Positions 1 to 64,000 of a stretch of DNA of 64,000 bases are shown one piece after another. The stretch is from the IMG/VR virus record IMGVR_UViG_3300044612_001159, positions 51,666 through 115,665 of that record; one strand, given 5' to 3'. The notes beneath the pieces are model-generated. The model did not search any database. It had not been told where the DNA came from and worked only from the letters and a program-made list of their open reading frames with translations. How positions within the stretch are numbered: the first letter of the stretch is position 1; each line of letters starts with the position of its first letter. A program made the position numbers and the translations under genes. Source of the DNA: a virus.

Positions 1-670
1 TCAGTGGATTCAAGAAGATCTTGCTGGAGATGACTTTACTGTTGTTGCAATTCCAACAAATGACTTCTGTGGTCCTAGCATTACAAAAGGAAAGTGGTCA
101 AAAGGTATCACTTGTGGTTTAGACTCAAAGAATTACGGAATAGATGTGTATGGTGTTACATTCCCATTCTCAGAAATGATTACATCTAATCCCGCAGATA
201 TTCCACTAGAAGCCCCTTGGCTTGGTAAAGGTCCAGGACTTAACGGAAATGGTCAACCATTTGGAGAAAGACATGAACTTTATCTAGAAGTTTCAAGACA
301 AATTTTGGAAATAATGAATAAGAAAAAAGAACTTGGTATAGTTGAAAAAACAGATTATGAGTCAAGATATTTAAACGAACATAATGGCGGATTCATGATG
401 AATGCTAACTTTGAAAAATATCTAATTGATAAAGATGGATATGTGGTTAAGCATTATCCTGCTACAACATTGAACTGGGATGTTGAGCGCACACTCAAAG
501 AAGATCTAATAGCAAAAGGACAAGATCCAAAAATGGGTCCAGATAGATCTGAATACATTTTCAATGAGGAAAATGCTGTTATCCGTGACCATATCGAAAG
601 ATTGATGGCTGGAGAAAAATCAATCATTAATCCAGCATATGTCGATGCAGACGAACTAGTTGCTGTTTAA
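1..670 (+). CDS. Glutathione peroxidase-like protein, divergent, 5'-truncated by window edge
   Basis: Frame is open from position 2 (QWIQEDLAGDDFTVVAIPTNDFCG...YGVTFP...NFEKYLIDKDG), matching the GPx motifs GFPCNQF, FGVTFP and WNFEKFL. Confidence 0.75.
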   Translation, partial: QWIQEDLAGDDFTVVAIPTNDFCGPSITKGKWSKGITCGLDSKNYGIDVYGVTFPFSEMITSNPADIPLEAPWLGKGPGLNGNGQPFGERHELYLEVSRQILEIMNKKKELGIVEKTDYESRYLNEHNGGFMMNANFEKYLIDKDGYVVKHYPATTLNWDVERTLKEDLIAKGQDPKMGPDRSEYIFNEENAVIRDHIERLMAGEKSIINPAYVDADELVAV

Positions 671-704
671 TAAATTAGTTATTAATAAAAACTATTCTCT
701 CCTA

Positions 705-713
705 TGATATACT
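705..713 (+). promoter_or_regulatory. Extended -10 promoter (TGATATACT)
   Basis: TGnTAtAcT followed by SD AGGAGAG before ATG 741. Confidence 0.55.
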
Positions 714-740
714 TAGTATAGAACATAGGAGAGAATTTTT

Positions 741-1175
741 ATGAACATATATGATTTATCATTTATAGACAACAATAAAAATGTTGTAGAATTAAAAAAC
801 TTTAAGGATAAAAATATTCTTATTGTAAACACAGCAAGCAAATGTGGATACACCTCACAATATGCAGACTTGCAAAAGGCACAAAGTGATTCGCTAGTCG
901 TTATTGGATTTCCTTGTAATCAGTTTGGCAACCAAGAGCCAGACTCCAATGAAGTTATTAAACAATTTTGTACAACTAACTTCGGAGTAACATTTCCCAT
1001 CTCTGAAAAAATAGAAGTAAATGGTCCAAATGCACACCCAATATATAAATACTGTAAAGATCAGGCTACTGAAGGTAGGGACATTGGCTGGAATTTTGAA
1101 AAATTTTTAGTGTCTACTGATGGGTCTATTAGACATTATCCTAGTTCATATAAAGTATCCGATATTGCAGTATAG
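741..1175 (+). CDS. gpx: Glutathione peroxidase (Cys-type)
   Basis: VNTASKCGYTSQY, GFPCNQFGNQEP, WNFEKFLV. Confidence 0.95.
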   Translation: MNIYDLSFIDNNKNVVELKNFKDKNILIVNTASKCGYTSQYADLQKAQSDSLVVIGFPCNQFGNQEPDSNEVIKQFCTTNFGVTFPISEKIEVNGPNAHPIYKYCKDQATEGRDIGWNFEKFLVSTDGSIRHYPSSYKVSDIAV

Positions 1176-1184
1176 CCCCTATAA

Positions 1185-1193
1185 TGCTATAAT
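1185..1193 (+). promoter_or_regulatory. Extended -10 promoter TGCTATAAT for ahpC-ahpD
   Basis: Perfect TGnTATAAT in intergenic region. Confidence 0.65.
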
Positions 1194-1201
1194 AGTAGTA
1201 A

Positions 1202-1262
1202 GGGTGTAGTTAGCCTATATTTGTCGGGAAACACTTATAGCCTATGTTGCAACACTACACCC
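1202..1262 (+). other. Structured 5' leader (long hairpin) upstream of ahpC
   Basis: GGGTGTAGT(1202-1210)/ACTACACCC(1254-1262) stem enclosing AGCCTATA/TATAGCCT and TGT/ACA stems. Confidence 0.45.
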
Positions 1263-1297
1263 CCTATTTTTGATCAAACATAAAAGAAAGAGATATA

Positions 1298-1870
1298 ATG
1301 AAAACAATTGGATATAAATTAAATCCGTTTCGCATTGTTGGTGTAAAGCCAGGAAGACTAGATGGTGCTGATGATGTTTTTGAAACATTAAACGAGAAAT
1401 GGTTTCCAGGAAAATGGAAAGTTCTTGTGTATTACCCTAAAGATTTTACCTTTGTGTGTCCCACAGAAATTGTTGCTTATGACAAACTTGTAAATGATTT
1501 TAATGATCGTGATGCAGTATTACTGACAGGATCAACAGATAATGAATTCTGTAAGGTTGCGTGGCGCAATGCCCATGAAGATCTGAAGAAAACCAACTCG
1601 TGGTCTTTTGCTGACCAGGTTCGCAATTGGCAATATAATGGAGATGATGAAGGGTACACTGGTTTAGCAGAACAACTTGGAGTTCTCAATGAAGACGGAG
1701 TTGCCCTTCGTGCAACCTTTATTATTGATCCAGACAATATTATTCAGCATGTTACAGTCAACAATCTAAATGTTGGTCGTAGTCCTGAAGAAACATTGCG
1801 TATTCTTGATGCTCTTCAAACAGGAGAACTCTGTGCTTGCAATAGAAGTCTCGGTGGAGAAACCTTGTGA
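1298..1870 (+). CDS. ahpC: Peroxiredoxin AhpC (2-Cys)
   Basis: YYPKDFTFVCPTE peroxidatic motif; C-terminal GELCACN of actinobacterial type. Confidence 0.95.
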   Translation: MKTIGYKLNPFRIVGVKPGRLDGADDVFETLNEKWFPGKWKVLVYYPKDFTFVCPTEIVAYDKLVNDFNDRDAVLLTGSTDNEFCKVAWRNAHEDLKKTNSWSFADQVRNWQYNGDDEGYTGLAEQLGVLNEDGVALRATFIIDPDNIIQHVTVNNLNVGRSPEETLRILDALQTGELCACNRSLGGETL

Positions 1871-2379
1871 GTTGGGTAGACGAAGTAAAGGAAATTGTTC
1901 CTGAGTATGCTAAAGATATTAAATTAAATCTTGATGCTGTAATCAACAGAAGTGCTTTTGATTACGATTATTCTTCATCTCTCGCACTTGCAGCAGCCCT
2001 TGCAACAGGTAATCAGGACATTGTCGCTATGGTTTCTGCTGGTGTTACAGATGAGGTAGAAAAAAATGCAGCCTTTACTGCAGCAGCATTGATGGCACAG
2101 AATAATGTTTGGTATCCATATACAGAGATGGCAGATGATCCTAATTTAACTGGATTGCCTGCACAACTTAGAATGAATGCCATAGCGTCTCACGGTGGTA
2201 CAACAAAAGATAAGTTTGAAGCATATGCATTAATAGCATCAATTATTGGTAAGTGTCATTTTTGTGTTAAGGCTCACTACGAGACCTTAAAGAAAGAAGG
2301 ATACACAACTGAACAACTTCGTGATATTGGGAGAATTGCTGCAACGATTAATGCTATTGCTAAAGTCGTAGTAGCGTAA
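1867..2379 (+). CDS. ahpD: Alkyl hydroperoxide reductase AhpD
   Basis: AKDIKLNL N-terminus, MAQNNVWY, CHFC (CxxC) plus His; GTGA overlap with ahpC. Confidence 0.92.
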   Translation: MSWVDEVKEIVPEYAKDIKLNLDAVINRSAFDYDYSSSLALAAALATGNQDIVAMVSAGVTDEVEKNAAFTAAALMAQNNVWYPYTEMADDPNLTGLPAQLRMNAIASHGGTTKDKFEAYALIASIIGKCHFCVKAHYETLKKEGYTTEQLRDIGRIAATINAIAKVVVA

Positions 2380-2385
2380 TGGATT

Positions 2386-2457
2386 GCCTCCTTAACTCAG
2401 GGGTAGAGTACCCGCCTTGTAAGCGGGTTGTCGTAGGTTCAAATCCTACAGGAGGCT
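2386..2457 (+). tRNA. tRNA-Thr (UGU)
   Basis: Cloverleaf: acceptor GCCTCCT/AGGAGGC, anticodon arm CCCGC-CTTGTAA-GCGGG, T arm GTAGG-TTCAAAT-CCTAC; CCA not encoded. Confidence 0.95.
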
Positions 2458-2460
2458 CAA

Positions 2461-2619
2461 ATGAATTTAGAAAATGAAATAAAAGACATATTATTTGAAA
2501 TTGGCAAGGAAATAAAAGTTCACAAACTAATAGATGGTAATCTTATTATTGAAATAGATTATGATAAATACACAATTCAAATTATGGAACTAATAAAAGA
2601 TTATTTAACCAAACATTGA
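2461..2619 (+). CDS. Small hypothetical protein (52 aa)
   Basis: Read by hand: MNLENEIKDILFEIGKEIKVHKL...; fills the gap after the tRNA. Confidence 0.5.
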   Translation: MNLENEIKDILFEIGKEIKVHKLIDGNLIIEIDYDKYTIQIMELIKDYLTKH

Positions 2620-2856
2620 TTTTAATTTAAATTCAGATACAACACCAGAAACACGATCATAGATTTTGCCGTCAATTTTTGATATTAAAGTTGGAACTGA
2701 CTGGACATTATATTGCTCGGCCTTATAAAATTCTGTATCAACATCAACCTTATCGTAATGAATATCTGTATTATTTTTTAAAAACTCATCTATAACTGGT
2801 GCCATTCTTTTGCATGGATTACACCATTCTGCTGTAAAATGTATTAGTTCTTTCAT
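2605..2856 (-). CDS. trxA: Thioredoxin
   Basis: FTAEWCNPCK, VDVD, VQSVPT. Confidence 0.92.
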   Translation of the reverse strand: MKELIHFTAEWCNPCKRMAPVIDEFLKNNTDIHYDKVDVDTEFYKAEQYNVQSVPTLISKIDGKIYDRVSGVVSEFKLKSMFG

Positions 2857-2996
2857 TACTTATCTTTCTTGTTATACTCGCCGTACTTACCAAGAACTGC
2901 TTTAACTGTCCCGTCTTTTCTCAAACGCACTATCATGCCATCTTTAATCTGTATTGGATTAAAGGGGTGCTTTGTTTTATATTTACCAGATGACAT
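2856..2996 (-). CDS. Small basic hypothetical protein (46 aa)
   Basis: Read by hand: MSSGKYKTKHPFNPIQIKDGMIVRLRKDG...; TAATG-coupled to both neighbours. Confidence 0.7.
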   Translation of the reverse strand: MSSGKYKTKHPFNPIQIKDGMIVRLRKDGTVKAVLGKYGEYNKKDK

Positions 2997-3658
2997 TATT
3001 TTCTCTTTCTATCAAAAGCAGATCCTTCCCAAATTGTTTTCTCAACTGGAATACAATTAGGAACCATTTTGCCATTTTGTTCTTTCATACCACGCTGAAC
3101 ATATCCATCCCAACATGGTGCTTGTTTGTTTACACTAGCACAGCAATCTGATTTCATTTCTCCAGATTGACATTGAGGACATTGCTCACATGTTACATTT
3201 AATTCTTTACACATTGGACATCCACATCCTTCATATGCTTTGTCCATTCCCACATTTGACTCTAATGAAGGCATAGCCATTACTTCTGATGCTTTTGCTC
3301 CAACAAAATATTCAGTCTCTTCAAGACCGCCCTCTTCCATTTCAAATAATTGTATTAGTATGGCAGGATCTTCTGCACTTGCTTCTAGAGCATACTCTGA
3401 TCCTGGGGTTCCAAGCATACCTTCTGTCATTACATGAACAACACGACCAACATACATTTCTTCTTCATGTGGGGCCATTACCATGTCGCCCTCTTTGACC
3501 ATAGCCTTGCCTATATTGCCCTCAGAACGGTTTATAGCGTAGATCTGTGCTGCAGCCTCAGAACGAGTCTTATGGCACCCCATAACCTCTCCTGTGTCCT
3601 TTAAAGCAGGGTATCCAGAACAACCATTAGACCCCTTAGAACCTATACGATACGGCAT
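2996..3658 (-). CDS. Hypothetical Cys-rich phage protein
   Basis: CGCPMC..CEQCPQC..CC cluster and PCWDGY..GMK...VPNC motif; leaderless promoter upstream. Confidence 0.75.
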   Translation of the reverse strand: MPYRIGSKGSNGCSGYPALKDTGEVMGCHKTRSEAAAQIYAINRSEGNIGKAMVKEGDMVMAPHEEEMYVGRVVHVMTEGMLGTPGSEYALEASAEDPAILIQLFEMEEGGLEETEYFVGAKASEVMAMPSLESNVGMDKAYEGCGCPMCKELNVTCEQCPQCQSGEMKSDCCASVNKQAPCWDGYVQRGMKEQNGKMVPNCIPVEKTIWEGSAFDRKRK

Positions 3659-3680
3659 AAAACTATTATAGCATAGAGTA

Positions 3681-3708
3681 TGAGCAGTTTATACACATGC
3701 TCAGGTGT
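3681..3708 (-). ncRNA. 28-nt H-type pseudoknot motif, copy 1
   Basis: ACAC-C-UGAGCA-U-GUGU-AUAAAC-UGCUCA; covaries with the copy at 9974-10001. Confidence 0.65.
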
Positions 3709-3724
3709 TTGATAGTATTATTAC

Positions 3725-4144
3725 TTACTTGATTTTGATTGTTTTTGGTTTCTTTTCTTCGGGGATGTTTCTCTCCACAAAGACGCTAAGAATACCGTCT
3801 GCCATTTCAGCACGATCTACCTCCATATACTCTCCAAGAGCAAAGGTGCGTGTGAACTTTCTGGTTGCGATACCCTTATGCAGGACATTACTTGCGTCCT
3901 CTTCGGCTTTCTCACCCTTTACAATAAGACTTCCATTATCCACAGAAACCTCTACCTCATCTTTGCTGAAGCCAGCAATAGCCAGAGATAGTTTGTAAGT
4001 ATCTTCATCAATCTTCACCACATCATATGGTGGATACGATTGACGAGTTGCCTCACGATGGATATTATAGAAGCGGTCCAACTCTCTGTTGAAACCAATA
4101 AAAAATGGATCCTTAAAAAGATCCAATGACCATGAACTTACCAT
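3725..4144 (-). CDS. Small heat shock protein Hsp20 (IbpA-like)
   Basis: YPPYDV, LAIAGF, LHKGIATRKFTRTF, DGIL; start moved to ATG 4144 (SD AGGAGGA). Confidence 0.95.
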   Translation of the reverse strand: MVSSWSLDLFKDPFFIGFNRELDRFYNIHREATRQSYPPYDVVKIDEDTYKLSLAIAGFSKDEVEVSVDNGSLIVKGEKAEEDASNVLHKGIATRKFTRTFALGEYMEVDRAEMADGILSVFVERNIPEEKKPKTIKIK

Positions 4145-4197
4145 TATTTCCTCCTTGTTAAGCGAGTTCAATTTGTACCCCCCTTTGGGCAGGCACA
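4145..4197 (-). promoter_or_regulatory. ROSE-like RNA thermometer in hsp20 5'UTR
   Basis: CUCGCUU pairs with SD AAGGAG with a bulged G; upstream hairpin UGUGCCU/GGGUACA. Confidence 0.6.
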
Positions 4198-4202
4198 ACT
4201 AA

Positions 4203-4231
4203 ATTATAGCATAATAAAACAGGGATGTCAA
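4203..4231 (-). promoter_or_regulatory. Consensus sigma70/SigA promoter of hsp20
   Basis: TTGACA-17 bp-TATAAT with TG extension. Confidence 0.85.
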
Positions 4232-4245
4232 GTACCCATCCCTGT
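4212..4245 (-). terminator. Intrinsic terminator after holin, overlapping the hsp20 -35 element
   Basis: ACAGGGATG/CATCCCTGT 9-bp stem followed by a T-rich tract on the - strand. Confidence 0.6.
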
Positions 4246-4262
4246 CCTATAAACAAATACTA

Positions 4263-4562
4263 TTAAAGCATTTGCTGTGGCTTTCCGCCACCGCCAGACT
4301 TCTTCTTTGCTGGAGCCTTCTTTGCAGGCTTCTTTACAACCTTTGCAGACTTAACTGCAGCGTCTACATCTTCTACAGATGGTAGGCGACCAAACGCTGT
4401 GTCGTTTGGATTTGCTGCTCTCAATACTACTGGCACAATTGCACCAAGCAATGAGTATGCTAGTGTCTGTGGATCAGTTACTCCAGAAGCATACATTGCT
4501 GTTGCTGCTCCAAGAACTGATCGACCATAAGACGCTAGTGCTGCCTTAATTTGTTCATTCAT
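4263..4562 (-). CDS. Putative holin
   Basis: Two hydrophobic helices, LRAANPND..FG, Lys-rich C-tail as in actinophage holins; SD AGGAGG. Confidence 0.6.
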   Translation of the reverse strand: MNEQIKAALASYGRSVLGAATAMYASGVTDPQTLAYSLLGAIVPVVLRAANPNDTAFGRLPSVEDVDAAVKSAKVVKKPAKKAPAKKKSGGGGKPQQML

Positions 4563-4572
4563 TTTTTTCCTC

Positions 4573-4758
4573 CTAGGATATGAACTTCGATATGGCTACC
4601 CAAACTGGTTGAGCAAGCCATAATCCAATTATACCAGCAACGCCAGCGAATACTGGAGGGGCTGGAATTGGAATCTTAACTGGGGATATTGCGCTTATTG
4701 ATAGGATTATTAAGCCTAAAGTAAGGCCTACTGATAGTGATAACAAGATTTCTTTCAT
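4573..4758 (-). CDS. XapX/DUF1427-like small membrane protein
   Basis: Two TM helices around IPIPAPPVFAGVAGIIG. Confidence 0.65.
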   Translation of the reverse strand: MKEILLSLSVGLTLGLIILSISAISPVKIPIPAPPVFAGVAGIIGLWLAQPVWVAISKFIS

Positions 4759-4920
4759 TTATTCCCTCACATTTTGTAGTTGTGTATAATGGTTTAAACA
4801 AACATCTAGCACCCTTGTTTCTGTGCCAAACAGTTTTTCTCCGTCTTCTTTACAATTAAGAACATTACAGTGTCCAACTGGATCCAAAAATATTTGATCA
4901 TAGGTTTTAAATTCTATCAT
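4759..4920 (-). CDS. Small hypothetical protein (53 aa), possible Zn-binding
   Basis: Read by hand: MIEFKTYDQ...HCNVLNC...VCLNHY; ATGA overlap with upstream gene. Confidence 0.6.
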   Translation of the reverse strand: MIEFKTYDQIFLDPVGHCNVLNCKEDGEKLFGTETRVLDVCLNHYTQLQNVRE

Positions 4921-5792
4921 TTTTGTGACTCGACATACTGATTAATAAAAGATATAATAATTTCTGATTCAGATCTTGGAACAGCATTAATTAAAAGATG
5001 ATGTATATTGTCTTCTTCAAGAGTCTGGACAAATTCATGAAAACTATCATATGTGAAATATTCCACATCGCTTACTACCGCTGGTATCTCTCCCTTTTTC
5101 CAGACTGGCCTCATTGCATGTTTTGCCAGTGGCTCTAACTCTTCTTTTGTTTTTCTAATAATTGGTGTCATTGCCAGCATAACTTCTGTATTTTTAATAT
5201 CAAGATTAATCATCATTGATGGATCTTTTAAAACATCTGACCAAAATCCACGTTTATAAATATGGTAAGGCAAAATTATTTTATTTTTGTATTTTTTAAC
5301 AGTATCAAAAACATAACTGTTTGTAGTTGATATATAAACATCTAAAGTGTTCTCTAATTGCTTTCCTTCTGCAGTTTGAGTAGCCATTATGCCATTATTT
5401 ATTTCATCAAGTTTTTTAATAAATTCAATTGTGTATTTTGATCTTTCTAAAGATTCTGATAAATCATTTACCTCCCCCAAAATACCACCAATATTTTTTT
5501 CATGATCTTTGATATATCCAGGAACAACATTTATTTGAAGCCTATTTGGAGCAATCTCATTTATTGATTGAGTTATTGTATATAGATATTGTGGAGATAT
5601 CGTGTATGGCCTAATTGCAACAAGATATTTAATCTTACCGTCTGTTTTGATTTCTCTTGCAACTCTTGTAAACATGTCTCCTTCTGTAGGATCATATGTA
5701 TACATTACCCCAGAAAAATTATTTTTTTCAAGAATAGGTGCTGTCTCCATGCTGTTTTCATGAAACACACCGCCAAAATAATAAAAATTCAT
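4917..5792 (-). CDS. Luciferase-like (LLM class) flavin-dependent oxidoreductase
   Basis: IKYLVAIRPYTISPQY and NRLQINVVPG resemble SsuD-family segments. Confidence 0.7.
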   Translation of the reverse strand: MNFYYFGGVFHENSMETAPILEKNNFSGVMYTYDPTEGDMFTRVAREIKTDGKIKYLVAIRPYTISPQYLYTITQSINEIAPNRLQINVVPGYIKDHEKNIGGILGEVNDLSESLERSKYTIEFIKKLDEINNGIMATQTAEGKQLENTLDVYISTTNSYVFDTVKKYKNKIILPYHIYKRGFWSDVLKDPSMMINLDIKNTEVMLAMTPIIRKTKEELEPLAKHAMRPVWKKGEIPAVVSDVEYFTYDSFHEFVQTLEEDNIHHLLINAVPRSESEIIISFINQYVESQK

Positions 5793-6202
5793 TATAACAT
5801 TTTACCATAATCTTCGGGAAGTAATTTTTTTAATTGTTTAAATTCTGAAGATATTTTCTTCAGAGCAAAATCATGGGGAGAAACCATCCCCTCAATAGCA
5901 GCCCCATACTTGTCATAATAGTCAATCTGTGGCTCAATCTCATCGATAAACTTTTGTAGTCCAGCCTGAACAGACTCTATATACTCATATGCTAAATCAC
6001 GAGAATCTGAAACAAATTTTAAAAAATCTTCATTTGCTTTTTCTTTATCTGTTTTGTTTTCTTTGTGCTGAATTTCTTGCTCTAACAAAGTCTTTAAAGT
6101 ATTTGCAAGAATAGAAATGTTAATTCTTTTTTGCACAATATATAAATAAATAAATAATAATGAAGTGATAGACAAAGCAACTATAGCAAACATTTCTATC
6201 AT
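5792..6202 (-). CDS. Hypothetical membrane-anchored protein
   Basis: N-terminal TM helix, coiled C-terminus. Confidence 0.75.
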   Translation of the reverse strand: MIEMFAIVALSITSLLFIYLYIVQKRINISILANTLKTLLEQEIQHKENKTDKEKANEDFLKFVSDSRDLAYEYIESVQAGLQKFIDEIEPQIDYYDKYGAAIEGMVSPHDFALKKISSEFKQLKKLLPEDYGKML

Positions 6203-6480
6203 AATTCTTTTCCTCCCTCTCTAACTAACTGAACAATTGCCCCATTCTGCTCAAGAGCCTTCTTTGTTTTAATCATATAGTTTGCAGCACGAATCTTGTC
6301 ATCATGACTTAAAAGCATAAAAGATTTTTCAGACGCACGAACAGTTAAAAATCCTTCTTGATGCTCAACTATCTGTAATGAAAAACCTTTAGGCGCTAAA
6401 TGATCTAGTGACCTAAACGCCCTTCTCATTGCATCTGTATATACTAGTCCATTGTTAGAGACTGCCATGTTACACCCCAA
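6199..6480 (-). CDS. Hypothetical protein (start uncertain)
   Basis: ORF in tightly packed operon. Confidence 0.7.
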   Translation of the reverse strand: MGCNMAVSNNGLVYTDAMRRAFRSLDHLAPKGFSLQIVEHQEGFLTVRASEKSFMLLSHDDKIRAANYMIKTKKALEQNGAIVQLVREGGKEL

Positions 6481-6725
6481 TCAGCCTTTGTTTTATGATT
6501 AGAGAACTCTTTTGATATTTCGCCGTTTTCTAAGTATACCCCGCCCCAAACTCCCCACTCTTTGCCAGAAATGCCCACAGAAAAACACTCTTTTCTTACT
6601 GGACATTCAGAACATAACAGGTCTACAGCAGGCCTTAACAACTCATCTTCTTCGTATTTATCAAAAAAAACATTAGTATCATAATCTAGGCATGCAGCAT
6701 TATCTTTCCATTCATACCTATTCAT
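6444..6725 (-). CDS. whiB: WhiB family Fe-S transcription factor
   Basis: W..AAC...VFF, CxxCPVRxEC, GVWGG. Confidence 0.93.
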   Translation of the reverse strand: MNRYEWKDNAACLDYDTNVFFDKYEEDELLRPAVDLLCSECPVRKECFSVGISGKEWGVWGGVYLENGEISKEFSNHKTKADWGVTWQSLTMD

Positions 6726-6727
6726 AG

Positions 6728-6940
6728 TTATGCTACATACTTGTCAGGTATTTCCCATCCGTTTCTAGAGACGACAAAAATCTTTTTTAGGTACCAAGCA
6801 CCGTTTTTAAGTGCTCCGTACTTTGATGTCATTGCCTTATCTGACCTTGACATTTCAACAACATTCCAACCGTCCCAAGACAAGTTTTTGTTCTTGGAAA
6901 CAATTGTCTCCATTTGTTCAAGAGAATCTATTGTTTTCAT
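6728..6940 (-). CDS. Hypothetical protein
   Basis: ORF with SD AGGAG. Confidence 0.7.
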   Translation of the reverse strand: MKTIDSLEQMETIVSKNKNLSWDGWNVVEMSRSDKAMTSKYGALKNGAWYLKKIFVVSRNGWEIPDKYVA

Positions 6941-6950
6941 TTTATACTCC

Positions 6951-7304
6951 TTAAAAGTTGTATACGTTTGTATTAATATTTTTTGACTTTGACAAACTAA
7001 CTAGATTCGACACTCTTTCTTTTGGATTTGCAACAAAAGCAAAGTGATCAAAACTATCAATATTTTCTTCAAGCCATTGAGGAGTAACCCTAAATAGTTT
7101 GATAGACTTTCCTCTAGACTTCATACCTCTTTCAGAAAGATTTACAAACTCCATCGCCATATCATTAACATTTCCTGGACCAACAGAGTACAAGTAAAAC
7201 TCTTTTTCATTATCTTTTAATTCAGACAAAGCAACAGCCATTGCTCTAAGGAAAATATTATAGTTGTTGAAATTAGGCGTTCCCTGAACCCCTACTATCA
7301 TCAC
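6951..7304 (-). CDS. Hypothetical protein, possibly SLOG/YspA-like
   Basis: MIVGVQGT.NFNNY N-terminal pattern. Confidence 0.55.
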   Translation of the reverse strand: MMIVGVQGTPNFNNYNIFLRAMAVALSELKDNEKEFYLYSVGPGNVNDMAMEFVNLSERGMKSRGKSIKLFRVTPQWLEENIDSFDHFAFVANPKERVSNLVSLSKSKNINTNVYNF

Positions 7305-7689
7305 TTGTCCCTTCTGTTAGTTTGTCTACTATGAACAACATCTTATCTAATTGTACCTTATCCATGTTGGTTGTGTCAACTTTTTCTGCAGAATCTTTGT
7401 CAATTTTTTCATTTACTAAAGGGGCTTTATAAAATGTATTATTTTTAATCCAATACGCTACATCATCTACAACTATTACCTTGGTTGTAGATTCATCTTG
7501 ATGCTTACTAGACTGGGTTTTTGGCTTAAGCCTTCTCTTATGCTTTTTAGACCCTGAATATCTGTGATGAAGTCTAGCCTGACTTACAATCTGCACACTT
7601 TTTTTATGCCTACGAGCCTTGAATAGATAAAAGAAAATAGAGAGCAGCATTACTGCCGTCAAAAGGATTGCTCCAAAAATATCGTTCAC
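7273..7689 (-). CDS. Hypothetical membrane-anchored basic protein
   Basis: N-terminal TM helix. Confidence 0.7.
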   Translation of the reverse strand: MNDIFGAILLTAVMLLSIFFYLFKARRHKKSVQIVSQARLHHRYSGSKKHKRRLKPKTQSSKHQDESTTKVIVVDDVAYWIKNNTFYKAPLVNEKIDKDSAEKVDTTNMDKVQLDKMLFIVDKLTEGTSDDSRGSGNA

Positions 7690-7712
7690 TGATGCCCCCT
7701 AAACTTATTTTA

Positions 7713-8045
7713 TCACTTTTTGTTAAAAAGAAGTTTGATCAACTGTTTTAGGGCTGACCTTTCATTTGCATCCAATTTTTTTACCTGCTCTGGATCAAGA
7801 GATTTTTTATTAAGACTAACAATGGGGTTGGCATCTGTCACATCCATATCAATAAAACCTTTTTCCCACAACCTCATTGACATTTCTGAAAAATATTTTC
7901 CCAATGCTACATCAAGTTTTGGATCTATGTCTTTCAACATTTCTGTTTTAACATACATGTTTTCCCCTGTTTCTGGATCCTTGCCAGCAAACCTTAGACC
8001 ACCAGTTAAAACTAACTTATTGAATATTTCATTCGATTCGTTCAT
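7713..8045 (-). CDS. Hypothetical protein
   Basis: Coupled ORF. Confidence 0.7.
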   Translation of the reverse strand: MNESNEIFNKLVLTGGLRFAGKDPETGENMYVKTEMLKDIDPKLDVALGKYFSEMSMRLWEKGFIDMDVTDANPIVSLNKKSLDPEQVKKLDANERSALKQLIKLLFNKK

Positions 8046-8449
8046 TTTCCAGATTTCTTTCTAGCCTTTGCCAAAGCATCAAAATCTTTTACCTTAGTAT
8101 CTCCAAGGTAGCCCCATGCATAACCATTATTAATCATGTGATCGTTTACAGAAACGGTGTCTTCGTCTACATAAAGCCAGCCAAGAATTCGACCATACTT
8201 TTCAGAAGAGTCCATCTTCTCTGTCTTAATTACTACAGACTTTGCATCCTTCAAAAACTTCTTTAGGTACTCTTTGGACTCTAGGCCCAAAGCCTTTTCC
8301 TTAAGGTCTTTTGTACGAGATTCTGGGGTATCAATGCCAGCCAGCCTTACACGAGATGCAAACAAAATATCAAACCCTAAATCAATTAGAACGTCAATGG
8401 TATCCCCATCTACTACGTTCTCTACTTTTCTTACATAGTATGTATACAT
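8042..8449 (-). CDS. Thermonuclease (SNase-like)
   Basis: VVDGDTID, RVRLAGIDTPE, KYGRILG. Confidence 0.92.
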   Translation of the reverse strand: MYTYYVRKVENVVDGDTIDVLIDLGFDILFASRVRLAGIDTPESRTKDLKEKALGLESKEYLKKFLKDAKSVVIKTEKMDSSEKYGRILGWLYVDEDTVSVNDHMINNGYAWGYLGDTKVKDFDALAKARKKSGK

Positions 8450-8700
8450 TAGTAATCTTGCCCCTTTGCTTTATTTTCAATCAGTTTATTTCTTTCATCA
8501 AGAATGGTAATTGCAAACTTCATCATTTTGTCGTAACCAACAGCATTGTCCATAACCTTGTTATAGTGATGACCACAAAACAACAAGTCTCCGTTTAAGC
8601 CAGTTACTCTCACTAGGGCCTCAGCACCACATCTATCACACCTGTCAATTGGGGATAGTTGCCACTCTGCCTTAGCCTCATCTTTAACCATTGTAAACAT
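8449..8700 (-). CDS. Actinobacterial-type small Zn-binding protein
   Basis: DRCDRCGA...LLFCGHH; probable start ATG 8700. Confidence 0.75.
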   Translation of the reverse strand: MFTMVKDEAKAEWQLSPIDRCDRCGAEALVRVTGLNGDLLFCGHHYNKVMDNAVGYDKMMKFAITILDERNKLIENKAKGQDY

Positions 8701-8701
8701 A

Positions 8702-8887
8702 TTATACCTTCCGATTGTCAGTAGAATAAAATCCACTACCGTTGAATACTGCTCCTACATTAGAGTATACACGAATTAGATCTGAATTGCAAGCATCACA
8801 TTTATACCCTGGATCGTTTTCGGACATAGACCTAATCTTTGTATATCTTATTGCACAAGACATACAGTCATATTCATATGATGGCAT
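8702..8887 (-). CDS. FmdB family zinc-ribbon protein
   Basis: MPSYEYDC..C...C..C...FNGSGFYSTD. Confidence 0.88.
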   Translation of the reverse strand: MPSYEYDCMSCAIRYTKIRSMSENDPGYKCDACNSDLIRVYSNVGAVFNGSGFYSTDNRKV

Positions 8888-8997
8888 TATTTCTTTTTCG
8901 TTTTAGCCTTTACTTGCCAAACAGGAAGTTTAAGTTCGTCGCCAGACCATTCATAACCTAATGCTTTTACTACGAACTTGATAATTTTAATACGCAT
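8887..8997 (-). CDS. Small hypothetical protein (36 aa)
   Basis: Read by hand: MRIKIIKFVVKALGYEWSGDELKLPVW...; TAATG-coupled on both sides. Confidence 0.65.
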   Translation of the reverse strand: MRIKIIKFVVKALGYEWSGDELKLPVWQVKAKTKKK

Positions 8998-9215
8998 TAT
9001 TTAACCTTTCTGCCAAACTTGGCCCATACTCTTTCATGCAAATAAAAGAATGTCATTTCTAGTGCTAGATATGATAGCCCATAAAGACCAACATATTCCC
9101 ACTCTGCTTCTCCAGTATAATATTTAAGTACAAAATAAATTATTCCAGAAACAAAAGTAAAATGTACAAACGGCCAACTAATAGTCTTCAACAAAGACTT
9201 CTTTTTTGATTCCAT
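8997..9215 (-). CDS. DUF2061-like small membrane protein
   Basis: KSLLKTISW...FYLHERVW. Confidence 0.75.
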   Translation of the reverse strand: MESKKKSLLKTISWPFVHFTFVSGIIYFVLKYYTGEAEWEYVGLYGLSYLALEMTFFYLHERVWAKFGRKVK

Positions 9216-9856
9216 TATAGCGCTACCTGTGCCTTTCCTCCACCGCCACCAGCAACCTTCTTCTTCTTTTTCTTTGCAGCAGGCTCTGCAGATGTTGCAG
9301 TATCAGATGAACCAACCTTACTCAATAGCGGAAGGCTTTCTTCTCCAGCGTATACTGGTCTTCCCCATCCAACAACAGCATTAACCAACTTCTTCTTGTT
9401 GTTCTTAACATATGCACGAGTTTTCTCTACACACATTCCACCATTGCGCTGGTCTCCCTTTGCAGTTCCAGAGGTATTGCCTTCGATGACTTGAATAGTT
9501 CCATCACCATTATTCTTAATACAAAGACCAACATGCGAAATACGATTTACGCCATCTTCTGGGAAATCAAAATAAATCCAATCACCTGGAGTTGGATCGT
9601 CGTTTCTGGCATCTGCCCAACGATCATTCTTCTTAAACCAATCAGACGCTGCAACAGTTGCTGCGGTCTTTGGATATTTCTTTGGATCTAGCCCTGCAGT
9701 AAATGCACACCAAGAAACAAATGATTGACACCATGGCAAAAAGTTTGCACCTGTCCACTTACCATACTTTGTCTCATTATCTTTTGGACCCTCAATAGTT
9801 CCGAGTTCCTTTTTTGCAACCTCAATGATTGCTTCTAAACTACCTTTAACTGCCAT
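9215..9856 (-). CDS. Endolysin, CHAP domain peptidoglycan hydrolase
   Basis: PWCQSFVSW (Cys), SHVG (His), IEGNT; SD AGGAGG. Confidence 0.85.
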   Translation of the reverse strand: MAVKGSLEAIIEVAKKELGTIEGPKDNETKYGKWTGANFLPWCQSFVSWCAFTAGLDPKKYPKTAATVAASDWFKKNDRWADARNDDPTPGDWIYFDFPEDGVNRISHVGLCIKNNGDGTIQVIEGNTSGTAKGDQRNGGMCVEKTRAYVKNNKKKLVNAVVGWGRPVYAGEESLPLLSKVGSSDTATSAEPAAKKKKKKVAGGGGGKAQVAL

Positions 9857-9897
9857 AATATTCCTCCTTGTTGATATGACAATATAATTATATCACG

Positions 9898-9970
9898 CTG
9901 CCCCACCTGGTCTCGATCCAGGGACATCCGAATTAACAGTTCGGCACTCTACCATCTGAGTTATAGGGCA
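9898..9970 (-). tRNA. tRNA-Asn (GUU)
   Basis: TGCCCTA/TGGGGCA acceptor, CCGAA-CTGTTAA-TTCGG anticodon arm, G73; atypical T-loop ATCGAGA. Confidence 0.9.
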
Positions 9971-9973
9971 ATG

Positions 9974-10001
9974 TGGGCAGTTTTTAGTCATACCCAGGAC
10001 T
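9974..10001 (-). ncRNA. 28-nt H-type pseudoknot motif, copy 2
   Basis: AGUC-C-UGGGUA-U-GACU-AAAAAC-UGCCCA. Confidence 0.65.
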
Positions 10002-10006
10002 ATTAA

Positions 10007-10879
10007 TTAATTACGAATATATGATGTATTGCCAATTAAAATCTTTGACAAAGATGAAAAATACTCTGTAAAAGTTTTAAATGTATTACGGCTTACATAT
10101 GAGGCAGCAGACACTGCAGTTGCTACTGAACTTCCAGCAGTTGATGTTGGAGATCCATTATATTTAGTAATTTTAACCGAACCAGGAGCAACCATATCAA
10201 GACCAGGGCCTGTATTTGTTGCTGCCTCTAGTTGAGTTGCGCTACCAAGTGCACCAACACCTGTCACTCCACTAACGCATGACGGAAACCCAACAACGTC
10301 TCGTCGTCGGTCATTTCCTACCGCAACAAATACTGGAACATTGCTTGCGGTTAAAGATGACACAGCATTGATGGTAACTGTATCGTTTGTACATAGTGCA
10401 AGGTTTCCTGCACTTACTGAAGACTGGCTAACTGAAAGAGCATCAATACTGTACTTAGCAGCATTCTTTGATACCCAGTCAAATGCTAATGCCAAGGCTC
10501 TTGCATCTCCCCTTGAATTTCCAAGTGATGTAACATCATTAAATCTAATAAAAACAATCTTTAGATTTGGATTAACAGTTAGGGCAGACTTTACCATTGC
10601 ATCGCCGTGGTATGTAGCATTGTTGATTGATGCTGGCCATGGGGCAGACGCTGCACCCTTGCCCTCCATAAACAACTCTCCATTAGGGCAAGACATGTTT
10701 TGAGAAGCAATCTTTGACTTTACAGTTGTAAAGCAAACCTCATGAATAATTTGAGGGAAGTTATTAGAATTGATAGCAGTATCAATAATTGCCAAAACTC
10801 TTTCATCGTTTGCTTGTACTGGCTGTACTGTGCTAATTACGAATAGTGCTGATAGTATTGCTAGTAGTGCCTTTTTCAT
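10007..10879 (-). CDS. Secreted subtilisin-like (S8) serine protease
   Basis: Signal peptide; AIIDT (Asp), YHG (His), AVGND (oxyanion Asn), LDMVAPG, AGSSVATA (Ser). Confidence 0.8.
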   Translation of the reverse strand: MKKALLAILSALFVISTVQPVQANDERVLAIIDTAINSNNFPQIIHEVCFTTVKSKIASQNMSCPNGELFMEGKGAASAPWPASINNATYHGDAMVKSALTVNPNLKIVFIRFNDVTSLGNSRGDARALALAFDWVSKNAAKYSIDALSVSQSSVSAGNLALCTNDTVTINAVSSLTASNVPVFVAVGNDRRRDVVGFPSCVSGVTGVGALGSATQLEAATNTGPGLDMVAPGSVKITKYNGSPTSTAGSSVATAVSAASYVSRNTFKTFTEYFSSLSKILIGNTSYIRN

Positions 10880-10904
10880 TTTTCTCCTTGTTATTTTTAT
10901 TTGT

Positions 10905-11087
10905 TTATTCTTTTATTCTTACAACTAATTGGCATGGGTCGCCTCCTGCTTCCCACTCTTCTTGTTCTTCTTCACTCATGTAGGGATCTCCATCATGAGT
11001 GTTACAGAATGGCTCTGTTATCCATCCTCGCTCAATACCATTTGAAAGCCAGATACCGAACTCGTCTAGATCTTCATCTTCTATCAT
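10905..11087 (-). CDS. Small acidic hypothetical protein
   Basis: FCNTHDG..GDPC; leaderless promoter. Confidence 0.75.
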   Translation of the reverse strand: MIEDEDLDEFGIWLSNGIERGWITEPFCNTHDGDPYMSEEEQEEWEAGGDPCQLVVRIKE

Positions 11088-11093
11088 ATTATA

Positions 11094-11122
11094 AGTATAC
11101 CCAACAATACCTAGTTTGTCAA
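11094..11122 (-). promoter_or_regulatory. SigA-type promoter, leaderless
   Basis: TTGACA-17-TATACT, 6 nt before ATG 11087. Confidence 0.8.
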
Positions 11123-11641
11123 TTCGCCAATATAATTTAAATTAATAATACATCTAATCTTAGAGTCTGTTTGTGATACTCCAGAATGCATTACATTTGA
11201 ATCAAACATAACAAGCCTATTTTCTACACTGTCTACTTTTGATCCGTCTTCAAAAATGGTATATCCATTATTACTATTTAAATAAAATATTGCTGTTGTA
11301 TTATTAAACTCAGTATCTGAATGCATGCCACCAACTACTGGGACGCTTGTCCTTGTGCCAAGATTCACCTTTACTCTATATATGTATGAAGGATTTATTT
11401 TTTTTATTAACGGATCTAATACATTATAAAAATCTGATTTAATTTCATTTTTTAGACATAGTGTATTAAAAAATTGAAACTTATCTAGTCCATACTCTTC
11501 GTCTGAAGACACCACAATTGGACTATAAAACCAAGGGAAATTACCACCTAGAACGGTATTCTGAATAGTTTTAAAATCATTTTCATTTAAAAAGTTATCT
11601 AAAATTTTAATTTTTTCTCCTAAAACTTTAAGCAGTAACAA
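11111..11641 (-). CDS. 2OG-Fe(II) oxygenase-like protein
   Basis: HSD...TAIFYLN..NGYT.F...H..R..INLNY. Confidence 0.8.
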   Translation of the reverse strand: MLLLKVLGEKIKILDNFLNENDFKTIQNTVLGGNFPWFYSPIVVSSDEEYGLDKFQFFNTLCLKNEIKSDFYNVLDPLIKKINPSYIYRVKVNLGTRTSVPVVGGMHSDTEFNNTTAIFYLNSNNGYTIFEDGSKVDSVENRLVMFDSNVMHSGVSQTDSKIRCIINLNYIGELTN

Positions 11642-12152
11642 CGTCTACTGGACCCATGCAAGATGGGCTAAACTTAATTGCTGCACTTACAGCCTGAAGC
11701 ACTCTGTTTCTTGCATTTTTTTGCTTATCTGTTGCATATAAAACACCATACGCATATTCCGCCCCAGATCCCATTGCGATATATGGGGTAGAGTATTTAG
11801 ATAAAGACATGTCTACAGCACTGTGTTCATAAATCTCTCCACGAACTGCAATAATTAAACCAAGGTCTCCATCTTTTGTGGTATCAACCCAAAACTCATT
11901 ATAGAACTCTCTCAGTTCTTTAATGAATTTAGTCTGCATAAATTTATCTGTATCCTTAATATTGGGTGCGGTTGGCTTAAAATTGTAACGAATTCTTTCT
12001 CCGTCTAATGCCCCAGCATATCCAATAAGGTATGGACCTATCTTCCAAACCTTGGGTGCTTCAAGAGCAAGGATCGTTCCATCATCAGATGCACCACGAT
12101 CTCCTGCCATGTAAACTTTACCTTCGTGTTTTAATACAGCAATACAGGTCAT
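11628..12152 (-). CDS. Ntn-hydrolase, HslV/proteasome beta-like protease
   Basis: N-terminal Thr (M-TCIA), AGD, PK, AMGSG. Confidence 0.75.
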   Translation of the reverse strand: MTCIAVLKHEGKVYMAGDRGASDDGTILALEAPKVWKIGPYLIGYAGALDGERIRYNFKPTAPNIKDTDKFMQTKFIKELREFYNEFWVDTTKDGDLGLIIAVRGEIYEHSAVDMSLSKYSTPYIAMGSGAEYAYGVLYATDKQKNARNRVLQAVSAAIKFSPSCMGPVDVVTA

Positions 12153-12182
12153 GCGAAAAGCCCCTCCAGATAGGTATAGTTA

Positions 12183-12211
12183 AGTATACCATTCCCTGAA
12201 GGGGCCGTCAA
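12183..12211 (-). promoter_or_regulatory. SigA-type promoter
   Basis: TTGACG-17-TATACT with TG extension. Confidence 0.75.
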
Positions 12212-12227
12212 GTAGGCTCAATAATGA

Positions 12228-12512
12228 CTAATTAGCCTTTTTATCTACCGTTTTAAACGCTTCATTTATTTCTGATATTGTGAGTTTTCCATCGTCCAAA
12301 AAAGCCCTTGCAAGCCTTTCAACAACAGAAGCAACACCAAGCAAACCAGCAAGCATTACTGCCTGAATTGTGTCAATTCCAACTACTGCCCCAGCACCAA
12401 GTACCGATAGACCAGACGCTGCAAATACTGCCACAATTCTCATCAACACATTTGTTAATGCTTTCTGTGGATGCTCTTTCTTAGGAGCCTCTACTATTTT
12501 TTTAGTTGCCAT
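12228..12512 (-). CDS. Small membrane protein (holin-like)
   Basis: Two hydrophobic helices; C-terminal DDGKLTISE EF-hand-like segment. Confidence 0.7.
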   Translation of the reverse strand: MATKKIVEAPKKEHPQKALTNVLMRIVAVFAASGLSVLGAGAVVGIDTIQAVMLAGLLGVASVVERLARAFLDDGKLTISEINEAFKTVDKKAN

Positions 12513-12513
12513 G

Positions 12514-12720
12514 TTAGTCCTCCTTTCTAAGCGGTATTGATATTAACCAGACCACTGTTGTAATTAATACTGCAAGACCAACAATATCTCTTGCTGATCC
12601 TGTTAGGGTTAACCAAGCGATAAAGAATCCAAGGAGAGTAAATGCCTGAGCAATTATTTCTACACCAGCATCCTTAAGCCATGTAAAAAATCCCTTTACA
12701 ACCTTCTTAATTATTTTCAT
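12514..12720 (-). CDS. Small membrane protein
   Basis: Two TM helices; SD GGAGGT. Confidence 0.7.
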   Translation of the reverse strand: MKIIKKVVKGFFTWLKDAGVEIIAQAFTLLGFFIAWLTLTGSARDIVGLAVLITTVVWLISIPLRKED

Positions 12721-12721
12721 G

Positions 12722-14350
12722 TTACCTCCTCATTCCAATTACCGCAGATACTATGTTAGAAACAAGTACTACTGGGATAATTACTTCCTGTGCTTTTTCT
12801 CTCTGATCATCTGTCATATCCATACCTAACTCAGAGAAATTAGATAGGAGTTCTGTAACATCCACATTGAACACTGCTCCAAGTGGATCTGCTAAAAATG
12901 CTTCTGTTTGTACCTCAGTAATAGCATCTGCCAATGTATATGGCATTGGGGCATCTGCGTTTTCTTCTGCTCTACCCGCAAACTCTACAAATGCCACTGC
13001 TATTTCTGGATTGTCTTTAATTGCTTCTGCAATTATTGCTATTTCTTCTGCCTTAATTCCAAGATTTTCTGCTACTGCTTCTTCCTCTGTTGTGGATAAT
13101 TCAGTTAGCATGTTTGATAATTCGGCAGCCAACTTAGCATCGTTTTGTCCAATTAGTTTATTTAACTTATTAAGTTCATCTGCTGAAATTGGATTACTAT
13201 CGTCTGTGTCATTATTATCTGGTGCTGGCACTATAGGCTCTTCCTCAACAGGTTGCTCAGGTTCAGGCTCTTGACCTTGATCTGTTTCCTCTGGCTGAGA
13301 TGTTGGCTCTTCTGAAGGCTCTGGAGTTGGATCAGTCTCTTCGCTGCCACCATCTGTGGTATCAGGGCTTGGAGAAGGAGTAGGATCTTCTGGTTCAGTT
13401 TGCTCATCATCAGGGAACCTTGGATCCTCTGGAGTAATAATCTCTGGGTCAACTTCAACATCAGGTTCAGGTAAATCTGGATCTTCTGTAGAATCAGGAC
13501 TTGGCTCTGGATCTGGTGTAGGTTCTGGTTCATTAACTTCTTCGCCATTAATAGAAGCAATAAGATTATTAAGGTCTGATATTTCTCCAGCCAACTGTGC
13601 TGCCTCTGCCACCTGCTCTTGCTGCTCTTCAGGCGTTATAGGGGCTTCTGTGGGCGTTGGAGAGGGTTCTGGGGATGGCTGCTGGGTAGGGGTAGGAGAA
13701 GGCTCTGGAATCGGCTCTGCTTGCAATGTAGGGGCAGGAGAATTAGGGGAAACCTGTGTAGCGCCCCAAGCCTCAAGTGATACTATAGATCCATCATGAA
13801 GCCTTACGCCCGTTCTAAGATTTTGGTATTCAGGACCTTGATAACTATAGGACACCGCTAAACCGCCAGTATTAGTAATAGCCACTAATATATTTACTGT
13901 ACTTGCCTGTGCCCCATAGTTACCGAATGGGACCATATTGAGGTTCATTTGAAACCCACCTTCAGAATAATATATGTCCAAACCAGATGTTCCGCTTACT
14001 CCTGGGAACCAGTCCATTGAATACAAGGAGATAGATGGTGTAGATGGATAGGTATGAAATGTACCGTCAGGTTGTCCAAATGTAATTACTGAGTTAGTTG
14101 TAGCATAAATGTTTTCATACTGTACCCCGTCAAAAGTCACGGTAGTTGCAATTGGTATTTGATAAGATATGTCGTCACCTGAGCAAGTATCCATATGATG
14201 CACTGTAGGTTCGGCATCGCCTTCATATGCTGCTGCTATGGTTTGTGATTGTATAAAGTTTACACAGGCTGCGTTAGCATTTTCTGGAATCCATAGGTTA
14301 AAGCCAAGGGCCAGTAGTGACGCTGACAATATTCTTATTAATTTTTTAAT
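12722..14350 (-). CDS. Secreted, C-terminally anchored acidic protein with Pro/Glu-rich linker; probable ATT start
   Basis: Signal peptide IKKLIRILSASLLALG..ANA, beta-rich N-domain (IYATTNSVITFG), PEPSPTP repeats, C-terminal TM. Confidence 0.75.
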   Translation of the reverse strand: MKKLIRILSASLLALGFNLWIPENANAACVNFIQSQTIAAAYEGDAEPTVHHMDTCSGDDISYQIPIATTVTFDGVQYENIYATTNSVITFGQPDGTFHTYPSTPSISLYSMDWFPGVSGTSGLDIYYSEGGFQMNLNMVPFGNYGAQASTVNILVAITNTGGLAVSYSYQGPEYQNLRTGVRLHDGSIVSLEAWGATQVSPNSPAPTLQAEPIPEPSPTPTQQPSPEPSPTPTEAPITPEEQQEQVAEAAQLAGEISDLNNLIASINGEEVNEPEPTPDPEPSPDSTEDPDLPEPDVEVDPEIITPEDPRFPDDEQTEPEDPTPSPSPDTTDGGSEETDPTPEPSEEPTSQPEETDQGQEPEPEQPVEEEPIVPAPDNNDTDDSNPISADELNKLNKLIGQNDAKLAAELSNMLTELSTTEEEAVAENLGIKAEEIAIIAEAIKDNPEIAVAFVEFAGRAEENADAPMPYTLADAITEVQTEAFLADPLGAVFNVDVTELLSNFSELGMDMTDDQREKAQEVIIPVVLVSNIVSAVIGMRR

Positions 14351-14407
14351 CTCCTGACCTCCGAATTAGACAATGTCTAATAAGGTTATTATAACATTTA
14401 ATTTAGA

Positions 14408-14440
14408 ATAAAAGAAAAAGGGGCCAGTTTCCTGACCCCT
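14408..14440 (-). terminator. Intrinsic terminator
   Basis: AGGGGTCAG-GAAA-CTGGCCCCT followed by a T-tract. Confidence 0.85.
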
Positions 14441-14459
14441 AAATCTTTAAGTTTGTTAA

Positions 14460-15608
14460 TTACTTAACAAGTGCAACCTTTGCCTTTGGATTCTTTGCAT
14501 TCCATTGACGAGCCAACTTATTAAAAGCAGCCTTTAGATCAGCAATAGCCTTGGCATTATCTGCCTTGACCTTATCAAGTTCTGCCTTAGCAGCAGCCTG
14601 TGCATCAGCAAGAGCCTTATCTGCAGCAACCTTGGCGGTTACAGCATCAGCCTTTAACTTAGCAATTTCTGCAGCAGCAGTAATAGCAGCAGCATCTGCA
14701 GCAGCCTTAGCAGCAACTGCATCAGAAGCAGCCTTTGCTACAGCAGCAGCAAGTGCAGCATCTGCAGTTACCTTATCAGCAGCACGACCAGCACGTTCTG
14801 CAGCAAGTGCAGCATTAGCAGCAGCAAGAGCAGTTGCTAGATCAGATACTGTTACGATTGCAGTCTGAGAAGTTGTTGCCAACTTAATTGTTGGAACAGA
14901 GGTTGGTGCAACAATAGATGCTCCAACAGCAACAGTTCCAGCAGCAGCAGGAAGCGAAATCTCTGATGTGTAACGACCTGTTACAAGAGCATCAGCAGTT
15001 ACAGTTCCAGCAGTTGCGCCACCAAGAGTAGTAACAGTTACTGTATCAGCAACAGCGTTGCCGAAAATATCTGCTACATCAAGAGTTGCAGTTACCTTGC
15101 CAGAAATATTTCCTGAAGCAGGGATTGACATCTTAAGTTCATATGCAGGACCTGCAACACCCTTAAGATAAATTGTTGTGCTTGCACCAGTTACAGAAAC
15201 TGTAACCGCAGATGCAGCAGTAGTTGTTGTATATGCATATACAGTCGCTGTTGTTGAAGCAGGTGTGACTGTGATTGATGATGATCCAGCAGATGCATTA
15301 ACTGTTGAACCAATTGCAGAGACGAGGCGTGTTCCAGCACCAACTGCAGTAAATGTTACTGGTGTTCCAGCAACAACTGTAGCGGTGATAAGAAGTGCTT
15401 CGTTGTTTGTAACAGTTGAAGTATCTGCAACGCTTACGACGTTATCAGATGGAACCTTAACTGTAAATGGTGAGGCTGCAGTACCTGCGCCAGAAATTTC
15501 TGTTGTTACGTCCACAGAAACGGTATTGGCACTTGCAGGTGTCATTACTAGTGTGCTCATAGTCATGGCTGCAACCACGGCAAGAGCGATCTTCTTAAAT
15601 GAATTCAT
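14460..15608 (-). CDS. Secreted Ala/Thr/Val-rich surface protein with Ig-like beta domains and Ala-rich coiled coil
   Basis: Signal peptide MNSFKKIALAVVAA..ASA; SD AGGAG before ATG 15608. Confidence 0.75.
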   Translation of the reverse strand: MNSFKKIALAVVAAMTMSTLVMTPASANTVSVDVTTEISGAGTAASPFTVKVPSDNVVSVADTSTVTNNEALLITATVVAGTPVTFTAVGAGTRLVSAIGSTVNASAGSSSITVTPASTTATVYAYTTTTAASAVTVSVTGASTTIYLKGVAGPAYELKMSIPASGNISGKVTATLDVADIFGNAVADTVTVTTLGGATAGTVTADALVTGRYTSEISLPAAAGTVAVGASIVAPTSVPTIKLATTSQTAIVTVSDLATALAAANAALAAERAGRAADKVTADAALAAAVAKAASDAVAAKAAADAAAITAAAEIAKLKADAVTAKVAADKALADAQAAAKAELDKVKADNAKAIADLKAAFNKLARQWNAKNPKAKVALVK

Positions 15609-15634
15609 TTTTCTCCTTTTATTATTCATTTGGT

Positions 15635-17419
15635 TTATATTGTTTTTAGTCTATCCAAATAGTCTTTAATTTCTTCTATTTGACTAGGTTTATATTGTAT
15701 CACGTTCTCAGGGAGCGTGTCAACTTGGCGTGGCCTATCCCTAAAAGTGTGAACCTCTACTTCAGAGTCTATATTCTTAGGAGTGTGAGATATAGCACCA
15801 AAAATAGCACCACACACAGCATCGGCCAAATCTTTAGATTTTTTCCTGGGGTGATCAACTTTATCATTTTTCATAATTTTTAACTGGGTTAATTCTTCAA
15901 ACAATAATTCTATTGCTGGCATAACAAGTCTTTCTTCATATACCAACATAGCCATATCCTCATAATGTTTTTTAGCAACAGAAACAGTATCAGTTTTCAT
16001 TCCTACCTGATTTAACTCATTCTGAATATCAAATGACTGCCAACGGTCAAAAGAAACCATGCCAATATCAAACCCTATTCTTCTTAGGTTTTGGATCCAC
16101 TGCTTAACCTCAGATAAATTAACTGGACCCTCTACCTTTGGTTCCCACCAAGCAACGGCATCTACTACAACTATCGGAGCGACCTGTTCGTAATTATTGA
16201 TTACCTGTATGTTTACCCATTTTTCTACATGGGCAATTGCAACTGCACACTTGTCATGCTTTTGTGCAAGGTCAGCGTGTACATAATATTTTTTATTTGG
16301 ATCTGGCTTAAATGATTCATCAAACCTTTTAAAATCATCTATTGGGTTTCTAGTTGTCATGCAGGATCTTAACTTTTCTGCCTGCTTAAAAAATGCGTCA
16401 GAAGCAAATGTTGGAACACAAGCAAAGCGCATCATTGCATCTCCAAGGTCTGTCATAAATGCAATCTTAAAATCATCAATCTTTCTTGTAGGGTTTACTT
16501 CCCATGTAGGTCTTTTAAGTGCAAAAACTCCAGGGTATTTGTATGAAAGTATTTGATCTTCATCCCATGATATTTCAAACCTATTGTCTTTATCATCTTC
16601 TGGCAATAGCGGATTAATTATAAACTCATGCCTTTTTTCTACTACTTCTTTATCTGCAATAACAGAGTCGTACCTTTCGGAAATAAAGTCTCCTGGGTAT
16701 CTTGGGAACGAAAGCAAAACAACTTTGCCTAAGTCTGGAAAACGAGAGTCTACGGATCCACGGAATGCTTTGTATATGTTTTCTGCAGTCTTGCCTTGTT
16801 CATTTCCTGTGCCAACTTCAGATGCAAAGCCAGAAATCTCATCAAGAACAGCAAGCAAAAGATTCAGACCCTCATGCGATTCACGCTCTGAGTGTCCAGA
16901 GTAAACCGTAATTGACTTATCAAATTCAATTGAATCTGCTTTAGGATTATACTTGCCTGCAAACCAAGGAGACTTTTCAATCTTTGTTTTAAAACCTTTA
17001 AAGAAAACATTTTTTGCTTGTTGTGCGTTAATAGCAACATTGATTAGGTCTATGGCATCCCCAGTGGGTTTGCCGAAATATCTGGCTGGATCCTTAAGGC
17101 ATAGTAACTTATAAACGATGTAAGCACAAGCAACAGTAGAAGTAAAATCTTTACCGCTACCCTTTCCAAGTTGGAGGATAATTTCATTCTTAGTATATTT
17201 TTCATAGTATCTTGCACCTTCTTCATGCCCCATCAAATTTTCTAAATCTTCTTTACGATATATTTGGCTCATTGCCTCGACAATGTCATATTGAATATCC
17301 GATAGGCCTGGCTGACCAAGGTAATCTGGTGACTCAACAAATGTCTTTGCGTCGACTGGTGTCTCTTCAAAATGATTATCTTTAAGCGCTTCTAAGAAAT
17401 CATCAAACATCATGGACAA
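15635..17419 (-). CDS. terL: Terminase large subunit
   Basis: Walker A LGKGSGKD, Walker B VLDE, RNase H-like nuclease (HADLA, FDRWQ, KDLADA). Confidence 0.92.
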   Translation of the reverse strand: MSMMFDDFLEALKDNHFEETPVDAKTFVESPDYLGQPGLSDIQYDIVEAMSQIYRKEDLENLMGHEEGARYYEKYTKNEIILQLGKGSGKDFTSTVACAYIVYKLLCLKDPARYFGKPTGDAIDLINVAINAQQAKNVFFKGFKTKIEKSPWFAGKYNPKADSIEFDKSITVYSGHSERESHEGLNLLLAVLDEISGFASEVGTGNEQGKTAENIYKAFRGSVDSRFPDLGKVVLLSFPRYPGDFISERYDSVIADKEVVEKRHEFIINPLLPEDDKDNRFEISWDEDQILSYKYPGVFALKRPTWEVNPTRKIDDFKIAFMTDLGDAMMRFACVPTFASDAFFKQAEKLRSCMTTRNPIDDFKRFDESFKPDPNKKYYVHADLAQKHDKCAVAIAHVEKWVNIQVINNYEQVAPIVVVDAVAWWEPKVEGPVNLSEVKQWIQNLRRIGFDIGMVSFDRWQSFDIQNELNQVGMKTDTVSVAKKHYEDMAMLVYEERLVMPAIELLFEELTQLKIMKNDKVDHPRKKSKDLADAVCGAIFGAISHTPKNIDSEVEVHTFRDRPRQVDTLPENVIQYKPSQIEEIKDYLDRLKTI

Positions 17420-17936
17420 TTGTAATCACTTCATCTTTCTTGGCAATATCAGAAAGCCTACGCATAATTTCATCTCGTATCTGCGGATACTCAGACGCTA
17501 TGTCACGAAGAATTCCCATCAAAACTTCTTGCCGTCTTTCTATCTGAATCATCTCTTCCGCCAACTCCTTATTCTCAAGAAGTCCAGCCTTTTGTAGCAT
17601 ATCAATTCTTTTAGACTCAATGTCCATTACAAGTTTAATTGCAGCAGTCTTTGCACTAAGATTGTTTGTCATTGATGCTTCATCAATAACTTCGTATGTA
17701 CGAGACACCAGTTTACTATAGTGGGTGTCTGCTGCAGCAAGTGCCTCTTTAGCACGAGCACGAATAGCATCATTAGCAGATGCCATGACTTTCCACTCGT
17801 TGATAAGTGTTACTACTTTTTGTCTTGGTATAGCAAGTTGTTTTGAAATTGCAGTTGGGTCATTACCTTTTAAGTATTCTTCTACTACTTGATTAACCTG
17901 ATCAAGGTGCTTAACTAAATCATCTTCAGTTGACAC
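17403..17936 (-). CDS. Putative terminase small subunit (HTH plus helical)
   Basis: N-terminal HTH, directly upstream of terL. Confidence 0.6.
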   Translation of the reverse strand: MSTEDDLVKHLDQVNQVVEEYLKGNDPTAISKQLAIPRQKVVTLINEWKVMASANDAIRARAKEALAAADTHYSKLVSRTYEVIDEASMTNNLSAKTAAIKLVMDIESKRIDMLQKAGLLENKELAEEMIQIERRQEVLMGILRDIASEYPQIRDEIMRRLSDIAKKDEVITIVHDV

Positions 17937-18204
17937 CGTTTAACTCCCTTGCTATTTTTAGCAATATCAAGTATCCAATAAGGTCGTCTATATCATTGTC
18001 GCCAACATAAGATCCACCCCTAGTTATTCTAGATAACTTGTCATCAATACGAACATGCAACTGCTCTACACTATCAGAGGTAGCAAAAATTCTAACTGGA
18101 TTTAAAGCAGAGTCTCCATAGGACTTATTCTTAGCAATAAGCATTTCCTTAATTTCATCACAAACCTGAGCAATTGTAAACTGTGTCTCAGAACTCATCT
18201 TCAT
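17926..18204 (-). CDS. DUF1599-like nucleotide-modification-associated protein
   Basis: KNKSYGDS...RIDDKLSRI...DLIGY. Confidence 0.7.
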   Translation of the reverse strand: MKMSSETQFTIAQVCDEIKEMLIAKNKSYGDSALNPVRIFATSDSVEQLHVRIDDKLSRITRGGSYVGDNDIDDLIGYLILLKIARELNGVN

Positions 18205-18325
18205 CCTCTTCTTCCCACGATGCTTCCCAATCTTCCATACTCTTAGATAGCCTAATTAATGTTATTCCCGCTAAAGCAGAAAAAACTCCAATAAATACAA
18301 CAATAGGTAGCAATATTTTTTTCAT
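18188..18325 (-). CDS. Small membrane protein (45 aa)
   Basis: Read by hand: MKKILLPIVVFIGVFSALAGITLI...EEEDEDEF. Confidence 0.6.
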   Translation of the reverse strand: MKKILLPIVVFIGVFSALAGITLIRLSKSMEDWEASWEEEDEDEF

Positions 18326-18477
18326 CGTCTCGACTTCCTTAATTTAAATTTAGCAAGATATACATAGATTGTCTCCACGCTAACCCCACATTCTTTTGCT
18401 ATTTCTTCTGGAGTCTTTTTATCCATAAGATACCTCTTACGCATATAAGTCTCGCTTGTATATAGTTTAGCAGCCAT
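18322..18477 (-). CDS. Small helix-turn-helix DNA-binding protein (51 aa)
   Basis: Read by hand: MAAKLY...KTPEEIAKECGVSVETIYVYL. Confidence 0.75.
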   Translation of the reverse strand: MAAKLYTSETYMRKRYLMDKKTPEEIAKECGVSVETIYVYLAKFKLRKSRR

Positions 18478-18481
18478 GATG

Positions 18482-19072
18482 TTATTTGTCAACCCCCAAA
18501 GCCTTACCCCAATTATTTATTGCCCAATGACCTATACCGCAGGCATCTGCAGCATCATTATCTTCAATATTTCTATCATATATAGTGTTAATAAATCTAA
18601 TTGTTCTTTCTTTTCTTAAATTACGCTCATATGTTTTGTACCAAGACTCAGACTTGCCTGGGTTTTGTGACCTAATATATAGTTGTTCATCTTTAGAAAT
18701 TTTTTTGTTTCCTATATAATTTTGCCATGTAATAGGAGCAACCTTACCTATGGTTTGGATGCCAGACTGTCCAGCAGCACCAAGAAGAGCACCCTGAACT
18801 AAGGCCAAGTCTGCAGCAGTTTTAGGGCTGTTCATGAATACCGTATGCTCAATAACAATTGCATCAACATTTATAATATGGTCAAACAATGCCTTTGATT
18901 TTTTTCCAGCATCAATAACTTTTTCGTATATGTCTTTACCCTCAAAAGTTATTTTTCCAACTTCTTTTAACTGATCATTATGAAATGTAGCATATGCAAG
19001 ACTATTAGTGCTGGCATCAATAGCGCAAATTCTTTCTGGCTTAACTTCGATGCCCCATTTATTTTTTACCAT
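18482..19072 (-). CDS. RuvC-like Holliday junction resolvase
   Basis: CAIDAS, IVIE, DAADA acidic residues. Confidence 0.8.
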   Translation of the reverse strand: MVKNKWGIEVKPERICAIDASTNSLAYATFHNDQLKEVGKITFEGKDIYEKVIDAGKKSKALFDHIINVDAIVIEHTVFMNSPKTAADLALVQGALLGAAGQSGIQTIGKVAPITWQNYIGNKKISKDEQLYIRSQNPGKSESWYKTYERNLRKERTIRFINTIYDRNIEDNDAADACGIGHWAINNWGKALGVDK

Positions 19073-19343
19073 TAGTCCTATCCTTAATCTTTTTTAGTGC
19101 TTTAGCAACTGCATCTGGGTTGACAGAGCATGTATTACAAATTTGGTGGTCATTGTATATTGATAATGGCATTGAACAAGATTTGCAAGGCCTTATCTTT
19201 CCTTTTCTTTTTGCTCTTTTTGATTGCAAATACCTTGCAGCAATTTTTTCTTTTGTTGCAAGGTCTCTGCATTCTACTGAACAATATATCTGATACGATA
19301 CTGATTGATCAAATTGTTTATCGCAAAAGTTACAATGTCTCAC
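19059..19343 (-). CDS. Zn-finger hypothetical protein
   Basis: CxxC, YCSxxC, CxxC, CxxC. Confidence 0.75.
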   Translation of the reverse strand: MRHCNFCDKQFDQSVSYQIYCSVECRDLATKEKIAARYLQSKRAKRKGKIRPCKSCSMPLSIYNDHQICNTCSVNPDAVAKALKKIKDRTNGKK

Positions 19344-20145
19344 CGAGAATCTCCAGGGGCGTTATTTTAATTACGCCTGTCCCTGCAGACTCGCATGCCT
19401 TTTTGATTGGGCATGACTTGCATATCTTGGAATTAGATCTATAGTTCTTGACTGGTAAAGTTTTATCTTCCCATGCCTTTCGAACTGTCCTCATCCAATC
19501 AAATGCCTGGTCTACCCACCGACGGTAATGATCGTTTACTTCTACGGGAATCAAAAGAAGTTCATGATTGTTTTTATTTTCATAAATCATAACACCCTTT
19601 GGCCGTTTTAAAATCTTCATATATATAAGTAGTTGCATAAGGTGTCCATTCTTGGCTTTACCAGATGCCTTTCTATATTCAAAACCCTCATTCATCATTG
19701 TTTTAATTTCACCAATGAGTTCTTCACCTTGCCAATCAAGCATAACATCTCCGTATCCAAAGATAGGAGGATCGCTGTGGGTGATCTTAAACTCTGTTGT
19801 AGTCTCATTGTCATCATTGCGATATATTTTTGCTACCCCTGAATTCATCATTGCTGCCTGAATTCTGGCGTGTGATAGTGTTCCAGCAGTCATATTTGCT
19901 GCTGCATATGCATCTGCATTATCTTCAAACATTTGACCATCAAAAGCAAGATACCAATATCTCGCACACTCTCCGTGCCCATATGCAATGGTTGAAGGGG
20001 CAAAAGTCTTTTTGACAGTGTGCTTATCTACACGATTAATCGTATATCCTTCTTTAATCTTTGCTTCTAGGGCAGCAATATCCATAGAGTGAACTGGCTT
20101 TTCTTCTTGTTTTATCATAACTGTATGTAGTAAATTTTTTGTCAT
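19330..20145 (-). CDS. Cas4-like PD-(D/E)XK exonuclease
   Basis: CARY, GD..EIKT, QLLIY, C-terminal CxxCxxxxxC. Confidence 0.85.
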   Translation of the reverse strand: MTKNLLHTVMIKQEEKPVHSMDIAALEAKIKEGYTINRVDKHTVKKTFAPSTIAYGHGECARYWYLAFDGQMFEDNADAYAAANMTAGTLSHARIQAAMMNSGVAKIYRNDDNETTTEFKITHSDPPIFGYGDVMLDWQGEELIGEIKTMMNEGFEYRKASGKAKNGHLMQLLIYMKILKRPKGVMIYENKNNHELLLIPVEVNDHYRRWVDQAFDWMRTVRKAWEDKTLPVKNYRSNSKICKSCPIKKACESAGTGVIKITPLEILGETL

Positions 20146-20179
20146 TTTAACTCGTTTCTGTTAGTATAAGTATAGCAGA

Positions 20180-20485
20180 TTATCGGATTATGTACTTTAA
20201 AGCAGAAACAAGATTGTTGATTGACTCTGCTGCAGTGTAATAAAGATTCTTTTTACCTCTATCAGACTTGTCTACATTTGCCATCCAAGTGGCCTTGAGA
20301 GACATTTTTGCTGCAATTGCCTGTAGCCTAACTATCTCTACCGTCGCTACATTAAGTGGTATGTCTGGCTTTATAATAATCTTAGCAATGAAAGTAAGAG
20401 CCGTTGTCAACTCCTGATCATCCATATAGTCTGCAATCTCTGCCAAACCATTTACCATATCTATTGTTGTTTGTTGTTGCTCCAT
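20180..20485 (-). CDS. Hypothetical helical protein
   Basis: ORF in recombination module. Confidence 0.7.
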   Translation of the reverse strand: MEQQQTTIDMVNGLAEIADYMDDQELTTALTFIAKIIIKPDIPLNVATVEIVRLQAIAAKMSLKATWMANVDKSDRGKKNLYYTAAESINNLVSALKYIIR

Positions 20486-20766
20486 TATTCCTCCGTTAGT
20501 TGTTCTAAAATACTCATCTCAATTATAGCAAGCCTGACCTTGGCGTTACCCTCGCCAATAACCACAACTATGGCTGGGTCTTTTCCATTCTTTATAGCAT
20601 CAGTGGTAGCCTTTGCCCACACCTCTTTATTTAATGTAAAAGATTTTCCAACCTCTTTAAAATCTACAACAAAATTTTTCCAGGAAGCGTCACCTTTTTT
20701 AGTATTGCGACCAGAGTTTTTGTGCTGCTTGGCACCTATTCTTTTACTTTCACTCTTCTCGCTCAT
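20485..20766 (-). CDS. PD-(D/E)XK resolvase-like nuclease
   Basis: MSE...NSG..KGD...VDFK; probable start ATG 20766. Confidence 0.65.
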   Translation of the reverse strand: MSEKSESKRIGAKQHKNSGRNTKKGDASWKNFVVDFKEVGKSFTLNKEVWAKATTDAIKNGKDPAIVVVIGEGNAKVRLAIIEMSILEQLTEE

Positions 20767-20935
20767 TGACCTTCCTTTTCTTATAACCAACCTTAAACAA
20801 CTGAACTTCAGACAAGTGTTTATCAGAACACATCCAAGACGCCATACCAGTTGCAAGATATACTCTAATAGTTTTTACTTCTTTTTTACAAACCTTACAA
20901 GGAAACTTTCCTTCGTAAACGCTATACTTGTCCAC
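20750..20935 (-). CDS. Small Zn-ribbon protein
   Basis: CxxC...CxxxH. Confidence 0.65.
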   Translation of the reverse strand: MDKYSVYEGKFPCKVCKKEVKTIRVYLATGMASWMCSDKHLSEVQLFKVGYKKRKVNEREE

Positions 20936-21944
20936 TAATTTTATTCTTAATCATATCTTGTAGATCAAGATCCTCTCTTACCCTATTAATAAATCCTTCT
21001 CTTCCCTGAATCTTAGTTCCGTCTGGAAGAATATACCATGCTCCTGTACGCTCTACAAAACCCATAGACTCTGCTGTGTCAACAAGATCAGCAATTGCAT
21101 CTACTCCTAATACGTCTCCTCTAAAATAGAAATCGTATTCTCCTGATTGAAATCCTGGAGAGGTTTTAGAAAATTGAAGTTCCCATCTAATTTTTCTTCC
21201 AATCTTTTCTTCTATCAACTTATCTCCGACTTTAATCTTTCCCTTAAGTGCTTGATTGTCCGACTCTGAAGAAAATAGTTTAATAACACATGAGGAATAA
21301 AACTTAGTAGCCTGACCACCAGAAGGCTGCTGGCTAGTATACATAGCATTGATATTGTTACGAGACTGAGAAATAAGAACAAGCAAAGTTGGCTTAACTT
21401 TGTTGTTTGCATAATTAAGCATTTTCCATGCGTTACTAAAGTCACGAGACTCTGCTCCAATCTGCTTTGTATTTTCCAAAGCCTTCATCTCATCAGTGTC
21501 CTTTTCAAAATAAATTGCAGGAAGCATTGATGTAATAGAGTCTACCACAATTAAATCAACCCCAGCATTCATTAAAGCCACACCCACATCTACCATATCG
21601 CTGATAGTTCTTGCTTGTGAGTAGATCAATTTTTCTGGATCTACCCCCATTTTACGAGCCCAGTCTTCAGAATAAGACATCTCTGAATCAATCCAAGCAC
21701 ACAACTTTCCTTCTGATTGTGCAAGGGCAATCATTTGCAAACACATGGAAGACTTTGCAGAAGACTTACTTCCCCAAATCAAAACCTGTCTGCCATATGG
21801 CAAGCCTCCACCCAGGGCTTTGTTCAGTCCAAAACTAGGGGTGGGCTGATACTCAAAATTTACACCAATACCACTGCCAAGTTTCTTTCTTAACTTTGGG
21901 TCTAACTGTGCTAATGCTTCTTCGATACTAACTGACATGTACAT
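20922..21944 (-). CDS. recA: RecA/UvsX-like recombinase
   Basis: LGGGLPYGR, GSKSSAKS, WIDSE, VVDS, SQSR, GG.A.KFY. Confidence 0.93.
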   Translation of the reverse strand: MYMSVSIEEALAQLDPKLRKKLGSGIGVNFEYQPTPSFGLNKALGGGLPYGRQVLIWGSKSSAKSSMCLQMIALAQSEGKLCAWIDSEMSYSEDWARKMGVDPEKLIYSQARTISDMVDVGVALMNAGVDLIVVDSITSMLPAIYFEKDTDEMKALENTKQIGAESRDFSNAWKMLNYANNKVKPTLLVLISQSRNNINAMYTSQQPSGGQATKFYSSCVIKLFSSESDNQALKGKIKVGDKLIEEKIGRKIRWELQFSKTSPGFQSGEYDFYFRGDVLGVDAIADLVDTAESMGFVERTGAWYILPDGTKIQGREGFINRVREDLDLQDMIKNKISGQV

Positions 21945-24900
21945 CCTCCAATGTTACGGTTCCGTCTTTAGTCTTGCCAAAATCAAACTTATAATACTTT
22001 CCTTCTTCAATATGCATATATGCTTTTGCAAATGATGTTGGAAATACTGTTATTGAGTGCAGGTCTCTTTTTGTATCTGCTAAAGTCAATGATGCCATTT
22101 TCTTGCCTGCTTTGGTAACTCTAGGCTTAAAAGAAACAACAAACATTTCATCATCTTTGTATGGCAACTGTTTATATCCTAAAAATTTAACCAGCGCATG
22201 GGACGAACTTTTTATTTCATCAGACGGTATGAAAGATACAATCCTGTTATCGTTACAAAGGACCAAATAAGAACGACCCGTCTCAATAGCGGTATTTTCA
22301 TCATCAAATATACCGACAGACCCAGTCTTATCCAAAATTTCAACTCGTGACCATCCTGTTCCCCTCTTAATAGATTTTACCATACCCATGAATATATAGG
22401 AACCCTTTTCTTCAAAATCAACAATGTCCTGAATAAAAGCGTAGTAATGAGAAGGTATAGTAATGTTAAACTCTGGAAGATTTAAATATTCATATAAGTT
22501 TTCTTTAATCTCTTGATCATTTCTAGGATTATCTGGAAATGTTGCTGCACCAATTACACGAAGTGCCTGAAGTGCACGAGAGTTTACTCCATTGCCCTTT
22601 GTGAATGTAAACTCTTCAAGTTCTTTGTAAGACTTAAAAGGTCGTGCCGATATATATCGTTCTGCAATCTTATCAGAGATAAACTTGATTGCCGAGAGTC
22701 CAAACCGAATACCCTTACCCTCAATTTTAAAATCAATATCCGAATCATTAATGTGAGGTAGTTTAATGCTAATCCCCATTCTTTTCGCTTCAATAAGATA
22801 TTCAGTTCGTGCATCTTTATCCTTTTCATTCTTTAGAAGTGCAAACATAAACTCTAGTGGATAATAATACTTTAGCCATGCTGTCCAATATGATAGCGTT
22901 GAGTACGCTACTGCATGGGACTTATTAAATGAATACCCTGCGTGAGCCTCAAAGTCATGCCATAGATCACGAGCAAGGTTTGGGCTAATAAAACGAGAAG
23001 CACCCTCTATAAACTTATCCTTAAATATGTCAAACTCTTTAGCATCTTTTTTCTTTCCAATGATCTTACGAACCTTGTCAGCCTCAGACATAGACATACC
23101 GCCAAGATGTACGCAAGCCTGCATAACCTGCTCTTGGTAAAGAATACAACCATAGGTTTCCTCTGTAAATTCTTTCACAACTTGATGAATATAGGATATA
23201 TTCTGACGACCATGTTTACGATCAACATAATCTTTTCCAATTGTATTCATTGCGCCTGGACGAACAAGAGCATTTGAAGCAGCAAGTTCTGCTAGATTTT
23301 TTACACCCATCTTAATTAGTAGGTTTGTGTATGGTGCTGCTTCACACTGGAACACGCCCTTTGTATATCCATCTGACAGCATTTGATAAACATTTTTATC
23401 ATTCATATCTATTTTAAGAAGGTCAATCTTTTTACCGTCACGCTCTTTAATTATGTTAATGGTGTCTTTTAGAACAGACAAAGTCTTTAGTCCTAATGCA
23501 TCTATTTTAATAAGGCCAACCTTTTCAGCCTCTTCCATATCAATACCGACCACTGGTATGCGATCATCAGATCCAGGAGAAGAACGAGTTTCCAACGGCG
23601 CATACCTAAAAATTGGATCCTTACTAGTAACCACACCAGCAGCATGAATACCAGTTCCCCTAATACGGCCACGAAGTTGTTCACCATATTCTTCTACCTC
23701 TGGATATTTTTCACGAAACTCTAATGTTGATTTTGATGTACAGTAATCATCCCACGAATCTACTGTCTTTAGAACCTTGTTTACATCTGACAAAGGAATG
23801 TTTAGAACTCTGGCAACGTCTCTAACAATTCCTTTACCAGTAAACTGAAGGAATGTTGCAATAGATGCTACATGTCGGTACTGTCTTACAAGATAGTCTT
23901 TAACCTCTTCACGCCTAGTGTCCTGAATATCTGTGTCAATATCTGGAAAGTCATTACGGTCTGGGTTAATAAATCGGAAGAACAATAGGTTGTGCTGAAT
24001 TGGATCTATATCTGTAATTCCAAGGGCATAGCAAACTAAGGACCCAGCAGATGACCCACGACCAGGTCCAACTAGAATCTCTTCCTTCTTTGCCCAGTTA
24101 ATCATGTTGCTAACAACCAAGAAGTACGGAGCAAACTTTTTATCCTTGATAATTTCTAACTCTTCGTTAAGCCTGTCTATATACTGCTTGCTTTCAGACA
24201 ACCCTCTTGCTGTCAAACCTTCCAAAGCAATCTTTGCAAGTTCCTTATCTGGACTCTTGTACTGAACTGGCAGCAAGTTTAAGCCTTCTTGAATTTCATA
24301 GTCTTCTACAGTGTCTGCAAGCGATAATGTGTTTGTGTATATATCTTCTCTATCAATACCCTGGGATTTCATGGCTGCCTTCATCTCTTCATAAGAAAGC
24401 AAATGAATATCAAACTTATTAAATGTTATCTCTCTATCTTTACCATAAAGCAAGTCTAGCCTGTCCATCATATTAGAACACTTTGCCGACTTAGCATAAG
24501 AAACATCTTTAGAGAGTTTGGCATGGGTATTCATAATTAGTTTAAATTCTTGAATTTCTTTTTGCCCTGGATGAGAATGGTGGCAGTCTGGAGTAACAAT
24601 AGCCTTAATGTTAAACTCATCTGCTAAATCCAAAAGGTATTTATTTATGTGGGCTTCGTTGTGTGGCATAACCTCAATATAATAATCACTGCCGAAGTTA
24701 TCTTTAAACCAACTAATATACTTCTTAGCGAGTGCAAATTCTTCTTCTTCTAAAGCCTTTACCAGCACACTGCTTGGGCATGCAGAAGAAACAATAATTC
24801 CTTCTTTATATTTTTCTAATATCTTAAAATCAAACCTAGGCTTTTTAAAGAAGCCATCAGTCCATGCTATTTCGCTTATCTTATTTAGATTTTCTAAACC

Positions 24901-25203
24901 AATTTTATTCTTGGCTAGAAGGATAATGTGATTATAGACAAGATCTTGTTGACCTTCTCTTTCATTCTTATCACGCTTATCGGATATATCAGAACACATA
25001 TATCCTTCTAGCCCAAGAATAGGCTTAATGCCCTTTGCTTTTGCAACTCGGTACAGTTCCCGATGCCCAGACAATGTTCCGTGATCTGTGATAGCCAATG
25101 CTGGCATACCAAGTTCAACTGCTCGGTCTACTAATTCTTCTGGAGTAGCAATCCCGTCAAAAAGACTAAAGTGGGTATGGACATGTAAGCCTACGTAGTT
25201 CAT
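21928..25203 (-). CDS. dnaE: DNA polymerase III alpha subunit
   Basis: PHP domain HVHT..S.FDG, AITDHG; GRGSSAGS; PDIDTD; YSFNKSH. Confidence 0.97.
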   Translation of the reverse strand: MNYVGLHVHTHFSLFDGIATPEELVDRAVELGMPALAITDHGTLSGHRELYRVAKAKGIKPILGLEGYMCSDISDKRDKNEREGQQDLVYNHIILLAKNKIGLENLNKISEIAWTDGFFKKPRFDFKILEKYKEGIIVSSACPSSVLVKALEEEEFALAKKYISWFKDNFGSDYYIEVMPHNEAHINKYLLDLADEFNIKAIVTPDCHHSHPGQKEIQEFKLIMNTHAKLSKDVSYAKSAKCSNMMDRLDLLYGKDREITFNKFDIHLLSYEEMKAAMKSQGIDREDIYTNTLSLADTVEDYEIQEGLNLLPVQYKSPDKELAKIALEGLTARGLSESKQYIDRLNEELEIIKDKKFAPYFLVVSNMINWAKKEEILVGPGRGSSAGSLVCYALGITDIDPIQHNLLFFRFINPDRNDFPDIDTDIQDTRREEVKDYLVRQYRHVASIATFLQFTGKGIVRDVARVLNIPLSDVNKVLKTVDSWDDYCTSKSTLEFREKYPEVEEYGEQLRGRIRGTGIHAAGVVTSKDPIFRYAPLETRSSPGSDDRIPVVGIDMEEAEKVGLIKIDALGLKTLSVLKDTINIIKERDGKKIDLLKIDMNDKNVYQMLSDGYTKGVFQCEAAPYTNLLIKMGVKNLAELAASNALVRPGAMNTIGKDYVDRKHGRQNISYIHQVVKEFTEETYGCILYQEQVMQACVHLGGMSMSEADKVRKIIGKKKDAKEFDIFKDKFIEGASRFISPNLARDLWHDFEAHAGYSFNKSHAVAYSTLSYWTAWLKYYYPLEFMFALLKNEKDKDARTEYLIEAKRMGISIKLPHINDSDIDFKIEGKGIRFGLSAIKFISDKIAERYISARPFKSYKELEEFTFTKGNGVNSRALQALRVIGAATFPDNPRNDQEIKENLYEYLNLPEFNITIPSHYYAFIQDIVDFEEKGSYIFMGMVKSIKRGTGWSRVEILDKTGSVGIFDDENTAIETGRSYLVLCNDNRIVSFIPSDEIKSSSHALVKFLGYKQLPYKDDEMFVVSFKPRVTKAGKKMASLTLADTKRDLHSITVFPTSFAKAYMHIEEGKYYKFDFGKTKDGTVTLEDVHVS

Positions 25204-25204
25204 C

Positions 25205-25861
25205 TTACCAATCAGTGTTGGTAGACGAAGTTACTGACGGACCATCAAAGCCCAAGTAGAACGCTTCTTGTTCTGCGTAAGGAACCTTCTTAAGTGCTGA
25301 CTCCAAAGGATATGGCTCGATACCCTTCCAGTCAAATGGTTCCTTGTCTGGTGCTGATGGAATAAGTGTATAGTTTGTTTCAGTTCCCTGGCCGTTACGC
25401 TTCAACTTCCAAACTACATTTGAGATGCTTCCTGTTTCTAGGGCATACTCACGAATTGTATTAAATGATGATTGCTTGCTGATACCCATTGACCAGATAG
25501 CAACATACGGTGCCTCAATGCCGTCGTCGACTAGGACATTGCAATAAAAGCGAAGACGGCCACGCCATCCAGCCTTTGGATCTTTACGGTGCATTTCTTC
25601 AGCCCAGTCACGGCCTTCTGATTCCATAGTATCTACAGCACGACGCTTATAGTCTTTTGGATTAACATGTTCTTTGACAACAAGAGCAAGTCCACGGCTA
25701 TCGTTATAGTTAGCAGAGTCCTCATCTAGTTCTTCAATGAAACGGATTTTTACTGACTGACCATCAGCAAGTTTTAGCCACTTGATCTTTGGTCCGTCGT
25801 TTTCATATTTTGGCTTATCGAGCAGGGCATTGATATTTTTTAGTCCCTTAATAACGCTCAT
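25205..25861 (-). CDS. Single-stranded DNA-binding protein (gp32-like)
   Basis: KLADGQSVKIRF, KRNGQGTETNY; position in replication module. Confidence 0.7.
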   Translation of the reverse strand: MSVIKGLKNINALLDKPKYENDGPKIKWLKLADGQSVKIRFIEELDEDSANYNDSRGLALVVKEHVNPKDYKRRAVDTMESEGRDWAEEMHRKDPKAGWRGRLRFYCNVLVDDGIEAPYVAIWSMGISKQSSFNTIREYALETGSISNVVWKLKRNGQGTETNYTLIPSAPDKEPFDWKGIEPYPLESALKKVPYAEQEAFYLGFDGPSVTSSTNTDW

Positions 25862-25885
25862 AGTTTTCTCCTTTGTGTGTTTGTA

Positions 25886-26830
25886 TTAGTTTAGCATAGA
25901 CTCTATAGATTTGTCAAATGAAAAGTCTAAATCTTTTATTTCACTGTCAGCCATATCGCCTATATCCTTGTATTGTTTATTTAGTTTAACTATAGAAACA
26001 CGAGAGCCAAGTTTTTCAATTATCCTGTCTTTCATGTTTCCACCTGCCTCATCATTATCAGCAATAACAATAATGTTATTGAAATACTTTTGAAGCAATT
26101 CTATTTGTTTGCTAGACACATTTGCACCTAGTGTTGCCACAGCAGGCATGCCTAACTGGTCTAACCTGATAGCGTCAAATGATGACTCCACAACATATAC
26201 TCTATCAGATTTCTTTACACGATGCAAGTTAAAAAGGGTTTTGCTTTTTGGCAAGCCTGGAGTATTCTTAAAATCTTTACCTTCAACTGATCTACCAACA
26301 AATCCCAAGGGGATTCCTTCTGGGCTATGAACTGGAACAGTAACCATGTCTTGTTTATCAGAATATCCCAATGAGAACTTAGAAAATGATGAAGGATATA
26401 TTTTTCTATATGAAAAATAGTTTTTTGGTCTTTCAGAAGCAACAAGGTTGTTGTGTAATCTTTTAATAATTAGTTCATCAAAAGACTTATACTTTTCTTC
26501 TTCAACTAATGCACGATCAATATCTATAGCAAGATTACTCTGCTTTTCTTTGCTCTTGATAAACCTGGCAGCCTCAAAATACGATCTTCCAGATGTATGC
26601 ATTACAAGTTCTATTAGGTCTGCTGATTTTTGACATGAAAAACAAAAGAACATTCCGCTACTTTTTTGAACTTCTCCTGCTGGTGTTCTATGATTATTAT
26701 GAAATGGACAAAATATTATAAAGTCTGCATCTAACTCTGATTCAACTGTTACGCCTGATCCCGTAAGGACTCTCTTGACTTGTTCTGCGGTATATTGATT
26801 GGATTGGTTCCGTCTACTCCTGCTATCCAT
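25886..26830 (-). CDS. dnaG: DNA primase (CHC2 Zn finger plus TOPRIM)
   Basis: CPFH...CFSC, VVES.FD, DNDEAG. Confidence 0.92.
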   Translation of the reverse strand: MDSRSRRNQSNQYTAEQVKRVLTGSGVTVESELDADFIIFCPFHNNHRTPAGEVQKSSGMFFCFSCQKSADLIELVMHTSGRSYFEAARFIKSKEKQSNLAIDIDRALVEEEKYKSFDELIIKRLHNNLVASERPKNYFSYRKIYPSSFSKFSLGYSDKQDMVTVPVHSPEGIPLGFVGRSVEGKDFKNTPGLPKSKTLFNLHRVKKSDRVYVVESSFDAIRLDQLGMPAVATLGANVSSKQIELLQKYFNNIIVIADNDEAGGNMKDRIIEKLGSRVSIVKLNKQYKDIGDMADSEIKDLDFSFDKSIESMLN

Positions 26831-27102
26831 TCGCTCTTCCTTTTCCCTGCGTAAACTCCGTGTATAGATAATTCAAACTCAAAAAATCCTTTTATCTCAT
26901 TATACCTTATTGTGAAGTCTGGGTCAATATCAAATCTTGGAACATATCCACTCAGCCTCATTTCTGATACTAGCAATCTTATATATTCTATCTTTAATCT
27001 TCCTATTAAAGCCTCGTCCTGAATAACCCCATCAATATAAAACTTCCTCAAAGACTTATGATGATAAAAGTCTGGTGGTATGTTTTCCTTATTTTTTGGC
27101 AT
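26749..27102 (-). CDS. Hypothetical protein
   Basis: Leaderless promoter upstream. Confidence 0.7.
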   Translation of the reverse strand: MPKNKENIPPDFYHHKSLRKFYIDGVIQDEALIGRLKIEYIRLLVSEMRLSGYVPRFDIDPDFTIRYNEIKGFFEFELSIHGVYAGKRKSEWIAGVDGTNPINIPQNKSRESLRDQA

Positions 27103-27114
27103 ACCATATTATAC

Positions 27115-28335
27115 CTACTTATCTTCAAAATCTTTGTACCTATAGTAGCCTTTGTCAAAATCACACTGAACTAGGAAATCTCCCATAAAGCCATTTCTAT
27201 TCTTTCTAAAAGCACACTCAATAATATCACTGTTTGTACCTCGCCCAAGGGCTAAGACCCAGTCAGCATCATACGCAATCTGCCTAGACCACGCTGTTTG
27301 ACCCAGTGTTGGGACTGTAGACAAATCGTTTACATCGTCAGGTGTAGCAGAGGAGATAGCAATAATAGGAACCTCTTCGCCAATAGCCATGAGTTTGAGT
27401 TCTCTTGAAAGGTTCTTCATTCGTACCGTTTCATTATCTGACTTCTGATTAGGAGCCATTAACTGAAGGTAATCAACGATTACAAAGTCTGGCTTATACT
27501 GATCGATCTTTCCACGAAGGACTGATGGATTAATTTCTCCACCCTGATCGTTTGAGATAATATGAAACTCTGGCTTACCCTGTAGATTTTTAGCATGCCA
27601 ATCTTTAAGCATTTCTAACTCTACTTCTCCGTTGCTTAACTTTCTATGTGACCAACGACCCTCGCCCATAATCGTAAAGACACGATTACGGACCTCTGTC
27701 TCGCTCATCTCAAGACTTATGACTAGTGGGCTACGACCCTGTTTCCAGGCCTGTACAGCGAAATAGAGAGCCAACCACGACTTTCCGATACCTGGATATG
27801 CTAAGAAGACTCCCAACTGCCCTGGCATGATTCCAGAGGGTAGGTAGTTATCAAATCCTGGCAGGCCAGTCTTTATACCAATATGACCTAATGCTTGTTG
27901 TTTCTTGACATTTTCAAAATATGCGATAGCAGACTCTAGGTCAGTAACATCAATATCACGGATAGCAGCAGTGTTCTTTTTTAACTCTGAGGTCTGTGTT
28001 ATTAGATTTTCTAAAGCCTTGTTACCCTCACCCTGCTGAACATCACTAGCAGCAGATCTTAAAATATCTTTTAGGCTATCTCTTAAATATTCTCCCTGAA
28101 GTTCATCAAGATGGTGCTTGGTTGCACCCACCCCTGGAACTGGGTCAAAGTCTCTGAACTTTTCACTAACTAAGTCAACTGGCGGTAGCGATGAGTTGTT
28201 TTCAAAATAAAGCCTGATGAAGTTCCAAATGTCTGCATGTGTTCTAAGAAGATTTTCTACATTGGCCTGAAGAAGAACATGTATTTGTTTATCTTGCAAT
28301 ACAGCAGTTATTAGTTTTGACTCTGTGCTATTCAC
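27115..28335 (-). CDS. dnaB: DnaB-like replicative helicase
   Basis: AYPGIGKS, SLEM, IVDYLQLM, KNRNG. Confidence 0.95.
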   Translation of the reverse strand: MNSTESKLITAVLQDKQIHVLLQANVENLLRTHADIWNFIRLYFENNSSLPPVDLVSEKFRDFDPVPGVGATKHHLDELQGEYLRDSLKDILRSAASDVQQGEGNKALENLITQTSELKKNTAAIRDIDVTDLESAIAYFENVKKQQALGHIGIKTGLPGFDNYLPSGIMPGQLGVFLAYPGIGKSWLALYFAVQAWKQGRSPLVISLEMSETEVRNRVFTIMGEGRWSHRKLSNGEVELEMLKDWHAKNLQGKPEFHIISNDQGGEINPSVLRGKIDQYKPDFVIVDYLQLMAPNQKSDNETVRMKNLSRELKLMAIGEEVPIIAISSATPDDVNDLSTVPTLGQTAWSRQIAYDADWVLALGRGTNSDIIECAFRKNRNGFMGDFLVQCDFDKGYYRYKDFEDK

Positions 28336-28636
28336 TTAACCACTCCTTTGCCATTATCCTACGCTCTGCTCTTTCTGCATCGTCCCGCTCTTTGTCTAAT
28401 TTTATTTGAAGTATTTTTTCTGCGTTGTATGCAAAATAATTCCAAGAAGGGGAATGAGCGATGCCAAAATAATAATTTAGTAAATCATAGCAACCGATCA
28501 TTCCGTAAGACTCAATAAGTGCATCAGCAGCCCACTGCTCTACATTAAGATTAAGAGACGGTTTTTGCTCATATCGCTGTGTGTGCAACTTACCATAACG
28601 ACTAAGCAAAGCCATACGGTCTTTGCGTTCAGCCAT
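28328..28636 (-). CDS. Hypothetical protein
   Basis: Coupled ORF. Confidence 0.75.
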   Translation of the reverse strand: MAERKDRMALLSRYGKLHTQRYEQKPSLNLNVEQWAADALIESYGMIGCYDLLNYYFGIAHSPSWNYFAYNAEKILQIKLDKERDDAERAERRIMAKEWLSE

Positions 28637-28845
28637 TACTTTGCTTCTGCTTCAGTCTGTGCTTCTAGAATTTTTGCTGTAAGTTTATCTTCAACAAACT
28701 TATAAACACGCTCAAAAGCCTGATCTGTATTTTCGCCATCTCGCTTTGAGTCAGTTACGCCAAGGTCTAACCTTAGTGATTGAAAGTTGCCTAGATTTAA
28801 AGTGTATCCTAGAGTTACGGACACCTTAGTTGGTTCATTTTCCAT
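28636..28845 (-). CDS. Hypothetical protein
   Basis: GYTLNLGNFQSLRLD. Confidence 0.75.
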   Translation of the reverse strand: MENEPTKVSVTLGYTLNLGNFQSLRLDLGVTDSKRDGENTDQAFERVYKFVEDKLTAKILEAQTEAEAK

Positions 28846-28859
28846 TCTTATACCCTTCG

Positions 28860-29402
28860 CTAAATAGACTCACTCCATACAGGAATGAATCGTCCATCTT
28901 CTGTTTTCGTATATGTAAGTATACCATCGCCCATTCTTCGTGTCAACTCAGCCTTGCTGGGCGTAATATCATTTGTAATTAATCCATCTTTTCTTGGTCT
29001 ACCAATATGGTATGTAGCCAGTATATCACGAATCTCTTTTACTTGCGATTCAGAGTAATATGATCTAACACGAAAACCTCTTGCTCCGCCTTTTTGAGAT
29101 CCTTTTGGAAATGGAATAATTCCTCTACGCATAAGAGACGGCATATATTTTTTATGACGATTAACTAGATTAGCAGTCTCTCCAACTGTGTATGCTCGTT
29201 CTCTATTTTTTTTAAAATCATTAATTAAACAACTTTCAATCCTATCTTTATTTATATTATAAACAGACATTATCCCATTAGACTTATTTAAATGATGTAT
29301 TCTAACAAGGTCCCCGTTTAAAAACCAAACCTTTTTATTCCCTGAAATTACAGGGAGGACATTGTAACCTTCGCTCTCAATTGTTCCCTTTTTAACAGCC
29401 AC
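28860..29402 (-). CDS. MerR-like HTH DNA-binding protein
   Basis: YTVGETANLVNR...GIIP...YYSE. Confidence 0.65.
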   Translation of the reverse strand: MAVKKGTIESEGYNVLPVISGNKKVWFLNGDLVRIHHLNKSNGIMSVYNINKDRIESCLINDFKKNRERAYTVGETANLVNRHKKYMPSLMRRGIIPFPKGSQKGGARGFRVRSYYSESQVKEIRDILATYHIGRPRKDGLITNDITPSKAELTRRMGDGILTYTKTEDGRFIPVWSESI

Positions 29403-29539
29403 ATGCCCTCCTGTGAATTACTAGGCGGATGAAAAAATGTTCTCGATCCGCAAGACATACAATATAGTTCTAAGTTATTTATTTGTGAATATTGCCTATC
29501 GACAAACATTCTTCCTTTACATCTTTTACAATAAATCAT
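29348..29539 (-). CDS. Small Zn-ribbon protein
   Basis: CKRCKG...CMSCG. Confidence 0.7.
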   Translation of the reverse strand: MIYCKRCKGRMFVDRQYSQINNLELYCMSCGSRTFFHPPSNSQEGMWLLKREQLRAKVTMSSL

Positions 29540-29982
29540 TAATTAGGAATTCCCACTATCAATAAGTTAACACCGACAGTAGTATCTCCGCCAACATTAA
29601 ACTTTACAACTCCTTCAATCTTCGATGTTGAAATACTTAATAGGGTAACCGTAACATCTTTTCCAGCATCTGTATTTCCAATATTAATTGGAGTTGCAGT
29701 AACAACTGGAGGAAACTTAAACTCGCTTGGCAAACTATATGAAAATGATTGGGTAGATCCTGCTGTTTGAGATGAGCCAGAAGTTACTTGAACGTAGCCC
29801 CCTATAATTCTTGCCTCAGACGTTTTTACGCTCTGCTTGCCAGAGTTTGGGGTGTCTACCGTAACATACTTATATATTGATGTAGACGCTTGACTGGAAA
29901 GATCATTGAGTGCCTTAACTATCTGATAAAGATATGTTACATCTAAAGGCTGCCCCCGTTCGGGTAAAGGTAATATTGCCAT
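29539..29982 (-). CDS. Putative tail tip/fibre-associated protein
   Basis: F..PPVVTAT beta-rich C-terminus; end of tail module. Confidence 0.55.
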   Translation of the reverse strand: MAILPLPERGQPLDVTYLYQIVKALNDLSSQASTSIYKYVTVDTPNSGKQSVKTSEARIIGGYVQVTSGSSQTAGSTQSFSYSLPSEFKFPPVVTATPINIGNTDAGKDVTVTLLSISTSKIEGVVKFNVGGDTTVGVNLLIVGIPN

Positions 29983-29989
29983 AATATAA

Positions 29990-30427
29990 TTATACCAGAC
30001 TGACTATTCCAGAATCATATATTTTTAAATCAGGATTTAAAGATGGGTTAACGGATGATGCCTGAACAACAACACGCACAGATGTAGTTCCAGTTTTAAT
30101 AAACGAATAATTTGAAGATCCTGTAGAAGCCCTAAATGTTGGAACAGAAGAGTCAAAGCCTATAAAAACATCATAGAGTATTTGAGTTGATATTTCTCCA
30201 GCAGACCAGTTAACCATTATTGTGTTTCCAACAACATTTATATCTCCAACACCAAGAAGAACTTCTCCAGATTCAGCAACAAATATTTGAGAATATGCAG
30301 ACTTTCTATTTTTATCATCTGATATTATCCTAAATCTTAAAACAACAGAATTGTTTTCAGTAACCTTTCCCAAAGAATCTTTTTTAATAATAACATTTTT
30401 TATTCCTTTATCTGGAGTTTTACTCAT
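29990..30427 (-). CDS. Putative minor tail protein
   Basis: Beta-rich, in tail operon. Confidence 0.55.
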   Translation of the reverse strand: MSKTPDKGIKNVIIKKDSLGKVTENNSVVLRFRIISDDKNRKSAYSQIFVAESGEVLLGVGDINVVGNTIMVNWSAGEISTQILYDVFIGFDSSVPTFRASTGSSNYSFIKTGTTSVRVVVQASSVNPSLNPDLKIYDSGIVSLV

Positions 30428-30429
30428 GG

Positions 30430-31593
30430 TTAAACATCCAATACAAATCTAAACTCTATGTAATTGGTTGTGTTGGCTGATTTTATAATTGGTCTTGCCT
30501 GAACATTTTTAATTACAGAGTAGCCAGTTAGACCGTACAAAGAGTTTGTTGATGTAGTGTTTTCAAGCCTTATTCCGTCTAGGCATACATAAAAAGAATC
30601 CGATGGAAGATTATTTTTAGTAACACAAGCATAAATTTTTACAGAGGATACATCTGGCCAGTTAAATCTCAAACTTTTGTCTAACTCTTGAAATGTTCTT
30701 TTTGCTACGATATATCTATTATTTGCAAAGTTGTGCTTGTCTTCTGATGTCCCTTGTGCATAATTAATATCATCAATGTCAACTACAAACTTTGCATGCT
30801 GAACAGTTGAATTAGGTCCAGTATGAGAAAACTCTACTAAAATTTTAACATTGTCTGGAACAGTCAAAGAGTTTGCCACCTTGCTAACAACAGAAAATGC
30901 TAACCTTAATTCATCCAATGGGCTATTTTTACTAAAATCTGACGATGGATTATCTAAAACTATATAGTCTGACTCAGTAAGTCTAACCATGCTCCCCTGT
31001 TGATCATATAAAAGATTTGAAGAATCACCCCTAAGTGCTACAATATTATTTAAAAATCTACATCTTTCGTTTCTATTAACTCTATCTGTTTGGGTAAAAA
31101 CTCTATTGTCTGCATTTGTAGAAAAAATCTTTGATGTTTGATTTATCGTTCCATTATTGCTATCTCCGTCTAATGGACTATATTGTACAGGAATGTCTAT
31201 TGGAGAGGCTCCATCAATGCTATACCGCCAATTATCCGTATCTGCAAAAGAATAAACTACTCTACTATCGAATGATCCAGCCACTGGATTTGAGCCTGCA
31301 GAAAAAATGCCAACCTCAGTAATCTCATATCTTTCTTCCGTGGGCAGTTCTGCTGTCAGCACCACCTTTGATAAACCATTTTCATTTACAAATCCCCTAG
31401 AAATAATAGGGGCACGAAACATTTCAAAATCTAAAGACTCTTTATTTTTTAATATTGTCAACTCTTCAGGGGGAAACGTATAATCAGAAACAACTGGCTT
31501 GGCTCCACAGCCTACGGCAATATGGGACGCATACGATGGCGTCTGCCCAACAAGGTATTTTGCTAAAAGATTTTTTCCTATATTAGTTATCAT
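30430..31593 (-). CDS. Putative minor tail/baseplate protein
   Basis: MITNIGK..IAVGCG..ITEVGIF, tail-fibre-base-like N-terminus. Confidence 0.65.
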   Translation of the reverse strand: MITNIGKNLLAKYLVGQTPSYASHIAVGCGAKPVVSDYTFPPEELTILKNKESLDFEMFRAPIISRGFVNENGLSKVVLTAELPTEERYEITEVGIFSAGSNPVAGSFDSRVVYSFADTDNWRYSIDGASPIDIPVQYSPLDGDSNNGTINQTSKIFSTNADNRVFTQTDRVNRNERCRFLNNIVALRGDSSNLLYDQQGSMVRLTESDYIVLDNPSSDFSKNSPLDELRLAFSVVSKVANSLTVPDNVKILVEFSHTGPNSTVQHAKFVVDIDDINYAQGTSEDKHNFANNRYIVAKRTFQELDKSLRFNWPDVSSVKIYACVTKNNLPSDSFYVCLDGIRLENTTSTNSLYGLTGYSVIKNVQARPIIKSANTTNYIEFRFVLDV

Positions 31594-32177
31594 TGGCTGC
31601 TCCCATAGTATATTGTATCATCAAAAATGTTTCCAGCGGTCAATATTTCTACTTCTACCTGCTCATTTTCTTTCATATTTATAAGATTAATTACAAGGTC
31701 TCCAGTGATTGGATCTATGTATATAGACTTACAGTTTGGCGTTTTTATCCATTTGGTCTTATCTGGCTCGTTTGGATTACTCACTGGTGGTGCTATGTCA
31801 TATCCAGTACCGCATATTGGAAGACGATCAAAAATAGAAAGTGACAGTGACTTAAAATAAGAATCTGCCGATTGAAGCCTTAAAACATTATTTGGGTTGT
31901 ACTGTAAATACAAATCTGTTAAATTTTTAATTGGTGCATATATAACCTTTTGACCATTTATTAGGTCATGTCTAGAAATTGTTGCAAGTTCGTATCCACC
32001 AATATCTTCAAAAATTAAGTCAGTCATTATCTCTATTGACATTGTTTCGTCATTTGATAATATTAAATCTGGCGTTGCAATCTTAACACCGTCATCGTTA
32101 TTTTTTGGGGATGGCTCTGGTATTGCTGCTACAGCAGAAAGATAAATTGGGTCTACAGAACTAATTGGGCTTGACAT
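31590..32177 (-). CDS. Putative minor tail protein
   Basis: Position in tail operon. Confidence 0.55.
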   Translation of the reverse strand: MSSPISSVDPIYLSAVAAIPEPSPKNNDDGVKIATPDLILSNDETMSIEIMTDLIFEDIGGYELATISRHDLINGQKVIYAPIKNLTDLYLQYNPNNVLRLQSADSYFKSLSLSIFDRLPICGTGYDIAPPVSNPNEPDKTKWIKTPNCKSIYIDPITGDLVINLINMKENEQVEVEILTAGNIFDDTIYYGSSQ

Positions 32178-35100
32178 TAAACCACCTCACTTAAAAATAA
32201 AGTCATTGAAGGACCGTCAGAACTTCTTGAGAATTCAATATTATAGACAACAAATCGATTATTTGGATTTGACGCCATGCTTATATCGTTCTCTTTGTAA
32301 TCTACGCTAACGATGTCTCCTAGTTGTATTGTTGGAATTGCAAATATTTGAGCCCCAATAGATCTTCTAGGCTTTGCTATTTTTTCAATTAGCCATTCCA
32401 TTAAACTGTTTGCTTCATCTTGAGACTGTATATATGTTGTATCTATAGCAAAATCTTTTTTACCGTAGGTCATTCTGCTAAGTTTAATATCCTGATAGTC
32501 TTGTTTAAATTTATATGGATTTGATATAAGTTTATCTGCAACAAACTGTGGATTAGAAACAAGACTGTTCTTGTTAAAATATTCATCAACTGTAAGATTG
32601 TTATCAGACTGTTGAGTAAATGTAATTCCCTGAATTCTCAAATAGTTTCCGCTAGTTTCATCTAATGACAAAGGTGCATCGGTTGTATTAAAAATTAAAA
32701 ACTCTGCTCCGTAGGACCCTGCTCTAAAACCAGATACTGCATAACCTTTCATTTTATTAAATGTTGGAGAAATTTTTGCACTAAGTGCTGGATATGCTTT
32801 ATCGTATTTAAAATTAAATGCTGCCAACTCTCTCATAATGCTTCCAAACTCTTCAAAGTAGATATCATATTTTGGTGGCTCAGAAGAACTAATACCAGTT
32901 AAATAAGTATTTTGTATTAAACCACTAATTGAATATTTTCTAAACGACTCGTTAGCATCAATCTCCGTATCTCCAAAAACAGAATTAACAGGGGCACCAA
33001 GTTTAAATGATGTGTTCTGTGCATAGTTGTTACATAGTGCATACACATTTTCAAACATTGCTCTTGATGATCCTCTAGTAAATAATGCCATACTTGAGTA
33101 TGCTGGAAGTGGGTCTATATCGTCTACTGTCTTTATAACTACTCCATTTAAATATAAATAAAATCTTCTAGTTGTTCCTATATCCTCATATTCTACTGCT
33201 AAGTCATATACCGTCGGATTTTCTTCAGCAAAACTTCTTGATTGGCCTGTAAACTTTCCGTCATCTACTGTGATTTGTCCCAAACCATCCCAAAGTTTAA
33301 CGGGAACTGCAGATCCATTATTAGACTTTATTTTATAAAAAAACACATTGCTAACGCCTTGTTTTTCTGTGTCTGATAGTTTGCCCAATCCTAGCGCTGC
33401 TATCTCAAAATAGTAGCCAACGTTTGTAATAGGATTAAGCATTATGGCGATGCCTGCAGAACCCCCAGAGATATTAATATTTTTATCTGGCGTAGTTCCA
33501 TTCACTACAAAATATGTTGAAGATCCGTTGGAGGTTTGTCCTCTATCTTGATTATTTTCTATCTTGCCAACAATTCTCATTCTTGTTCCAAAATGTTTAT
33601 ATTTTTTATTTTCTAAAGATTTGTGAACATAAGAAATAAAGTTTCTTGGTTTTTCCTTTGTTGTAAAATTTGGACCAGTTAAGGATAAAGCAGAAGACTG
33701 AATTGATCCAGGCTGTTGCTGGGTTTGTGTTGTTATTTCTCCAGTAAGTGTTGTAGAGAAAAAGTTTTTTATAAGACCAGTTCTTGTAGAAGTTCTTCCT
33801 ATGGCATCAGCAGATACGCCTGTGTCTGTTGTTTTGCCTGCAGAAGAAACTGTTGTTGCAGGAATTGGGGTTTTGTTATCAAAAAGATATTCAGAGGACA
33901 TATAGCATCCTTTAACATTGTCGTCAGACTTCCAATAATCAGATATACCAGCAGTGTGCTCTACCACATTTGTTCCAAATTGACCACGACCATGCTTTAC
34001 TACTGGACCATTTTGAAGTTTTATTACGCCACCCTGCTCAAAATACTTTGGCTCTGAGTAAATTCTTACTAGACCTGTTGGATATATTTTTCCATTAAAA
34101 GGCAGTTTAGCAAAATAGTACTGATAATCTTCAATAGAAGTTATCCAGACATTTCCAAATCCAGTAACATTGTGCTGAACGGCATCGTACTTTATAATTT
34201 CTCCTTGAGAATAAAAGTACCCATTATATCTAGCAATCCAAAATACTGCTTCGCCTAAACTAAAAGTATTATTTATAACAACATTATTTTTTACAACAGG
34301 AACATCTGCAGAAAGGTTTGCATTTAGCGGAATTGCTGTAAGAAGATAAGAAGATTGGGTTCCAATCTCATTATTCAAAGACTTTGTATTCTCAGTTCCA
34401 GAAACCTCCCAGAGTAGCGCTGGCTTGTATGTGTAATATCTTTCTTCATCTAAAAGGCTGGCCTGTTTGATAGACCCTATTGATCTTTGAATATGTCTTG
34501 GAGTATAGTTAATTACTCCATCATTATATACAATGTTAGACTGAGCAGAAACAGAAATAATGTTTGCAAGTTTAGACTTTTCCAAAGTTTTATTTGTAAT
34601 TTCTCTATCTTCAAATAAATCATTTGTTCCTTTAAGTGCAAAGGTTGTCGGCCTTTGCTCTTTGGTTGGCATTATGTAGTTTTTGCTCATCATAACAAAA
34701 TTATTATATTCATCAAAAAACATTGCCGTTTGTGTAGAAACTGCTATGTCTTGAAGAATTTCTGCAACGCTTCTGTCTGGAGGAATGAAAAAATATGGAA
34801 TTATTACTTCTTTTTCATTGGCTACTCTTTTAAAAGTATAGTTAGAAAATCCAATATAGTCAAGCAAAAGAGAAACTGCGGAACTAACAGAAACTTCAGT
34901 CATTAATATTTGTGGCGCTGTCATTGATTCTAAATACCAATATAGATCTCTTAGTGATATTGAAACTCTTTTGCTCACAACATCAGACTTTGGAAATGAG
35001 TCAGAGTATAGTGTTTTTATTGGAACCCAATAATCCCAACCATTGACATCAACTATAACTTCATAAAACTTAAACTGTATATGTCTATCTGTATATTTAT

Positions 35101-36628
35101 GAACAATGCTAGAATAATTGTTTTCATTAAAGGCTTGATCATAATCAAATATATTTATTGATCCATTTGAAGCAACGAGTTGTCCAACTGGCAAACCGCT
35201 AACTCCAAGGTCAGATGCACTTTTATTTATTGAATAATCCAATGTCTTATCTGATATATTCATTACAAGTCGGGGAGACATTTCTATCAGATCAAATGTT
35301 GAGTCTTTCACATTCATTGTATCAACTACAATTCTTATTCCAGAAATATATTCAAACTCCCTATATTGAACCTTACCATCTAATGTTCTTAAAAATTTAC
35401 TTGGATCTGTTGCGTCTACAACAAAGTTGGTTAGCCTATCTACAGTTTCATCTTGAACATACCACCCATATTTTGGTCTAATAATTGTATAATCTTGACC
35501 GTTCCAAATGTGATATTCTCCAATGTCATTTTCATTTTCTTTAATAAGGTACGCATATCCAATTACCGACTCTTTTGGTAAAAATAGTTCAGTTGGATAT
35601 GTTTCTGCAAATACAAAATTATCTCTCCACTCATCTGGAACAATTAGTCCATAAGCAATTTCAACATATCCATCACTTTTAATAATTGAAGAGCCATCTC
35701 TTCTTCTTTTTGATGGATCAAAAGATATAAGGTCTTGCCAATTATTATCTTTTAAAACTTGAATCTTCCACTTGCTAGGAGTTTTTTGATTTAACTCTCC
35801 AAAAAATGGATCAGCAAAAGACCCTGTAGAGGATGAAAAAGGACCAAGATTTTCTGTACCCGTATGCGTTTGCATCTTAATAACAATCCTATTTGTAGGA
35901 ATTTTTTCTTTATAAACAACAAATGGACAAGCGTCTTCAATGTCATACTGAGGCCCTCTTACCTTAGAAGCAATCCCATATTCTTGTCCACCCTCAGTTC
36001 TATAGGATGTCCAATATTTAAATATATCATTTTTATCTGGCATGTAATATCTTGGTCTGTCTGCCATAAATAAATTAGGGTGGTGTAGTTTTCCATTTTC
36101 AAGAAACACTGCTTTATTAATTCCAGATCTAGGTCTGAACTGATTAAAACAATCCTCTAGAGAGTATAGCGTTTGAAGTTTTTCTTTTTTAGTTAAAAAT
36201 ATTGTTGGCACATCATTATTATCAAATGATCCATCGACTGCAACATCTGCATCTGTTGCCCCAGTATAAAAGTTTCCAGCATCATTAATATCAAAACTTG
36301 TAGGTAAAGAAGAGTATATAGAAGATGGTTGTTCTGTACTCACCCTCCATCGATTTCGAGTGTCCGTGTCAGAAATCTTACACTCATAAGTCGCACCTGA
36401 AGAAGATTTGCCTATTGCTCCAGCAGGGGAACAAAAAGCCCCTGGGGTAATGGTCCATACCGAACTTATTGGGTTTGGTGTTGAAGTTTGGGTTGGCCTA
36501 TATCTATAATTACCAACATGTTTTATATTTGTTGGTATATTCATATTCCATTCTGCAGTAATTACCGACTTATTTCTAATAGTTGGAGATGTCTCCAGAA
36601 ATGTCTGCAGGTCTTTGTCTTCAAACAT
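32177..36628 (-). CDS. Large tail hub/central tail fibre protein
   Basis: 1483 aa, second gene downstream of TMP; C-terminal IPTIQLGDIVSV hub motif. Confidence 0.7.
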   Translation of the reverse strand: MFEDKDLQTFLETSPTIRNKSVITAEWNMNIPTNIKHVGNYRYRPTQTSTPNPISSVWTITPGAFCSPAGAIGKSSSGATYECKISDTDTRNRWRVSTEQPSSIYSSLPTSFDINDAGNFYTGATDADVAVDGSFDNNDVPTIFLTKKEKLQTLYSLEDCFNQFRPRSGINKAVFLENGKLHHPNLFMADRPRYYMPDKNDIFKYWTSYRTEGGQEYGIASKVRGPQYDIEDACPFVVYKEKIPTNRIVIKMQTHTGTENLGPFSSSTGSFADPFFGELNQKTPSKWKIQVLKDNNWQDLISFDPSKRRRDGSSIIKSDGYVEIAYGLIVPDEWRDNFVFAETYPTELFLPKESVIGYAYLIKENENDIGEYHIWNGQDYTIIRPKYGWYVQDETVDRLTNFVVDATDPSKFLRTLDGKVQYREFEYISGIRIVVDTMNVKDSTFDLIEMSPRLVMNISDKTLDYSINKSASDLGVSGLPVGQLVASNGSINIFDYDQAFNENNYSSIVHKYTDRHIQFKFYEVIVDVNGWDYWVPIKTLYSDSFPKSDVVSKRVSISLRDLYWYLESMTAPQILMTEVSVSSAVSLLLDYIGFSNYTFKRVANEKEVIIPYFFIPPDRSVAEILQDIAVSTQTAMFFDEYNNFVMMSKNYIMPTKEQRPTTFALKGTNDLFEDREITNKTLEKSKLANIISVSAQSNIVYNDGVINYTPRHIQRSIGSIKQASLLDEERYYTYKPALLWEVSGTENTKSLNNEIGTQSSYLLTAIPLNANLSADVPVVKNNVVINNTFSLGEAVFWIARYNGYFYSQGEIIKYDAVQHNVTGFGNVWITSIEDYQYYFAKLPFNGKIYPTGLVRIYSEPKYFEQGGVIKLQNGPVVKHGRGQFGTNVVEHTAGISDYWKSDDNVKGCYMSSEYLFDNKTPIPATTVSSAGKTTDTGVSADAIGRTSTRTGLIKNFFSTTLTGEITTQTQQQPGSIQSSALSLTGPNFTTKEKPRNFISYVHKSLENKKYKHFGTRMRIVGKIENNQDRGQTSNGSSTYFVVNGTTPDKNINISGGSAGIAIMLNPITNVGYYFEIAALGLGKLSDTEKQGVSNVFFYKIKSNNGSAVPVKLWDGLGQITVDDGKFTGQSRSFAEENPTVYDLAVEYEDIGTTRRFYLYLNGVVIKTVDDIDPLPAYSSMALFTRGSSRAMFENVYALCNNYAQNTSFKLGAPVNSVFGDTEIDANESFRKYSISGLIQNTYLTGISSSEPPKYDIYFEEFGSIMRELAAFNFKYDKAYPALSAKISPTFNKMKGYAVSGFRAGSYGAEFLIFNTTDAPLSLDETSGNYLRIQGITFTQQSDNNLTVDEYFNKNSLVSNPQFVADKLISNPYKFKQDYQDIKLSRMTYGKKDFAIDTTYIQSQDEANSLMEWLIEKIAKPRRSIGAQIFAIPTIQLGDIVSVDYKENDISMASNPNNRFVVYNIEFSRSSDGPSMTLFLSEVV

Positions 36629-37299
36629 TATACCTCTTCCAGTGTTACAGAAACATTCCAGTAATCAAACTTGGTTCCTCTTTTTTCAACCGAATATGAA
36701 AAATCACTAATAAACATTTCAACTAGTTGATTATATTGCTGGAGATGCTTATACGGCTCTGGCGTACCCTTGAATATTCCTTTTCTATCATATGTAAGAA
36801 ATACCCAAAATGATCCCTTGTGTGAGTCATACCACTCTAACATGTCTGCTGCTCCTGCGCCTCCGTCTGTTGTGTATGCTTTATGTGGAGACAACCCAGT
36901 TGCTGAATTAAAATTTGGAAAATCCTCATGAGACCTAGATGGAATCATGTCCCAACTAGTGCTTATTGTAATCTTGTCTGCAATGTGATATGACCTCATT
37001 CGGCCATTAATCATTCGCTCCCGCTTTTCAATTCGCTCTGTCTTAATATCAATAGGCTGTCTGTTGTCATCAGTTAAAAATAAAAACTGGTCAACAAGAG
37101 ATTCATCCTCTATGCTTTCTGGATCAGTACCAACCTCAAAACCAATTGGGACATACAGTTTTTTCTTTGGGGTTGTTATGCTTGCAGGGTCTTCTACGAG
37201 TGTACCAGAATTTTCAGACCACAGCATACCGCTTGGTCTGTTATATTTTTTACGACCATTGACATACAACAGCCTTGGATCTACATCACCTTCTGCCAC
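36628..37299 (-). CDS. Distal tail-like protein
   Basis: Immediately after TMP; RERMINGRMR, WNVSVTLEEV. Confidence 0.6.
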   Translation of the reverse strand: MAEGDVDPRLLYVNGRKKYNRPSGMLWSENSGTLVEDPASITTPKKKLYVPIGFEVGTDPESIEDESLVDQFLFLTDDNRQPIDIKTERIEKRERMINGRMRSYHIADKITISTSWDMIPSRSHEDFPNFNSATGLSPHKAYTTDGGAGAADMLEWYDSHKGSFWVFLTYDRKGIFKGTPEPYKHLQQYNQLVEMFISDFSYSVEKRGTKFDYWNVSVTLEEV

Positions 37300-40200
37300 C
37301 TATAGCCACCCCCCTAATTCTTCTATCATCAACCCTCTTGATTGTTGCCATTACTGCTTGTGCAATTTCATCTGGATTTGCATCAGTCTTAGCATTAACT
37401 GTTAAGGTATATGTATTATTATACACTGAACCGCTAGACAATTCTCCGTTATTTATTTTTCTCATTGTATCTAGCCCATACGAATCAACAGCATATTTAC
37501 TCATAATAAACTCGCCTGGAGTTAACATTGCTGGAACTGTATCAGTACCCCTAGCAAATCCACCCATTGCAAATCTTTGAATTAAGCCACCCATGGCTTT
37601 CCAGTTTGCAAACTGCGATGCTGCTATGGCATTGCCACCAAACTTCTTAATATCTGCTGCAGCCTTTTTCTTTGCTGCTTCTTCTGCAGCCTTTTTAGCA
37701 TTTGCTGCCTTTACCTCTGCAGAAAATGCTGCTGCGGAGGCTGCTTTTTGTGCTGGAGTATTTGTTAGTTCGTCTAAATGGGCATATGGAGTGGCGCCCA
37801 TCTTTTTAATATTTGCATTAACAATTTCTTTATTAAAGGCATCTGCTCTATCCTTCATATTTAATAAATCATTAACATGGCTTCCTGCAGTTTGTCCAGC
37901 ATTCTTAGTAATATTTGCTACTGTAACAGCATTAGCCAATCTTTGCAAGTCTTCTAAATGAAGCGCTGCAGTTGATCCGCCAGTATTAAGACCATAGTTA
38001 AGTGCATCAGCAGTTGAAGATCCTGTACTGCCACTATTATTATTTGTGGTCGCACCGCCAGTATTTGTCGTGTTCACACCCCTAGGCTTGATGTCTGCTT
38101 GACTTGCCACACATTCACCTGTGTAATAATTGTAATATGGTCTTGAAGGTCCACATGGCCCTTGTGGTGTTGTAGTTGTTGTTCCCTTATCATCCTGAAC
38201 ACAGTTTCCATTTACCATGCTGAATCCTGTAGGACATGGTTTTGCACCTGTCTCATCCTTAACACAGTTTCCATTTACCATTTTGTATCCTGTAGGACAT
38301 ACTGTTTCGGCATCACTCTTAACGCAGTTACCATTAACTAGTTTAAATCCTGGAGGACATGTAGTAACACCTGGACCTTCATACTCTCCAGCGGGAATGA
38401 TTGGATCTGTATTTACTGTTTGATTCTTATAGGCAGCAATCAAAGCATTAACAATATTAAGAGCATCTTGCATTTGCTTAACGAATTGTGCGGAACTAAC
38501 TCTTGCAAGATCAACCTCATTTTTAATTCTTTCCCACGCATCTCTTGTTTTTCCTAATACAGTAATTCCCTCAATCGCTTTTTCTAAAGCAAGTTCGTTA
38601 AGTCTTAATGTCTCTCTGTTTGGCTCAAGACTCTTTTGTTCAATATCATAAATTTCGTCTTGAAGTTCTTTAATCCTTCCCTCAATTTCAATTCTACTTC
38701 TGCCGTCTTTAGATCTTAGTTGTGACAGTTCGTACTCTCTTGACTTTTCTAAGGCATCTCTTTGTTTTGTTACAGCATCGGCTGCAGACTGCGCTCTCAT
38801 TTCTTGTGCAGCACGAGCAGCAGCAGCAATGTCTCCAGATGTCAAAGCCTCAGCAAGAGTTAGTTGACCTTTCTGTTGCTGCGATATTGAGGCATTTGCT
38901 TTTTCAACTTCATCAAGAGCCTTTAATCTTTCATCATATTTTTCATTTACCTTGGCCTCTTGGTCTTCAATTTCTTTTAAGCCTATTTCCTGTATTCTGA
39001 TCTGTTCTTGTTTTACGGCAATTAGTTCTTCAGCCTTTTTAATTTCATCTTTTAATTTTTTATTTTCATCATCAAACTTAAATCTTAGCCTTGTTTCTTC
39101 TACATCAAACGCTTCCATTGCATTGCTATATCCAGTATCAAATATATCTTGCATTCCTTCAATAGTTACTTGCTTAAGTTTTAATTCAACCCTTGCTTTA
39201 TCTACTGCCTTCTGAAGCAAATCTTTAAAATCTTTATTGTCTATACCAAAATTAATTAATAAACCTTGTAGTGCAGAACTGTCCATAACTGCCTGGAGTT
39301 GTTCTTGTGTCAAACTTTCAAATGCTCCAGTGATTTTTGTTAATAAGTTTGCTCTATCTTTCAACTCTTGCTCTTCTTGTATACCAGCCTCTACAGCGGC
39401 ATATTCTCTTTTGGCCTTAGTTGATTTATTCCATGCCTTGGTTATCTTTTTTATTTGTTCATCAGACAACTTTTTATTGGCAATTGCTGCTGCAAATGTG
39501 GCATCTGCTACTGCTTCTAGAGCAACAGAACCCTCTATACCTGCTGCCTGCAATCTCTTAAGTGCTGCAGTTTGATTGCCTATTTGGTTGGCCATTTTTT
39601 GCTGCTCACTAACAAATTCTCCAAGTTTAACAGACTGTAGTGCATCTCCAATGCTCTTTGCACCATCTTTTATTTTTATAATATTTCCTTTTTTGTCAAA
39701 CTCAAACAACTTACCCTTCTGCTTTTCATATTCTTTAGGATCCATTCCGACTATGAGTTCAATCAGGTCTTCTCCTGCTCCTAGTTTTCTCATATCGTTT
39801 TCAATACCGCTAAAAATTTCAATAGTTTTCTTTCCACCAAATAGTTTATTTAGAGACTTGAATGAGGCATCAAAACCTTCTGTAACCTTGATTTGATTTT
39901 TACGAACATCTCTTAGGCGTTTTAAAAGATCATCTAATGGAGATGACTTTGGCTTATTTCCACTTCCTTTATTTGCTCCAGGTGCTGGCGCATTTGCAGT
40001 TATAGATGCCCCCTCTGTAACAGCCTTAAAGCCTTGCTGCTCTTTATAATGTGCAATTAGTGCAGCCTGAGACAATCCTTTGTACTGTGCTCCACCGTAT
40101 GTTCGTCCCTCAATTACTGTATTTTCTTTTAGCCATGTCTGATAGTCATCTGTTGCAACAATCTGTGGGTCTGGAACATTGATGACAGAAGCAATTGTAG

Positions 40201-43200
40201 TTGTATACACCTTTTGCTGGTCTTCTGTTAAAGTTTTAAAGTAATCTTCATTAAATGCATTAGTTCCTTTAACCTGTGGAATAATTTCGTACACCATGGT
40301 TGCTGTTAAATCTTTTTTGCCTTCAATGGCGTCAAGCATTGTGTTTAGTTGTTGATAGGCTGCATCATTTTCTGTGTAGTATTTAACCAAAACATTAGAC
40401 GGTATAACTGCGTTTAAATTGTTTAACTTAATCATATTTTTAGCAAAGTCTAGTGCGTCTGAATCTTCTTCAAATGCTGAAACTTTAGTAATAAATTGTG
40501 CCTGTACTGTTTTGTCAATATCTCCCTTAGCGTTAAGAATATTTTGAGCAGCAACACCAATTGATTCAGATGTAGCACCACTAAACTTTGTTATAATATT
40601 CATCATCTTTGGAGCAATGTCTTTGTTATCTGTTGCCATCTGAAGAAGTTGTCTAAAAACTGATGGAGGAATATCGCCACTTGCCATTTTTGCCTGAATT
40701 AAAAATTCTTGACCTTTATCTATTGCGCCATCTTTACGAAGTTGTCCTGCCTGTGCACCAACAACATCCATGTAAGCAATTTCATTTGGGTTATCTTTAT
40801 ATCTAGCCTTAGCAGCCTTTTTCATTCCACTCATCATTGACTCTTGCATTCCTCCAGCACTGTTGTACTGAGAAACAATATCTTCTTGAATAACTCTTTG
40901 TGCTGCTGTTAAATCATTTCTTTTATCAATTAACTTTTCTTGCAATTCATTTGCTTCATTAATTTTTCCTTGAAGTCTTAACTCTTCAACTTTCTTTTCC
41001 ATATACAAATCAAATGAATCTAGCATTTGCTTATTTTGCTCCATTGCAATTTTAGCATCTACTGCATATGCCGCTCCAAGTTGTGCAGATTGTTGAGTAA
41101 ATTTCTTTGAGGCAAAATATCCACCAATTGCTCCTGCTGCAGCACCGATACCGCCACCAATTATTGCTCCAACAGCATTTCCAAGAACTGGGACAACGCT
41201 TCCAAGAGCAGCACCAAGTGTTGCTCCTATCGCTGCGCCACCTGCAGCAGATGCGCCTATGCCTACCTTTTGCATTGTTTTTTGTCCAGCAAGTTTAGTA
41301 ATCATGCCAGCATTTTCAATGTTTGACATGTTTGACTGCATTCTCTTTTGATTTTCGGCAATCATTCTTGTTCTAACTTCAAGAGGGTTTTTATCTAAAT
41401 CCTCTCCGTTTGGTCCAAGAACTTTTTCCATTTGTGCAATAACTTTAAGGCCTATAGACATATCCCCTGCTTCTTTAGCAACATTCATTGCAAGACTTTT
41501 TGCCTGATTTACATCCATTGCTCCAGACATTACTGCAGTTGAAAGTTGACTTGTTAAATCAGAAACTGCTTGACCACCCCTGCCTGCTGCATTTTGTTTT
41601 GCTATGTTTTCAGTTAAAGCCTTTCCTTCTTTTGTTTGAGTAAAAGCCTCGCCGTATGTTGTTTTGCCTGTTGCTGGACCTAGCATTGAGAATGAATTCT
41701 TTCTTCTTAGATCCATTTGTTCTGATGCAGTTACTTTACCGCCAAACTTTGCGATACTTTGAATAGCAGAAGATGATCCTCTAAACTTTTCTGCTTCTTG
41801 CAAAACCTTTTCTTGAGCACTATTAAATGCCATTCTTAATGCAATAAATGCTCCAACTGTTGCTGTAAGCCCTGCAATTACTGCCATTACTGGGCTCTTT
41901 AGCATAGGCAAAATCATTGAAAGACCCATCAAAGGCATCATTATTTTTTGAGATATCTCCCCGACTTTTCCTGGAGCCATTGATCCTAGCATTGCAATAC
42001 CAGAAGCAGCCATGGCTGCGCCACCAACACCCATTCCTGGCCCCTTGCCTGCTGCGACTCTTGCGGTCCTCTTGCCTTCTCGCTTTTGAATATAAGACTT
42101 AATTCTTCCAGATGGGGTCATTTTTTCTCCATCTTGTGCCATGTTTGCAGCAACCACTGGCTGAGGAACTGGAGCCTGTGCTGCTATCTTACTTAGTCTC
42201 TTGTTATCTCTTTCTAACTTTTTTAGTTTACGACGAAGAGATTTTTGGTTAGCATCTATTGGCCCTGTTCCGTATAGAGCAGTTCTAGACGCTGCTGCAG
42301 CAGACTGTGAAATAGTTAGACCAATCTTTTGTCCTGTTGACTTAGCCTCTGCTATAGAAGATCTTGCTCCAGCAACTATTGATGAACCTATTGCACTGCT
42401 TGATTCTGGAGCATCTGCAAAACCAGGAACTCTTACACCTCTAGGACCTTGAACGATTCTCTTGCCCTTTTTGGGCTTATTCATTTCTCTTGTATCTTTT
42501 GGACTACCTGACTTAACGCCTCTAGTTTTTCTTCTTGTTTTTGGCTTTTCTGTTTTTCCATCTTCATCTTCAACCAATTCATCTGGCTTTACTAGAATAG
42601 CGTTATGCTTTGCGTGTACGAGTCTCCAGTTAACCTTTTTGCCTTCTTCAAGCCTGTCTATCATTGCCTGATAGTATTTTTGATCTTCTGGTCCAAGATT
42701 AAATTTTGCTATTGTTTCTTTTAGTTTTGGTAATGTTCTATCAATTTCAGCAATCATTGCTTTATGGTATTCATCAGGAGTCATATTCTTTGCAATGTCT
42801 GCCGTTGCATTTCCAAACCAGAACGGAGACTTTCCTGCTGCTGGGCCTTTAACTCCACTTAAATTCTTTTCTGCCATTTCAAGCATTGATGGCATTCTTT
42901 CTGCATAACCTCTTGCTCCAGATGCTCTATCTAGTACACCAGCCTTGCCAACATCTACCAACCTATTTCCGCCTAAGTTTCCTTTCTTTAGGTCGTCATC
43001 ACCACGAAGATTTGCTGCAACTAGTTGTCTAAAATATTGTTCCCTGCTAAAATTGCCTGACAATTCTTTTGGAGTAAACTTTGGATCATAGGCAGACTCA
43101 AGAGCAAACATTGTTTTTCCAGTGTATGGATCCTTAATAACTCTAAGTTCTTGCTTTGGAGCCTCAAGCCCATGAACATCTCTTGCTATTATTGTTGCTC

Positions 43201-46200
43201 TTTGCTCTGCAAGCGCTGCTCGCAAATCAGGCATTGGCTTTACATAAACTTTTTTGCCGTCTTCTGTTAGGAACACTCCAGAGGCATCACGAGCAGCAAC
43301 ATTGCTGTATCCAGTACCCTTTTCAAGTTGCTTGCCATATGTGGTAATTGGTCTGCCATCAATGTCTTCTGCGGTTAAGCCTTGTAGTGCTGCTCTTGCT
43401 TTTTCAAGAAGTTTTTTCCCTGCAGTACCGCCAATCTTTACTGCACCAGTGTCTCCACCAGATCTTCCAGTTTTAAATACCCAGTTTCCGTTTTTATCCT
43501 GTACTAAAGAACCATTATTTCTTTTATCTGTTAATGTCCAGTCATTTGGATTTTTAGACTTCTTCTTTCCACTAACTTCTGGTCTTTCGTATGCAACAAC
43601 CTTGTCACCATCTCGCTTAACATCAAGCATTATTCCTGGGGCTTTTTTAGCAAGATCCTCTATTGCAGAAACAACAGATGGGTTAGTGTTTGGAGCATAA
43701 GTTCTTATATTTTTGATAAGATCTTCAACAGCCATTTTCTTTGCGTCATACTTTATAGTTGAAGCAGATGCAGCGCCGATGCCAGCAACAGAGTATATCT
43801 TTTCAATTGCTGGTGCAATTCTTGGGTCTCTTGCAAGACCACCCATTACACCTGTTTTAAGATTACCCATTCGTGAGTATATTACTCTGTCACCTATTTT
43901 TGTTCCATCTGGAAGGTTTTGCAAAGACAATATTAAGTTTTTACGAATCTTGTTTGTTACTCTTGAAGCCTCGTCTGCGGTTAAATTAGAAGGTGGCTTC
44001 ATTAACTGAGAAGTCATTGTTTCTACAGCACGAGCCTTTCTTATTTCTGCCTCGTATTCTCTTACATCTAAAGCATTATTTGTAAGTTTCTTGTGAACTT
44101 CTTCTGGAATGTCAAACCCAAGTCCACGATATCCTAATGCTCTTTCAATTCCTCTTGCCCCAAGGCTTGTTCGTATATCTCCAAACTGATCAGAAATATT
44201 TCTTGTTTGCATTTGCTGTGGTTTGGTTGCATGTGCAAAAACTGTATCTGGTTTAGTTCTTTTCTTTTTAGTTTTAGGAACAGCCGTTCCATCATTAATT
44301 AAAGAAGTAATAACTGGTCTATTTGCTGGATCTTGTGCTGCTTGTGCAGGAATAACTGCTTCGCCAGGAGATAGCAATGCTGGGACAATATCGCCTGCAC
44401 CCATTGGTCCTGGAACTCTTTCAACGCCTGTTGAGTATCTTCTACTTTGTGGGATACCGCCACCTTTTCCACCTCTACCTACTGGTCCAGTAAATCCTAA
44501 TTGTGAAGCGATTGCCCTTTGATATGCTGCTGCAAGTGCATTTACTGCTGCAGTTTCAGAGGTAAAGGTTTGTCTAAGTTTTTGGTGAACTTGATCTAAT
44601 GATGCCGCTACTGCAGATGCCTCAAGTTGTTGTTGAGTTAAATAGTCTGTTTGGTTACCAAGTATCTGTGTTGATGAGCCAGCACGGTTAAACGAGGTTT
44701 TCATTGTTGCAAATAACTTAATTATATTTGCAAGTCCGTTAGCCAACAGACCGAATGTCATAAGAGCAATCGGTCCAATTGCTCCTAGCGCTACGGTGAG
44801 AATAGTTAAAAACTTTTTACTTCCTTCTCCCAGGTTATTAAATTTATCTAAAATCTTAGATGCAAATTCTACAATTGGAGTAAGAGCCTTTAAGAACTGC
44901 TCTCCAACTGGTGCAAGTGTTACCTTAAGATCTTCTATAGACTTTTTAAACTTATATGTTGTTGTATTTTCTATCTTGTCCAATTCTCGCTGTGACAGAA
45001 TTGCTAACTCTTCTGTTGTTGCTTTTGTTAATCCCAAAACTCTGGCTGCCTGAGAGCCCTCTGCAGTTACGTTCTTAAATAGTGTTGAAAGTCTTGAAAA
45101 CTGGAACTTTCCAAACAATTGCTCAATTGCTCTTGCACGATTAAGCGGATCTAGTGTATCTAAGGCTTGTGAAAACCCTACAACAGTTGCTGCAACATCT
45201 CCTTTATTTGCTTCAACAATACCTTTAATATTTATGCCAAGCCCTGCGAGCATCTTAGATGCTTTTTCAGATGGATTGATTAATGATGCTAAACCAGACT
45301 TAAGTGCGTTAGCGCCTTCTGATGCATTAATACCACCTTCCTTCATTGCTGTCAGGAAGAATGCAAGATCTTCAACATCTCCGCCCAATTGTTGAACCAC
45401 TGGTCCAGCCTTTGGAATTGCAACTGTTAAGTCTTCAATAGATACAACAGTTTGGTTTTCAACTGCGTTAAGGAAGTCAATCTTTTTTGCTAAATCTTCT
45501 GCTGCTACACCAAATGCATTTGTAACAGAAATAGTTGTCTCAAGTGCCTGCTCCTGTTCAACACCACCAAGAACAGCAAGTCTTGTTGCTTCGGTAACTT
45601 GTGCAGTAAGTTCTGCGCCCATCTTACCCATTGCTGCAGCATTTGCTGCCATCTCCATGGTTTTTTCTACCGCAACGCCATACTTAGTATATTCTTTTGC
45701 AAGTGTCTGTATCTGCTTAACCATTGCGTCAGTTTCTTCTTGCGTAGTAAACATTTCACCATAAACACGCTTAAACCTAATTGCTTGTTCTTCAAGTTTC
45801 ATGAAGGTTTTTGCAGCAGTAGATCCAAGAAGCATAAGCGGAACTGTAAAACCAACCATTAACTGGCGACCAGCCCACTGCGTATTCTTACCAAAATTTA
45901 ATAGATTTGTTGAGCCCTGCTTTAGTAATTGATTTAATAATTGCTGACGCTGTGCTGCAATCTGTGTTTGTGTAGCAAGATTTTTCATGTCCAGCGTAAG
46001 CGGTCTTACAGCAATGGCTTGAAGGGCTCCATTTGCCCCACGACCCATCTTTATATACTGGGTCTGGATATCTTTTACACGCTCTCGTGCAACTTTATTT
46101 ATTGTTTCAAATTCAGACTTAAAAAGCCTACCGAAAGTTTTAGTGGCTGCTCCAGTATATCTAAAATATTCTCTGGAGGATAGTTTATTTTTTTCTAAAG

Positions 46201-46438
46201 CATTAGTAAAGTGCTCTGTGCTTGTAGCAACCGTTCTCATGGCTGCTTGGAATTGTCCAGTAGCATTTATGCTGTTCATCAAGTTTTGTGCTTGATTTGC
46301 TGCTACCGCTGACGCTGCTGCGCCAGACTTTGACATCTGTGTGTGGAAGGCTGATATTTGACGCTGTAGAAGTTTTAAACTTGCTAAAGCATCTGACGTA
46401 TCAATATTTACATGAATATTGGATTGAACATCAGCCAT
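37286..46438 (-). CDS. Tape measure protein with internal kinase-like domain and Cys-rich repeats
   Basis: 3050 aa, TP901-type TMP core (ANALKSGLASL), TM segments, coiled coils, downstream of tail chaperones. Confidence 0.93.
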   Translation of the reverse strand: MADVQSNIHVNIDTSDALASLKLLQRQISAFHTQMSKSGAAASAVAANQAQNLMNSINATGQFQAAMRTVATSTEHFTNALEKNKLSSREYFRYTGAATKTFGRLFKSEFETINKVARERVKDIQTQYIKMGRGANGALQAIAVRPLTLDMKNLATQTQIAAQRQQLLNQLLKQGSTNLLNFGKNTQWAGRQLMVGFTVPLMLLGSTAAKTFMKLEEQAIRFKRVYGEMFTTQEETDAMVKQIQTLAKEYTKYGVAVEKTMEMAANAAAMGKMGAELTAQVTEATRLAVLGGVEQEQALETTISVTNAFGVAAEDLAKKIDFLNAVENQTVVSIEDLTVAIPKAGPVVQQLGGDVEDLAFFLTAMKEGGINASEGANALKSGLASLINPSEKASKMLAGLGINIKGIVEANKGDVAATVVGFSQALDTLDPLNRARAIEQLFGKFQFSRLSTLFKNVTAEGSQAARVLGLTKATTEELAILSQRELDKIENTTTYKFKKSIEDLKVTLAPVGEQFLKALTPIVEFASKILDKFNNLGEGSKKFLTILTVALGAIGPIALMTFGLLANGLANIIKLFATMKTSFNRAGSSTQILGNQTDYLTQQQLEASAVAASLDQVHQKLRQTFTSETAAVNALAAAYQRAIASQLGFTGPVGRGGKGGGIPQSRRYSTGVERVPGPMGAGDIVPALLSPGEAVIPAQAAQDPANRPVITSLINDGTAVPKTKKKRTKPDTVFAHATKPQQMQTRNISDQFGDIRTSLGARGIERALGYRGLGFDIPEEVHKKLTNNALDVREYEAEIRKARAVETMTSQLMKPPSNLTADEASRVTNKIRKNLILSLQNLPDGTKIGDRVIYSRMGNLKTGVMGGLARDPRIAPAIEKIYSVAGIGAASASTIKYDAKKMAVEDLIKNIRTYAPNTNPSVVSAIEDLAKKAPGIMLDVKRDGDKVVAYERPEVSGKKKSKNPNDWTLTDKRNNGSLVQDKNGNWVFKTGRSGGDTGAVKIGGTAGKKLLEKARAALQGLTAEDIDGRPITTYGKQLEKGTGYSNVAARDASGVFLTEDGKKVYVKPMPDLRAALAEQRATIIARDVHGLEAPKQELRVIKDPYTGKTMFALESAYDPKFTPKELSGNFSREQYFRQLVAANLRGDDDLKKGNLGGNRLVDVGKAGVLDRASGARGYAERMPSMLEMAEKNLSGVKGPAAGKSPFWFGNATADIAKNMTPDEYHKAMIAEIDRTLPKLKETIAKFNLGPEDQKYYQAMIDRLEEGKKVNWRLVHAKHNAILVKPDELVEDEDGKTEKPKTRRKTRGVKSGSPKDTREMNKPKKGKRIVQGPRGVRVPGFADAPESSSAIGSSIVAGARSSIAEAKSTGQKIGLTISQSAAAASRTALYGTGPIDANQKSLRRKLKKLERDNKRLSKIAAQAPVPQPVVAANMAQDGEKMTPSGRIKSYIQKREGKRTARVAAGKGPGMGVGGAAMAASGIAMLGSMAPGKVGEISQKIMMPLMGLSMILPMLKSPVMAVIAGLTATVGAFIALRMAFNSAQEKVLQEAEKFRGSSSAIQSIAKFGGKVTASEQMDLRRKNSFSMLGPATGKTTYGEAFTQTKEGKALTENIAKQNAAGRGGQAVSDLTSQLSTAVMSGAMDVNQAKSLAMNVAKEAGDMSIGLKVIAQMEKVLGPNGEDLDKNPLEVRTRMIAENQKRMQSNMSNIENAGMITKLAGQKTMQKVGIGASAAGGAAIGATLGAALGSVVPVLGNAVGAIIGGGIGAAAGAIGGYFASKKFTQQSAQLGAAYAVDAKIAMEQNKQMLDSFDLYMEKKVEELRLQGKINEANELQEKLIDKRNDLTAAQRVIQEDIVSQYNSAGGMQESMMSGMKKAAKARYKDNPNEIAYMDVVGAQAGQLRKDGAIDKGQEFLIQAKMASGDIPPSVFRQLLQMATDNKDIAPKMMNIITKFSGATSESIGVAAQNILNAKGDIDKTVQAQFITKVSAFEEDSDALDFAKNMIKLNNLNAVIPSNVLVKYYTENDAAYQQLNTMLDAIEGKKDLTATMVYEIIPQVKGTNAFNEDYFKTLTEDQQKVYTTTIASVINVPDPQIVATDDYQTWLKENTVIEGRTYGGAQYKGLSQAALIAHYKEQQGFKAVTEGASITANAPAPGANKGSGNKPKSSPLDDLLKRLRDVRKNQIKVTEGFDASFKSLNKLFGGKKTIEIFSGIENDMRKLGAGEDLIELIVGMDPKEYEKQKGKLFEFDKKGNIIKIKDGAKSIGDALQSVKLGEFVSEQQKMANQIGNQTAALKRLQAAGIEGSVALEAVADATFAAAIANKKLSDEQIKKITKAWNKSTKAKREYAAVEAGIQEEQELKDRANLLTKITGAFESLTQEQLQAVMDSSALQGLLINFGIDNKDFKDLLQKAVDKARVELKLKQVTIEGMQDIFDTGYSNAMEAFDVEETRLRFKFDDENKKLKDEIKKAEELIAVKQEQIRIQEIGLKEIEDQEAKVNEKYDERLKALDEVEKANASISQQQKGQLTLAEALTSGDIAAAARAAQEMRAQSAADAVTKQRDALEKSREYELSQLRSKDGRSRIEIEGRIKELQDEIYDIEQKSLEPNRETLRLNELALEKAIEGITVLGKTRDAWERIKNEVDLARVSSAQFVKQMQDALNIVNALIAAYKNQTVNTDPIIPAGEYEGPGVTTCPPGFKLVNGNCVKSDAETVCPTGYKMVNGNCVKDETGAKPCPTGFSMVNGNCVQDDKGTTTTTPQGPCGPSRPYYNYYTGECVASQADIKPRGVNTTNTGGATTNNNSGSTGSSTADALNYGLNTGGSTAALHLEDLQRLANAVTVANITKNAGQTAGSHVNDLLNMKDRADAFNKEIVNANIKKMGATPYAHLDELTNTPAQKAASAAAFSAEVKAANAKKAAEEAAKKKAAADIKKFGGNAIAASQFANWKAMGGLIQRFAMGGFARGTDTVPAMLTPGEFIMSKYAVDSYGLDTMRKINNGELSSGSVYNNTYTLTVNAKTDANPDEIAQAVMATIKRVDDRRIRGVAIGGRR
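38196..38359 (-). repeat. Three tandem CPxG(F/Y)xxVNGNCV repeats inside TMP
   Basis: About 60-63 bp units visible in DNA and protein. Confidence 0.9.
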
Positions 46439-46456
46439 CCATCAACACCTCTTTAT

Positions 46457-46780
46457 TTAGTTATTTACAAGATTACCAAGTAGAGTTGCGTCTGAAAGTC
46501 TAATTCCAGATGCCTCTTCGACAATCTTATATACTGTAGGAAGATCTATATTTTCTTCTAGGGCTTCCTTGTCTTCCGCCAACTCTGGCTTGTATTGTTG
46601 CATTGCGATTTGTACACACTCCATAAGTAGAGTCATTGACTTTTCATTGTCTTCCGCTACTTTGGCGATATCTTCAAACTTCTTCATAAACGGACGAAGT
46701 AGTGAGATCTTTAATGGTCTTACCTTGATCTTTGTTCCATCGATGAGAGTTACTGTCTTTTCTTCCGTGGCAGTTGCCAT
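46457..46780 (-). CDS. Tail assembly chaperone (G-like)
   Basis: Directly upstream of TMP; SD AGGAGGA; own promoter TGGTATAAT at 46808-46816. Confidence 0.75.
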   Translation of the reverse strand: MATATEEKTVTLIDGTKIKVRPLKISLLRPFMKKFEDIAKVAEDNEKSMTLLMECVQIAMQQYKPELAEDKEALEENIDLPTVYKIVEEASGIRLSDATLLGNLVNN

Positions 46781-46837
46781 TTATTCCTCCTTATAAGGTT
46801 AAAGTTAATTATACCATAGCGGAGTCTATTTTTTTTG

Positions 46838-47518
46838 CTATTCTATAACCTCATAGGTTAGGCCCATTCCTATTCCAAAACCAGCCCTTTCTGCATTTTT
46901 ACCCTGAAGTGCAAGGATATCATTTCCATTTTCTGCTGCACCTTTACTAAATACCCTAGCCTTCATATCTTCCCATTCATTACTATTCCCTGAATTTTTA
47001 TCAAGATCAACACCCTGCATAGCAGCAGCAAATTTTTTATCACTATAATCTAAATCTCTTTTAGCCTTAATCGTTGCAGTTAGTTCTGGCATTGACAAAG
47101 ATTGTTCTAATTCCTCATAGTCTTTCCAAATGCCAATCAAAAACGCCTCTGCTTCTAATTTTGCTAAATCCAAAGTCTCCCAGGAAGATCCACTATCTAC
47201 GGCTTGAGACTTTACTGGCTCTTCTGATTTTTGATTAATCTTAATTCCTGCTGCAATATCGATAACCTCATATATTGTTGGTAAGTCTAAATTGTCTTCA
47301 AGGTCATCTATAGTTTTTATATATGGAGCATATTGCTTCATTGCTACAAGGGCACAAAGAACCAAGATAGATATTGATTCATCATCTGTTTTTGCTAATT
47401 TTATTGTTTCAAATTTTGTTAAAAATTCTCTAAGATATTTTATTTTAAGTGGAGCAGCCTCAACTATTGTTCCATCAATCAGAGAAAAACTTTTCTTTTC
47501 ATATACGCTTGTTGCCAT
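46838..47518 (-). CDS. Tail assembly chaperone, long form (GT-like), paralog of the downstream gene
   Basis: N-half aligns with 46457..46780; extra C-half (WKDYEELEQSLSMPEL). Confidence 0.72.
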   Translation of the reverse strand: MATSVYEKKSFSLIDGTIVEAAPLKIKYLREFLTKFETIKLAKTDDESISILVLCALVAMKQYAPYIKTIDDLEDNLDLPTIYEVIDIAAGIKINQKSEEPVKSQAVDSGSSWETLDLAKLEAEAFLIGIWKDYEELEQSLSMPELTATIKAKRDLDYSDKKFAAAMQGVDLDKNSGNSNEWEDMKARVFSKGAAENGNDILALQGKNAERAGFGIGMGLTYEVIE

Positions 47519-47538
47519 TATATAAGTATACCAAATGG

Positions 47539-47566
47539 AAAAGCCCAGACCTTGTGAGTCTGGGCT
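47539..47566 (-). terminator. Intrinsic terminator after major tail gene
   Basis: AGCCCAGAC/GTCTGGGCT stem plus TTTT. Confidence 0.8.
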
Positions 47567-47583
47567 AGTCCTATTAAGTTGTA

Positions 47584-48240
47584 TTAGTCGAGTGAACGAT
47601 CTACGATTTTACCGTATGATGCGTCATCGTTTGGAAGGAGACGGAATGATACTTCAAACATTGAAGCCTCATCACGCTTTGCTGATACTGTAACATTCTC
47701 AATTGAGAGTGCACGATATGCAACATAGATTCTTTCCTTTGGAGTTGCTGAAGAACCAGATCCTGGTCCTACTGCTACTAGTCCACGCTCTAGTGGAACG
47801 TCACCAATATCACCTGCGGACATCTTCAATGTTGAGAGTCCTGATGCTGATACTAGGTCTGTATCATCTGCTGCAATTGCAACTAGAAGATTTTCTAATG
47901 TTGCCTCTGCGAACGATGTATTTAGATTAACTGTCATACCTTGCTTGAATAGACGAGCAACGTCGAGAAGTTGATCTACTGCTACTTCACCGAAATCTGG
48001 CTGGAATGCGAGTTCCAAACCGTTCGATGTATAACCTACGTTTGTGTAATTTTCGTCATCGAGTGACAAAGTTTCCTTGTAGGATGTGGCGGATGCGGTC
48101 ATTGCTGGAAGATCTAGTAACGCTTGTGCGTCAGTAATCTTTCCAGTTGATGAGTTGTATCCGATTGGACCTGCATTATGCGTAAATAGTGCTGCTGCAC
48201 CTACGATAATGTTACTACTTGAACCACGGCTGTATGCCAT
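47584..48240 (-). CDS. Major tail (tube) protein
   Basis: NIIVGAA, VGYTSNG, VDQ, AEATLENL; SD GAGGTG. Confidence 0.85.
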   Translation of the reverse strand: MAYSRGSSSNIIVGAAALFTHNAGPIGYNSSTGKITDAQALLDLPAMTASATSYKETLSLDDENYTNVGYTSNGLELAFQPDFGEVAVDQLLDVARLFKQGMTVNLNTSFAEATLENLLVAIAADDTDLVSASGLSTLKMSAGDIGDVPLERGLVAVGPGSGSSATPKERIYVAYRALSIENVTVSAKRDEASMFEVSFRLLPNDDASYGKIVDRSLD

Positions 48241-48308
48241 ATATTCTCACCTCTTTCATTTTATTAAAAGGGGGTTTGTTTCCTCACCATAATTATACAG
48301 CCTTTTTA

Positions 48309-48905
48309 TTAGGGTATTAGGTCTGGGTATACAGCATGCCAGTCATAGTCTATGATCATCTTATTCCCCGCATAGGTGCGGGCTGTGCCAAAATCAATAA
48401 TATCTCTTGTTTCTTCCAACTGGTATATTTTAAAGTTATGGAAATATGGCACATAGAATGTTCCGTGTCCAGGGATTGTGGCTTTTGGTCGCAAAGTAAC
48501 TGGCTCTGTTTCTATGGATAGGTTTGATAATATCCATTCATTGATGTCTTCTGCTGACTCATCGCCACGATCTAAAAGGTCTTGAATCTTTTGAGTTATT
48601 CTAATTAAATTTGGAACAGCATTTTCTTCTAAAGCATTAAAATAATAAAGTAATTGCTCACACTTGATATGTGGAAATGGCATTCTTCTCATTTTAAACA
48701 TTCTATCATATATTGCAGCATTACCATTAAACACAAATACTCCAGGAGTTCCTTCTGTTAGATTGTTTATGGAAAACTCTTGAGCCAATCCAGCCATATC
48801 TGTTGGAACTGTTGGGAACATAGGGATTGCCCCAAAGTCTGGTCCAAGTTTTTGTTGTAAAAACGCATTTATAAATGATGGCGGATGATCAATAACTACA
48901 CTCAC
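48309..48905 (-). CDS. Putative tail terminator/completion protein
   Basis: Synteny upstream of major tail gene. Confidence 0.55.
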   Translation of the reverse strand: MSVVIDHPPSFINAFLQQKLGPDFGAIPMFPTVPTDMAGLAQEFSINNLTEGTPGVFVFNGNAAIYDRMFKMRRMPFPHIKCEQLLYYFNALEENAVPNLIRITQKIQDLLDRGDESAEDINEWILSNLSIETEPVTLRPKATIPGHGTFYVPYFHNFKIYQLEETRDIIDFGTARTYAGNKMIIDYDWHAVYPDLIP

Positions 48906-49579
48906 TGAATACCAACTCCTGCGTTAGCAATCCAGCGGTAGCCTGTTGACAAACCTTTAGACCTGCCCAGTTTTTTGCCTGCTGCCATATCTTTTCTATA
49001 TACTATTGGATTCTCAAGATATCTAGCAATACCGCTTACTCTTAAAAATGCTTGAGAAAAATATCTATTAAAGAACATATCAAATACCTTTTCAAATCCA
49101 CCTTGGACTTCTGTTCCTCCAGGATTATCTACCCTTACTTCATTTTTTGTAAACACTGTTTCTCCGTTATCTTCAAATACCAAGACTTGTGCCACTCTTG
49201 GTCTAATCGTAACTGGAATGCCTTCTTCCATGATTCTTGCTTTATCATAAAACGGAGTCCTAGACCCATTTTTTATTGAGGTAGATTGACGAAACGAAGA
49301 CCTAAATGACAAACCTAGATTACTTGTTGTATATGATATATCATATAATCTTGCACTAGGGCTACCTGTCTGATTCCATTCATAAACATGATGCAGCATA
49401 TCTGGATTAACCCTAGCGTTAGAATCTATAAACTCTTTCATAAGTTCTACTGTTTCTACCCCTATTGTTTTTAGAAACACTGTCTTACCTCTTTGTATGC
49501 CCTCCAAAAATCCCATAGAATAATCTACTATATTATTCATTTCTTTTTTAAATTGCGCTGAATTAAATACGGCTCTCAT
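48902..49579 (-). CDS. Putative neck/tail completion protein
   Basis: Synteny. Confidence 0.55.
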   Translation of the reverse strand: MRAVFNSAQFKKEMNNIVDYSMGFLEGIQRGKTVFLKTIGVETVELMKEFIDSNARVNPDMLHHVYEWNQTGSPSARLYDISYTTSNLGLSFRSSFRQSTSIKNGSRTPFYDKARIMEEGIPVTIRPRVAQVLVFEDNGETVFTKNEVRVDNPGGTEVQGGFEKVFDMFFNRYFSQAFLRVSGIARYLENPIVYRKDMAAGKKLGRSKGLSTGYRWIANAGVGIQ

Positions 49580-50025
49580 ACATCACCTGTCTGATTCTCG
49601 GATCTTCTAATTATCAACTTAAACGATTCTACTGTTCCAAATGGTCCAACAAATGGCTCATAGGTGGCAATCTCGAATAGGGTTCCCTTTCCTGATCTTG
49701 GTCCAGATGTTTCTATATAAATAAGATTACCTTCTTGATCTTTAATATCTGTTACAAGAATATTTGTTAAAGAGTTTTTATTATCTCTAGAAGATAGTCT
49801 TAAATCTGACTTTGCTCTCCCAATTAAAATAGTGTTTTGTGTTATGTTAACATTTGGTTTTACTTCTTCTTTAAAAGCAGAACCGCCTGCAGAAAAACTA
49901 CAAGCAAATATTCTATCTAACACCCATTGCTTTTTTATTGCTCCAAAGTCACCTTGCTCAACGATTGGATGATATAAAGATGCCTGCATTGGAAACATAA
50001 AGTCTGGAGTTTCGCATATTGTCAT
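49576..50025 (-). CDS. Putative head closure protein
   Basis: Synteny, beta-rich. Confidence 0.55.
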   Translation of the reverse strand: MTICETPDFMFPMQASLYHPIVEQGDFGAIKKQWVLDRIFACSFSAGGSAFKEEVKPNVNITQNTILIGRAKSDLRLSSRDNKNSLTNILVTDIKDQEGNLIYIETSGPRSGKGTLFEIATYEPFVGPFGTVESFKLIIRRSENQTGDV

Positions 50026-50906
50026 TACAACACCCCAAGTTTTGTAATAGACTTAGTATACTTTGAAAGCATCTTGTCTACAAGTATATTTCCCGTTCCC
50101 TCGAAAAGACCTTTGTCAAACTGAATTTTATACTGATCTGTATTGTACGAAGAAATAAATCTCTTATAATAGTCCAACTTTCCACAGTCTATGTCGTGAA
50201 CAAGCATCTCAGTTGCTTTTACGATATCTGATGGCACATTGGAATAACCGTACTCAACTGTTATTCTGTAGTCCCAGGTTTTACCAAATCCTCTGTAAAT
50301 AAATTGTGGATCAAGAGAGTCTGAGGACGCTGCTGGTAGAACAAGTGGGGCTGACTCTGCACGATTAATATTGTCTGTTGACTTTTCAACAATTGCTGTT
50401 TTATCAGATGTTACTTCGTATTCTCTATCTGTTACCAATTTGTTATTTTCATAAACTGACAAAACCTTTTTTACATCATCCCAGATAGGCAAATAGTCTG
50501 ATCCAGTTCCTGTAAAATTTAAAACCTTTTTCTTATAATAAAAACCTTCTCCAACAATTGAATCAATTATTGCTCTTGCTATTCCTTCACTATCTGCATA
50601 TGCAGCAATCTCAGAAGCAGTGCTTCCCTTTGTAGATGGATCTACATATGGTCTAGTTACCTCATATGTATCGTCAATAATAACATCATCTATAATTTTT
50701 ACTTCTACTCTGTATTCAGAGTCATATTTTCCAGGTAGATTTATTGTTAATGTATCTCCCGTTGAAAGTTCTGGAAACTCTAGTGTGGATACAGAAAGAT
50801 CCGCCATATCAGTTACTAAAACAGTTACATCTTCATCGGTAATAGACGAAGGAATAGTGTAAGTAACTGGTATATCTGCGTATGGCGGAACTCTCAATAT
50901 CTCCAT
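50025..50906 (-). CDS. Head-tail adaptor protein
   Basis: YGYSNVPSDIVKATEML motif; synteny. Confidence 0.7.
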   Translation of the reverse strand: MEILRVPPYADIPVTYTIPSSITDEDVTVLVTDMADLSVSTLEFPELSTGDTLTINLPGKYDSEYRVEVKIIDDVIIDDTYEVTRPYVDPSTKGSTASEIAAYADSEGIARAIIDSIVGEGFYYKKKVLNFTGTGSDYLPIWDDVKKVLSVYENNKLVTDREYEVTSDKTAIVEKSTDNINRAESAPLVLPAASSDSLDPQFIYRGFGKTWDYRITVEYGYSNVPSDIVKATEMLVHDIDCGKLDYYKRFISSYNTDQYKIQFDKGLFEGTGNILVDKMLSKYTKSITKLGVL

Positions 50907-50912
50907 ACTAAA

Positions 50913-51320
50913 TTACCCTAAAACCTTTTTTACTTCTTCGGGTGTTGCAACACGGACATGTGAGCGAGTGAGCCACTTGTCTGCTTGCTCTTTTGTTACA
51001 ATATTGTAACCTCTGTAAAGTGTTCCAACTTCTTCCCAACGAACATTCTTTGTTGAGTGAATGGCCACCTTGTCTCCATCTTGATTTGCTGGCTTAACAG
51101 TCTTCTTTGGACCGTCTGCTGCCATTGATCCAATAGCACCTGTATTTGTAAATCCTAGCGCTTGAACTGGTTCTGCTGCTGGCTCTTCAACCTTTGCTGG
51201 CGCCTCTACAACAACTGGCTCTACGACAGGCTCTGCAGCAGGCTCTACTGGTGTTTCAGCAACAATAGACTCTGGTGCATTTTCTACTACGAATGGCTTG
51301 TTATATTCATTGTTTTCCAT
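50913..51320 (-). CDS. Hypothetical protein with acidic Pro/Glu/Val N-terminus
   Basis: SD AGGAGGA; promoter TGATATAAT. Confidence 0.75.
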   Translation of the reverse strand: MENNEYNKPFVVENAPESIVAETPVEPAAEPVVEPVVVEAPAKVEEPAAEPVQALGFTNTGAIGSMAADGPKKTVKPANQDGDKVAIHSTKNVRWEEVGTLYRGYNIVTKEQADKWLTRSHVRVATPEEVKKVLG

Positions 51321-51349
51321 AATATCCTCCTTGTTTGTATTATATCACT

Positions 51350-51389
51350 AAAGTATTAAGGGGGACAGGAGAGTGAACTCCCGCCCCCC
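51350..51389 (-). terminator. Probable terminator after major capsid gene
   Basis: GC-rich hairpin GGGGGGCGGGAG-TTCA-CTCTCCTGTCCCCC then T-rich sequence. Confidence 0.65.
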
Positions 51390-51410
51390 ATAAAAGGTTA
51401 CTGTTACAGA

Positions 51411-52544
51411 TTATGAATCTGAAGCAGCGTCAGCGAATGCAATTGCATCCTCTTCTTCCCATTGAATACCGAAGCGAACGAATACAGTATATTCAATTGT
51501 ATCCTTCTTCGCTACGTACTCACGGTTTACAGTAATATCTCTCTGGAATCCCCAAACACGGTTGGCAGGGAATGTCAAATCGATATAGCCTTCTGGGTAG
51601 TAAGGAACTTCTTGAACTTCAATTCCGAGAACACGAGTTGTACGTGCTCCACCGAATGTCTGTCCAATACCGTCGAGATAGTTCTGACGGTTTGCTTGAG
51701 TGCTTCCTGGAACTTGTCCAGCAAACGCTTCAGCAACTGCATCTGCAAGTGTACCGTTGTTCTTAACGATTCCACCGAATGCGTCTGTACCTGCGTAGAA
51801 CTTAAGATTGTTCTTAAGTGCACGGTACTTACGTGGCATTGCATTGATGATGCCCTGCATGACGCTAGGTGTCCAAGCATTATCTGCTACGGTCACTACT
51901 GACTCATGTGCATCTCCGTTTGTCTTTACCTTGTTGATAAAGCCTGGCATGATAGACAAGAATGCTCCTGTTGTACCATCACCATTGATAGCGAGATCTT
52001 CGATATCATTTGCGAATGCGTTGGTCATCAAGCGTACCAAGTGATCTTCTAGAGCATCACCTTCGACACCATCTTCCAAAGATTCTGCAGTTACTTCCCA
52101 ATCAAGACGAATCTTCTTGGTAGTAAGTTCGACCTTGGAGAAGGTTGCGCCTGTGTTTGTGTAGTTACCAACTGCTTGCGCTGCTGCACGAATTACACGC
52201 TCACCTACGTTAATCTTCTCAAGTTCCATTGAGTTAGCCTTCATTGTTACACGACGGCCATCCTTTGCTAACACTGTAGCGTCCCAAACATAGTCGATAA
52301 AACGACGAGCCTGCTCGGGGCGCAAAATTCCAGAAGCCGCTGAACCACTAGGGTTAACAGCATTTGCTCCGCTAGTTGTTCCTAACGTTGCTGTTGGAAT
52401 GTTACCAAGTGTATCTGCACCTGGATTTGTTACTCCACCAATACCACCTGATGCGAATGCACCTTGGCCCTGGTAAAGTCCTGGTGCTGTTCCACCTAGA
52501 TCTCCAGATGCGCCTGGTTGGTTTTTGATTATTTCTTCTGACAT
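51411..52544 (-). CDS. Major capsid protein (HK97 fold)
   Basis: GILRPEQARRFID, EDLAINGDG; SD AGGAGGTG before ATG 52544; follows protease. Confidence 0.9.
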   Translation of the reverse strand: MSEEIIKNQPGASGDLGGTAPGLYQGQGAFASGGIGGVTNPGADTLGNIPTATLGTTSGANAVNPSGSAASGILRPEQARRFIDYVWDATVLAKDGRRVTMKANSMELEKINVGERVIRAAAQAVGNYTNTGATFSKVELTTKKIRLDWEVTAESLEDGVEGDALEDHLVRLMTNAFANDIEDLAINGDGTTGAFLSIMPGFINKVKTNGDAHESVVTVADNAWTPSVMQGIINAMPRKYRALKNNLKFYAGTDAFGGIVKNNGTLADAVAEAFAGQVPGSTQANRQNYLDGIGQTFGGARTTRVLGIEVQEVPYYPEGYIDLTFPANRVWGFQRDITVNREYVAKKDTIEYTVFVRFGIQWEEEDAIAFADAASDS

Positions 52545-52567
52545 ATTGTCACCTCCTAGTGATTTGT

Positions 52568-53905
52568 TCATTTGAATAGATCGGCTGTTTTGAGGAAACT
52601 ACCGCCCCATAGGGATTTTTCAACCATTTCAGGCTGAGACTGGAAGATATCGCCGATATCTCCAGACTTTCGGAATGCGGTGTCTGCTTCCACAGCGTCT
52701 ACTCGTTTTCCAAATTCATTAAATTCACTTGTTACTGCTGCAATATCTTTTGCAACGGCATCAAATGAATCCTTAACAGTATCAACATCGACCTTTGTAG
52801 ACTTAAGAAGTTCTACTTCTGCCTGCAAAGCCTTTACTGTTGACACTAGATCGCTAAAGGCTGATTCTAGAGTATTTTTCATTTCGGTAACTGCCTCAGC
52901 AATTACTTCTTCTGATTTAGATACTTCTACAACTGCCTCGGTTACTGTTTCAATTGCTTCAGCATCTTCTGCCTTAGTAATTTCTTCTGCCACGGCTTCT
53001 TCTGTCTTAACAACTTCAGTCGTTTCAACTTCGTCTGCCTTAGCAACTTGTTCAGCAACTTCTGCAACTGATGCATCTGCCTCTGGAGCGACCACAACAT
53101 CTTCAACTACATCTGTCTTTTCAACTTGTGTCTTTGATTTTGTCATATGTTGTACCTCCTTGTTCATCTTAGAAGTATTAATGCCTTTAGCACTATCGAC
53201 TAAGAATTTTATCATTGTTGTTTTTTCGTTATCCGTTTTCTCAACGAATCCTATATTTTCCATCTGCTCTCCGCTAACTGGGCTAAGTTCTGATTCATTT
53301 TCAGATGAGATTACTATGCCGTTTTCTTTGTCGTAAAAAACATTTTCTAGAACAGTTGAGTCTGCTTTAATAACATCTACGCCGTCAACTTTTTCAATCG
53401 ATACAATGTTCGCAAATTGATTTGCTGGCGAATCAACCAGACTCAACTCTATTAGGTCATAGTCTTTAATAATTCTAATTGTAGAATCAGACTTTTCATC
53501 ATAACCATCATCCCATTTATTCATTTTACCGCCAATAGAAAAACCAGTAAGGGTTCCATCTAGAACTTTTTCCCATGTGTCTTGTGCGCCTTTTGATACG
53601 TATGCGGAGACAAAAACTCCAGAATAAAACTTCTTTGACTCTGGATCAAAATACTTGTCTTCCTTAAAATTAATCATTTTACCAACAGCCAATGGTTGAT
53701 GCATTTCACGAATGTTGCCTCTAAATTTTGCAAATGCCTTCATCGAAGCCTCTGAAGTAACAATATCCATCTGCTTATCTAGATTATCTAGTGAGGCAAA
53801 GCCTGAAACAATGCGTCTTTCTTTATCTACCTTGCTAAAAGGCATTGAGAGACGAAGATTGTCCCCATCAGAATTCCAATGGGCTTTAGATATATTGGTC
53901 ACCAC
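52568..53905 (-). CDS. Prohead protease fused to scaffold
   Basis: HK97-type protease (REMH, GFSIGG, ELSLVDSPAN) plus acidic coiled-coil C-half. Confidence 0.9.
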   Translation of the reverse strand: MVTNISKAHWNSDGDNLRLSMPFSKVDKERRIVSGFASLDNLDKQMDIVTSEASMKAFAKFRGNIREMHQPLAVGKMINFKEDKYFDPESKKFYSGVFVSAYVSKGAQDTWEKVLDGTLTGFSIGGKMNKWDDGYDEKSDSTIRIIKDYDLIELSLVDSPANQFANIVSIEKVDGVDVIKADSTVLENVFYDKENGIVISSENESELSPVSGEQMENIGFVEKTDNEKTTMIKFLVDSAKGINTSKMNKEVQHMTKSKTQVEKTDVVEDVVVAPEADASVAEVAEQVAKADEVETTEVVKTEEAVAEEITKAEDAEAIETVTEAVVEVSKSEEVIAEAVTEMKNTLESAFSDLVSTVKALQAEVELLKSTKVDVDTVKDSFDAVAKDIAAVTSEFNEFGKRVDAVEADTAFRKSGDIGDIFQSQPEMVEKSLWGGSFLKTADLFK

Positions 53906-53957
53906 TATATTATACCCTCCATTTTACACAAGTATCACATTCTGGACAAATCGGACA

Positions 53958-55544
53958 TTAGGGGGTTTTTCTACCTTCACCCTTTGGATTTCTTCCAGCA
54001 ACCGTTGATGTACTATCAGAGTTATTATTTGTTCTCTCCGAATCTCTAGACCTTGTAGTGGTTGCCTCTGCTGCAGCATCTGGCTTTAACTGTAGGACTT
54101 CATCTCCACCTTCTCGCTGTGGCATATCAAGAATAACTCGTGCTTCATTTGGAGTTATAATCTGATTCTTAACATATCGCTCAAGTATTTGAGACTGTGC
54201 AATTTCATCAGTCAAAGTTAACTCATTAAACACAAACTCAAGGATGTCTGTTTTTTCACGAATGATCTTGTTAATCATTTTTTCTAGTTGTCTCTGTGCT
54301 GGACGAGCAACCTGCTCTTTAAAAGTGCGATCTTGTGCAAGCGCTGCTGCTATAGATGCAGAATCGCTACCGCCCAATTTTGAAAGTGGCACCTGATGTG
54401 CTACCAAAATATCGTCACGATTTTGCTTACGGTACTCCTTAAATGATCCATCTTGAATACCATCTTCAATAGGATCCATTTTAAACTCTACTTTATTATT
54501 TTCTGTATCACCTGGCAGTGGAATATATAGTGTTCTATGTGACTGTCCTCTAAGATTTGTTTGCAAAAATCTAAACATCTTGTCTTCTGCATCTCCAGAA
54601 AGTTTTGCACCCTTTAATGTTACAACATATCTTGGAACTGCCTTATTTGCAAAGTAGTCAATGTTGTACTGAGAGGCAAGAGAGTCTCCGTGCAATGAGT
54701 TAATTGCTGACATAATGTCTGGCACTCCATAAAATGTATTAAGAGGTGAGTATTGCTTGAAGTGAATTATCTCATTTGGACGTGAATCTGTTGTAAGAGG
54801 ATTAGGATTTTTTGCTCCAAAATTACGGAAGTAAACAATCTTATTTCCAATAATCTGAACATACCCATCTTTCAATCTTCTGACTCTCATAGTTGTTGCT
54901 GGAATGTGACCAACATATCCAATTTCTCCACGAGTTGTTCTTCCTATTTCTAGGTATCCGTTTCCAGTAGACTGAAGATCTGTGTAAACTTTTTCCATAG
55001 TTGCAGTAAATGAATCGTCATCGTTTAGTGATTCAAGCCAATCACGCATTTCAATTTTTGCTCTTTCAATTCTTTTTCGTGCCTTCTGTGTTGCACTGTT
55101 ATCTTCTGAGGCCTCAAGTCTCATCATTGTTCTTGGAGAAACCTTAAACTCATAACCAAGCCCAACGATATTCTCTACCTTGGCATCAATTGCTGCATGA
55201 TTTGCAAATGATGTATCGTAGTAGTTTGCTAATTCATACAGATTCCAAGGCGGTGTTATAACGTCAAACATTCCATAGCCGTTTACATATACTAGCCCTG
55301 GGTTTATCTCTTTTGATTGTGCTCCATCAATACCGCTTTTTCCTGCTAACGCTGCGGTTGTATATTGTGGTGTTGGTTGCAACGCTTTGGTAGATAGCCT
55401 GCTAGTTCTTCTTTTAAAATTTGAGTCCAAACCGTCTAATGTTTTTAGTGTGTCCCATGTGTTGTTGAATGGATCTGACTTTGAAAAAGGATCGTCTTTT
55501 TTTATTGCTTCGTCAATTTTTGCACTTATTGTATACTCTTCCAT
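53958..55544 (-). CDS. Portal protein
   Basis: GNGYLEI, NEIIHFK..P...YG, YFANKAVP, ITPNEAR. Confidence 0.92.
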   Translation of the reverse strand: MEEYTISAKIDEAIKKDDPFSKSDPFNNTWDTLKTLDGLDSNFKRRTSRLSTKALQPTPQYTTAALAGKSGIDGAQSKEINPGLVYVNGYGMFDVITPPWNLYELANYYDTSFANHAAIDAKVENIVGLGYEFKVSPRTMMRLEASEDNSATQKARKRIERAKIEMRDWLESLNDDDSFTATMEKVYTDLQSTGNGYLEIGRTTRGEIGYVGHIPATTMRVRRLKDGYVQIIGNKIVYFRNFGAKNPNPLTTDSRPNEIIHFKQYSPLNTFYGVPDIMSAINSLHGDSLASQYNIDYFANKAVPRYVVTLKGAKLSGDAEDKMFRFLQTNLRGQSHRTLYIPLPGDTENNKVEFKMDPIEDGIQDGSFKEYRKQNRDDILVAHQVPLSKLGGSDSASIAAALAQDRTFKEQVARPAQRQLEKMINKIIREKTDILEFVFNELTLTDEIAQSQILERYVKNQIITPNEARVILDMPQREGGDEVLQLKPDAAAEATTTRSRDSERTNNNSDSTSTVAGRNPKGEGRKTP

Positions 55545-55546
55545 TT

Positions 55547-55933
55547 TTATTCCTCATCTCCATACTTAGCAATTGTATCTTTTGCTGCTTGAACTGCGCC
55601 AAGATCGTTTAATGATGGGATGAGTCCTGACTTCATTCTATCTACTTGCTCAGAATACTCTTCTTCTGATACCCTGGTCCCGCCTGGAACAAAAATTGCT
55701 TCACCATCTCCAGGGTCTCCGTAATATATTGCAACCTTTTTTAGTTCTGCAATTTTGGAAATATCTCCCTTTTCAGATGGAATATTTAAAACTGATCCAT
55801 GTCCGTCTGTAAACCACTTGCCATTTGATCTCTTGTATACATAAAGACCCCAATTGTAGTTCTTTTCAATGACCTTACGTCGCACATTTTGTACAATTGG
55901 CTTACCAGTTTTTGGGTTTATTAATGAATCCAT
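55547..55933 (-). CDS. Hypothetical protein upstream of portal
   Basis: Leaderless promoter upstream. Confidence 0.75.
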   Translation of the reverse strand: MDSLINPKTGKPIVQNVRRKVIEKNYNWGLYVYKRSNGKWFTDGHGSVLNIPSEKGDISKIAELKKVAIYYGDPGDGEAIFVPGGTRVSEEEYSEQVDRMKSGLIPSLNDLGAVQAAKDTIAKYGDEE

Positions 55934-55951
55934 GACAATAAGTATACCATA

Positions 55952-58900
55952 TTAAACTGGATCAACAGTAAATTTGTTCCAGAATATGTCATTGTATAAT
56001 GAGTAACCGTAGTTTCCAACACTTATTGGAACATTATCCCCTACAATTATCTTATTGGTTCCTGTATAACTCTTATACACCTCTGAAGGATTTACTCCAT
56101 AGTAACTGGTCTCTGTTAAAACAAGAACTTTATTCCAGTTAAATGGGCCAGTATGCCAAAACTCCCAGTCCAAAGGGCCACCAGACAAAATCTTTACCCT
56201 AAACCAGGGTCTTTCTGATATATTCTGAACCTCTTGAAGATTTGTTGATTGGTAATAGGATATGCTGTTGAATACCAATGGTCCAGTCAATCTTACAGCC
56301 CCCTCAAAATATGAAAACTCTAAACTATCTGCAAAATTAATTCCCAAAAAGCCCCATTCTTGAAGAGTTATGACTGGCTCTTTAACAACTTTACCGTTCC
56401 AATAAAAACCTATTCCATTTTGAACTAGACCAGTCTTGGCATCTATAGCATATACTTTTGCCCTTCTTCCAGTAGGATCACATGCAAGCATGTAAAACTT
56501 TATATATGATGACTTGCTTTCTATTTCAAATATTTGTGTTGGAGCATATGGGAAATAGTCGCCATCAAATCTTACAGCCATCTGCGCTGCAATTACTTTA
56601 AAATTATTTGCCCTACTAGGATTAATAGGAATAGACAATCCACGATTTACCAAAGGATCGTACTGTCCTTTTATTTGAATTCCGCTATTTTTTGTTAAAT
56701 ACAAATATGGAGACGATCCAGTATATATTGAAAATGGATTGTTCTTTTTAAAATTATAGTAAATGCCAGTCTTTGTATATGGGTAAAGAGGTGTGCCAAA
56801 TCTTGTACCAATAGGGCTTCCGTCCGACTCATTTAATGCCTGAGAAGCGTAAGAAAGTTTTTTGATATTAACATTGTTTGTCTGAGAGTTTTTAACATTA
56901 ATATCTATATGGGTCACAATAGAAAGATCATTAAAATCTACTCCAGAAGGTGGGTAAATAATCATGTTATCTACGACTTCATATTTTGTAGTCATCCAGT
57001 CTGATTTTGGAATCAATATTCCGTTTCTAGATGGCCTCTCTGTTTTTGTAAAATAAAATGGTGTTTGGTTGGCTCCCAGTTCTGTGTACTGAAATGTTAC
57101 GTAAGTTTTTACAACTGCGCCGTCGGTATCATACCTATAATCTTTTGCAATTTTATTTTTTAAATCTTCATAATCATTATATCCAGTAAACAAATAATTA
57201 TCCAGCGATTCATAGGTTCTTTGAATTGGAATTCCATATTCATTTGCCAGATCTGCATATGTCCATTCTACTGGCTCACTATCTATAGCAACCGTTTTTG
57301 ACGTTACTGGATAATCAACATTAAACTGAATAAAATCAAGATCAAAATATTGGTCTCCTCGTTTATCCAAAACAGACTCTGCAAAATATGTTAACGGTAT
57401 TTGATCTTCCCAATATGAGTTTGCAGAAACAGTAAGTTTGTAAGTATCAAAAACTTGATCTGGTACAAGTGTATATGTTGCTGTATGATCTAAAAGAAAG
57501 TCTTCGTCTGATATAAAGACTCCGCCTCCACTAATAGCACCATTGGCAGTATCATTTACAGAGCCATACGGTGGCAGAGAGGTTGTGTCTAATCCTCCAT
57601 CTATGTTTATTAATTGATTATTTTGATAAATAGCAAACAAGTCTTCATTCCAAACTGGGACACCTATTTCATTAAATAAAGATCTAATTTTTTGAAAATT
57701 GTATTTACTACAAAACCCTATCTTGTAAATTTTTCCAGTAAATGTCTGAGTTCCATTTTTTTTGCCACCAACATACATTCTTAAATCTGACAAAGATCCA
57801 AAAAAATCTGCTGCTGGATTTCCAAATCTTGAAATAAACGCTGGAATGTTTAGTCCTATATCTATCAACTCTAATGGCTCCGCTATTGTTGGAGAGTATA
57901 TTGTTTCTAAAACTCCATCATAATTTATTACATAAGAAATTTGATTGTCAAGCAACTCTATTTCAAAATAACTGCCTGTGTTTTCTTTTTCAATTCTAAA
58001 AAGCGTTTGCTTAGTGCTAGAAGACTGAGGAAGCCTAAAACAACCATAAAACGCAGAAGTAGGTTCTTTAATAAAATCAAAATTTTCAAAAAATAAATAT
58101 CCTGAAACATTGTTCCAAGATGTATCTGGCCTAAATGTAAAAAAGTTTACTGAATCTGACTGCTGTATCGCTTTACAACTAGCAAACAATTCACTCTCTG
58201 TTTTTGATGACAAAAATATTTTTGGAAGTGGGGCAGATGGTACAGACAAAGCCTTATTAACTATTGATGTATTATCGTTAAATGCTTGTTGCCAAGATCC
58301 AATTTTTGGATAAGAATAGTTTGAAGTATAATCAGCAAAAGCATAATCAATAAAAACAGATGTTCCACTATAAGAAGTATTTATATTTTCTGGAACTTCT
58401 ACTCCTTGACCAAAAACGAATCTTCTTTTTGCTACGGCAGTTGGGACAACATAAGGATAAATTCCTACACAGTCTATTTCTATTGGATATATATCTTCGT
58501 GTGCATAAAAACCAATCCAGTCTTGATCCTTTTCGGTTTGATTCAACATTGATGGAACTAACAATGACTTTACAGAATAGTCCAAAGAAATTACCTCTTG
58601 ACCATTGATAAGCAAAGAAATAATATCTTTTCCTATTCTTAAATGAACAAGCATTGGCCTTGTCCACTCTCCTACATAATATGTTTTATATTCAGAACCA
58701 ATCTTAAGTCCGACAGAAGGACCGTCTACATAAATACCGTCATTAGATGCAACTGGACCAATAATTCTTTTTACTTCATTCGAATAAGAGTTTATTCTAA
58801 GCCAAGTTTCTAAAGTATACTCTCTAAATTTTCCAGACTCATTTAAAAATCCCACACCAGGAACTATTAGAGATGGATCTGAACCATTTGGATAAAGAGT

Positions 58901-59668
58901 AGTTAGACTTGATGTTCCATAAACAATAGGAATTCCTAAATTTTTTGCTTTTAGCATGTTGTCAGAAATCAAATAATACGCATCCAAATCTTGCAATCCG
59001 TAACATTTTGCAACTATTCCTTTTTGTGGAGCAATTGATATTGTTGATGGAATGTCTATAGGAGTAACGCCAAGAGAGGTTGAGGCAAACTCTTCAGACC
59101 ACTGTCCAAGACTTATTCCATTAACTAAAAACACATCTTCGGTTTCTGAACCACCAATAAAATTAATTTTAAAAACTAACCTAAAGTTTGTATCATCTGG
59201 AGGAGTGTCAAATGTTTCTGATATAAAAACCCAACTATTATTTATTACAGTATCATAATTTTTTAAATGTGTAACCATTTGTCCGCTTGTTGTATCTTCG
59301 TACTGATACCCTATTTCAAACCCAGAAATGTAAGAACTTTCAGAATAAAAATATCCTCCAACACAAAATGTTCTTAGGTACTCGTTTAAATCTTTTAAAC
59401 CCATTATGTCATTACTTATGGCAGTAACAGATCCTGACTCACTGTTTGTGGGAGTTGCTGTTATTTTGCCTACATAACTATTGATAAATGGCTCGTCTAC
59501 TGATTGAGAGTATGTTTCATACGTACCGCCAATAATTGTCCAATTTGAAAGGTTTCTTTGTGACTCTGAAATTAAAGAGACATAGTCTGCACTATCATCT
59601 AAAGCCCATAAACCAGTAGGGTGCTCCGAGAACACTTTTTCTGCATATAGGTTGGAAGGACTAGACAT
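55952..59668 (-). CDS. Large virion-associated protein with LamG/concanavalin-like segments
   Basis: SEHPTGLWALDD, YTLETWL, LLINGQ; beta-rich, 1238 aa. Confidence 0.6.
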   Translation of the reverse strand: MSSPSNLYAEKVFSEHPTGLWALDDSADYVSLISESQRNLSNWTIIGGTYETYSQSVDEPFINSYVGKITATPTNSESGSVTAISNDIMGLKDLNEYLRTFCVGGYFYSESSYISGFEIGYQYEDTTSGQMVTHLKNYDTVINNSWVFISETFDTPPDDTNFRLVFKINFIGGSETEDVFLVNGISLGQWSEEFASTSLGVTPIDIPSTISIAPQKGIVAKCYGLQDLDAYYLISDNMLKAKNLGIPIVYGTSSLTTLYPNGSDPSLIVPGVGFLNESGKFREYTLETWLRINSYSNEVKRIIGPVASNDGIYVDGPSVGLKIGSEYKTYYVGEWTRPMLVHLRIGKDIISLLINGQEVISLDYSVKSLLVPSMLNQTEKDQDWIGFYAHEDIYPIEIDCVGIYPYVVPTAVAKRRFVFGQGVEVPENINTSYSGTSVFIDYAFADYTSNYSYPKIGSWQQAFNDNTSIVNKALSVPSAPLPKIFLSSKTESELFASCKAIQQSDSVNFFTFRPDTSWNNVSGYLFFENFDFIKEPTSAFYGCFRLPQSSSTKQTLFRIEKENTGSYFEIELLDNQISYVINYDGVLETIYSPTIAEPLELIDIGLNIPAFISRFGNPAADFFGSLSDLRMYVGGKKNGTQTFTGKIYKIGFCSKYNFQKIRSLFNEIGVPVWNEDLFAIYQNNQLINIDGGLDTTSLPPYGSVNDTANGAISGGGVFISDEDFLLDHTATYTLVPDQVFDTYKLTVSANSYWEDQIPLTYFAESVLDKRGDQYFDLDFIQFNVDYPVTSKTVAIDSEPVEWTYADLANEYGIPIQRTYESLDNYLFTGYNDYEDLKNKIAKDYRYDTDGAVVKTYVTFQYTELGANQTPFYFTKTERPSRNGILIPKSDWMTTKYEVVDNMIIYPPSGVDFNDLSIVTHIDINVKNSQTNNVNIKKLSYASQALNESDGSPIGTRFGTPLYPYTKTGIYYNFKKNNPFSIYTGSSPYLYLTKNSGIQIKGQYDPLVNRGLSIPINPSRANNFKVIAAQMAVRFDGDYFPYAPTQIFEIESKSSYIKFYMLACDPTGRRAKVYAIDAKTGLVQNGIGFYWNGKVVKEPVITLQEWGFLGINFADSLEFSYFEGAVRLTGPLVFNSISYYQSTNLQEVQNISERPWFRVKILSGGPLDWEFWHTGPFNWNKVLVLTETSYYGVNPSEVYKSYTGTNKIIVGDNVPISVGNYGYSLYNDIFWNKFTVDPV

Positions 59669-59693
59669 AATGAGTCTATTTTACCACAGAAGA

Positions 59694-61727
59694 CTACTTG
59701 TTTATTTTAATTTCACAATAGTCTGTTGTGCAGTATGCTTCGCCCTGAGCCTCAAGATTATCTACACCATCGTAGATTGCTCCAAAGTCAATGTGCTTCA
59801 ACTTGCCAATATAGGACTCATACTCTTCTTCAGTAATCTGAGTATATGGCTGCTGAGGATAAACAGTGTTGCCCATCGGAAGAAATGACACTGCTTTTAG
59901 TTGTCCTTCGTACATATGAAGTGCTGGAACAACATGCTTTGACTCTGTTTCCTTGTCAAATGAAAGTGTTACAGAAACACCATTATCAGACCAGTACTTC
60001 TGAGCAGTTGCAGCAAGTGCAATCTTCTCAAACAATGTAACATCCTTTTCAGATCTTGGATGACCTGACTTGATTGGGAAGTATACAACTGATGTATTTG
60101 CTGATACTACGTCATCTTCAATTGTGTACCCTGCTGCTTTGAACAAGTGCATCATTGGATCTGTATTTCCAAATCGAACTGCACGAAGGAAAAAGTTTCC
60201 TCCAGGACCCCAGTGAACTCCAGGAGTTGCACCAGAAAGAATTGATACAGAACCTGACGGCTTAACTGTTGTTACACGAATTGACTCACGAACACATAGC
60301 CATTCTGAATATGAGTGATCATATTTACGAATTGTTGTGTAACCTTCATCCATCCATTCACGAACCGTTGGCAAACCTTTTTGATCAGCAAATGATGCAA
60401 TACCAGTAAGCGATGTACCAATACGGCGATTGCGCTGCATGATACCGTTAGTCTGTTGCCAATGTGTTGGAACAAGTGTAACAGTTTTTCCATAAAGGTA
60501 TGCAAACTTCAGGGTACGCAGGAAGTCCTCCTTAGATTCATGACGATTTAAGTGCACTTCTACAAGTGTACATAATTCATATGATTCCAATGGCTGCTCC
60601 GCACATGGGTTAAATCCCATCACACGATAATCTTTACCGTCTGGCGCATCCTTTAGTCGTCCATAATTACGAGCAACATCAAGCCAGATAAAACCTGGTT
60701 CTCCGTTTTCCGTAATTAAATCTACATAGTCTTCGTACTTTGTTCCTACTTCTGCTGAGATAGAGTTGTTAGACATCCAGGCCCAACCTGGATTTTCTGG
60801 ATCAAACGAATTTCGTTCTGGGAAAACTTCAGAGTTTTTCAAATTCATAAACGCTTCATCTCCAGCACTACCCAAAGCGAGTGTTGCAGAGCGTCTAACA
60901 TTTCCAGAAACAACACATGTTCCTATTAAGTTTACTAAGTCTACAATGGCACGAGAATCTAGCGTTTCTCCCGCTCTGGAGCCTATTACACGGTCAATCT
61001 GCTCGTGTAACCTAATAAGAGGTGCGGGACCAGATGCAACGCCTCCAAAGCCCTTTATGGGGGCTCCTAGGGGCCTAATTAGGTCATAGTTAAACTTCTG
61101 TATATTTTGATTAGGTCTGAGATATGAGTTTATCAAAACTCTCACGGATTCTACCCAGCCTTCACGAGTGTCTGGAATTTCATAAATCTGCTCTGGCTCT
61201 GTGGGACTATAGATTAAGAAACCTTTGTCCTGACCCACAGTATCGAACCCAACTCCGATGCCCAGCATAAGAGCATCCATAACCCAAGCAAACAGGGCCC
61301 CTGGATCATTCTTGTCAAGGTCTTTTGTTGAAACCATTGCACAGTTTTGTAGTGCTGCTGAGTTCTTCTTCTCCATAGTCATAGGAGTTCCAAATGCCCA
61401 CATACCACGACCTGGCGGTGTCCACTTTAAGTTAAACATTCTATCAAATGCTTCTTGTGCTGACTTCTGAGCCTTGTAATCATTCCATGGAAGTCTGTTT
61501 TCCTTGGCATGATTCTTCTGAACTGAATACATGCCCTCGATTACACGACGACAAACTTCATGCCATCTTTCTTTAGTTCCATCTTCCTTCATACGAGAAT
61601 ATGTACGAATAAAGGTAATTTCTCCAAGTGAATTTTCTGCTGCATCTTTAAATCCAAATGGGCTTTCAGCACCTTTGTACTTTTCAATAAAGTCTTCTGG
61701 AAGTTTAAAACTAAAAAAATCTGACAT
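59694..61727 (-). CDS. nrdJ: Class II (adenosylcobalamin) ribonucleotide reductase, monomeric RTPR type
   Basis: PPGRG, NC, GNVRRSA, NPCAEQ.L..ELCTL, TVKPSG, C-terminal CTTDYC; probable start ATG 61727. Confidence 0.9.
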   Translation of the reverse strand: MSDFFSFKLPEDFIEKYKGAESPFGFKDAAENSLGEITFIRTYSRMKEDGTKERWHEVCRRVIEGMYSVQKNHAKENRLPWNDYKAQKSAQEAFDRMFNLKWTPPGRGMWAFGTPMTMEKKNSAALQNCAMVSTKDLDKNDPGALFAWVMDALMLGIGVGFDTVGQDKGFLIYSPTEPEQIYEIPDTREGWVESVRVLINSYLRPNQNIQKFNYDLIRPLGAPIKGFGGVASGPAPLIRLHEQIDRVIGSRAGETLDSRAIVDLVNLIGTCVVSGNVRRSATLALGSAGDEAFMNLKNSEVFPERNSFDPENPGWAWMSNNSISAEVGTKYEDYVDLITENGEPGFIWLDVARNYGRLKDAPDGKDYRVMGFNPCAEQPLESYELCTLVEVHLNRHESKEDFLRTLKFAYLYGKTVTLVPTHWQQTNGIMQRNRRIGTSLTGIASFADQKGLPTVREWMDEGYTTIRKYDHSYSEWLCVRESIRVTTVKPSGSVSILSGATPGVHWGPGGNFFLRAVRFGNTDPMMHLFKAAGYTIEDDVVSANTSVVYFPIKSGHPRSEKDVTLFEKIALAATAQKYWSDNGVSVTLSFDKETESKHVVPALHMYEGQLKAVSFLPMGNTVYPQQPYTQITEEEYESYIGKLKHIDFGAIYDGVDNLEAQGEAYCTTDYCEIKINK

Positions 61728-61764
61728 AATATGTATCGTCCTTTCAAAAACGGAATAAGTGTTA

Positions 61765-61797
61765 ATTATAGCAGAGTTTTGCAAAAAGTAAAACTCT
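61765..61797 (-). promoter_or_regulatory. nrdJ promoter (TGCTATAAT) with overlapping inverted repeat
   Basis: AGAGTTTTGC-N5-GTAAAACTCT over the -35/spacer region. Confidence 0.55.
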
Positions 61798-61821
61798 CAA
61801 TGTATTGTTAAGAGATTAAGG

Positions 61822-62559
61822 CTAATTAAAGTTCTTTTTTTCCCATGCCGTATGCCTGTATGCGTTTGGAAACAAAGGATCTCCTCGTTTCCATTGATCA
61901 AATAGATTTTTTCGATCATGATTTAGATCAACAACCATTTCCCAAGACTCTCTTTTAAATGGTATTACTTGTACTATTGGAGTACCTTGTTTTATTGTTC
62001 CCTCAAAATTTTTTTGTAAAAAGAATGAGTTAAAACCAGCAGTTAAAAAGTTATCAGTATCTACAACTGCTTCTATTGCCTTTATTGGAATATGTCCTTG
62101 ATGCATAGGAGAGGTAAACAAAGTACTATAGCCTGGAGGAGTTTTAATCATCCACATTGGATTAATTCTAAATACATCTTCTAGATATATGCTAAAATCA
62201 ACAGGGTAGTGAGATATATGTTCTGAAGAATGCCAATCAATAATTTTATGCTTAACTAAAGAAAACTGATTTGGTATAGTGCATTCTGTTTTACCATTTT
62301 TTGTATTAATGTATAAATCTACTGGCATTCTAAAAAAGTATCCCATTGACATTGAATCAAAAAATGGAATACATTTTTTTACTGTTAATTTTGAATTTCT
62401 ATCTTCGTTGTCTTTGCTAAAAGACGAAGGTTGCTCTTTATACCATGAAGGTATTATCTTTGAGCAAGCAACTGGTTGTGGAAATAGATATTCAAAGTTT
62501 TTTACTGGCATAGGAAAAAACTTAATTAAATTTGCAGAAATTTTATACCTCGCATCCAA
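61822..62559 (-). CDS. Hypothetical protein (start uncertain)
   Basis: TVKKCIPFFDSM..GY, TPPGYS.LF, GTPIVQVIPFKRE. Confidence 0.75.
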   Translation of the reverse strand: MDARYKISANLIKFFPMPVKNFEYLFPQPVACSKIIPSWYKEQPSSFSKDNEDRNSKLTVKKCIPFFDSMSMGYFFRMPVDLYINTKNGKTECTIPNQFSLVKHKIIDWHSSEHISHYPVDFSIYLEDVFRINPMWMIKTPPGYSTLFTSPMHQGHIPIKAIEAVVDTDNFLTAGFNSFFLQKNFEGTIKQGTPIVQVIPFKRESWEMVVDLNHDRKNLFDQWKRGDPLFPNAYRHTAWEKKNFN

Positions 62560-62574
62560 CGATAACGTTTTATA

Positions 62575-63192
62575 TCAATGAATCCAGTGTTGTGGAACCA
62601 TGATTTTTTCGCCACTCTTAACAAGATGTGCTGTATGATGATAAGGTGGAGATGGTGGAAAGACGATTATGCTTCCTGCTTTTGGCTTTACTGCAAAAGT
62701 ATAATTTTTGTTTTTTTCTGCTTCTGCAAAATCAGCCTCTGGACTTGCTTGACTTAGCACCCCATCTGGAGAAGCAATGGTAAATGATATTTCTCCGCCC
62801 TCGTAATCATCATTAAGATACATTACAAAAGAAACCTTTAATCTTTCGTCTCCTTCTTGTTGGTCAAAATGGGCGCCCATAAATGTTCCAGGCATGTACT
62901 TTTTAATAGGGTATTGTGGAAACAACTTTGGCTCTTCTTCAATGCCTTGAGCCTTAGCATAGTCTCTTGCAACATCATCAAATGCCTTTTGCAATGTTTT
63001 ATATATGTAGTCATTTTCTACTGATTGAACAATTTGCTTGTCTGTTCCATAAACATAGTGCTGACCGCTGCAGGCCATCCATTCACCCCAAGGATCCTTA
63101 TTATCGTTCTCAATTGCGTCAACAAGTTTTTTTGGGTCTTCAATTACGTTAGTGTAATAGTAAACCTTTTCTTCAAGTATTTCTATGTCCAT
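62575..63192 (-). CDS. 2OG-Fe(II) oxygenase (prolyl 4-hydroxylase-like)
   Basis: HFD, YLNDDYEGGEI, KPKAGS..FP, H, K. Confidence 0.9.
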   Translation of the reverse strand: MDIEILEEKVYYYTNVIEDPKKLVDAIENDNKDPWGEWMACSGQHYVYGTDKQIVQSVENDYIYKTLQKAFDDVARDYAKAQGIEEEPKLFPQYPIKKYMPGTFMGAHFDQQEGDERLKVSFVMYLNDDYEGGEISFTIASPDGVLSQASPEADFAEAEKNKNYTFAVKPKAGSIIVFPPSPPYHHTAHLVKSGEKIMVPQHWIH

Positions 63193-63200
63193 TTTTTCTC

Positions 63201-63863
63201 CTAGTATTTATTATTTTCATAAAAGCCTATGACTTTTATAAATCCTACAGTAACATATCTAATAGGTCCTTCTCCTACATGTCTAACTCCGTGCTCAAAC
63301 TCTTCATTACCTGGAAAAACCAAAAGTGTTCCTGGTTTTGGCCTCATGTCTGAATTTTCTTTGTTTTTAAAAAACAGGGTTCCATCCTTATAGTCATCAT
63401 TTATATAAAGAATAGCAGCATACTTTATGGAAGGATCTGTATGCTGATCTGTATGGGATTTTAATTGAACGCCAGACTGCATTCGTTGCATTGTTCCAAA
63501 TCCTGCAAGTTCTAGATTATTATCTGCCAGACTCAGTAGATCAGAAACCCTTTTATGTGCTGTCCTGCTAACTTTTTCAGTTCCAATGTCTAGATTTTTA
63601 TCGTCCCATCCTTGCGTAATTTCATATTTACCCTCAGCAACCAAATTCTCTACATCACTTCTTCCAAATTTTTCTAAACAAAACCTAGAAAGACTTTCCC
63701 TATATGCTTTTGACCACTCTTCTTCAGGAGTTCTATTGATAATATCCCATACCGAATCCAACTCTTCTTTTGACAAAAAGTTTTCTACAGAAAGAACCTG
63801 CTCATGAAAAACTTCTGTCTTAAAGCCAGCGTCATCAAATTGTTTTTTTAAAAAAACTTCCAT
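63201..63863 (-). CDS. 2OG-Fe(II) oxygenase (prolyl 4-hydroxylase-like)
   Basis: HTD, YINDDYKDG.L.F, HGV, RY. Confidence 0.9.
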   Translation of the reverse strand: MEVFLKKQFDDAGFKTEVFHEQVLSVENFLSKEELDSVWDIINRTPEEEWSKAYRESLSRFCLEKFGRSDVENLVAEGKYEITQGWDDKNLDIGTEKVSRTAHKRVSDLLSLADNNLELAGFGTMQRMQSGVQLKSHTDQHTDPSIKYAAILYINDDYKDGTLFFKNKENSDMRPKPGTLLVFPGNEEFEHGVRHVGEGPIRYVTVGFIKVIGFYENNKY

Positions 63864-63992
63864 TTATAACTCCTCAGCCCTATACTTATTTCCATTAGCA
63901 TCAAGTTTCCAGCCTTGCTTTAGCAGTTCTTGCCACTCTGCTCTTTCAACCTCTTGATGTGCTCTGGTCTGCTTCATTTCTTCAGCCCATGC
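63864..63992 (-). CDS. C-terminal fragment of an upstream gene, truncated by window edge
   Basis: ...AWAEEMKQTRAHQEVERAEWQELLKQGWKLDANGNKYRAEEL*, abuts next ATG. Confidence 0.6.
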   Translation of the reverse strand, partial: AWAEEMKQTRAHQEVERAEWQELLKQGWKLDANGNKYRAEEL

Positions 63993-64000
63993 ACATCAAG

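Follow-up and report, generated by a model that had tools for sequence, protein, structure and literature searches.

Does a 28-nt sequence that occurs twice in a viral contig, each time a few nucleotides after a stop codon, represent a conserved RNA structure and, if so, what could such a structure do for the phage that carries it? We addressed this question in a 64,000-nt stretch of DNA (the window; bases 51666-115665 of a 115,665-bp IMG/VR virus record), in which a preliminary description made from the sequence alone had reported an H-type pseudoknot with compensatory changes in both stems and had read it as a conserved 3′-UTR RNA element, such as an exonuclease block, a processing or termination signal, or a protein-binding site. 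We found that both sites are members of a family of minimal H-type RNA pseudoknots that is large and uncatalogued and occurs in hundreds of unrelated phages and other mobile elements.

Results

Both copies were confirmed, by reading the sequence, at the positions first given for them and on the minus strand, which is the sense strand. Copy 1 (3681..3708, −) consists, from 5′ to 3′, of the first strand of stem 1 (S1; ACAC, 3705-3708), a single-nucleotide loop (L1; C, 3704), the first strand of stem 2 (S2; UGAGCA, 3698-3703), a junction U (3697), the second strand of S1 (GUGU, 3693-3696), loop 3 (L3; AUAAAC, 3687-3692) and the second strand of S2 (UGCUCA, 3681-3686). Copy 2 (9974..10001, −) is likewise 28 nt long, with S1 formed by AGUC (9998-10001) and GACU (9986-9989), L1 by C (9997), S2 by UGGGUA (9991-9996) and UGCCCA (9974-9979), a junction U at 9990, and L3 by AAAAAC (9980-9985). 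The two copies are identical at 20 of 28 positions, and seven of the eight differences fall at paired positions with the pairing kept: two double changes in S1 and, in S2, one double change and the replacement of a C-G by a U-G pair. A covariance model (R1) scored copy 1 at 44.0 bits (E 1e-9) and copy 2 at 37.8 bits (E 4e-8); the next-best score in the window is 11 bits, so that the window has exactly two copies. The S2 variant of copy 2 (UGGGUA/UGCCCA) was found again in other contigs.

A pattern built from the two copies and allowed up to three mismatches is expected to match 0.85 times, and 24 of 100 shuffles reach two matches. Two sites alone are therefore not significant in 64 kb, and the case rests on further copies and on unbiased covariation. 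A chance origin of the two window copies was ruled out by five more copies in the same genome, by the covariance-model scores and by the wider family.

Copy 1 starts 16 nt past the TAA (3725-3727) of an hsp20 gene (3725..4198, −; Pfam PF00011 HSP20, E 7.7e-20; PHROG 432, E 1.4e-39) and is followed by UACUCUAUGC. The gene on its 3′ side (2996..3658, −; from the ORF list) has its ATG (3658) 22 nt after the element, and no Shine-Dalgarno sequence precedes that ATG. Between copy 1 and this ATG is an extended -10-like sequence, TGcTATAAT (3665-3673, −), at 10 nt from the former and 6 nt from the latter. Judged from these motifs, the gene at 2996..3658 may be leaderless, in which case the DNA of the knot would overlap its -35 region. 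Copy 2 starts 5 nt past the TAA (10007-10009) of a 290-aa gene (10007..10879, −), which has weak protease-like similarity (phrog_3677, E 2.1e-10) and had no match in a Pfam search. It is followed by CAU and then by a tRNA-Asn (GUU) (9897..9970, −; ARAGORN; Rfam tRNA, 58.8 bits) that begins 3 nt beyond the end of the element. The preliminary description had placed both copies shortly after a stop codon, and the distances of 16 and 5 nt agree with this. The leftward gene block that holds both knots ends at 2605 (−), about 150 nt from a tRNA-Thr(UGU) (2386-2458, +) that closes the rightward gene block; this is the convergent junction of two transcription arms.

The phage genome carries seven copies in all, five of them outside the window. 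Four of these are canonical and on the plus strand, at genome positions 32271, 33916 (with an L3 of 8 nt), 34437 and 35774. The seventh copy (34545-34588, +) has S1 ACAC/GUGU, L1 C, S2 strands UGAGUA and UGCUCC and L3 CUAAAC, and its 1-nt junction is replaced by a 16-nt segment with a small hairpin (GGAGGAAAUCC). S1 is paired in all seven copies although its sequence varies in nearly every copy: ACAC/GUGU occurs twice (copy 1 and the seventh copy), as does AGUC/GACU (copy 2 and the copy at 33916), and the remaining three have AUUC/GAAU, AGAC/GUCU and UUUC/GAAA. The covariance model gave the six canonical copies 30-44 bits and the insertion variant 12.9 bits. This variant lies 80 nt after the canonical copy at 34437, which places two knots within one intergenic gap.

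Promoter-like sequences lie behind several copies in this genome. TGTCAG-N10-TAGACT (genome ~33952-33974) begins about 8 nt beyond the knot at 33916; it resembles early promoters of the PafBC/RecA-NDp type and suggests an order of gene, stop, knot, putative promoter and gene at this copy. The knot at 32271 is followed after 12 nt by the palindrome GTGATCTTTATCACA (genome ~32311-32325), and similar GTGAYC...GATCACA palindromes are found after knots in two other loci (L008 and L062); it is possible that the palindrome is an operator common to this phage group. The source genome is probably that of an actinobacterial lake phage, given that its best DUF932 matches are in Streptomyces phages, that it encodes a mycobacteriophage GP88 domain and that it is present in lake metagenomes. 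The closest cultured relatives by protein are the Streptomyces BE-type phages (52% identity in DUF932). The motif is entirely absent from phage Squillium.

The element is found far beyond this genome. An exact-pattern scan with CCTGAGCA-N-G-NNN-N{1,6}-AAACTGCTC matched at least 119 IMG/VR contigs. The same scan matched at least 119 contigs from at least 10 phyla in a one-genome-per-species set of bacterial contigs, a 596-Gb set in which by our own estimate about 100 chance matches are expected. Among the bacterial matches listed, S1 was paired at all four positions in 69 of 109, versus 5% by chance. The labels of contigs with a fully paired S1 include Saccharibacteria, Lachnospiraceae, Clostridium, Lacticaseibacillus, Eggerthellaceae, Anaerolineae, Calothrix, Polynucleobacter, Coxiellaceae, Hyphomicrobiales, Chitinophaga, Melioribacter, Spirochaetota, Omnitrophica, Atribacterota, Aminicenantes and others. 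A relaxed regular expression returned nothing but reverse complements of known copies.

Named carriers were recovered by a 32-nt BLAST query with copy 1: Roseophage SIO1, Lentibacter phages ICBM1-3, Celeribacter phage P12053L, Clostridium tetani phages, the phiEcoM-GJ1/ST32/PM1 group, crAss-like phages cr7_1 and cr124_1, Lactobacillus phage phig1e and the Arthrobacter Amigo cluster. The covariance model confirmed the copies in SIO1 (22199-22226; 40.7 bits; 9 nt past the ribonucleotide reductase stop) and phiEcoM-GJ1 (NC_010106.1, 14212-14239; 30.6 bits), and the other named carriers are BLAST matches. In phiEcoM-GJ1 a hypothetical CDS, gp30 (14095-14337), is annotated over the knot, which lies 217 nt upstream of a tRNA-Arg; this CDS may be a mis-annotation. 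Further covarying copies, whose absence from relatives would have counted against the preliminary description, were found in abundance.

These copies define an architecture with a 4-bp S1 of free sequence, an L1 of a single C, an S2 of 5-6 bp that is usually UGAGCA/UGCUCA, a 1-nt junction that tolerates insertions, and an L3 of the form NNAAAC. The claim that both stems covary was borne out in each of the sets that we compiled. In instances selected by S2 and the loops only, S1 was fully paired (4/4) in 122 of 148 and paired at three of four positions in the other 26, the loose pair being the outer one, and 56 distinct S1 sequences were represented. Selection by S1, the loops and the outer letters of S2 gave 158 instances, and in every one the unconstrained inner 4 bp of S2 were paired; about 20 of them had compensatory variants (UGGACA/UGUCCA, UAAGCA/UGCUUA, UGGGUA/UACCCA, UAAAUA/UAUUUC, UAGACA/UGUCUA and UGAACA/UGUUCA). 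Across 128 distinct 28-mers, 95.5% of cells pair, versus 78.6 ± 0.7% in shuffles (none of 500 reached the observed value) and 23-36% when the partners are slid; the covariation score was 0.448 versus 0.129. In none of these 128 sequences is any of the pairs 2-15, 3-14, 7-27, 8-26, 9-25 and 10-24 broken, and double changes occur at each of them. With pairs 1-16 and 6-28 being loose, the core is 3+5 bp. The element thus comprises two crossing helices, each with compensatory changes, as an H-type pseudoknot does.

L1 spans the 5-6-bp S2 with 1 nt, and L3 spans the 4-bp S1 with 5-10 nt (mode 6). Judged from established pseudoknot stereochemistry, these loop lengths are compatible with groove crossing, and the NMR structure of the T2 gene 32 pseudoknot reportedly shows that a 1-nt L1 over a 6-7-bp S2 is physically feasible. 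The junction nucleotide is U in 75 instances, A in 60, C in 12 and G in 1, and it takes insertions of 4-30 nt, including hairpins, which is what one would expect if the junction nucleotide of a coaxially stacked knot is extruded. C5, A11, A19-A21, C22/U23 and most of S2 are near-invariant across at least 10 phyla. The search patterns fixed C4, C5, U6, A11, G13, A19-C22 and U23, and the apparent invariance of these positions partly reflects that choice of instances. Position 28 is variable (A 107, U 22, C 19, G 10), and in one variant the C4-G13 pair is flipped to G-C. We also observed a six-instance subclass (loci L009, L033, L050 and L062) with ...AAAA-GGCUC(A) replacing ...AAAC-UGCUC(A); the change of C22-U23 to A22-G23 turns the A11-U23 pair into A-G and may report a tertiary contact at the helix junction.

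The U-G pair of copy 2 had been taken to fix the strand. U-G pairs occur on the sense strand only, ten more of them at 10-24, and co-orientation with the upstream gene (same strand in 123 instances, opposite in 8) gives the same strand. Nested folding yields the S2 hairpin alone, at -8.3 and -5.7 kcal/mol with unremarkable z-scores; selection conserves the knot and not a plain hairpin. A reversed-sequence control of a generic knot scan was uninformative because pairing survives reversal.

The position shortly after a stop codon proved to be general. The distance from stop to element is 5 nt in 14 cases, 6 in 12, 7 in 5, 8 in 12, 9 in 8, 10 in 6 and 11 in 4, with 0-4 nt in only 2 cases, so that the distribution has its floor at 5 nt and its mode at 5-9 nt. 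The same 5-nt floor is seen in bacterial contigs. Distances to the next gene are broad, from 10 to more than 200 nt. Twelve instances lie at convergent gene ends. In the family scan the element is outside coding sequence, the phiEcoM-GJ1 copy in gp30 being annotated otherwise. A start codon follows within 30 nt in 20 cases and a tRNA begins 3-13 nt downstream in 19 of 158, and among the same 158 no tRNA was found directly upstream. Fourteen of the 19 downstream tRNAs are tRNA-Asp, largely from a single syntenic lineage (DUF932-knot-tRNA-Asp) to which this genome belongs.

Of 157 instances, 23 (15%) have a U-tract after the element. CCA follows in 14 of 158, versus about 2% expected; UUU and CUU are equally common, and 91% of instances lack CCA. 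On the 5′ side the flank is rich in A; on the 3′ side G is scarce (2-12%) at positions +1 to +9, and C or U is found at +1 and +2. Among the upstream stops, UAA is commoner and UGA makes up 10.7%, versus 29.5% among the other ORFs of these loci, a crude background that includes spurious ORFs and contigs of mixed GC, GC-rich ones among them (p 3e-7). In viral contigs the upstream genes include DUF932 (19/100), HSP20, SSB-like and ribonucleotide reductase (RNR) genes and many small unknowns, and in bacterial contigs they include ArdA, DUF3768, DUF2958 and DUF7249. Mobile elements typically carry genes of these kinds as early or anti-defence cargo. In phages and other mobile elements alike, the knots thus concentrate behind early genes and genes of DNA metabolism and anti-defence. 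When the 2,998 ORFs of 238 loci were clustered all against all, no family was present in more than 25 loci; as no neighbouring protein family is common to the loci, a locally encoded partner is unlikely.

Relatives of the window region are present in four RNA libraries as assembled contigs. One RNA-library contig bridges copy 2, running through the tRNA, the element and the upstream gene. A drop in depth from hsp20 to the downstream gene was set aside as evidence because these are assembled contigs, whose depth cannot rank genes. Metatranscriptome contigs of relatives match the hsp20 gene and diverge at window positions 3716-3719, the sense strand continuing ...UAGUCGGGGGAGACAGCGACUU. In these expressed relatives the place of copy 1 is taken by another hairpin or, possibly, by a divergent knot.

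Comparison with Rfam, which the preliminary description had named as a check, was carried out with Rfam 15: only tRNAs were found in the window and in five loci (E ≤ 5), and a 71-nt search at E ≤ 10 returned only a spurious SNORD50 match of 11.6 bits. A literature search (full text, core sequence with pseudoknot, phage intergenic pseudoknots) found no description of the element, and large ncRNA-discovery papers were without mention of it. The knot family is therefore new with respect to Rfam and the searchable literature.

Several familiar readings were ruled out. A -1 frameshift stimulator is contradicted by the absence of in-frame slippery heptamers at the ORF end (0/79) and by the use of spacings of 5, 6, 7, 8 and 9 nt with no frame preference. 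A DNA operator with TGAGCA/TGCTCA half-sites does not account for the free covariation of S1, for U-G pairs on the sense strand only or for the gene-linked orientation. The preQ1-I riboswitch was rejected since there is no RF00522 match, the element is anchored to the stops of unrelated genes, and its junction is unconserved and expandable. As a general intrinsic terminator the element fails on the scarcity of U-tracts, on tRNAs and start codons close behind it and on the RNA contig that bridges copy 2, although a minority of family members may qualify as intrinsic terminators. The initial reading of a conserved 3′-UTR RNA element is thus upheld in fold and position, whereas termination, one of its proposed roles, is unlikely as an obligate one, with tRNAs or start codons within 3-30 nt and a U-tract in only 23/157.

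Discussion

What could such an element do? Taking its fold and placement together, we suggest that the knot probably marks or protects mRNA ends. Our favoured explanation, which we offer tentatively, is that it would be a compact structural boundary beside the terminating ribosome that caps the 3′ end of the upstream mRNA. When a stop codon occupies the A site, the following ~4-5 nt lie within the mRNA channel, so that stop+5 is the closest position for a structure that does not need to be unwound. The knot would fold once transcribed and, starting at least 5 nt past the stop at about the edge of the mRNA entry channel, would never be melted by the terminating ribosome. It could thus serve as a compact, mechanically tough and permanently folded boundary. 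A cut downstream of it would leave the knot as the 3′ end of the upstream mRNA, shielding that end against 3′-to-5′ decay; RNase P acting at a neighbouring tRNA or an endonuclease acting in the G-poor, A/U-rich spacer could make such a cut, and where a U-tract follows, termination could have the same effect. The knot would also insulate the downstream RNA, whether a tRNA or the next ribosome-binding site, from upstream translation.

Simple end protection leaves the near-invariance across phyla unaccounted for, since a stable hairpin would suffice. The near-invariant C5, A11, A19-A21, C22/U23 and most of S2 point instead to a specific partner or a specific tertiary fold. The orientation of the knot, reasoned from known frameshift pseudoknots, also speaks against an end cap: by this analogy the triplex side (S1 with the A-rich L3) would face 5′ and would resist 5′-to-3′ machines such as the ribosome, not 3′ exonucleases. 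In addition, several copies in this genome appear to be followed by promoters of their own, which makes termination or insulation as plausible as end protection. It is possible, if doubtful, that the knot is a portable, host-independent module read by a universally conserved machine (the mRNA entry/helicase site of the ribosome, or RNase P), a reading that would explain the near-invariance of L1, of the AAAC of L3 and of most of S2 across at least 10 phyla.

Two more specific readings name such a machine. The knot could signal recognition or processing by a host enzyme that is universally conserved, with RNase P or another tRNA-end enzyme cutting polycistronic early transcripts between cistrons; the stacked helix of S1 and S2 (~10-11 bp) with its 3′ single strand would then imitate the acceptor/T-arm minihelix of a tRNA, in the manner of the TYMV tRNA-like pseudoknot. 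We regard this as unlikely. A universal partner fits the near-invariance over at least 10 phyla and the lack of a common neighbouring protein, and the 19 copies 3-13 nt upstream of a tRNA, a position 28 that varies as a discriminator base does, the excess of CCA after the element (14/158 vs ~2% expected) and the G-depleted, single-stranded 3′ flank all lean towards it. However, CCA is missing in 91% of instances, with UUU and CUU as common, the stacked helix is shorter than the 12-bp acceptor/T stack, cleavage in L1, as the TYMV analogy would have it, would destroy the conserved fold, and no tRNA, tmRNA or tRNA-like Rfam model matches. The knot might otherwise be aimed at the ribosome, as a barrier at the mRNA entry site of the terminating ribosome that prevents read-through, sliding or re-initiation after the stop; neighbouring cistrons would thereby be uncoupled, and ribosomes kept off downstream tRNA or promoter-proximal RNA. 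The 5-nt floor and 5-9-nt mode equal the spacer of frameshift and read-through pseudoknots, and a 1-nt L1, an A-rich L3 and a length of 28 nt are the architecture of luteovirus-type knots, which stall ribosomes. The leaky UGA stop is depleted upstream (10.7% vs 29.5%, p 3e-7), though the background includes spurious ORFs and GC-rich contigs, and the element is kept out of coding sequence. Yet the floor is equally explained by selection against obstructing termination, a plain spacer or hairpin would insulate too, and the lack of a reading-frame preference and of slippery heptamers (0/79) means that this is not recoding. A barrier of this kind has a small chance of being the main function.

A role in transcription is more doubtful still. 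As a pseudoknot terminator, pause or anti-backtracking signal, the element would delimit short, promoter-driven early units, and this agrees with the U-tract directly after S2 in 23/157, with the 12 instances at convergent gene ends and with the promoter-like sequences that follow some knots (TGcTATAAT after copy 1, TGTCAG-N10-TAGACT 8 nt after the 33916 copy and TTGACA-N17-TATAAT in loci L038 and L034). Against it, 85% of instances have no U-tract, tRNAs 3-13 nt on and start codons within 30 nt need read-through, an RNA-library contig bridges copy 2, and conservation over phyla with very different RNA polymerase accessory factors is untypical of terminators. Very improbable, in our judgement, is that the RNA itself is active, whether by binding a universal small molecule or protein as a minimal aptamer or by cleaving itself as a tiny ribozyme that processes early transcripts. 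The invariant unpaired C5 and AAAC and the near-invariant S2 resemble ligand-binding or catalytic cores, and in its overall plan, a short P1 with an A-rich tail and a 3′ end that pairs into the loop, the knot matches the preQ1-I aptamer. The knot also occupies intergenic slots beside tRNAs, and phage ribozymes occur in intergenic slots next to tRNAs. No Rfam riboswitch or ribozyme matches, however, and the element is anchored to the upstream stop and not to a downstream expression platform; the junction nucleotide, a ligand contact in preQ1-I, is unconserved and takes insertions of 4-30 nt, and there is no consistent downstream gene family.

It is now uncommon to find a structured RNA that covaries strongly, has hundreds of members and lacks an Rfam entry; this one, moreover, measures only 28 nt. 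Should the knot define or protect mRNA ends or engage the terminating ribosome, incoming DNA would have in it a general means of expression that does not depend on the host, and synthetic operons a very small, ready-made part with which to insulate and stabilise cistrons. If it is indeed read by a universal machine, it would represent a new class of cis-acting signal by which foreign DNA sets mRNA boundaries in any host. The knot is also of value for annotation: it marks true gene ends, and one copy falls within the phiEcoM-GJ1 gp30 CDS.

Among known systems, the -1 frameshift knots of luteoviruses and enamoviruses (such as that of BWYV, 28 nt) share with the phage element a minimal H-type fold of the same size, a very short L1 with C, an extrudable junction nucleotide, an A-rich L3 ending in AAA that crosses the S1 minor groove, and a position 5-9 nt downstream of the ribosomal A-site codon. 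They differ in that the phage element has no slippery heptamer (0/79), no overlapping -1 ORF and no frame preference, follows stop codons in DNA phages and mobile elements, and has an S2 of 5-6 rather than 3 bp and an S1 of 4 rather than 5 bp. The preQ1-I aptamer (RF00522) is of similar length, at ~30 nt, and is likewise a pseudoknot: its P1 is short, its A-rich 3′ tail occupies the P1 groove, and the P1 loop pairs with its 3′ end. The phage knot, in contrast, is not found in the 5′ UTRs of queuosine genes, gave no Rfam hit at E ≤ 10 in the 71-nt search and has a P2 of 6 bp, which should make it stable without a ligand.

In placement the knot resembles E. coli REP elements and T7 RNase III sites, which also lie between cistrons of polycistronic or early transcripts, are oriented with the genes, occur in several copies per genome and have been proposed as 3′ barriers after endonucleolytic cleavage; these are long hairpins of one host lineage, whereas the 28-nt knot is conserved in phages of at least 10 phyla. 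The xrRNAs of flaviviruses and of the coremin/dianthovirus type are small pseudoknotted elements of viral 3′ UTRs and, like the phage knot, possible roadblocks, but they stop the 5′-to-3′ exonuclease Xrn1 by a ring threaded by the 5′ end, a topology that nothing in the phage knot implies, and no Rfam match links the two. The autoregulatory pseudoknot of T-even gene 32 is also an H-type knot in a phage mRNA, with a single-nucleotide L1 spanning an S2 of 6-7 bp. It sits in the 5′ leader of one gene, where it nucleates gp32 binding, whereas the knots described here are tied to the upstream stops of many unrelated genes.

What the first reader, a model, noticed from the sequence alone, without database searches (positions are those of the whole stretch)
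42600..43380. Kinase-like (HipA / PI3K-PI4K-type) domain embedded in the tape measure protein: candidate virion-delivered effector
Seen: within the TMP, a globular non-coiled segment reads ASGVFLTEDGKKVYVKP (Gly-loop and beta3 Lys), ALAEQRATIIAR..GLEAP (helix-C Glu), LRGDDDLKKGNL (catalytic D-x-x-x-x-N loop) and LVDVG (DFG-equivalent). Known: this order matches atypical kinases of the HipA/PI3K-PI4K group, and TMPs are ejected into the host envelope ahead of the DNA. Inference: the domain lies between two TM clusters (FLTILTVALGAIGPIAL.. and GMGVGGAAM..VIAGLTATVGAFIAL), so it could be placed in the cytoplasm at the moment of infection and phosphorylate host proteins, defence systems or phosphoinositide lipids (actinobacteria contain PI) before any phage gene is expressed. 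The usual His of the catalytic loop is Lys here, so activity is not assured.
Basis: partly seen in the sequence, partly recalled or inferred. Interest (0 to 1): 0.88.

Follow-up and report, generated by a model that had tools for sequence, protein, structure and literature searches.

The report
Kinase domain inside phage tape measure
The giant tail tape measure protein of an abundant, uncultured lake phage carries a complete kinase-type enzyme domain with all catalytic residues intact. This suggests the phage brings a ready-made kinase into the cell at the moment of infection, which has not been described for tape measure proteins.

Summary
Window 37286-46438 (-) encodes a 3050-aa tape measure protein (TMP). 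Residues ~1029-1285 form a globular module between hydrophobic clusters at aa 541-577 and 1466-1538. HMM and profile searches find no known family. An AlphaFold2 model built on 59 homologues (pLDDT 90.5) matches only protein-kinase-like folds: CotH Z 12.3, CtkA 11.1, PI4KIIalpha ~10, MavQ 9.5-9.7, HipA/HipT ~9.4. They sit in the expected strand, helix and loops.

The domain occurs almost only in giant TMPs: 162 clusters at 50% identity and 323 IMG/VR contigs. None was found in deposited phage genomes. It sits in a mosaic slot. Relatives 85-99% identical over the first 650 aa have kinases only 41-100% identical, and 12 of 118 lack the kinase. The host is probably a freshwater actinobacterium.

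I read it as a new atypical kinase family carried as swappable TMP cargo, probably active. Delivery into the cytoplasm and the substrate (protein or phosphatidylinositol) are inferred, not shown. The scan had already noted this same stretch in another window.

The parts
37286..46438 (-). Tape measure protein ORF, 3050 aa (P0001)
   Evidence: Single open frame. Pfam PhageMin_Tail E 2.6e-23 and eleven PHROG TMP families. Flanked by chaperone-like ORFs (46457-47518) and tail genes (32177-37299).
44345..46438 (-). Conserved N-terminal TMP module, aa 1-698, ending in the motif VPALLSPGEAVIPA
   Evidence: 85-99% identical in the 118 best relatives; more than 5228 clusters at E<=1e-10. In kinase-less relatives the alignment breaks at aa ~698.
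44708..44818 (-). Hydrophobic (TM-like) cluster 1, aa 541-577
   Evidence: Kyte-Doolittle 19-aa window peak of 2.04; uncharged stretch 543-566.
43385..44341 (-). 'Mid' module of unknown fold, aa 700-1018, directly upstream of the kinase
   Evidence: No Pfam hit and atlas scores <=0.83. Present in only a subset of relatives at 35-100% identity.
42584..43354 (-). Atypical protein-kinase-like domain, conserved core aa 1029-1285 (AF2-folded stretch aa 1019-1284 = 42587-43384)
   Evidence: phmmer gave 162 hits, with the core at query residues 70-326. AF2 pLDDT 90.5, pTM 0.89. VIA-align Z 12.1-12.3 to CotH and 10.4-11.1 to CtkA, with all top-50 matches being kinases. Foldseek top hits are all kinases.
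43238..43240 (-). K1067, beta3 lysine (motif VYVKP)
   Evidence: K in 135/135 homologues. Lies in model strand 45-51. Codon checked.
43205..43207 (-). E1078, helix-C glutamate
   Evidence: E in 139/139. Lies in model helix 54-69.
42977..43000 (-). Catalytic loop D1147-x-D1149-L-x-x-x-N1154, directly after model helix 114-127
   Evidence: D1147 is D in 140/147 and N in 7. D1149 146/147, L1150 143/147, N1154 147/147.
42947..42955 (-). D1162-V-G1164, the DFG-equivalent metal-binding Asp
   Evidence: D 147/147 and G 143/147. Followed by a conserved A1172-S1173-G-x-R1176 segment, the presumed activation/substrate loop.
42044..42583 (-). Basic linker, aa 1286-1465 (net charge +22)
   Evidence: Charge count. 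Low pLDDT from aa 1285 on.
41825..42043 (-). Hydrophobic cluster 2, aa 1466-1538 (2-3 TM-like segments)
   Evidence: Hydropathy peaks of 1.73-2.06.
41108..41266 (-). Hydrophobic cluster 3 / glycine zipper, aa 1725-1777
   Evidence: Pfam Gly-zipper_Omp E 2.2e-4, below cut-off. Hydropathy.
37496..37537 (-). C-terminal copy of the VPAxLxPGE motif, aa 2968-2981
   Evidence: Regex scan. The motif region is shared with Gordonia and Mycobacterium phage TMPs.

Best explanation
Residues ~1029-1285 of the tape measure protein are a complete two-lobed domain of the protein-kinase-like superfamily. It keeps the full ATP-binding and phosphotransfer set: beta3 Lys1067, helix-C Glu1078, catalytic Asp1149 and Asn1154, and metal-binding Asp1162. 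It is therefore most likely an active ATP-dependent phosphotransferase. It is an accessory, recombinationally swappable cargo module placed just after the conserved N-terminal TMP core.

The proposed mechanism is inferred. The module travels in the tail lumen in a non-native, extended state. It is expelled with the TMP at infection and refolds at the cytoplasmic face of the host membrane. There it stays tethered by the flanking hydrophobic clusters and phosphorylates a membrane-proximal host target before any phage gene is expressed.

I slightly favour a protein Ser/Thr target, because the closest folds are CotH, CtkA and HipA. Phosphatidylinositol or another small molecule is the main alternative.

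My odds for each step:
- Kinase-like fold: ~0.9.
- Catalytically active: ~0.75.
- Acts after ejection in the newly infected cell: ~0.5-0.55.
For: SHOWN:
- TMP identity.
- A high-confidence model, pLDDT 90.5 and pTM 0.89.
- Every one of the top-50 rows in a Foldseek-independent search of 48,161 chains is a kinase-fold protein. CotH gives Z 12.1 with 221 residues aligned at rmsd 4.2; CtkA 10.4; PI4KIIalpha 10.1; MavQ 9.7; HipA 9.3. The second-look search gives the same ranking, and all Foldseek top hits are kinases.
- K/E/D/N/D are invariant in 135-147 representative homologues of 30-60% identity. They lie in the canonical secondary-structure elements.
- The language-model neighbours with a family name are LepB_N, HipA_2 and PI3_PI4_kinase at 0.91-0.93 (a lead only).
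- Cargo behaviour: 106 of 118 close TMP relatives carry the domain at 41-100% identity while their N-termini are 85-99% identical. In the other 12, aa 699-1350 are replaced by unrelated sequence. Two relatives add a cytidylyltransferase-like domain in the same slot.
- In the viral structure library the same fold appears inside large phage ART-, MuF- and portal-fused proteins, including those of Mycobacterium and Gordonia phages, which are the class thought to be ejected with the DNA (PMC5512222).

INFERRED:
- Cytoplasmic exposure. The segment between TM clusters 1 and 2 has net charge +52, and the flank of cluster 2 is +6, consistent with the positive-inside rule.
- For phage lambda, the TMP is proximity-labelled by a TurboID fusion to the inner-membrane protein ManZ during genome injection (PMC13190303).
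Against: - No activity, substrate or location has been measured.
- No sequence method links the domain to any kinase family. Pfam, PHROGs, PDB phmmer/hmmsearch and the CotH HMM give nothing, hhalign against an actinobacterial PF00454 alignment gives E 0.51, and only 1 of 53 members hits PF00454, weakly at E 0.008. The assignment therefore rests on a predicted structure plus the motif pattern.
- I could not inspect the model coordinates, so the Lys-Glu pairing and active-site geometry are unverified.
- The K-to-E spacing (11 aa) and N-to-D spacing (8 aa) are shorter than in canonical kinases.
- Three in-register copies of a ~30-kDa globular domain cannot be natively folded in a ~4-nm tail lumen (my own estimate). 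The model therefore needs storage in an unfolded state and refolding after ejection.
- Twelve of 118 close relatives do without the domain, so it is not needed for tail assembly or DNA entry as such.
- The topology argument is weak.
Confidence: 0.55

Rival explanations
1. Lipid or small-molecule kinase variant. The TMP-tethered domain phosphorylates phosphatidylinositol, or another envelope lipid or precursor, of an actinobacterial host at the entry site. This would remodel the membrane for channel formation or signalling rather than modify a protein. It is a sub-variant of the delivered-kinase model with a different substrate.
For: - PI4KIIalpha Z 9.8-10.1 and the PI 3-kinase MavQ Z 9.5-9.7, with LepB among the Foldseek hits.
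- Atlas neighbours LepB_N 0.93 and PI3_PI4_kinase 0.91.
- One family member hits PF00454 at E 0.008.
- The only stretch hhalign pairs is VFVKP with the AVYKP of actinobacterial PF00454 proteins (not significant).
- The domain is flanked by TM clusters.
- The host is probably an actinobacterium, a phylum that makes PI (established knowledge).
- Two relatives carry a cytidylyltransferase-like domain in the same slot, which hints at small-molecule chemistry.
Against: - The best structural matches, CotH and CtkA, are protein kinases.
- There is no conserved DRH-type His: position 1151 is S/Q/G/K.
- No significant sequence relation to PF00454 was found.
- Whether the actual host contains PI is unknown.
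Confidence: 0.2
2. Producer-cell kinase. The domain works in the cytoplasm of the cell that makes the virions, late in infection. It would phosphorylate the TMP itself, tail or chaperone proteins, or host factors, as CotH does for spore-coat proteins. Its presence in the virion would then be incidental, or it would be removed by processing.
For: - The top structural match is CotH, an assembly-time kinase of structural proteins (CotH's role is from established knowledge).
- ATP is certainly available there.
- This reading avoids the steric and refolding problem of a globular domain in the tail lumen.
- TMPs of other phages are proteolytically processed (established knowledge).
Against: - It gives no reason why such an enzyme should be fused inside the TMP between hydrophobic clusters.
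- The slot behaves like effector cargo: swapped, lost, and diverging much faster than the structural N-terminus.
- Similar folds occur in head-packaged ART/MuF/portal fusion proteins.
- No protease domain or obvious cleavage motif was found. The short GVxRVPG similarity at aa 671 and 1337 is not general.
Confidence: 0.2
3. Non-catalytic module. The domain would be a pseudokinase or nucleotide-binding domain serving as a structural spacer, plug, length-determining element or binding platform in the TMP.
For: - Pseudokinases are common in the superfamily; Fam20A, for example, is among the matches.
- No sequence-level family assignment exists.
- The spacing between catalytic motifs is unusual.
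Against: - All five catalytic residues, and further loop residues (G1164, A1172, S1173, N1192), are invariant across 135-147 divergent homologues, while the rest of the domain drifts to 30-40% identity.
- A mere spacer would not be lost or replaced in 12 of 118 close relatives without other change.
Confidence: 0.07

Closest known systems
CotH spore-coat kinase (Bacillus cereus, PDB 5JD9/5JDA)
   Same: Best structural match: Z 12.1-12.3, 219-221 residues aligned, rmsd 4.1-4.2. An atypical bacterial kinase fold that sequence searches for canonical kinases do not detect.
   Different: Only 10% identity. The CotH Pfam HMM finds nothing in this phage genome even at E<=10. CotH is a free protein acting during spore assembly, not a module inside a virion protein.
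CtkA, secreted atypical Ser/Thr kinase of Helicobacter pylori (PDB 3AKJ/3AKK/3AKL)
   Same: Top Foldseek hit (E 9.7e-4) and VIA-align Z 10.4-11.1. A compact HipA-like kinase that the bacterium exports to act in another cell.
   Different: 13-14% identity with no HMM relation. It is a stand-alone protein that acts on eukaryotic cells.
PI4KIIalpha, and the Legionella lipid kinases MavQ and LepB (PI3K/PI4K-type)
   Same: Z 9.8-10.1 for PI4KIIalpha and 9.5-9.7 for MavQ; LepB appears in the Foldseek list. There is a similar Gly-rich loop followed by a V-F/Y-x-K-P beta3 motif, and a D-x4-N catalytic loop plus D-x-G. These are membrane-associated enzymes.
   Different: Not a member of Pfam PF00454 by HMM or hhalign. 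The family has no conserved catalytic-loop His. No lipid-binding evidence exists.
HipA / HipT toxin kinases
   Same: Z 9.3-9.5. The atlas neighbour HipA_2 scores 0.92.
   Different: No HipA_C or HipA_N HMM hit and no antitoxin partner. The domain is embedded in a structural protein rather than a toxin-antitoxin operon.
Enzymatic motifs embedded in tape measure proteins (e.g. the peptidoglycan-hydrolase motif of mycobacteriophage TM4; PMC1796659)
   Same: An accessory enzymatic module inside an actinophage TMP, dispensable for assembly and acting at infection.
   Different: The known TMP modules are small cell-wall hydrolase motifs that work outside the membrane without ATP. This one is a ~260-aa ATP-dependent fold that needs cytoplasmic access. 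Four literature searches found no kinase in a TMP.
Kinase domains of phage 'polyvalent proteins' (Iyer et al. 2017, PMC5512222)
   Same: The concept of a kinase delivered with the virion as one domain of a giant multidomain protein whose modules recombine. BFVD shows this fold in ART/MuF/portal-fused phage proteins.
   Different: Those kinases are described as lacking the whole C-terminal lobe and occur in Verrucomicrobia/Chlamydia and Bacteroidetes (pro)phages. This domain has a helical C-lobe (model residues 167-261). It sits in the tape measure protein, which that paper does not mention.

Membership tests
Protein-kinase-like (PKL) fold superfamily | Two-lobed fold: an N-lobe beta-sheet with helix C, and a helical C-lobe | tested here: met
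   AF2 pLDDT 90.5. All top-50 rows of two VIA-align searches and of the Foldseek search are kinase folds. The best match is Z 12.3, and alignments span model residues ~4-262.
Protein-kinase-like (PKL) fold superfamily | Conserved beta3 Lys and helix-C Glu | tested here: met
   K1067 135/135 in model strand 45-51; E1078 139/139 in model helix 54-69. The salt-bridge geometry was not inspected because no coordinates were available to me.
Protein-kinase-like (PKL) fold superfamily | Catalytic loop D-x4-N after helix E, and a metal-binding Asp (DFG-like) | tested here: met
   D1149 146/147, N1154 147/147, D1162 147/147, G1164 143/147. The loop follows model helix 114-127.
Protein-kinase-like (PKL) fold superfamily | ATP-dependent phosphotransfer activity | not testable with these tools
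   Needs biochemistry.
Pfam PI3_PI4_kinase (PF00454) | HMM match at or above the gathering score | tested here: not met
   No hit for the window's domain at E<=1. One of 53 homologues hits at E 0.008. hhalign of the family profile against 13 actinobacterial PF00454 proteins gave E 0.51 over 12 columns.
Pfam PI3_PI4_kinase (PF00454) | DRHxxN catalytic loop with a conserved His | tested here: not met
   The loop reads D-L-K-K-G-N here. The His position is S/Q/G/K across the family.
HipA toxin kinases (HipA_C / HipA_2) | HMM match and toxin-antitoxin gene context | tested here: not met
   No Pfam hit. The domain is internal to a TMP ORF within a tail gene module. Fold similarity is Z 9.3-9.5 only.
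CotH kinases (PF08757) | HMM match | tested here: not met
   No match in the whole phage genome at E<=10, while the control genomes matched. The structural resemblance is the strongest found, at Z 12.3.
Phage tail tape measure protein | TMP family domain, position in the tail gene module, great length with hydrophobic segments | tested here: met
   PhageMin_Tail E 2.6e-23 and PHROG TMP families to E 9e-98. Portal, major capsid protein, Ig-tail, chaperone-like and minor-tail genes lie around it. Three hydrophobic clusters. Sources name relatives 'TP901 family phage tail tape measure protein'.
Polyvalent proteins (Iyer et al. 2017) | Kinase clade without a C-terminal lobe, in MuF/portal-linked head proteins | tested here: not met
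   The model has a helical C-lobe, with helices at 167-261. The carrier is a TMP, and the paper never mentions tape measure proteins.

The most novel reading that the evidence does not exclude
The tape measure protein of a very abundant group of lake actinophages delivers a membrane-tethered phosphoinositide-type lipid kinase. This kinase phosphorylates the host's phosphatidylinositol at the entry site within seconds of adsorption. It would be the first phage, and the first virion-borne, lipid kinase. It would also show that the middle of a TMP reaches the ATP-containing side of the membrane.
Probability: 0.15. Interest if true: 0.9.

Novelty: new variant of a known kind. Interest (0 to 1): 0.7.

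Why it matters
Tape measure proteins are known to carry small cell-wall-degrading motifs, but not ATP-dependent enzymes.

- **What it implies about TMP topology.** A conserved, apparently active kinase in the middle of a TMP implies that this part reaches the cytoplasmic side of the membrane. It would have to refold there after travelling through the tail.
- **A new route for early host manipulation.** Siphophages would be able to act on the host, or on membrane-located defences that target TMPs, before any gene is expressed.
- **Abundance.** The carrier TMP has more than 5000 90%-identity clusters of relatives. The exact DNA recurs in lake metagenomes from 2016 to 2024. The activity, if real, would therefore be widespread in freshwater phage-host interactions.
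- **A new kinase family.** It adds a kinase-fold family that is visible only by structure.
- **Testability.** The domain is about 270 aa with clear Lys/Asp mutants.

Tried and rejected
- **Sequence searches of the domain.**
  - Pfam and PHROGs hmmscan of the segment gave nothing except a PHROG of unknown function at E 0.013.
  - phmmer and a 53-sequence profile against PDB sequences gave only chance hits at E 0.5-0.7.
  - tblastn of the domain against 50,697 deposited phage genomes gave no match.
  - tblastn with a divergent family member (P0147) hit only the post-kinase TMP motif of Gordonia and Mycobacterium phages, not the kinase.
- **Single-sequence AF2** was useless, with pLDDT 39.
- **The CotH HMM** gave no match on the whole phage genome.
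- **hhalign** of the family profile against 13 actinobacterial PF00454 proteins gave E 0.51.
  - The survey behind that alignment found PF00454 in 17 of 201 genomes of the MAG's phylum.
  - That tally includes the unpublished genome G083.
- **Scanning all 53 family members against Pfam** gave one weak PF00454 hit and otherwise noise.
The genomic context of distant members, and whether the short hits are stand-alone genes or contig-end fragments, could therefore not be checked.
It was run with the single protein instead.
  - The GVxRVPG similarity (aa 671 and ~1337) is short.
  - The real repeated motif, VPAxLxPGE, lies at aa 685 and 2968. It follows the kinase within 150 aa in only 25 of 214 relatives. 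I do not treat it as a cassette boundary or cleavage site.
- **The atlas search on the mid module** gave no usable lead.
- **Atlas taxon labels** ('Spirochaetota' for the nearest unnamed clusters) conflict with the actinobacterial host signals and were not resolved.
- **No complex prediction was run**, because no binding claim is made.

Full report
**1. What is in the sequence**

The finding lies inside one 3050-aa open frame on the minus strand, window 37286-46438. Coordinates 42600-43380 correspond to residues 1020-1279.

The ORF is a tape measure protein (TMP).
- Pfam PhageMin_Tail matches aa 246-443 at E 2.6e-23.
- Eleven PHROG tape-measure families match aa 8-650, with the best at E 9e-98.
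- The neighbouring genes form a tail and head module. It comprises a portal (53958-55544), a major capsid protein (51411-52571), an Ig-domain tail protein (47584-48240), two chaperone-like ORFs (46457-47518) and a 1483-aa minor tail protein (32177-36628).

The window is part of a 115,665-bp IMG/VR virus record rated 100% complete, with about 38% G+C.

It also shows a third, glycine-zipper cluster at aa 1725-1777.

**2. Is the segment a conserved domain?**

A phmmer search of aa 960-1330 against 1.84 billion representative proteins gave 162 hits at E<=1e-3, of which 128 were at E<=1e-30.
- Almost all hits are 2000-4400 aa long.
- The shared core is aa ~1029-1285.
- In a local re-analysis, 112 of the 151 proteins held also contain the same N-terminal TMP module. 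Most of the rest look like fragments.

A pattern scan of IMG/VR found 323 viral contigs encoding a relative. No deposited phage genome has the domain at tblastn sensitivity.

I aligned the domain from the 150 representatives, which are 30-60% identical to the query.

| Residue | Conservation |
|---|---|
| K1067 | 135/135 |
| E1078 | 139/139 |
| D1149 | 146/147 |
| N1154 | 147/147 |
| D1162 | 147/147 |

Other residues at >=95% are G1043, S1045, G1054, P1094, P1104, S1115, Q1138, R1145, D1147 (D or N), L1150, G1164, A1172, S1173, N1192, F1208 and Y1256.

It carries no information about activity.

**3. What fold is it?**

Sequence methods see nothing.
- Pfam, PHROGs, and PDB searches by phmmer and by profile were all negative.
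- The CotH HMM found nothing on the whole genome.
- hhalign against an alignment of 13 actinobacterial PF00454 proteins gave E 0.51. The only paired stretch was VFVKP with AVYKP.
- One of 53 members hits PF00454 weakly, at E 0.008.

Single-sequence AlphaFold2 failed with pLDDT 39. With a 59-sequence alignment the model of aa 1019-1294 reached pLDDT 90.5 and pTM 0.89.

Structure searches of that model found only kinase folds.
- All Foldseek top hits against the PDB are kinases: CtkA at E 9.7e-4, then CK2, VRK1, WNK and LepB.
- A Foldseek-independent alignment to 48,161 representative chains gave 17 chains at Z>=8 and a top 50 made up entirely of kinase-fold proteins.
- The leading matches in that search were:
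  - CotH: Z 12.1, 221 residues aligned, rmsd 4.2.
  - CtkA: Z 10.4.
  - PI4KIIalpha: Z 10.1.
  - MavQ: Z 9.7.
  - HipA: Z 9.3.
  - Fam20, HipT, ATM, PI4KIIIbeta, actin-fragmin kinase and PI3Ks follow.
- The second-look search agrees, with CotH at 12.3 and CtkA at 11.1.

The tool's guidance is that Z under about 8 can be a common arrangement. Here the best values are well above that, cover both lobes, and all belong to a single superfamily.

The invariant residues fall where the fold requires them.
- K1067 lies in strand 45-51 of the model.
- E1078 lies in the following helix (54-69).
- The D-x-D-L-x3-N loop comes directly after the long helix 114-127.
- D1162-x-G follows 8 residues later.
- A conserved A-S-G-x-R loop and a helical C-lobe come next.

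The language-model atlas points the same way. It names LepB_N, HipA_2 and PI3_PI4_kinase as the nearest clusters with a family, at 0.91-0.93 (a lead only).

I could not read the model coordinates, so the active-site geometry itself remains unchecked.

**4. Context: a mosaic cargo slot**

The first 650 aa of the TMP have more than 5228 90%-identity clusters of relatives at E<=1e-10.

Among the 118 best relatives, which are 85-99% identical over the N-terminus:
- 106 carry the kinase, but at only 41-100% identity.
- 12, all 2543-2734 aa long, lack it.

In the kinase-less relative P0245 the alignment to our protein runs to aa 698 and resumes at aa 1351. About 370 unrelated residues with no Pfam match lie in between.

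The 'mid' module (aa 700-1018), directly upstream of our kinase, occurs only in a subset of relatives. In P0205 and P0210 a cytidylyltransferase-like domain (PF01467, E 2e-8) is inserted ahead of it. In most distant family members the kinase follows the N-terminal module directly, at aa ~755-1010.

In the viral structure library the same fold turns up inside large phage proteins annotated as ADP-ribosyltransferase, portal or head-morphogenesis (MuF) fusions.
- These include Mycobacterium phage Onyinye and Gordonia phages GodonK and Sixama.
- It also appears in 'PI3K/PI4K catalytic domain-containing' proteins of uncultured and haloarchaeal tailed viruses, with E from 7e-6 to about 3e-3.
- That class matches the 'polyvalent proteins' that Iyer et al. 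proposed are delivered with the DNA (PMC5512222).
- The kinases described there lack the C-lobe, and that paper does not mention tape measure proteins.

**5. Host and habitat**

Four lines of evidence bear on the host.
- The phage genome encodes a WhiB-family protein at window 6537-6710 (E 8.9e-13, above the Pfam cut-off). In the control set this family matched only Corynebacterium.
- Two contigs carrying the domain are binned in an 'uncultured Acidimicrobiaceae' MAG. This may be a binning artefact.
- The best cultured matches to the TMP N-terminus are ~130-kb Streptomyces phages, at about 30% identity.
- The exact kinase-coding DNA is held by at least 14 lake-water or freshwater metagenome runs dated 2016-2024, some of which may be the source sample. 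It is held in part by freshwater metatranscriptomes.

A freshwater actinobacterial host is therefore likely but inferred. The atlas label 'Spirochaetota' for the nearest unnamed clusters conflicts with this and was not resolved.

**6. How it most likely works**

Shown:
- A kinase-fold domain with an intact, invariant catalytic set.
- A location inside a bona fide TMP, between hydrophobic clusters.
- Accessory, swappable behaviour.

Inferred:
- TMPs leave the tail ahead of the DNA and engage the cytoplasmic membrane (established knowledge).
- For phage lambda, the TMP is the one phage protein robustly proximity-labelled by TurboID fused to the inner-membrane protein ManZ during injection. A membrane nuclease defence also targets TMPs (PMC13190303).
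- The 888 residues between TM clusters 1 and 2 have a net charge of +52, and the flank of cluster 2 is +6. This fits a cytoplasmic loop by the positive-inside rule, although only weakly.

I therefore favour a kinase that is stored unfolded in the tail and refolds at the inner face of the membrane. It would remain tethered by the TMP's hydrophobic segments and phosphorylate a membrane-proximal host target before phage gene expression.

My rough substrate odds are protein 45%, lipid (PI) 30%, other small molecule 15%, and inactive 10%.

The main difficulties are these:
- There is no biochemical evidence.
- The assignment depends on a predicted structure.
- Three in-register ~30-kDa domains must be stored in a ~4-nm lumen.
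- Twelve of 118 relatives manage without the domain.

The main rival is a producer-cell, assembly-time role like that of CotH. A non-catalytic role is unlikely given the invariance of the catalytic residues.

**7. Novelty**

Four full-text searches found no report of a kinase domain in a tape measure protein. Known TMP modules are cell-wall hydrolase motifs (PMC1796659).

The general idea of virion-delivered kinases within giant multidomain phage proteins does exist (PMC5512222). I therefore rate this a new variant of a known kind: a new, structure-only-detectable kinase family in a new carrier (the TMP), in an abundant uncultured phage group.

The same stretch was noted earlier by this scan in another window, as e1-6045465 and e1-6045467.

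Noticed in passing
window 6537-6710 (-): WhiB-family gene in the phage genome (Pfam Whib E 8.9e-13, above the cut-off). It points to an actinobacterial host despite the ~38% G+C.
   Followed up: partly
window 43385-44341 (-), TMP aa 700-1018: A ~320-aa 'mid' module directly upstream of the kinase. It has no Pfam match and no usable atlas neighbour. It occurs only in a subset of relatives at 35-100% identity.
   Followed up: partly
relatives P0205 (aa 728-856) and P0210: A cytidylyltransferase-like nucleotidyltransferase domain (PF01467, E 2e-8) inserted in the same TMP slot, ahead of the mid module and the kinase. It is a second ATP/NTP-dependent enzyme in a tape measure protein.
   Followed up: partly
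window 38198-38359 (-), TMP aa 2694-2747: Three tandem Cys-containing repeats, CPxG[FY]x[LM]VNGNCV, near the TMP C-terminus, with weak EB/EGF-like Pfam hits. Some relatives have a LysM domain in this region instead (P0160 aa 2762-2812).
   Followed up: no
window 44345-44386 and 37496-37537 (-): The motif VPAxLxPGE occurs twice, at aa 685-698 (end of the conserved N-terminal module) and at aa 2968-2981 (near the C-terminus). The protein looks as if a ~700-aa TMP had been extended by 2300 aa ending in the same motif. The motif region also matches Gordonia and Mycobacterium phage TMPs.
   Followed up: partly
window 55952-59668 (-): A 1238-aa ORF next to the portal gene with no Pfam match. It may be another large virion or ejection protein.
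   Followed up: no
window 59694-61784 (-) and 21928-25203 (-): The phage encodes a class II (B12-type) ribonucleotide reductase and a DnaE-type DNA polymerase III alpha subunit with a PHP domain.
   Followed up: no
window 46457-46780 and 46838-47518 (-): The two ORFs between the tail-tube-like gene and the TMP both match phrog_10504 over their first ~100 aa. This is a paralogous pair rather than the usual single chaperone with a frameshift extension.
   Followed up: no
window 2386-2458 (+) and 9897-9970 (-): tRNA-Thr(TGT) and tRNA-Asn(GTT) genes.
   Followed up: no
L098, L099 (genome contigs): Two different phage contigs carrying the kinase (99% and 57% identical) sit in one 'uncultured Acidimicrobiaceae' MAG. 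This is either a host hint or viral contigs mis-binned into the MAG.
   Followed up: no

Follow-up and report, generated by a model that had tools for sequence, protein, structure and literature searches.

The DNA analysed here, referred to as the window, is the final 64 kb of one 115,665-bp record of an uncultured lake phage, and the G+C content of the whole record is 37.6%. Its late genes lie on the minus strand in the order portal, protease/scaffold, capsid, connector genes, tail tube, a long ORF (GT), a short ORF (G2), and tape measure. GT and G2 stand between the tube gene and the tape measure gene, which is the canonical position of tail chaperone genes. The features of this region are as follows.

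47584..48240, minus strand: tail tube (major tail protein) gene, 218 aa, matching phrog_2175 (5.6e-30) and, weakly, Pfam Phage_TTP_17.
47535..47566, minus strand: terminator-like hairpin (stem-loop 47542-47566) followed by a short U-rich tract, from the terminator scan.
47525..47533, minus strand: extended -10 promoter-like element TGGTATACT, ending 6 nt before the ATG of GT.
46838..47518, minus strand: GT gene, the long ORF of 226 aa, from the ORF list.
47234..47518, minus strand: N-terminal G-like domain of GT (G1, residues 1-95), from its similarity to G2 and to phrog_10504.
47183..47233, minus strand: in-frame linker of GT (residues 96-112), which replaces the frameshift overlap of the relatives.
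46838..47182, minus strand: T-like C-terminal domain of GT (residues ~113-226) with the stop codon, matching phrog_10474 (1.6e-16).
46808..46816, minus strand: extended -10 promoter-like element TGGTATAAT upstream of G2, with a 27-nt leader, from spacer conservation.
46785..46792, minus strand: Shine-Dalgarno (SD) sequence of G2, AAGGAGGA, read directly, its AAGGAGG being conserved.
46457..46780, minus strand: G2 gene, the short ORF of 107 aa, matching phrog_10504 (5e-20).
37286..46438, minus strand: tape measure gene, 3050 aa, from the ORF list and from the position of and homology to the annotated tape measure proteins of relatives.

In Streptomyces phages, the gene annotated as major tail protein occupies the position that corresponds to the tube gene. 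The tube gene comes with a TATAAT of its own (48292-48297, minus strand), an SD-containing leader, and a hairpin on its flank. With 3050 residues, the tape measure protein would be expected to specify a very long tail. The tape measure gene starts only 18 nt past the G2 stop codon (19 positions from the first stop base to the A of the ATG), and therefore no T-like extension of G2 is possible.

The initial annotation had described the short ORF as similar to the N-terminal half of the long ORF, which carries an extra C-terminal domain, and the pairwise alignment that it proposed bore this out. In BLASTP, GT residues 1-95 aligned with the whole of G2 with significant similarity (43% identity over 97 residues, 76% positives, E 8e-26). 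Both G2 and GT (2e-18) matched phrog_10504, which represents the G part, and GT residues 130-218 matched a separate family, phrog_10474, which represents the T part. Both families are without annotation in PHROGs. The relationship of the C-terminal half to the T part was confirmed by its homology to the T of related phages, where a conserved slippery heptamer precedes T in the -1 frame. The short and long forms in the window are thus encoded by separate paralogous genes with no frameshift, and the G part shared by the two predicted products is paralogous here, not identical.

In a Pfam search at the gathering score, neither GT nor G2 matched any family, and a Pfam search over 146 family members returned a single weak match, to Phage_TAC_19 (0.0088). 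A profile search of PDB sequences retrieved only a designed minibinder (E 0.013). A single-sequence structure prediction of GT reached a pLDDT of 35 and was of no use. An AlphaFold2 model of GT was built from an alignment of 146 homologues, with a pLDDT of 89, a pTM of 0.71, and a pLDDT >94 for residues 11-90. It predicts an N-terminal hairpin-plus-helices domain, a lower-confidence linker, and a helical C-terminal domain. Foldseek of this model against solved structures (PDB) gave no significant match. Against predicted viral structures, the matches that followed two homologues mostly bore the names tail assembly chaperone, tape measure chaperone, or GT at weak scores, and they included proteins of Arthrobacter phage Kitkat, Staphylococcus 6ec, Enterococcus EfaCPT1, and N15 GT (weak E-values). 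The best solved match to the G domain, from a search other than Foldseek, was YqbN (3klu_A; Z 5.9, rmsd 3.5 Å), in which 84 residues were aligned on model residues 1-93 at approximately 1 Z unit above the next rows. YqbN (PDB 3klu) is presumably an XkdN-like tail chaperone of a Bacillus subtilis PBSX-like prophage; its fold likeness to the G domain is modest at this Z, and the sequence identity is 12%. The predicted identity of GT and G2 as tail assembly chaperones derives mainly from their position, from homology to genes with the -1 overlap and the heptamer, and from the annotation of homologues, and the modelled fold adds weak support.

The gene arrangement of the window was surveyed in related phages, as the initial annotation had suggested. 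The best 80 relatives of GT in viral contigs (76-98% identity) all had the tube gene, fused GT, G2, and the tape measure gene in that order. A further 65 loci, retrieved through more distant proteins, had the same four-gene order, with tube protein identity down to ~60%. This amounted to ~145 fused loci in total, and G2 followed every complete fused GT; the exceptions to the order were four, of which three were ended by the contig end and one (L177) had a frame break. In every complete locus examined, G2 was present if and only if G and T were fused, and no intermediates between the split and fused states were seen among the loci examined. Within the fused clade, dN/dS was 0.12 for G1, 0.10 for the linker, 0.08 for T, and 0.09 for G2. 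The fusion and the second G are therefore conserved under purifying selection.

The linker was open in all fused-clade relatives, the synonymous sites at the junction varied freely, and no conserved slippery run was found at the GT junction across these relatives. A programmed -1 frameshift was not found here, as G and T share one open frame. The GT linker contains an A5 run, CAAAAAT, where a -1 slip would yield a short G1 product; this idea was considered and discarded, as the run is not conserved and its synonymous sites are free. Protein P0015 (136 aa), seemingly a G ending inside the T motif, was also discarded; its close relatives are intact, and it most likely reflects a homopolymer error. 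In both P0015 and L177, the frame is lost at a T run (T7 in L177, ~2100-2130) that falls within E-V-F-L, a conserved motif of the T domain, and both breaks are probably homopolymer errors. The counterpart of this T run in the window is GCGTTTTTG (47137-47145). For protein P0021, no locus was confirmed in viral contigs.

The majority of the family was found in a different arrangement. A megablast of the region against the phage collection matched nothing, and a tblastn of GT against it retrieved 130 records (127 from Streptomyces and 3 from Rhodococcus phages), each in two pieces and many annotated as tail assembly chaperone. Two records were inspected, those of Coruscant and JimJam. In both, the -1 frame of G carries T and is open ~57 nt back into G, and the conserved T-part motif W-E-x-L-D-L-A-K-L-E precedes the annotated start codon of the second ORF. 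Both records list G and T as two genes (Coruscant, L001 3286-3345; JimJam, L002 2786-2851), and they carry a noncanonical C_CCG_GAA where low-GC relatives have C_CCA_AAC. When 1.84 billion representative proteins were searched, only a handful of the 398 matches were full-length fusions, and the others were G-only (~100-115 aa) or T-only (~85-110 aa).

The low-GC relatives comprised 31 viral-contig loci (35-49% G+C), each with one G and with T in the -1 frame at an overlap of 37-46 nt. A slippery heptamer was present in 31/31 of them, exactly 36 nt before the G stop codon, as CCCAAAC (CCCAAAA in one), and it reads C_CCA_AAC in the G frame. A second G copy was absent from all 31 loci. One G gene carrying T in its -1 frame corresponds to the classical lambda type of locus, and most of this family has it.

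The initial annotation had placed the long gene first, behind a terminator and a leaderless promoter-like element, and had assigned the short gene a promoter-like motif of its own and a strong SD sequence. Both assignments were upheld by the spacers of the relatives. The hairpin at 47542-47566 has a free energy of -24 kcal/mol (z -5.8); in 33 distinct spacers, its 9 pairs were almost never broken, and 3 of them showed compensatory double changes. The U tract that follows is short and interrupted. Beside the hairpin, TTTGGTATACTT(A/G)TATAATG was essentially invariant in the 33 distinct spacers while the hairpin varied. The GT start has a -10 hexamer 6 nt before the ATG and no SD sequence, and the invariant TGGTATACT at this 6-nt spacing implies a putative leaderless mRNA. 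In the 39 distinct GT-G2 spacers, TATGGTATAATT...AACCTTATAAGGAGG was kept while the bases right after the GT stop codon varied; TGGTATAAT and AAGGAGG were invariant in 39/39, and the sequence just upstream of TGGTATAAT varied. The terminator scan showed no terminator-like site from GT to G2 or from G2 to the tape measure gene.

The window contains 21 copies of the extended -10 motif TGNTATAMT where 7.4 would be expected, and most of them are in spacers and on the coding strand. Genome-wide, 14 of the 44 copies of the motif had an ATG at +6/+7 (background 0.039, binomial P 6e-10), and thus leaderless starts behind an extended -10 element appear to be a general feature of this phage. Most of the other copies stand 18-38 nt before an SD-led start. 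Sites of the leaderless type in the window, all on the minus strand, include 3665-3673, 29989-29997, 47525-47533, and 55941-55949.

In more distant fused loci, G2 was SD-led and the GT start followed a -10-like element at 6-8 nt; in one group of them, GT instead had a short leader holding a G-rich stretch. In split-type relatives and in Streptomyces phages, a terminator, TGNTATAAT, and an SD sequence precede the single G. The ancestral signal set of G therefore seems to front G2 now, and GT has a different, leaderless set.

Parts of the region were present as contigs in 16 metatranscriptome runs (aquatic/freshwater), of which four, from four studies, were examined. Contig depths in these runs were as follows.

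Run X1: tube 12,000-59,000; genes upstream of the tube gene ~3; GT 519; G2 207-264, with 202 for the contig over G2 and the tape measure start.
Run X2: tube 2,900-24,000; genes upstream of the tube gene ~3-4; GT 361; G2 287-426.
Run X6: tube 56-413; genes upstream 0; GT uncovered, which does not mean absence; G2 19-62.
Run X7: tube 4-246; genes upstream 0; GT uncovered, which does not mean absence; G2 6-13.

The region is transcribed in lake samples. The depths mix several strains, they cannot rank genes or give transcript ends, and they are read here in that light. Across the hairpin, the contig depth, as weak evidence, fell 14- to 110-fold in two studies, and this large step down past the tube gene is a weak hint of what a leaky terminator would give. 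Contigs of X1 and X2 bridge the tube 3' end, the hairpin, and GT, and one also reaches G2. By contig depth, G2 RNA was not consistently above GT RNA (GT was deeper in X1, and only G2 was covered in X6 and X7). Adapter-joined contig ends at 47585 and 46770 were off the predicted start sites and were left unused. With a depth of 10^3-10^4 against ~3 for the genes upstream, the tube gene looks like a separate, very highly transcribed unit.

The initial annotation had attributed the pair to gene duplication. Paralogy itself stood at the 43% identity given above; how the second copy arose was examined in a maximum likelihood tree of 63 G sequences. A long branch carried the clade of G1 domains (97/98). 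The G2 proteins made up a separate clade (99/96), which lay in a polytomy with the split-type G proteins, and the tree did not place G1 and G2 as sisters. This topology would fit a tandem duplication followed by fast change of the fused copy and, equally, the acquisition of a second G.

G2 was further compared with the tape measure N-terminus (window 46457-46780 and 45800-46438; loci L056 and L060-L077). Where G2 was 62-65% identical to that of the window, the tape measure N-terminus was 53-56% identical, and where G2 was 91-100% identical, the N-terminus was 88-98% identical. The identities of the tube protein, G1, and T overlapped between the low-G2 and high-G2 groups. This co-variation and the conflict between the G1 and G2 trees point to a recombination breakpoint between GT and G2, and G2 would therefore have been exchanged as a module together with the tape measure gene.

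Taken together, we consider it likely that the locus is a two-gene tail assembly chaperone system, with a fused long form (GT), a separate short form (G2), no recoding, and distinct expression wiring for each gene. GT would be the long form that, by analogy to lambda gpGT, links the tape measure protein to the tube protein, and G2 would be the short form that coats the tape measure protein; these binding roles of G and T, like the promoter activity of the -10 elements, are presumed. Ancestrally, one G gene would have had T in its -1 frame, with slippage on C_CCA_AAC connecting the two. In the clade of the window, the fusion and a second G copy would have taken over from the frameshift, so that no recoding would be needed.

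The signals suggest how the two products could be made in different amounts. The GT start has no SD sequence and lies behind the tube terminator, and read-through RNA would therefore not yield GT, which would be translated from its own leaderless transcripts alone. G2 has a strong SD sequence and no terminator precedes it after GT, and it would therefore be translatable from every transcript crossing the region: read-through RNA from the tube promoter, GT transcripts, and its own transcripts. This wiring would give G2 at or above the level of GT, probably well above it, and we infer that a high G:GT ratio is set by these signals. Actinobacteria can translate leaderless mRNAs well, so GT need not be rare. 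More tentatively, and as a possibility that we do not favour as strongly as its absence, the whole arrangement may reflect one evolutionary switch, from the frameshift to a fusion plus a second G, with the ratio set by the mode of initiation and with G2 exchanged as a module with the tape measure gene.

Other readings of the expression and role of the two genes were weighed against the two-gene chaperone system. The region might be expressed only as long read-through transcripts, with the TGGTATAMT elements inactive and the ratio set purely at translation initiation. The RNA contigs of two runs that bridge the tube 3' end, the hairpin, and GT, one of them running into G2, fit this account, as does the short and interrupted U tract after the hairpin. 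We nevertheless think it unlikely, because the flanking spacer varies but the -10-like elements and their exact spacing do not, the same motif stands 6-7 nt before an ATG at 14 genome sites, and an internal AUG with no SD sequence is a poor start, from which GT would hardly be made. It is also conceivable, if quite improbable, that G2 is a tape-measure-specific accessory chaperone and that GT or a processed fragment of it does the classical chaperone job. The identity of G2 tracks that of the tape measure N-terminus, with tube, G1, and T identities overlapping between groups, and the G1 and G2 trees are incongruent, as an accessory factor would predict. Linkage to the adjacent gene is equally expected of an ordinary short form, however, which itself binds the tape measure protein; the occurrence of G2 if and only if G and T are fused is the pattern expected of a substitute for the short product, and the junction shows neither a slippery site nor a conserved cleavage-like feature.

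That GT and G2 are not chaperones and act elsewhere in tail morphogenesis or in regulation would agree with the empty Pfam search and with the Foldseek search, which found no significant match among solved structures. We regard this as very improbable, given that the two genes hold the canonical slot between the tube and tape measure genes, that their homologues show the hallmark -1 overlap with a slippery heptamer and carry the tail assembly chaperone annotation, and that chaperone and GT proteins dominate the fold matches. The least credible reading is that the in-frame fusion is an assembly or sequencing artefact over a frameshift site that still works. Two records (P0015 and L177) do break frame at the T run in the T domain, but the fused frame is open in ~145 independent contigs, drawn from many samples, the linker has a dN/dS of ~0.1 with free synonymous variation, and the close relatives of P0015 are intact.

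Among the closest known systems is lambda gpG/gpGT, with the -1 frameshift that long-tailed phages conserve (Levin 1993; Xu 2004, 2013, 2014; reviewed in PMC5009743). The rule of this frameshift and its rationale have been set out along with the binding roles in lambda, where the G parts bind the tape measure protein and T binds the tube protein (PMC5009743). The window resembles lambda in the position between the tube and tape measure genes, the common N-terminal domain, the T domain on the longer product, and the presumed roles. It differs in having neither a slippery site nor an overlap; a plain ORF encodes the long form, and the short one has its own gene. With no slippery site and with separate genes, slip efficiency cannot fix the stoichiometry in the window, unlike in lambda.

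The closest relatives in sequence are the Stanwilliamsviridae (Streptomyces/Rhodococcus phages such as Coruscant and JimJam), which we take to be non-contractile-tailed phages, and the 31 low-GC relatives. They hold true homologues of G and T at ~40% identity, and their neighbouring genes are the same as those of the window. Unlike in the window, their G gene stands alone, with T in its -1 frame and no second copy of G; this single G is preceded by a terminator, TGNTATAAT, and an SD sequence, which is the layout of G2 in the window.

The G/GT frameshift is among the most conserved recoding events of phages, and its usual explanation is that it fixes a protein ratio. An apparently independent and abundant lineage of lake phages gave it up for two genes, which suggests that the frameshift is dispensable where expression signals can take over. 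The frameshifting sisters with the same neighbours amount to matched natural constructs for asking how much the ratio matters. If the single switch proposed above did occur, the two states would form a natural matched pair on why the frameshift is otherwise so conserved. For annotation, no slippery site should be expected here in the phage group of the window, and the G and T ORFs of its split relatives should be joined.

The initial annotation had presented separately expressed paralogs as an alternative solution to the frameshift, and as a claim of novelty this was overstated. According to PMC10885494, which cites Vladimirov, Gautam and Davidson (Virology 2022), T4-like phages carry a short gene and, besides it, a longer one in which the short part is fused to the downstream part. 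As described there, the T4-like pair (gp26/gp51; TAC-N, TAC-NC) resembles that of the window in consisting of two paralogous genes with their own promoters and no frameshift, and the publication of such a pair already covers the claim (PMC10885494). T4-like phages are contractile-tailed, whereas the relatives of the window are the Streptomyces/Rhodococcus phages. Set against T4 gp26/gp51 by description, the window has its two genes in tandem, the long one leading, in the interval from the tube gene to the tape measure gene. The two-gene principle is therefore already known, and the window is a clean further example of it. The two-gene state apparently arose here independently of T4-like phages, with which it was compared by description, because frameshifting sister lineages exist. 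New in comparison with the known systems are a second, apparently independent lineage with the two-gene state, related to Streptomyces/Rhodococcus phages; the tandem long-first layout with its predicted leaderless and SD-led wiring; and the strict co-occurrence of the fusion and G2, set beside frameshifting sister lineages from the same habitat.
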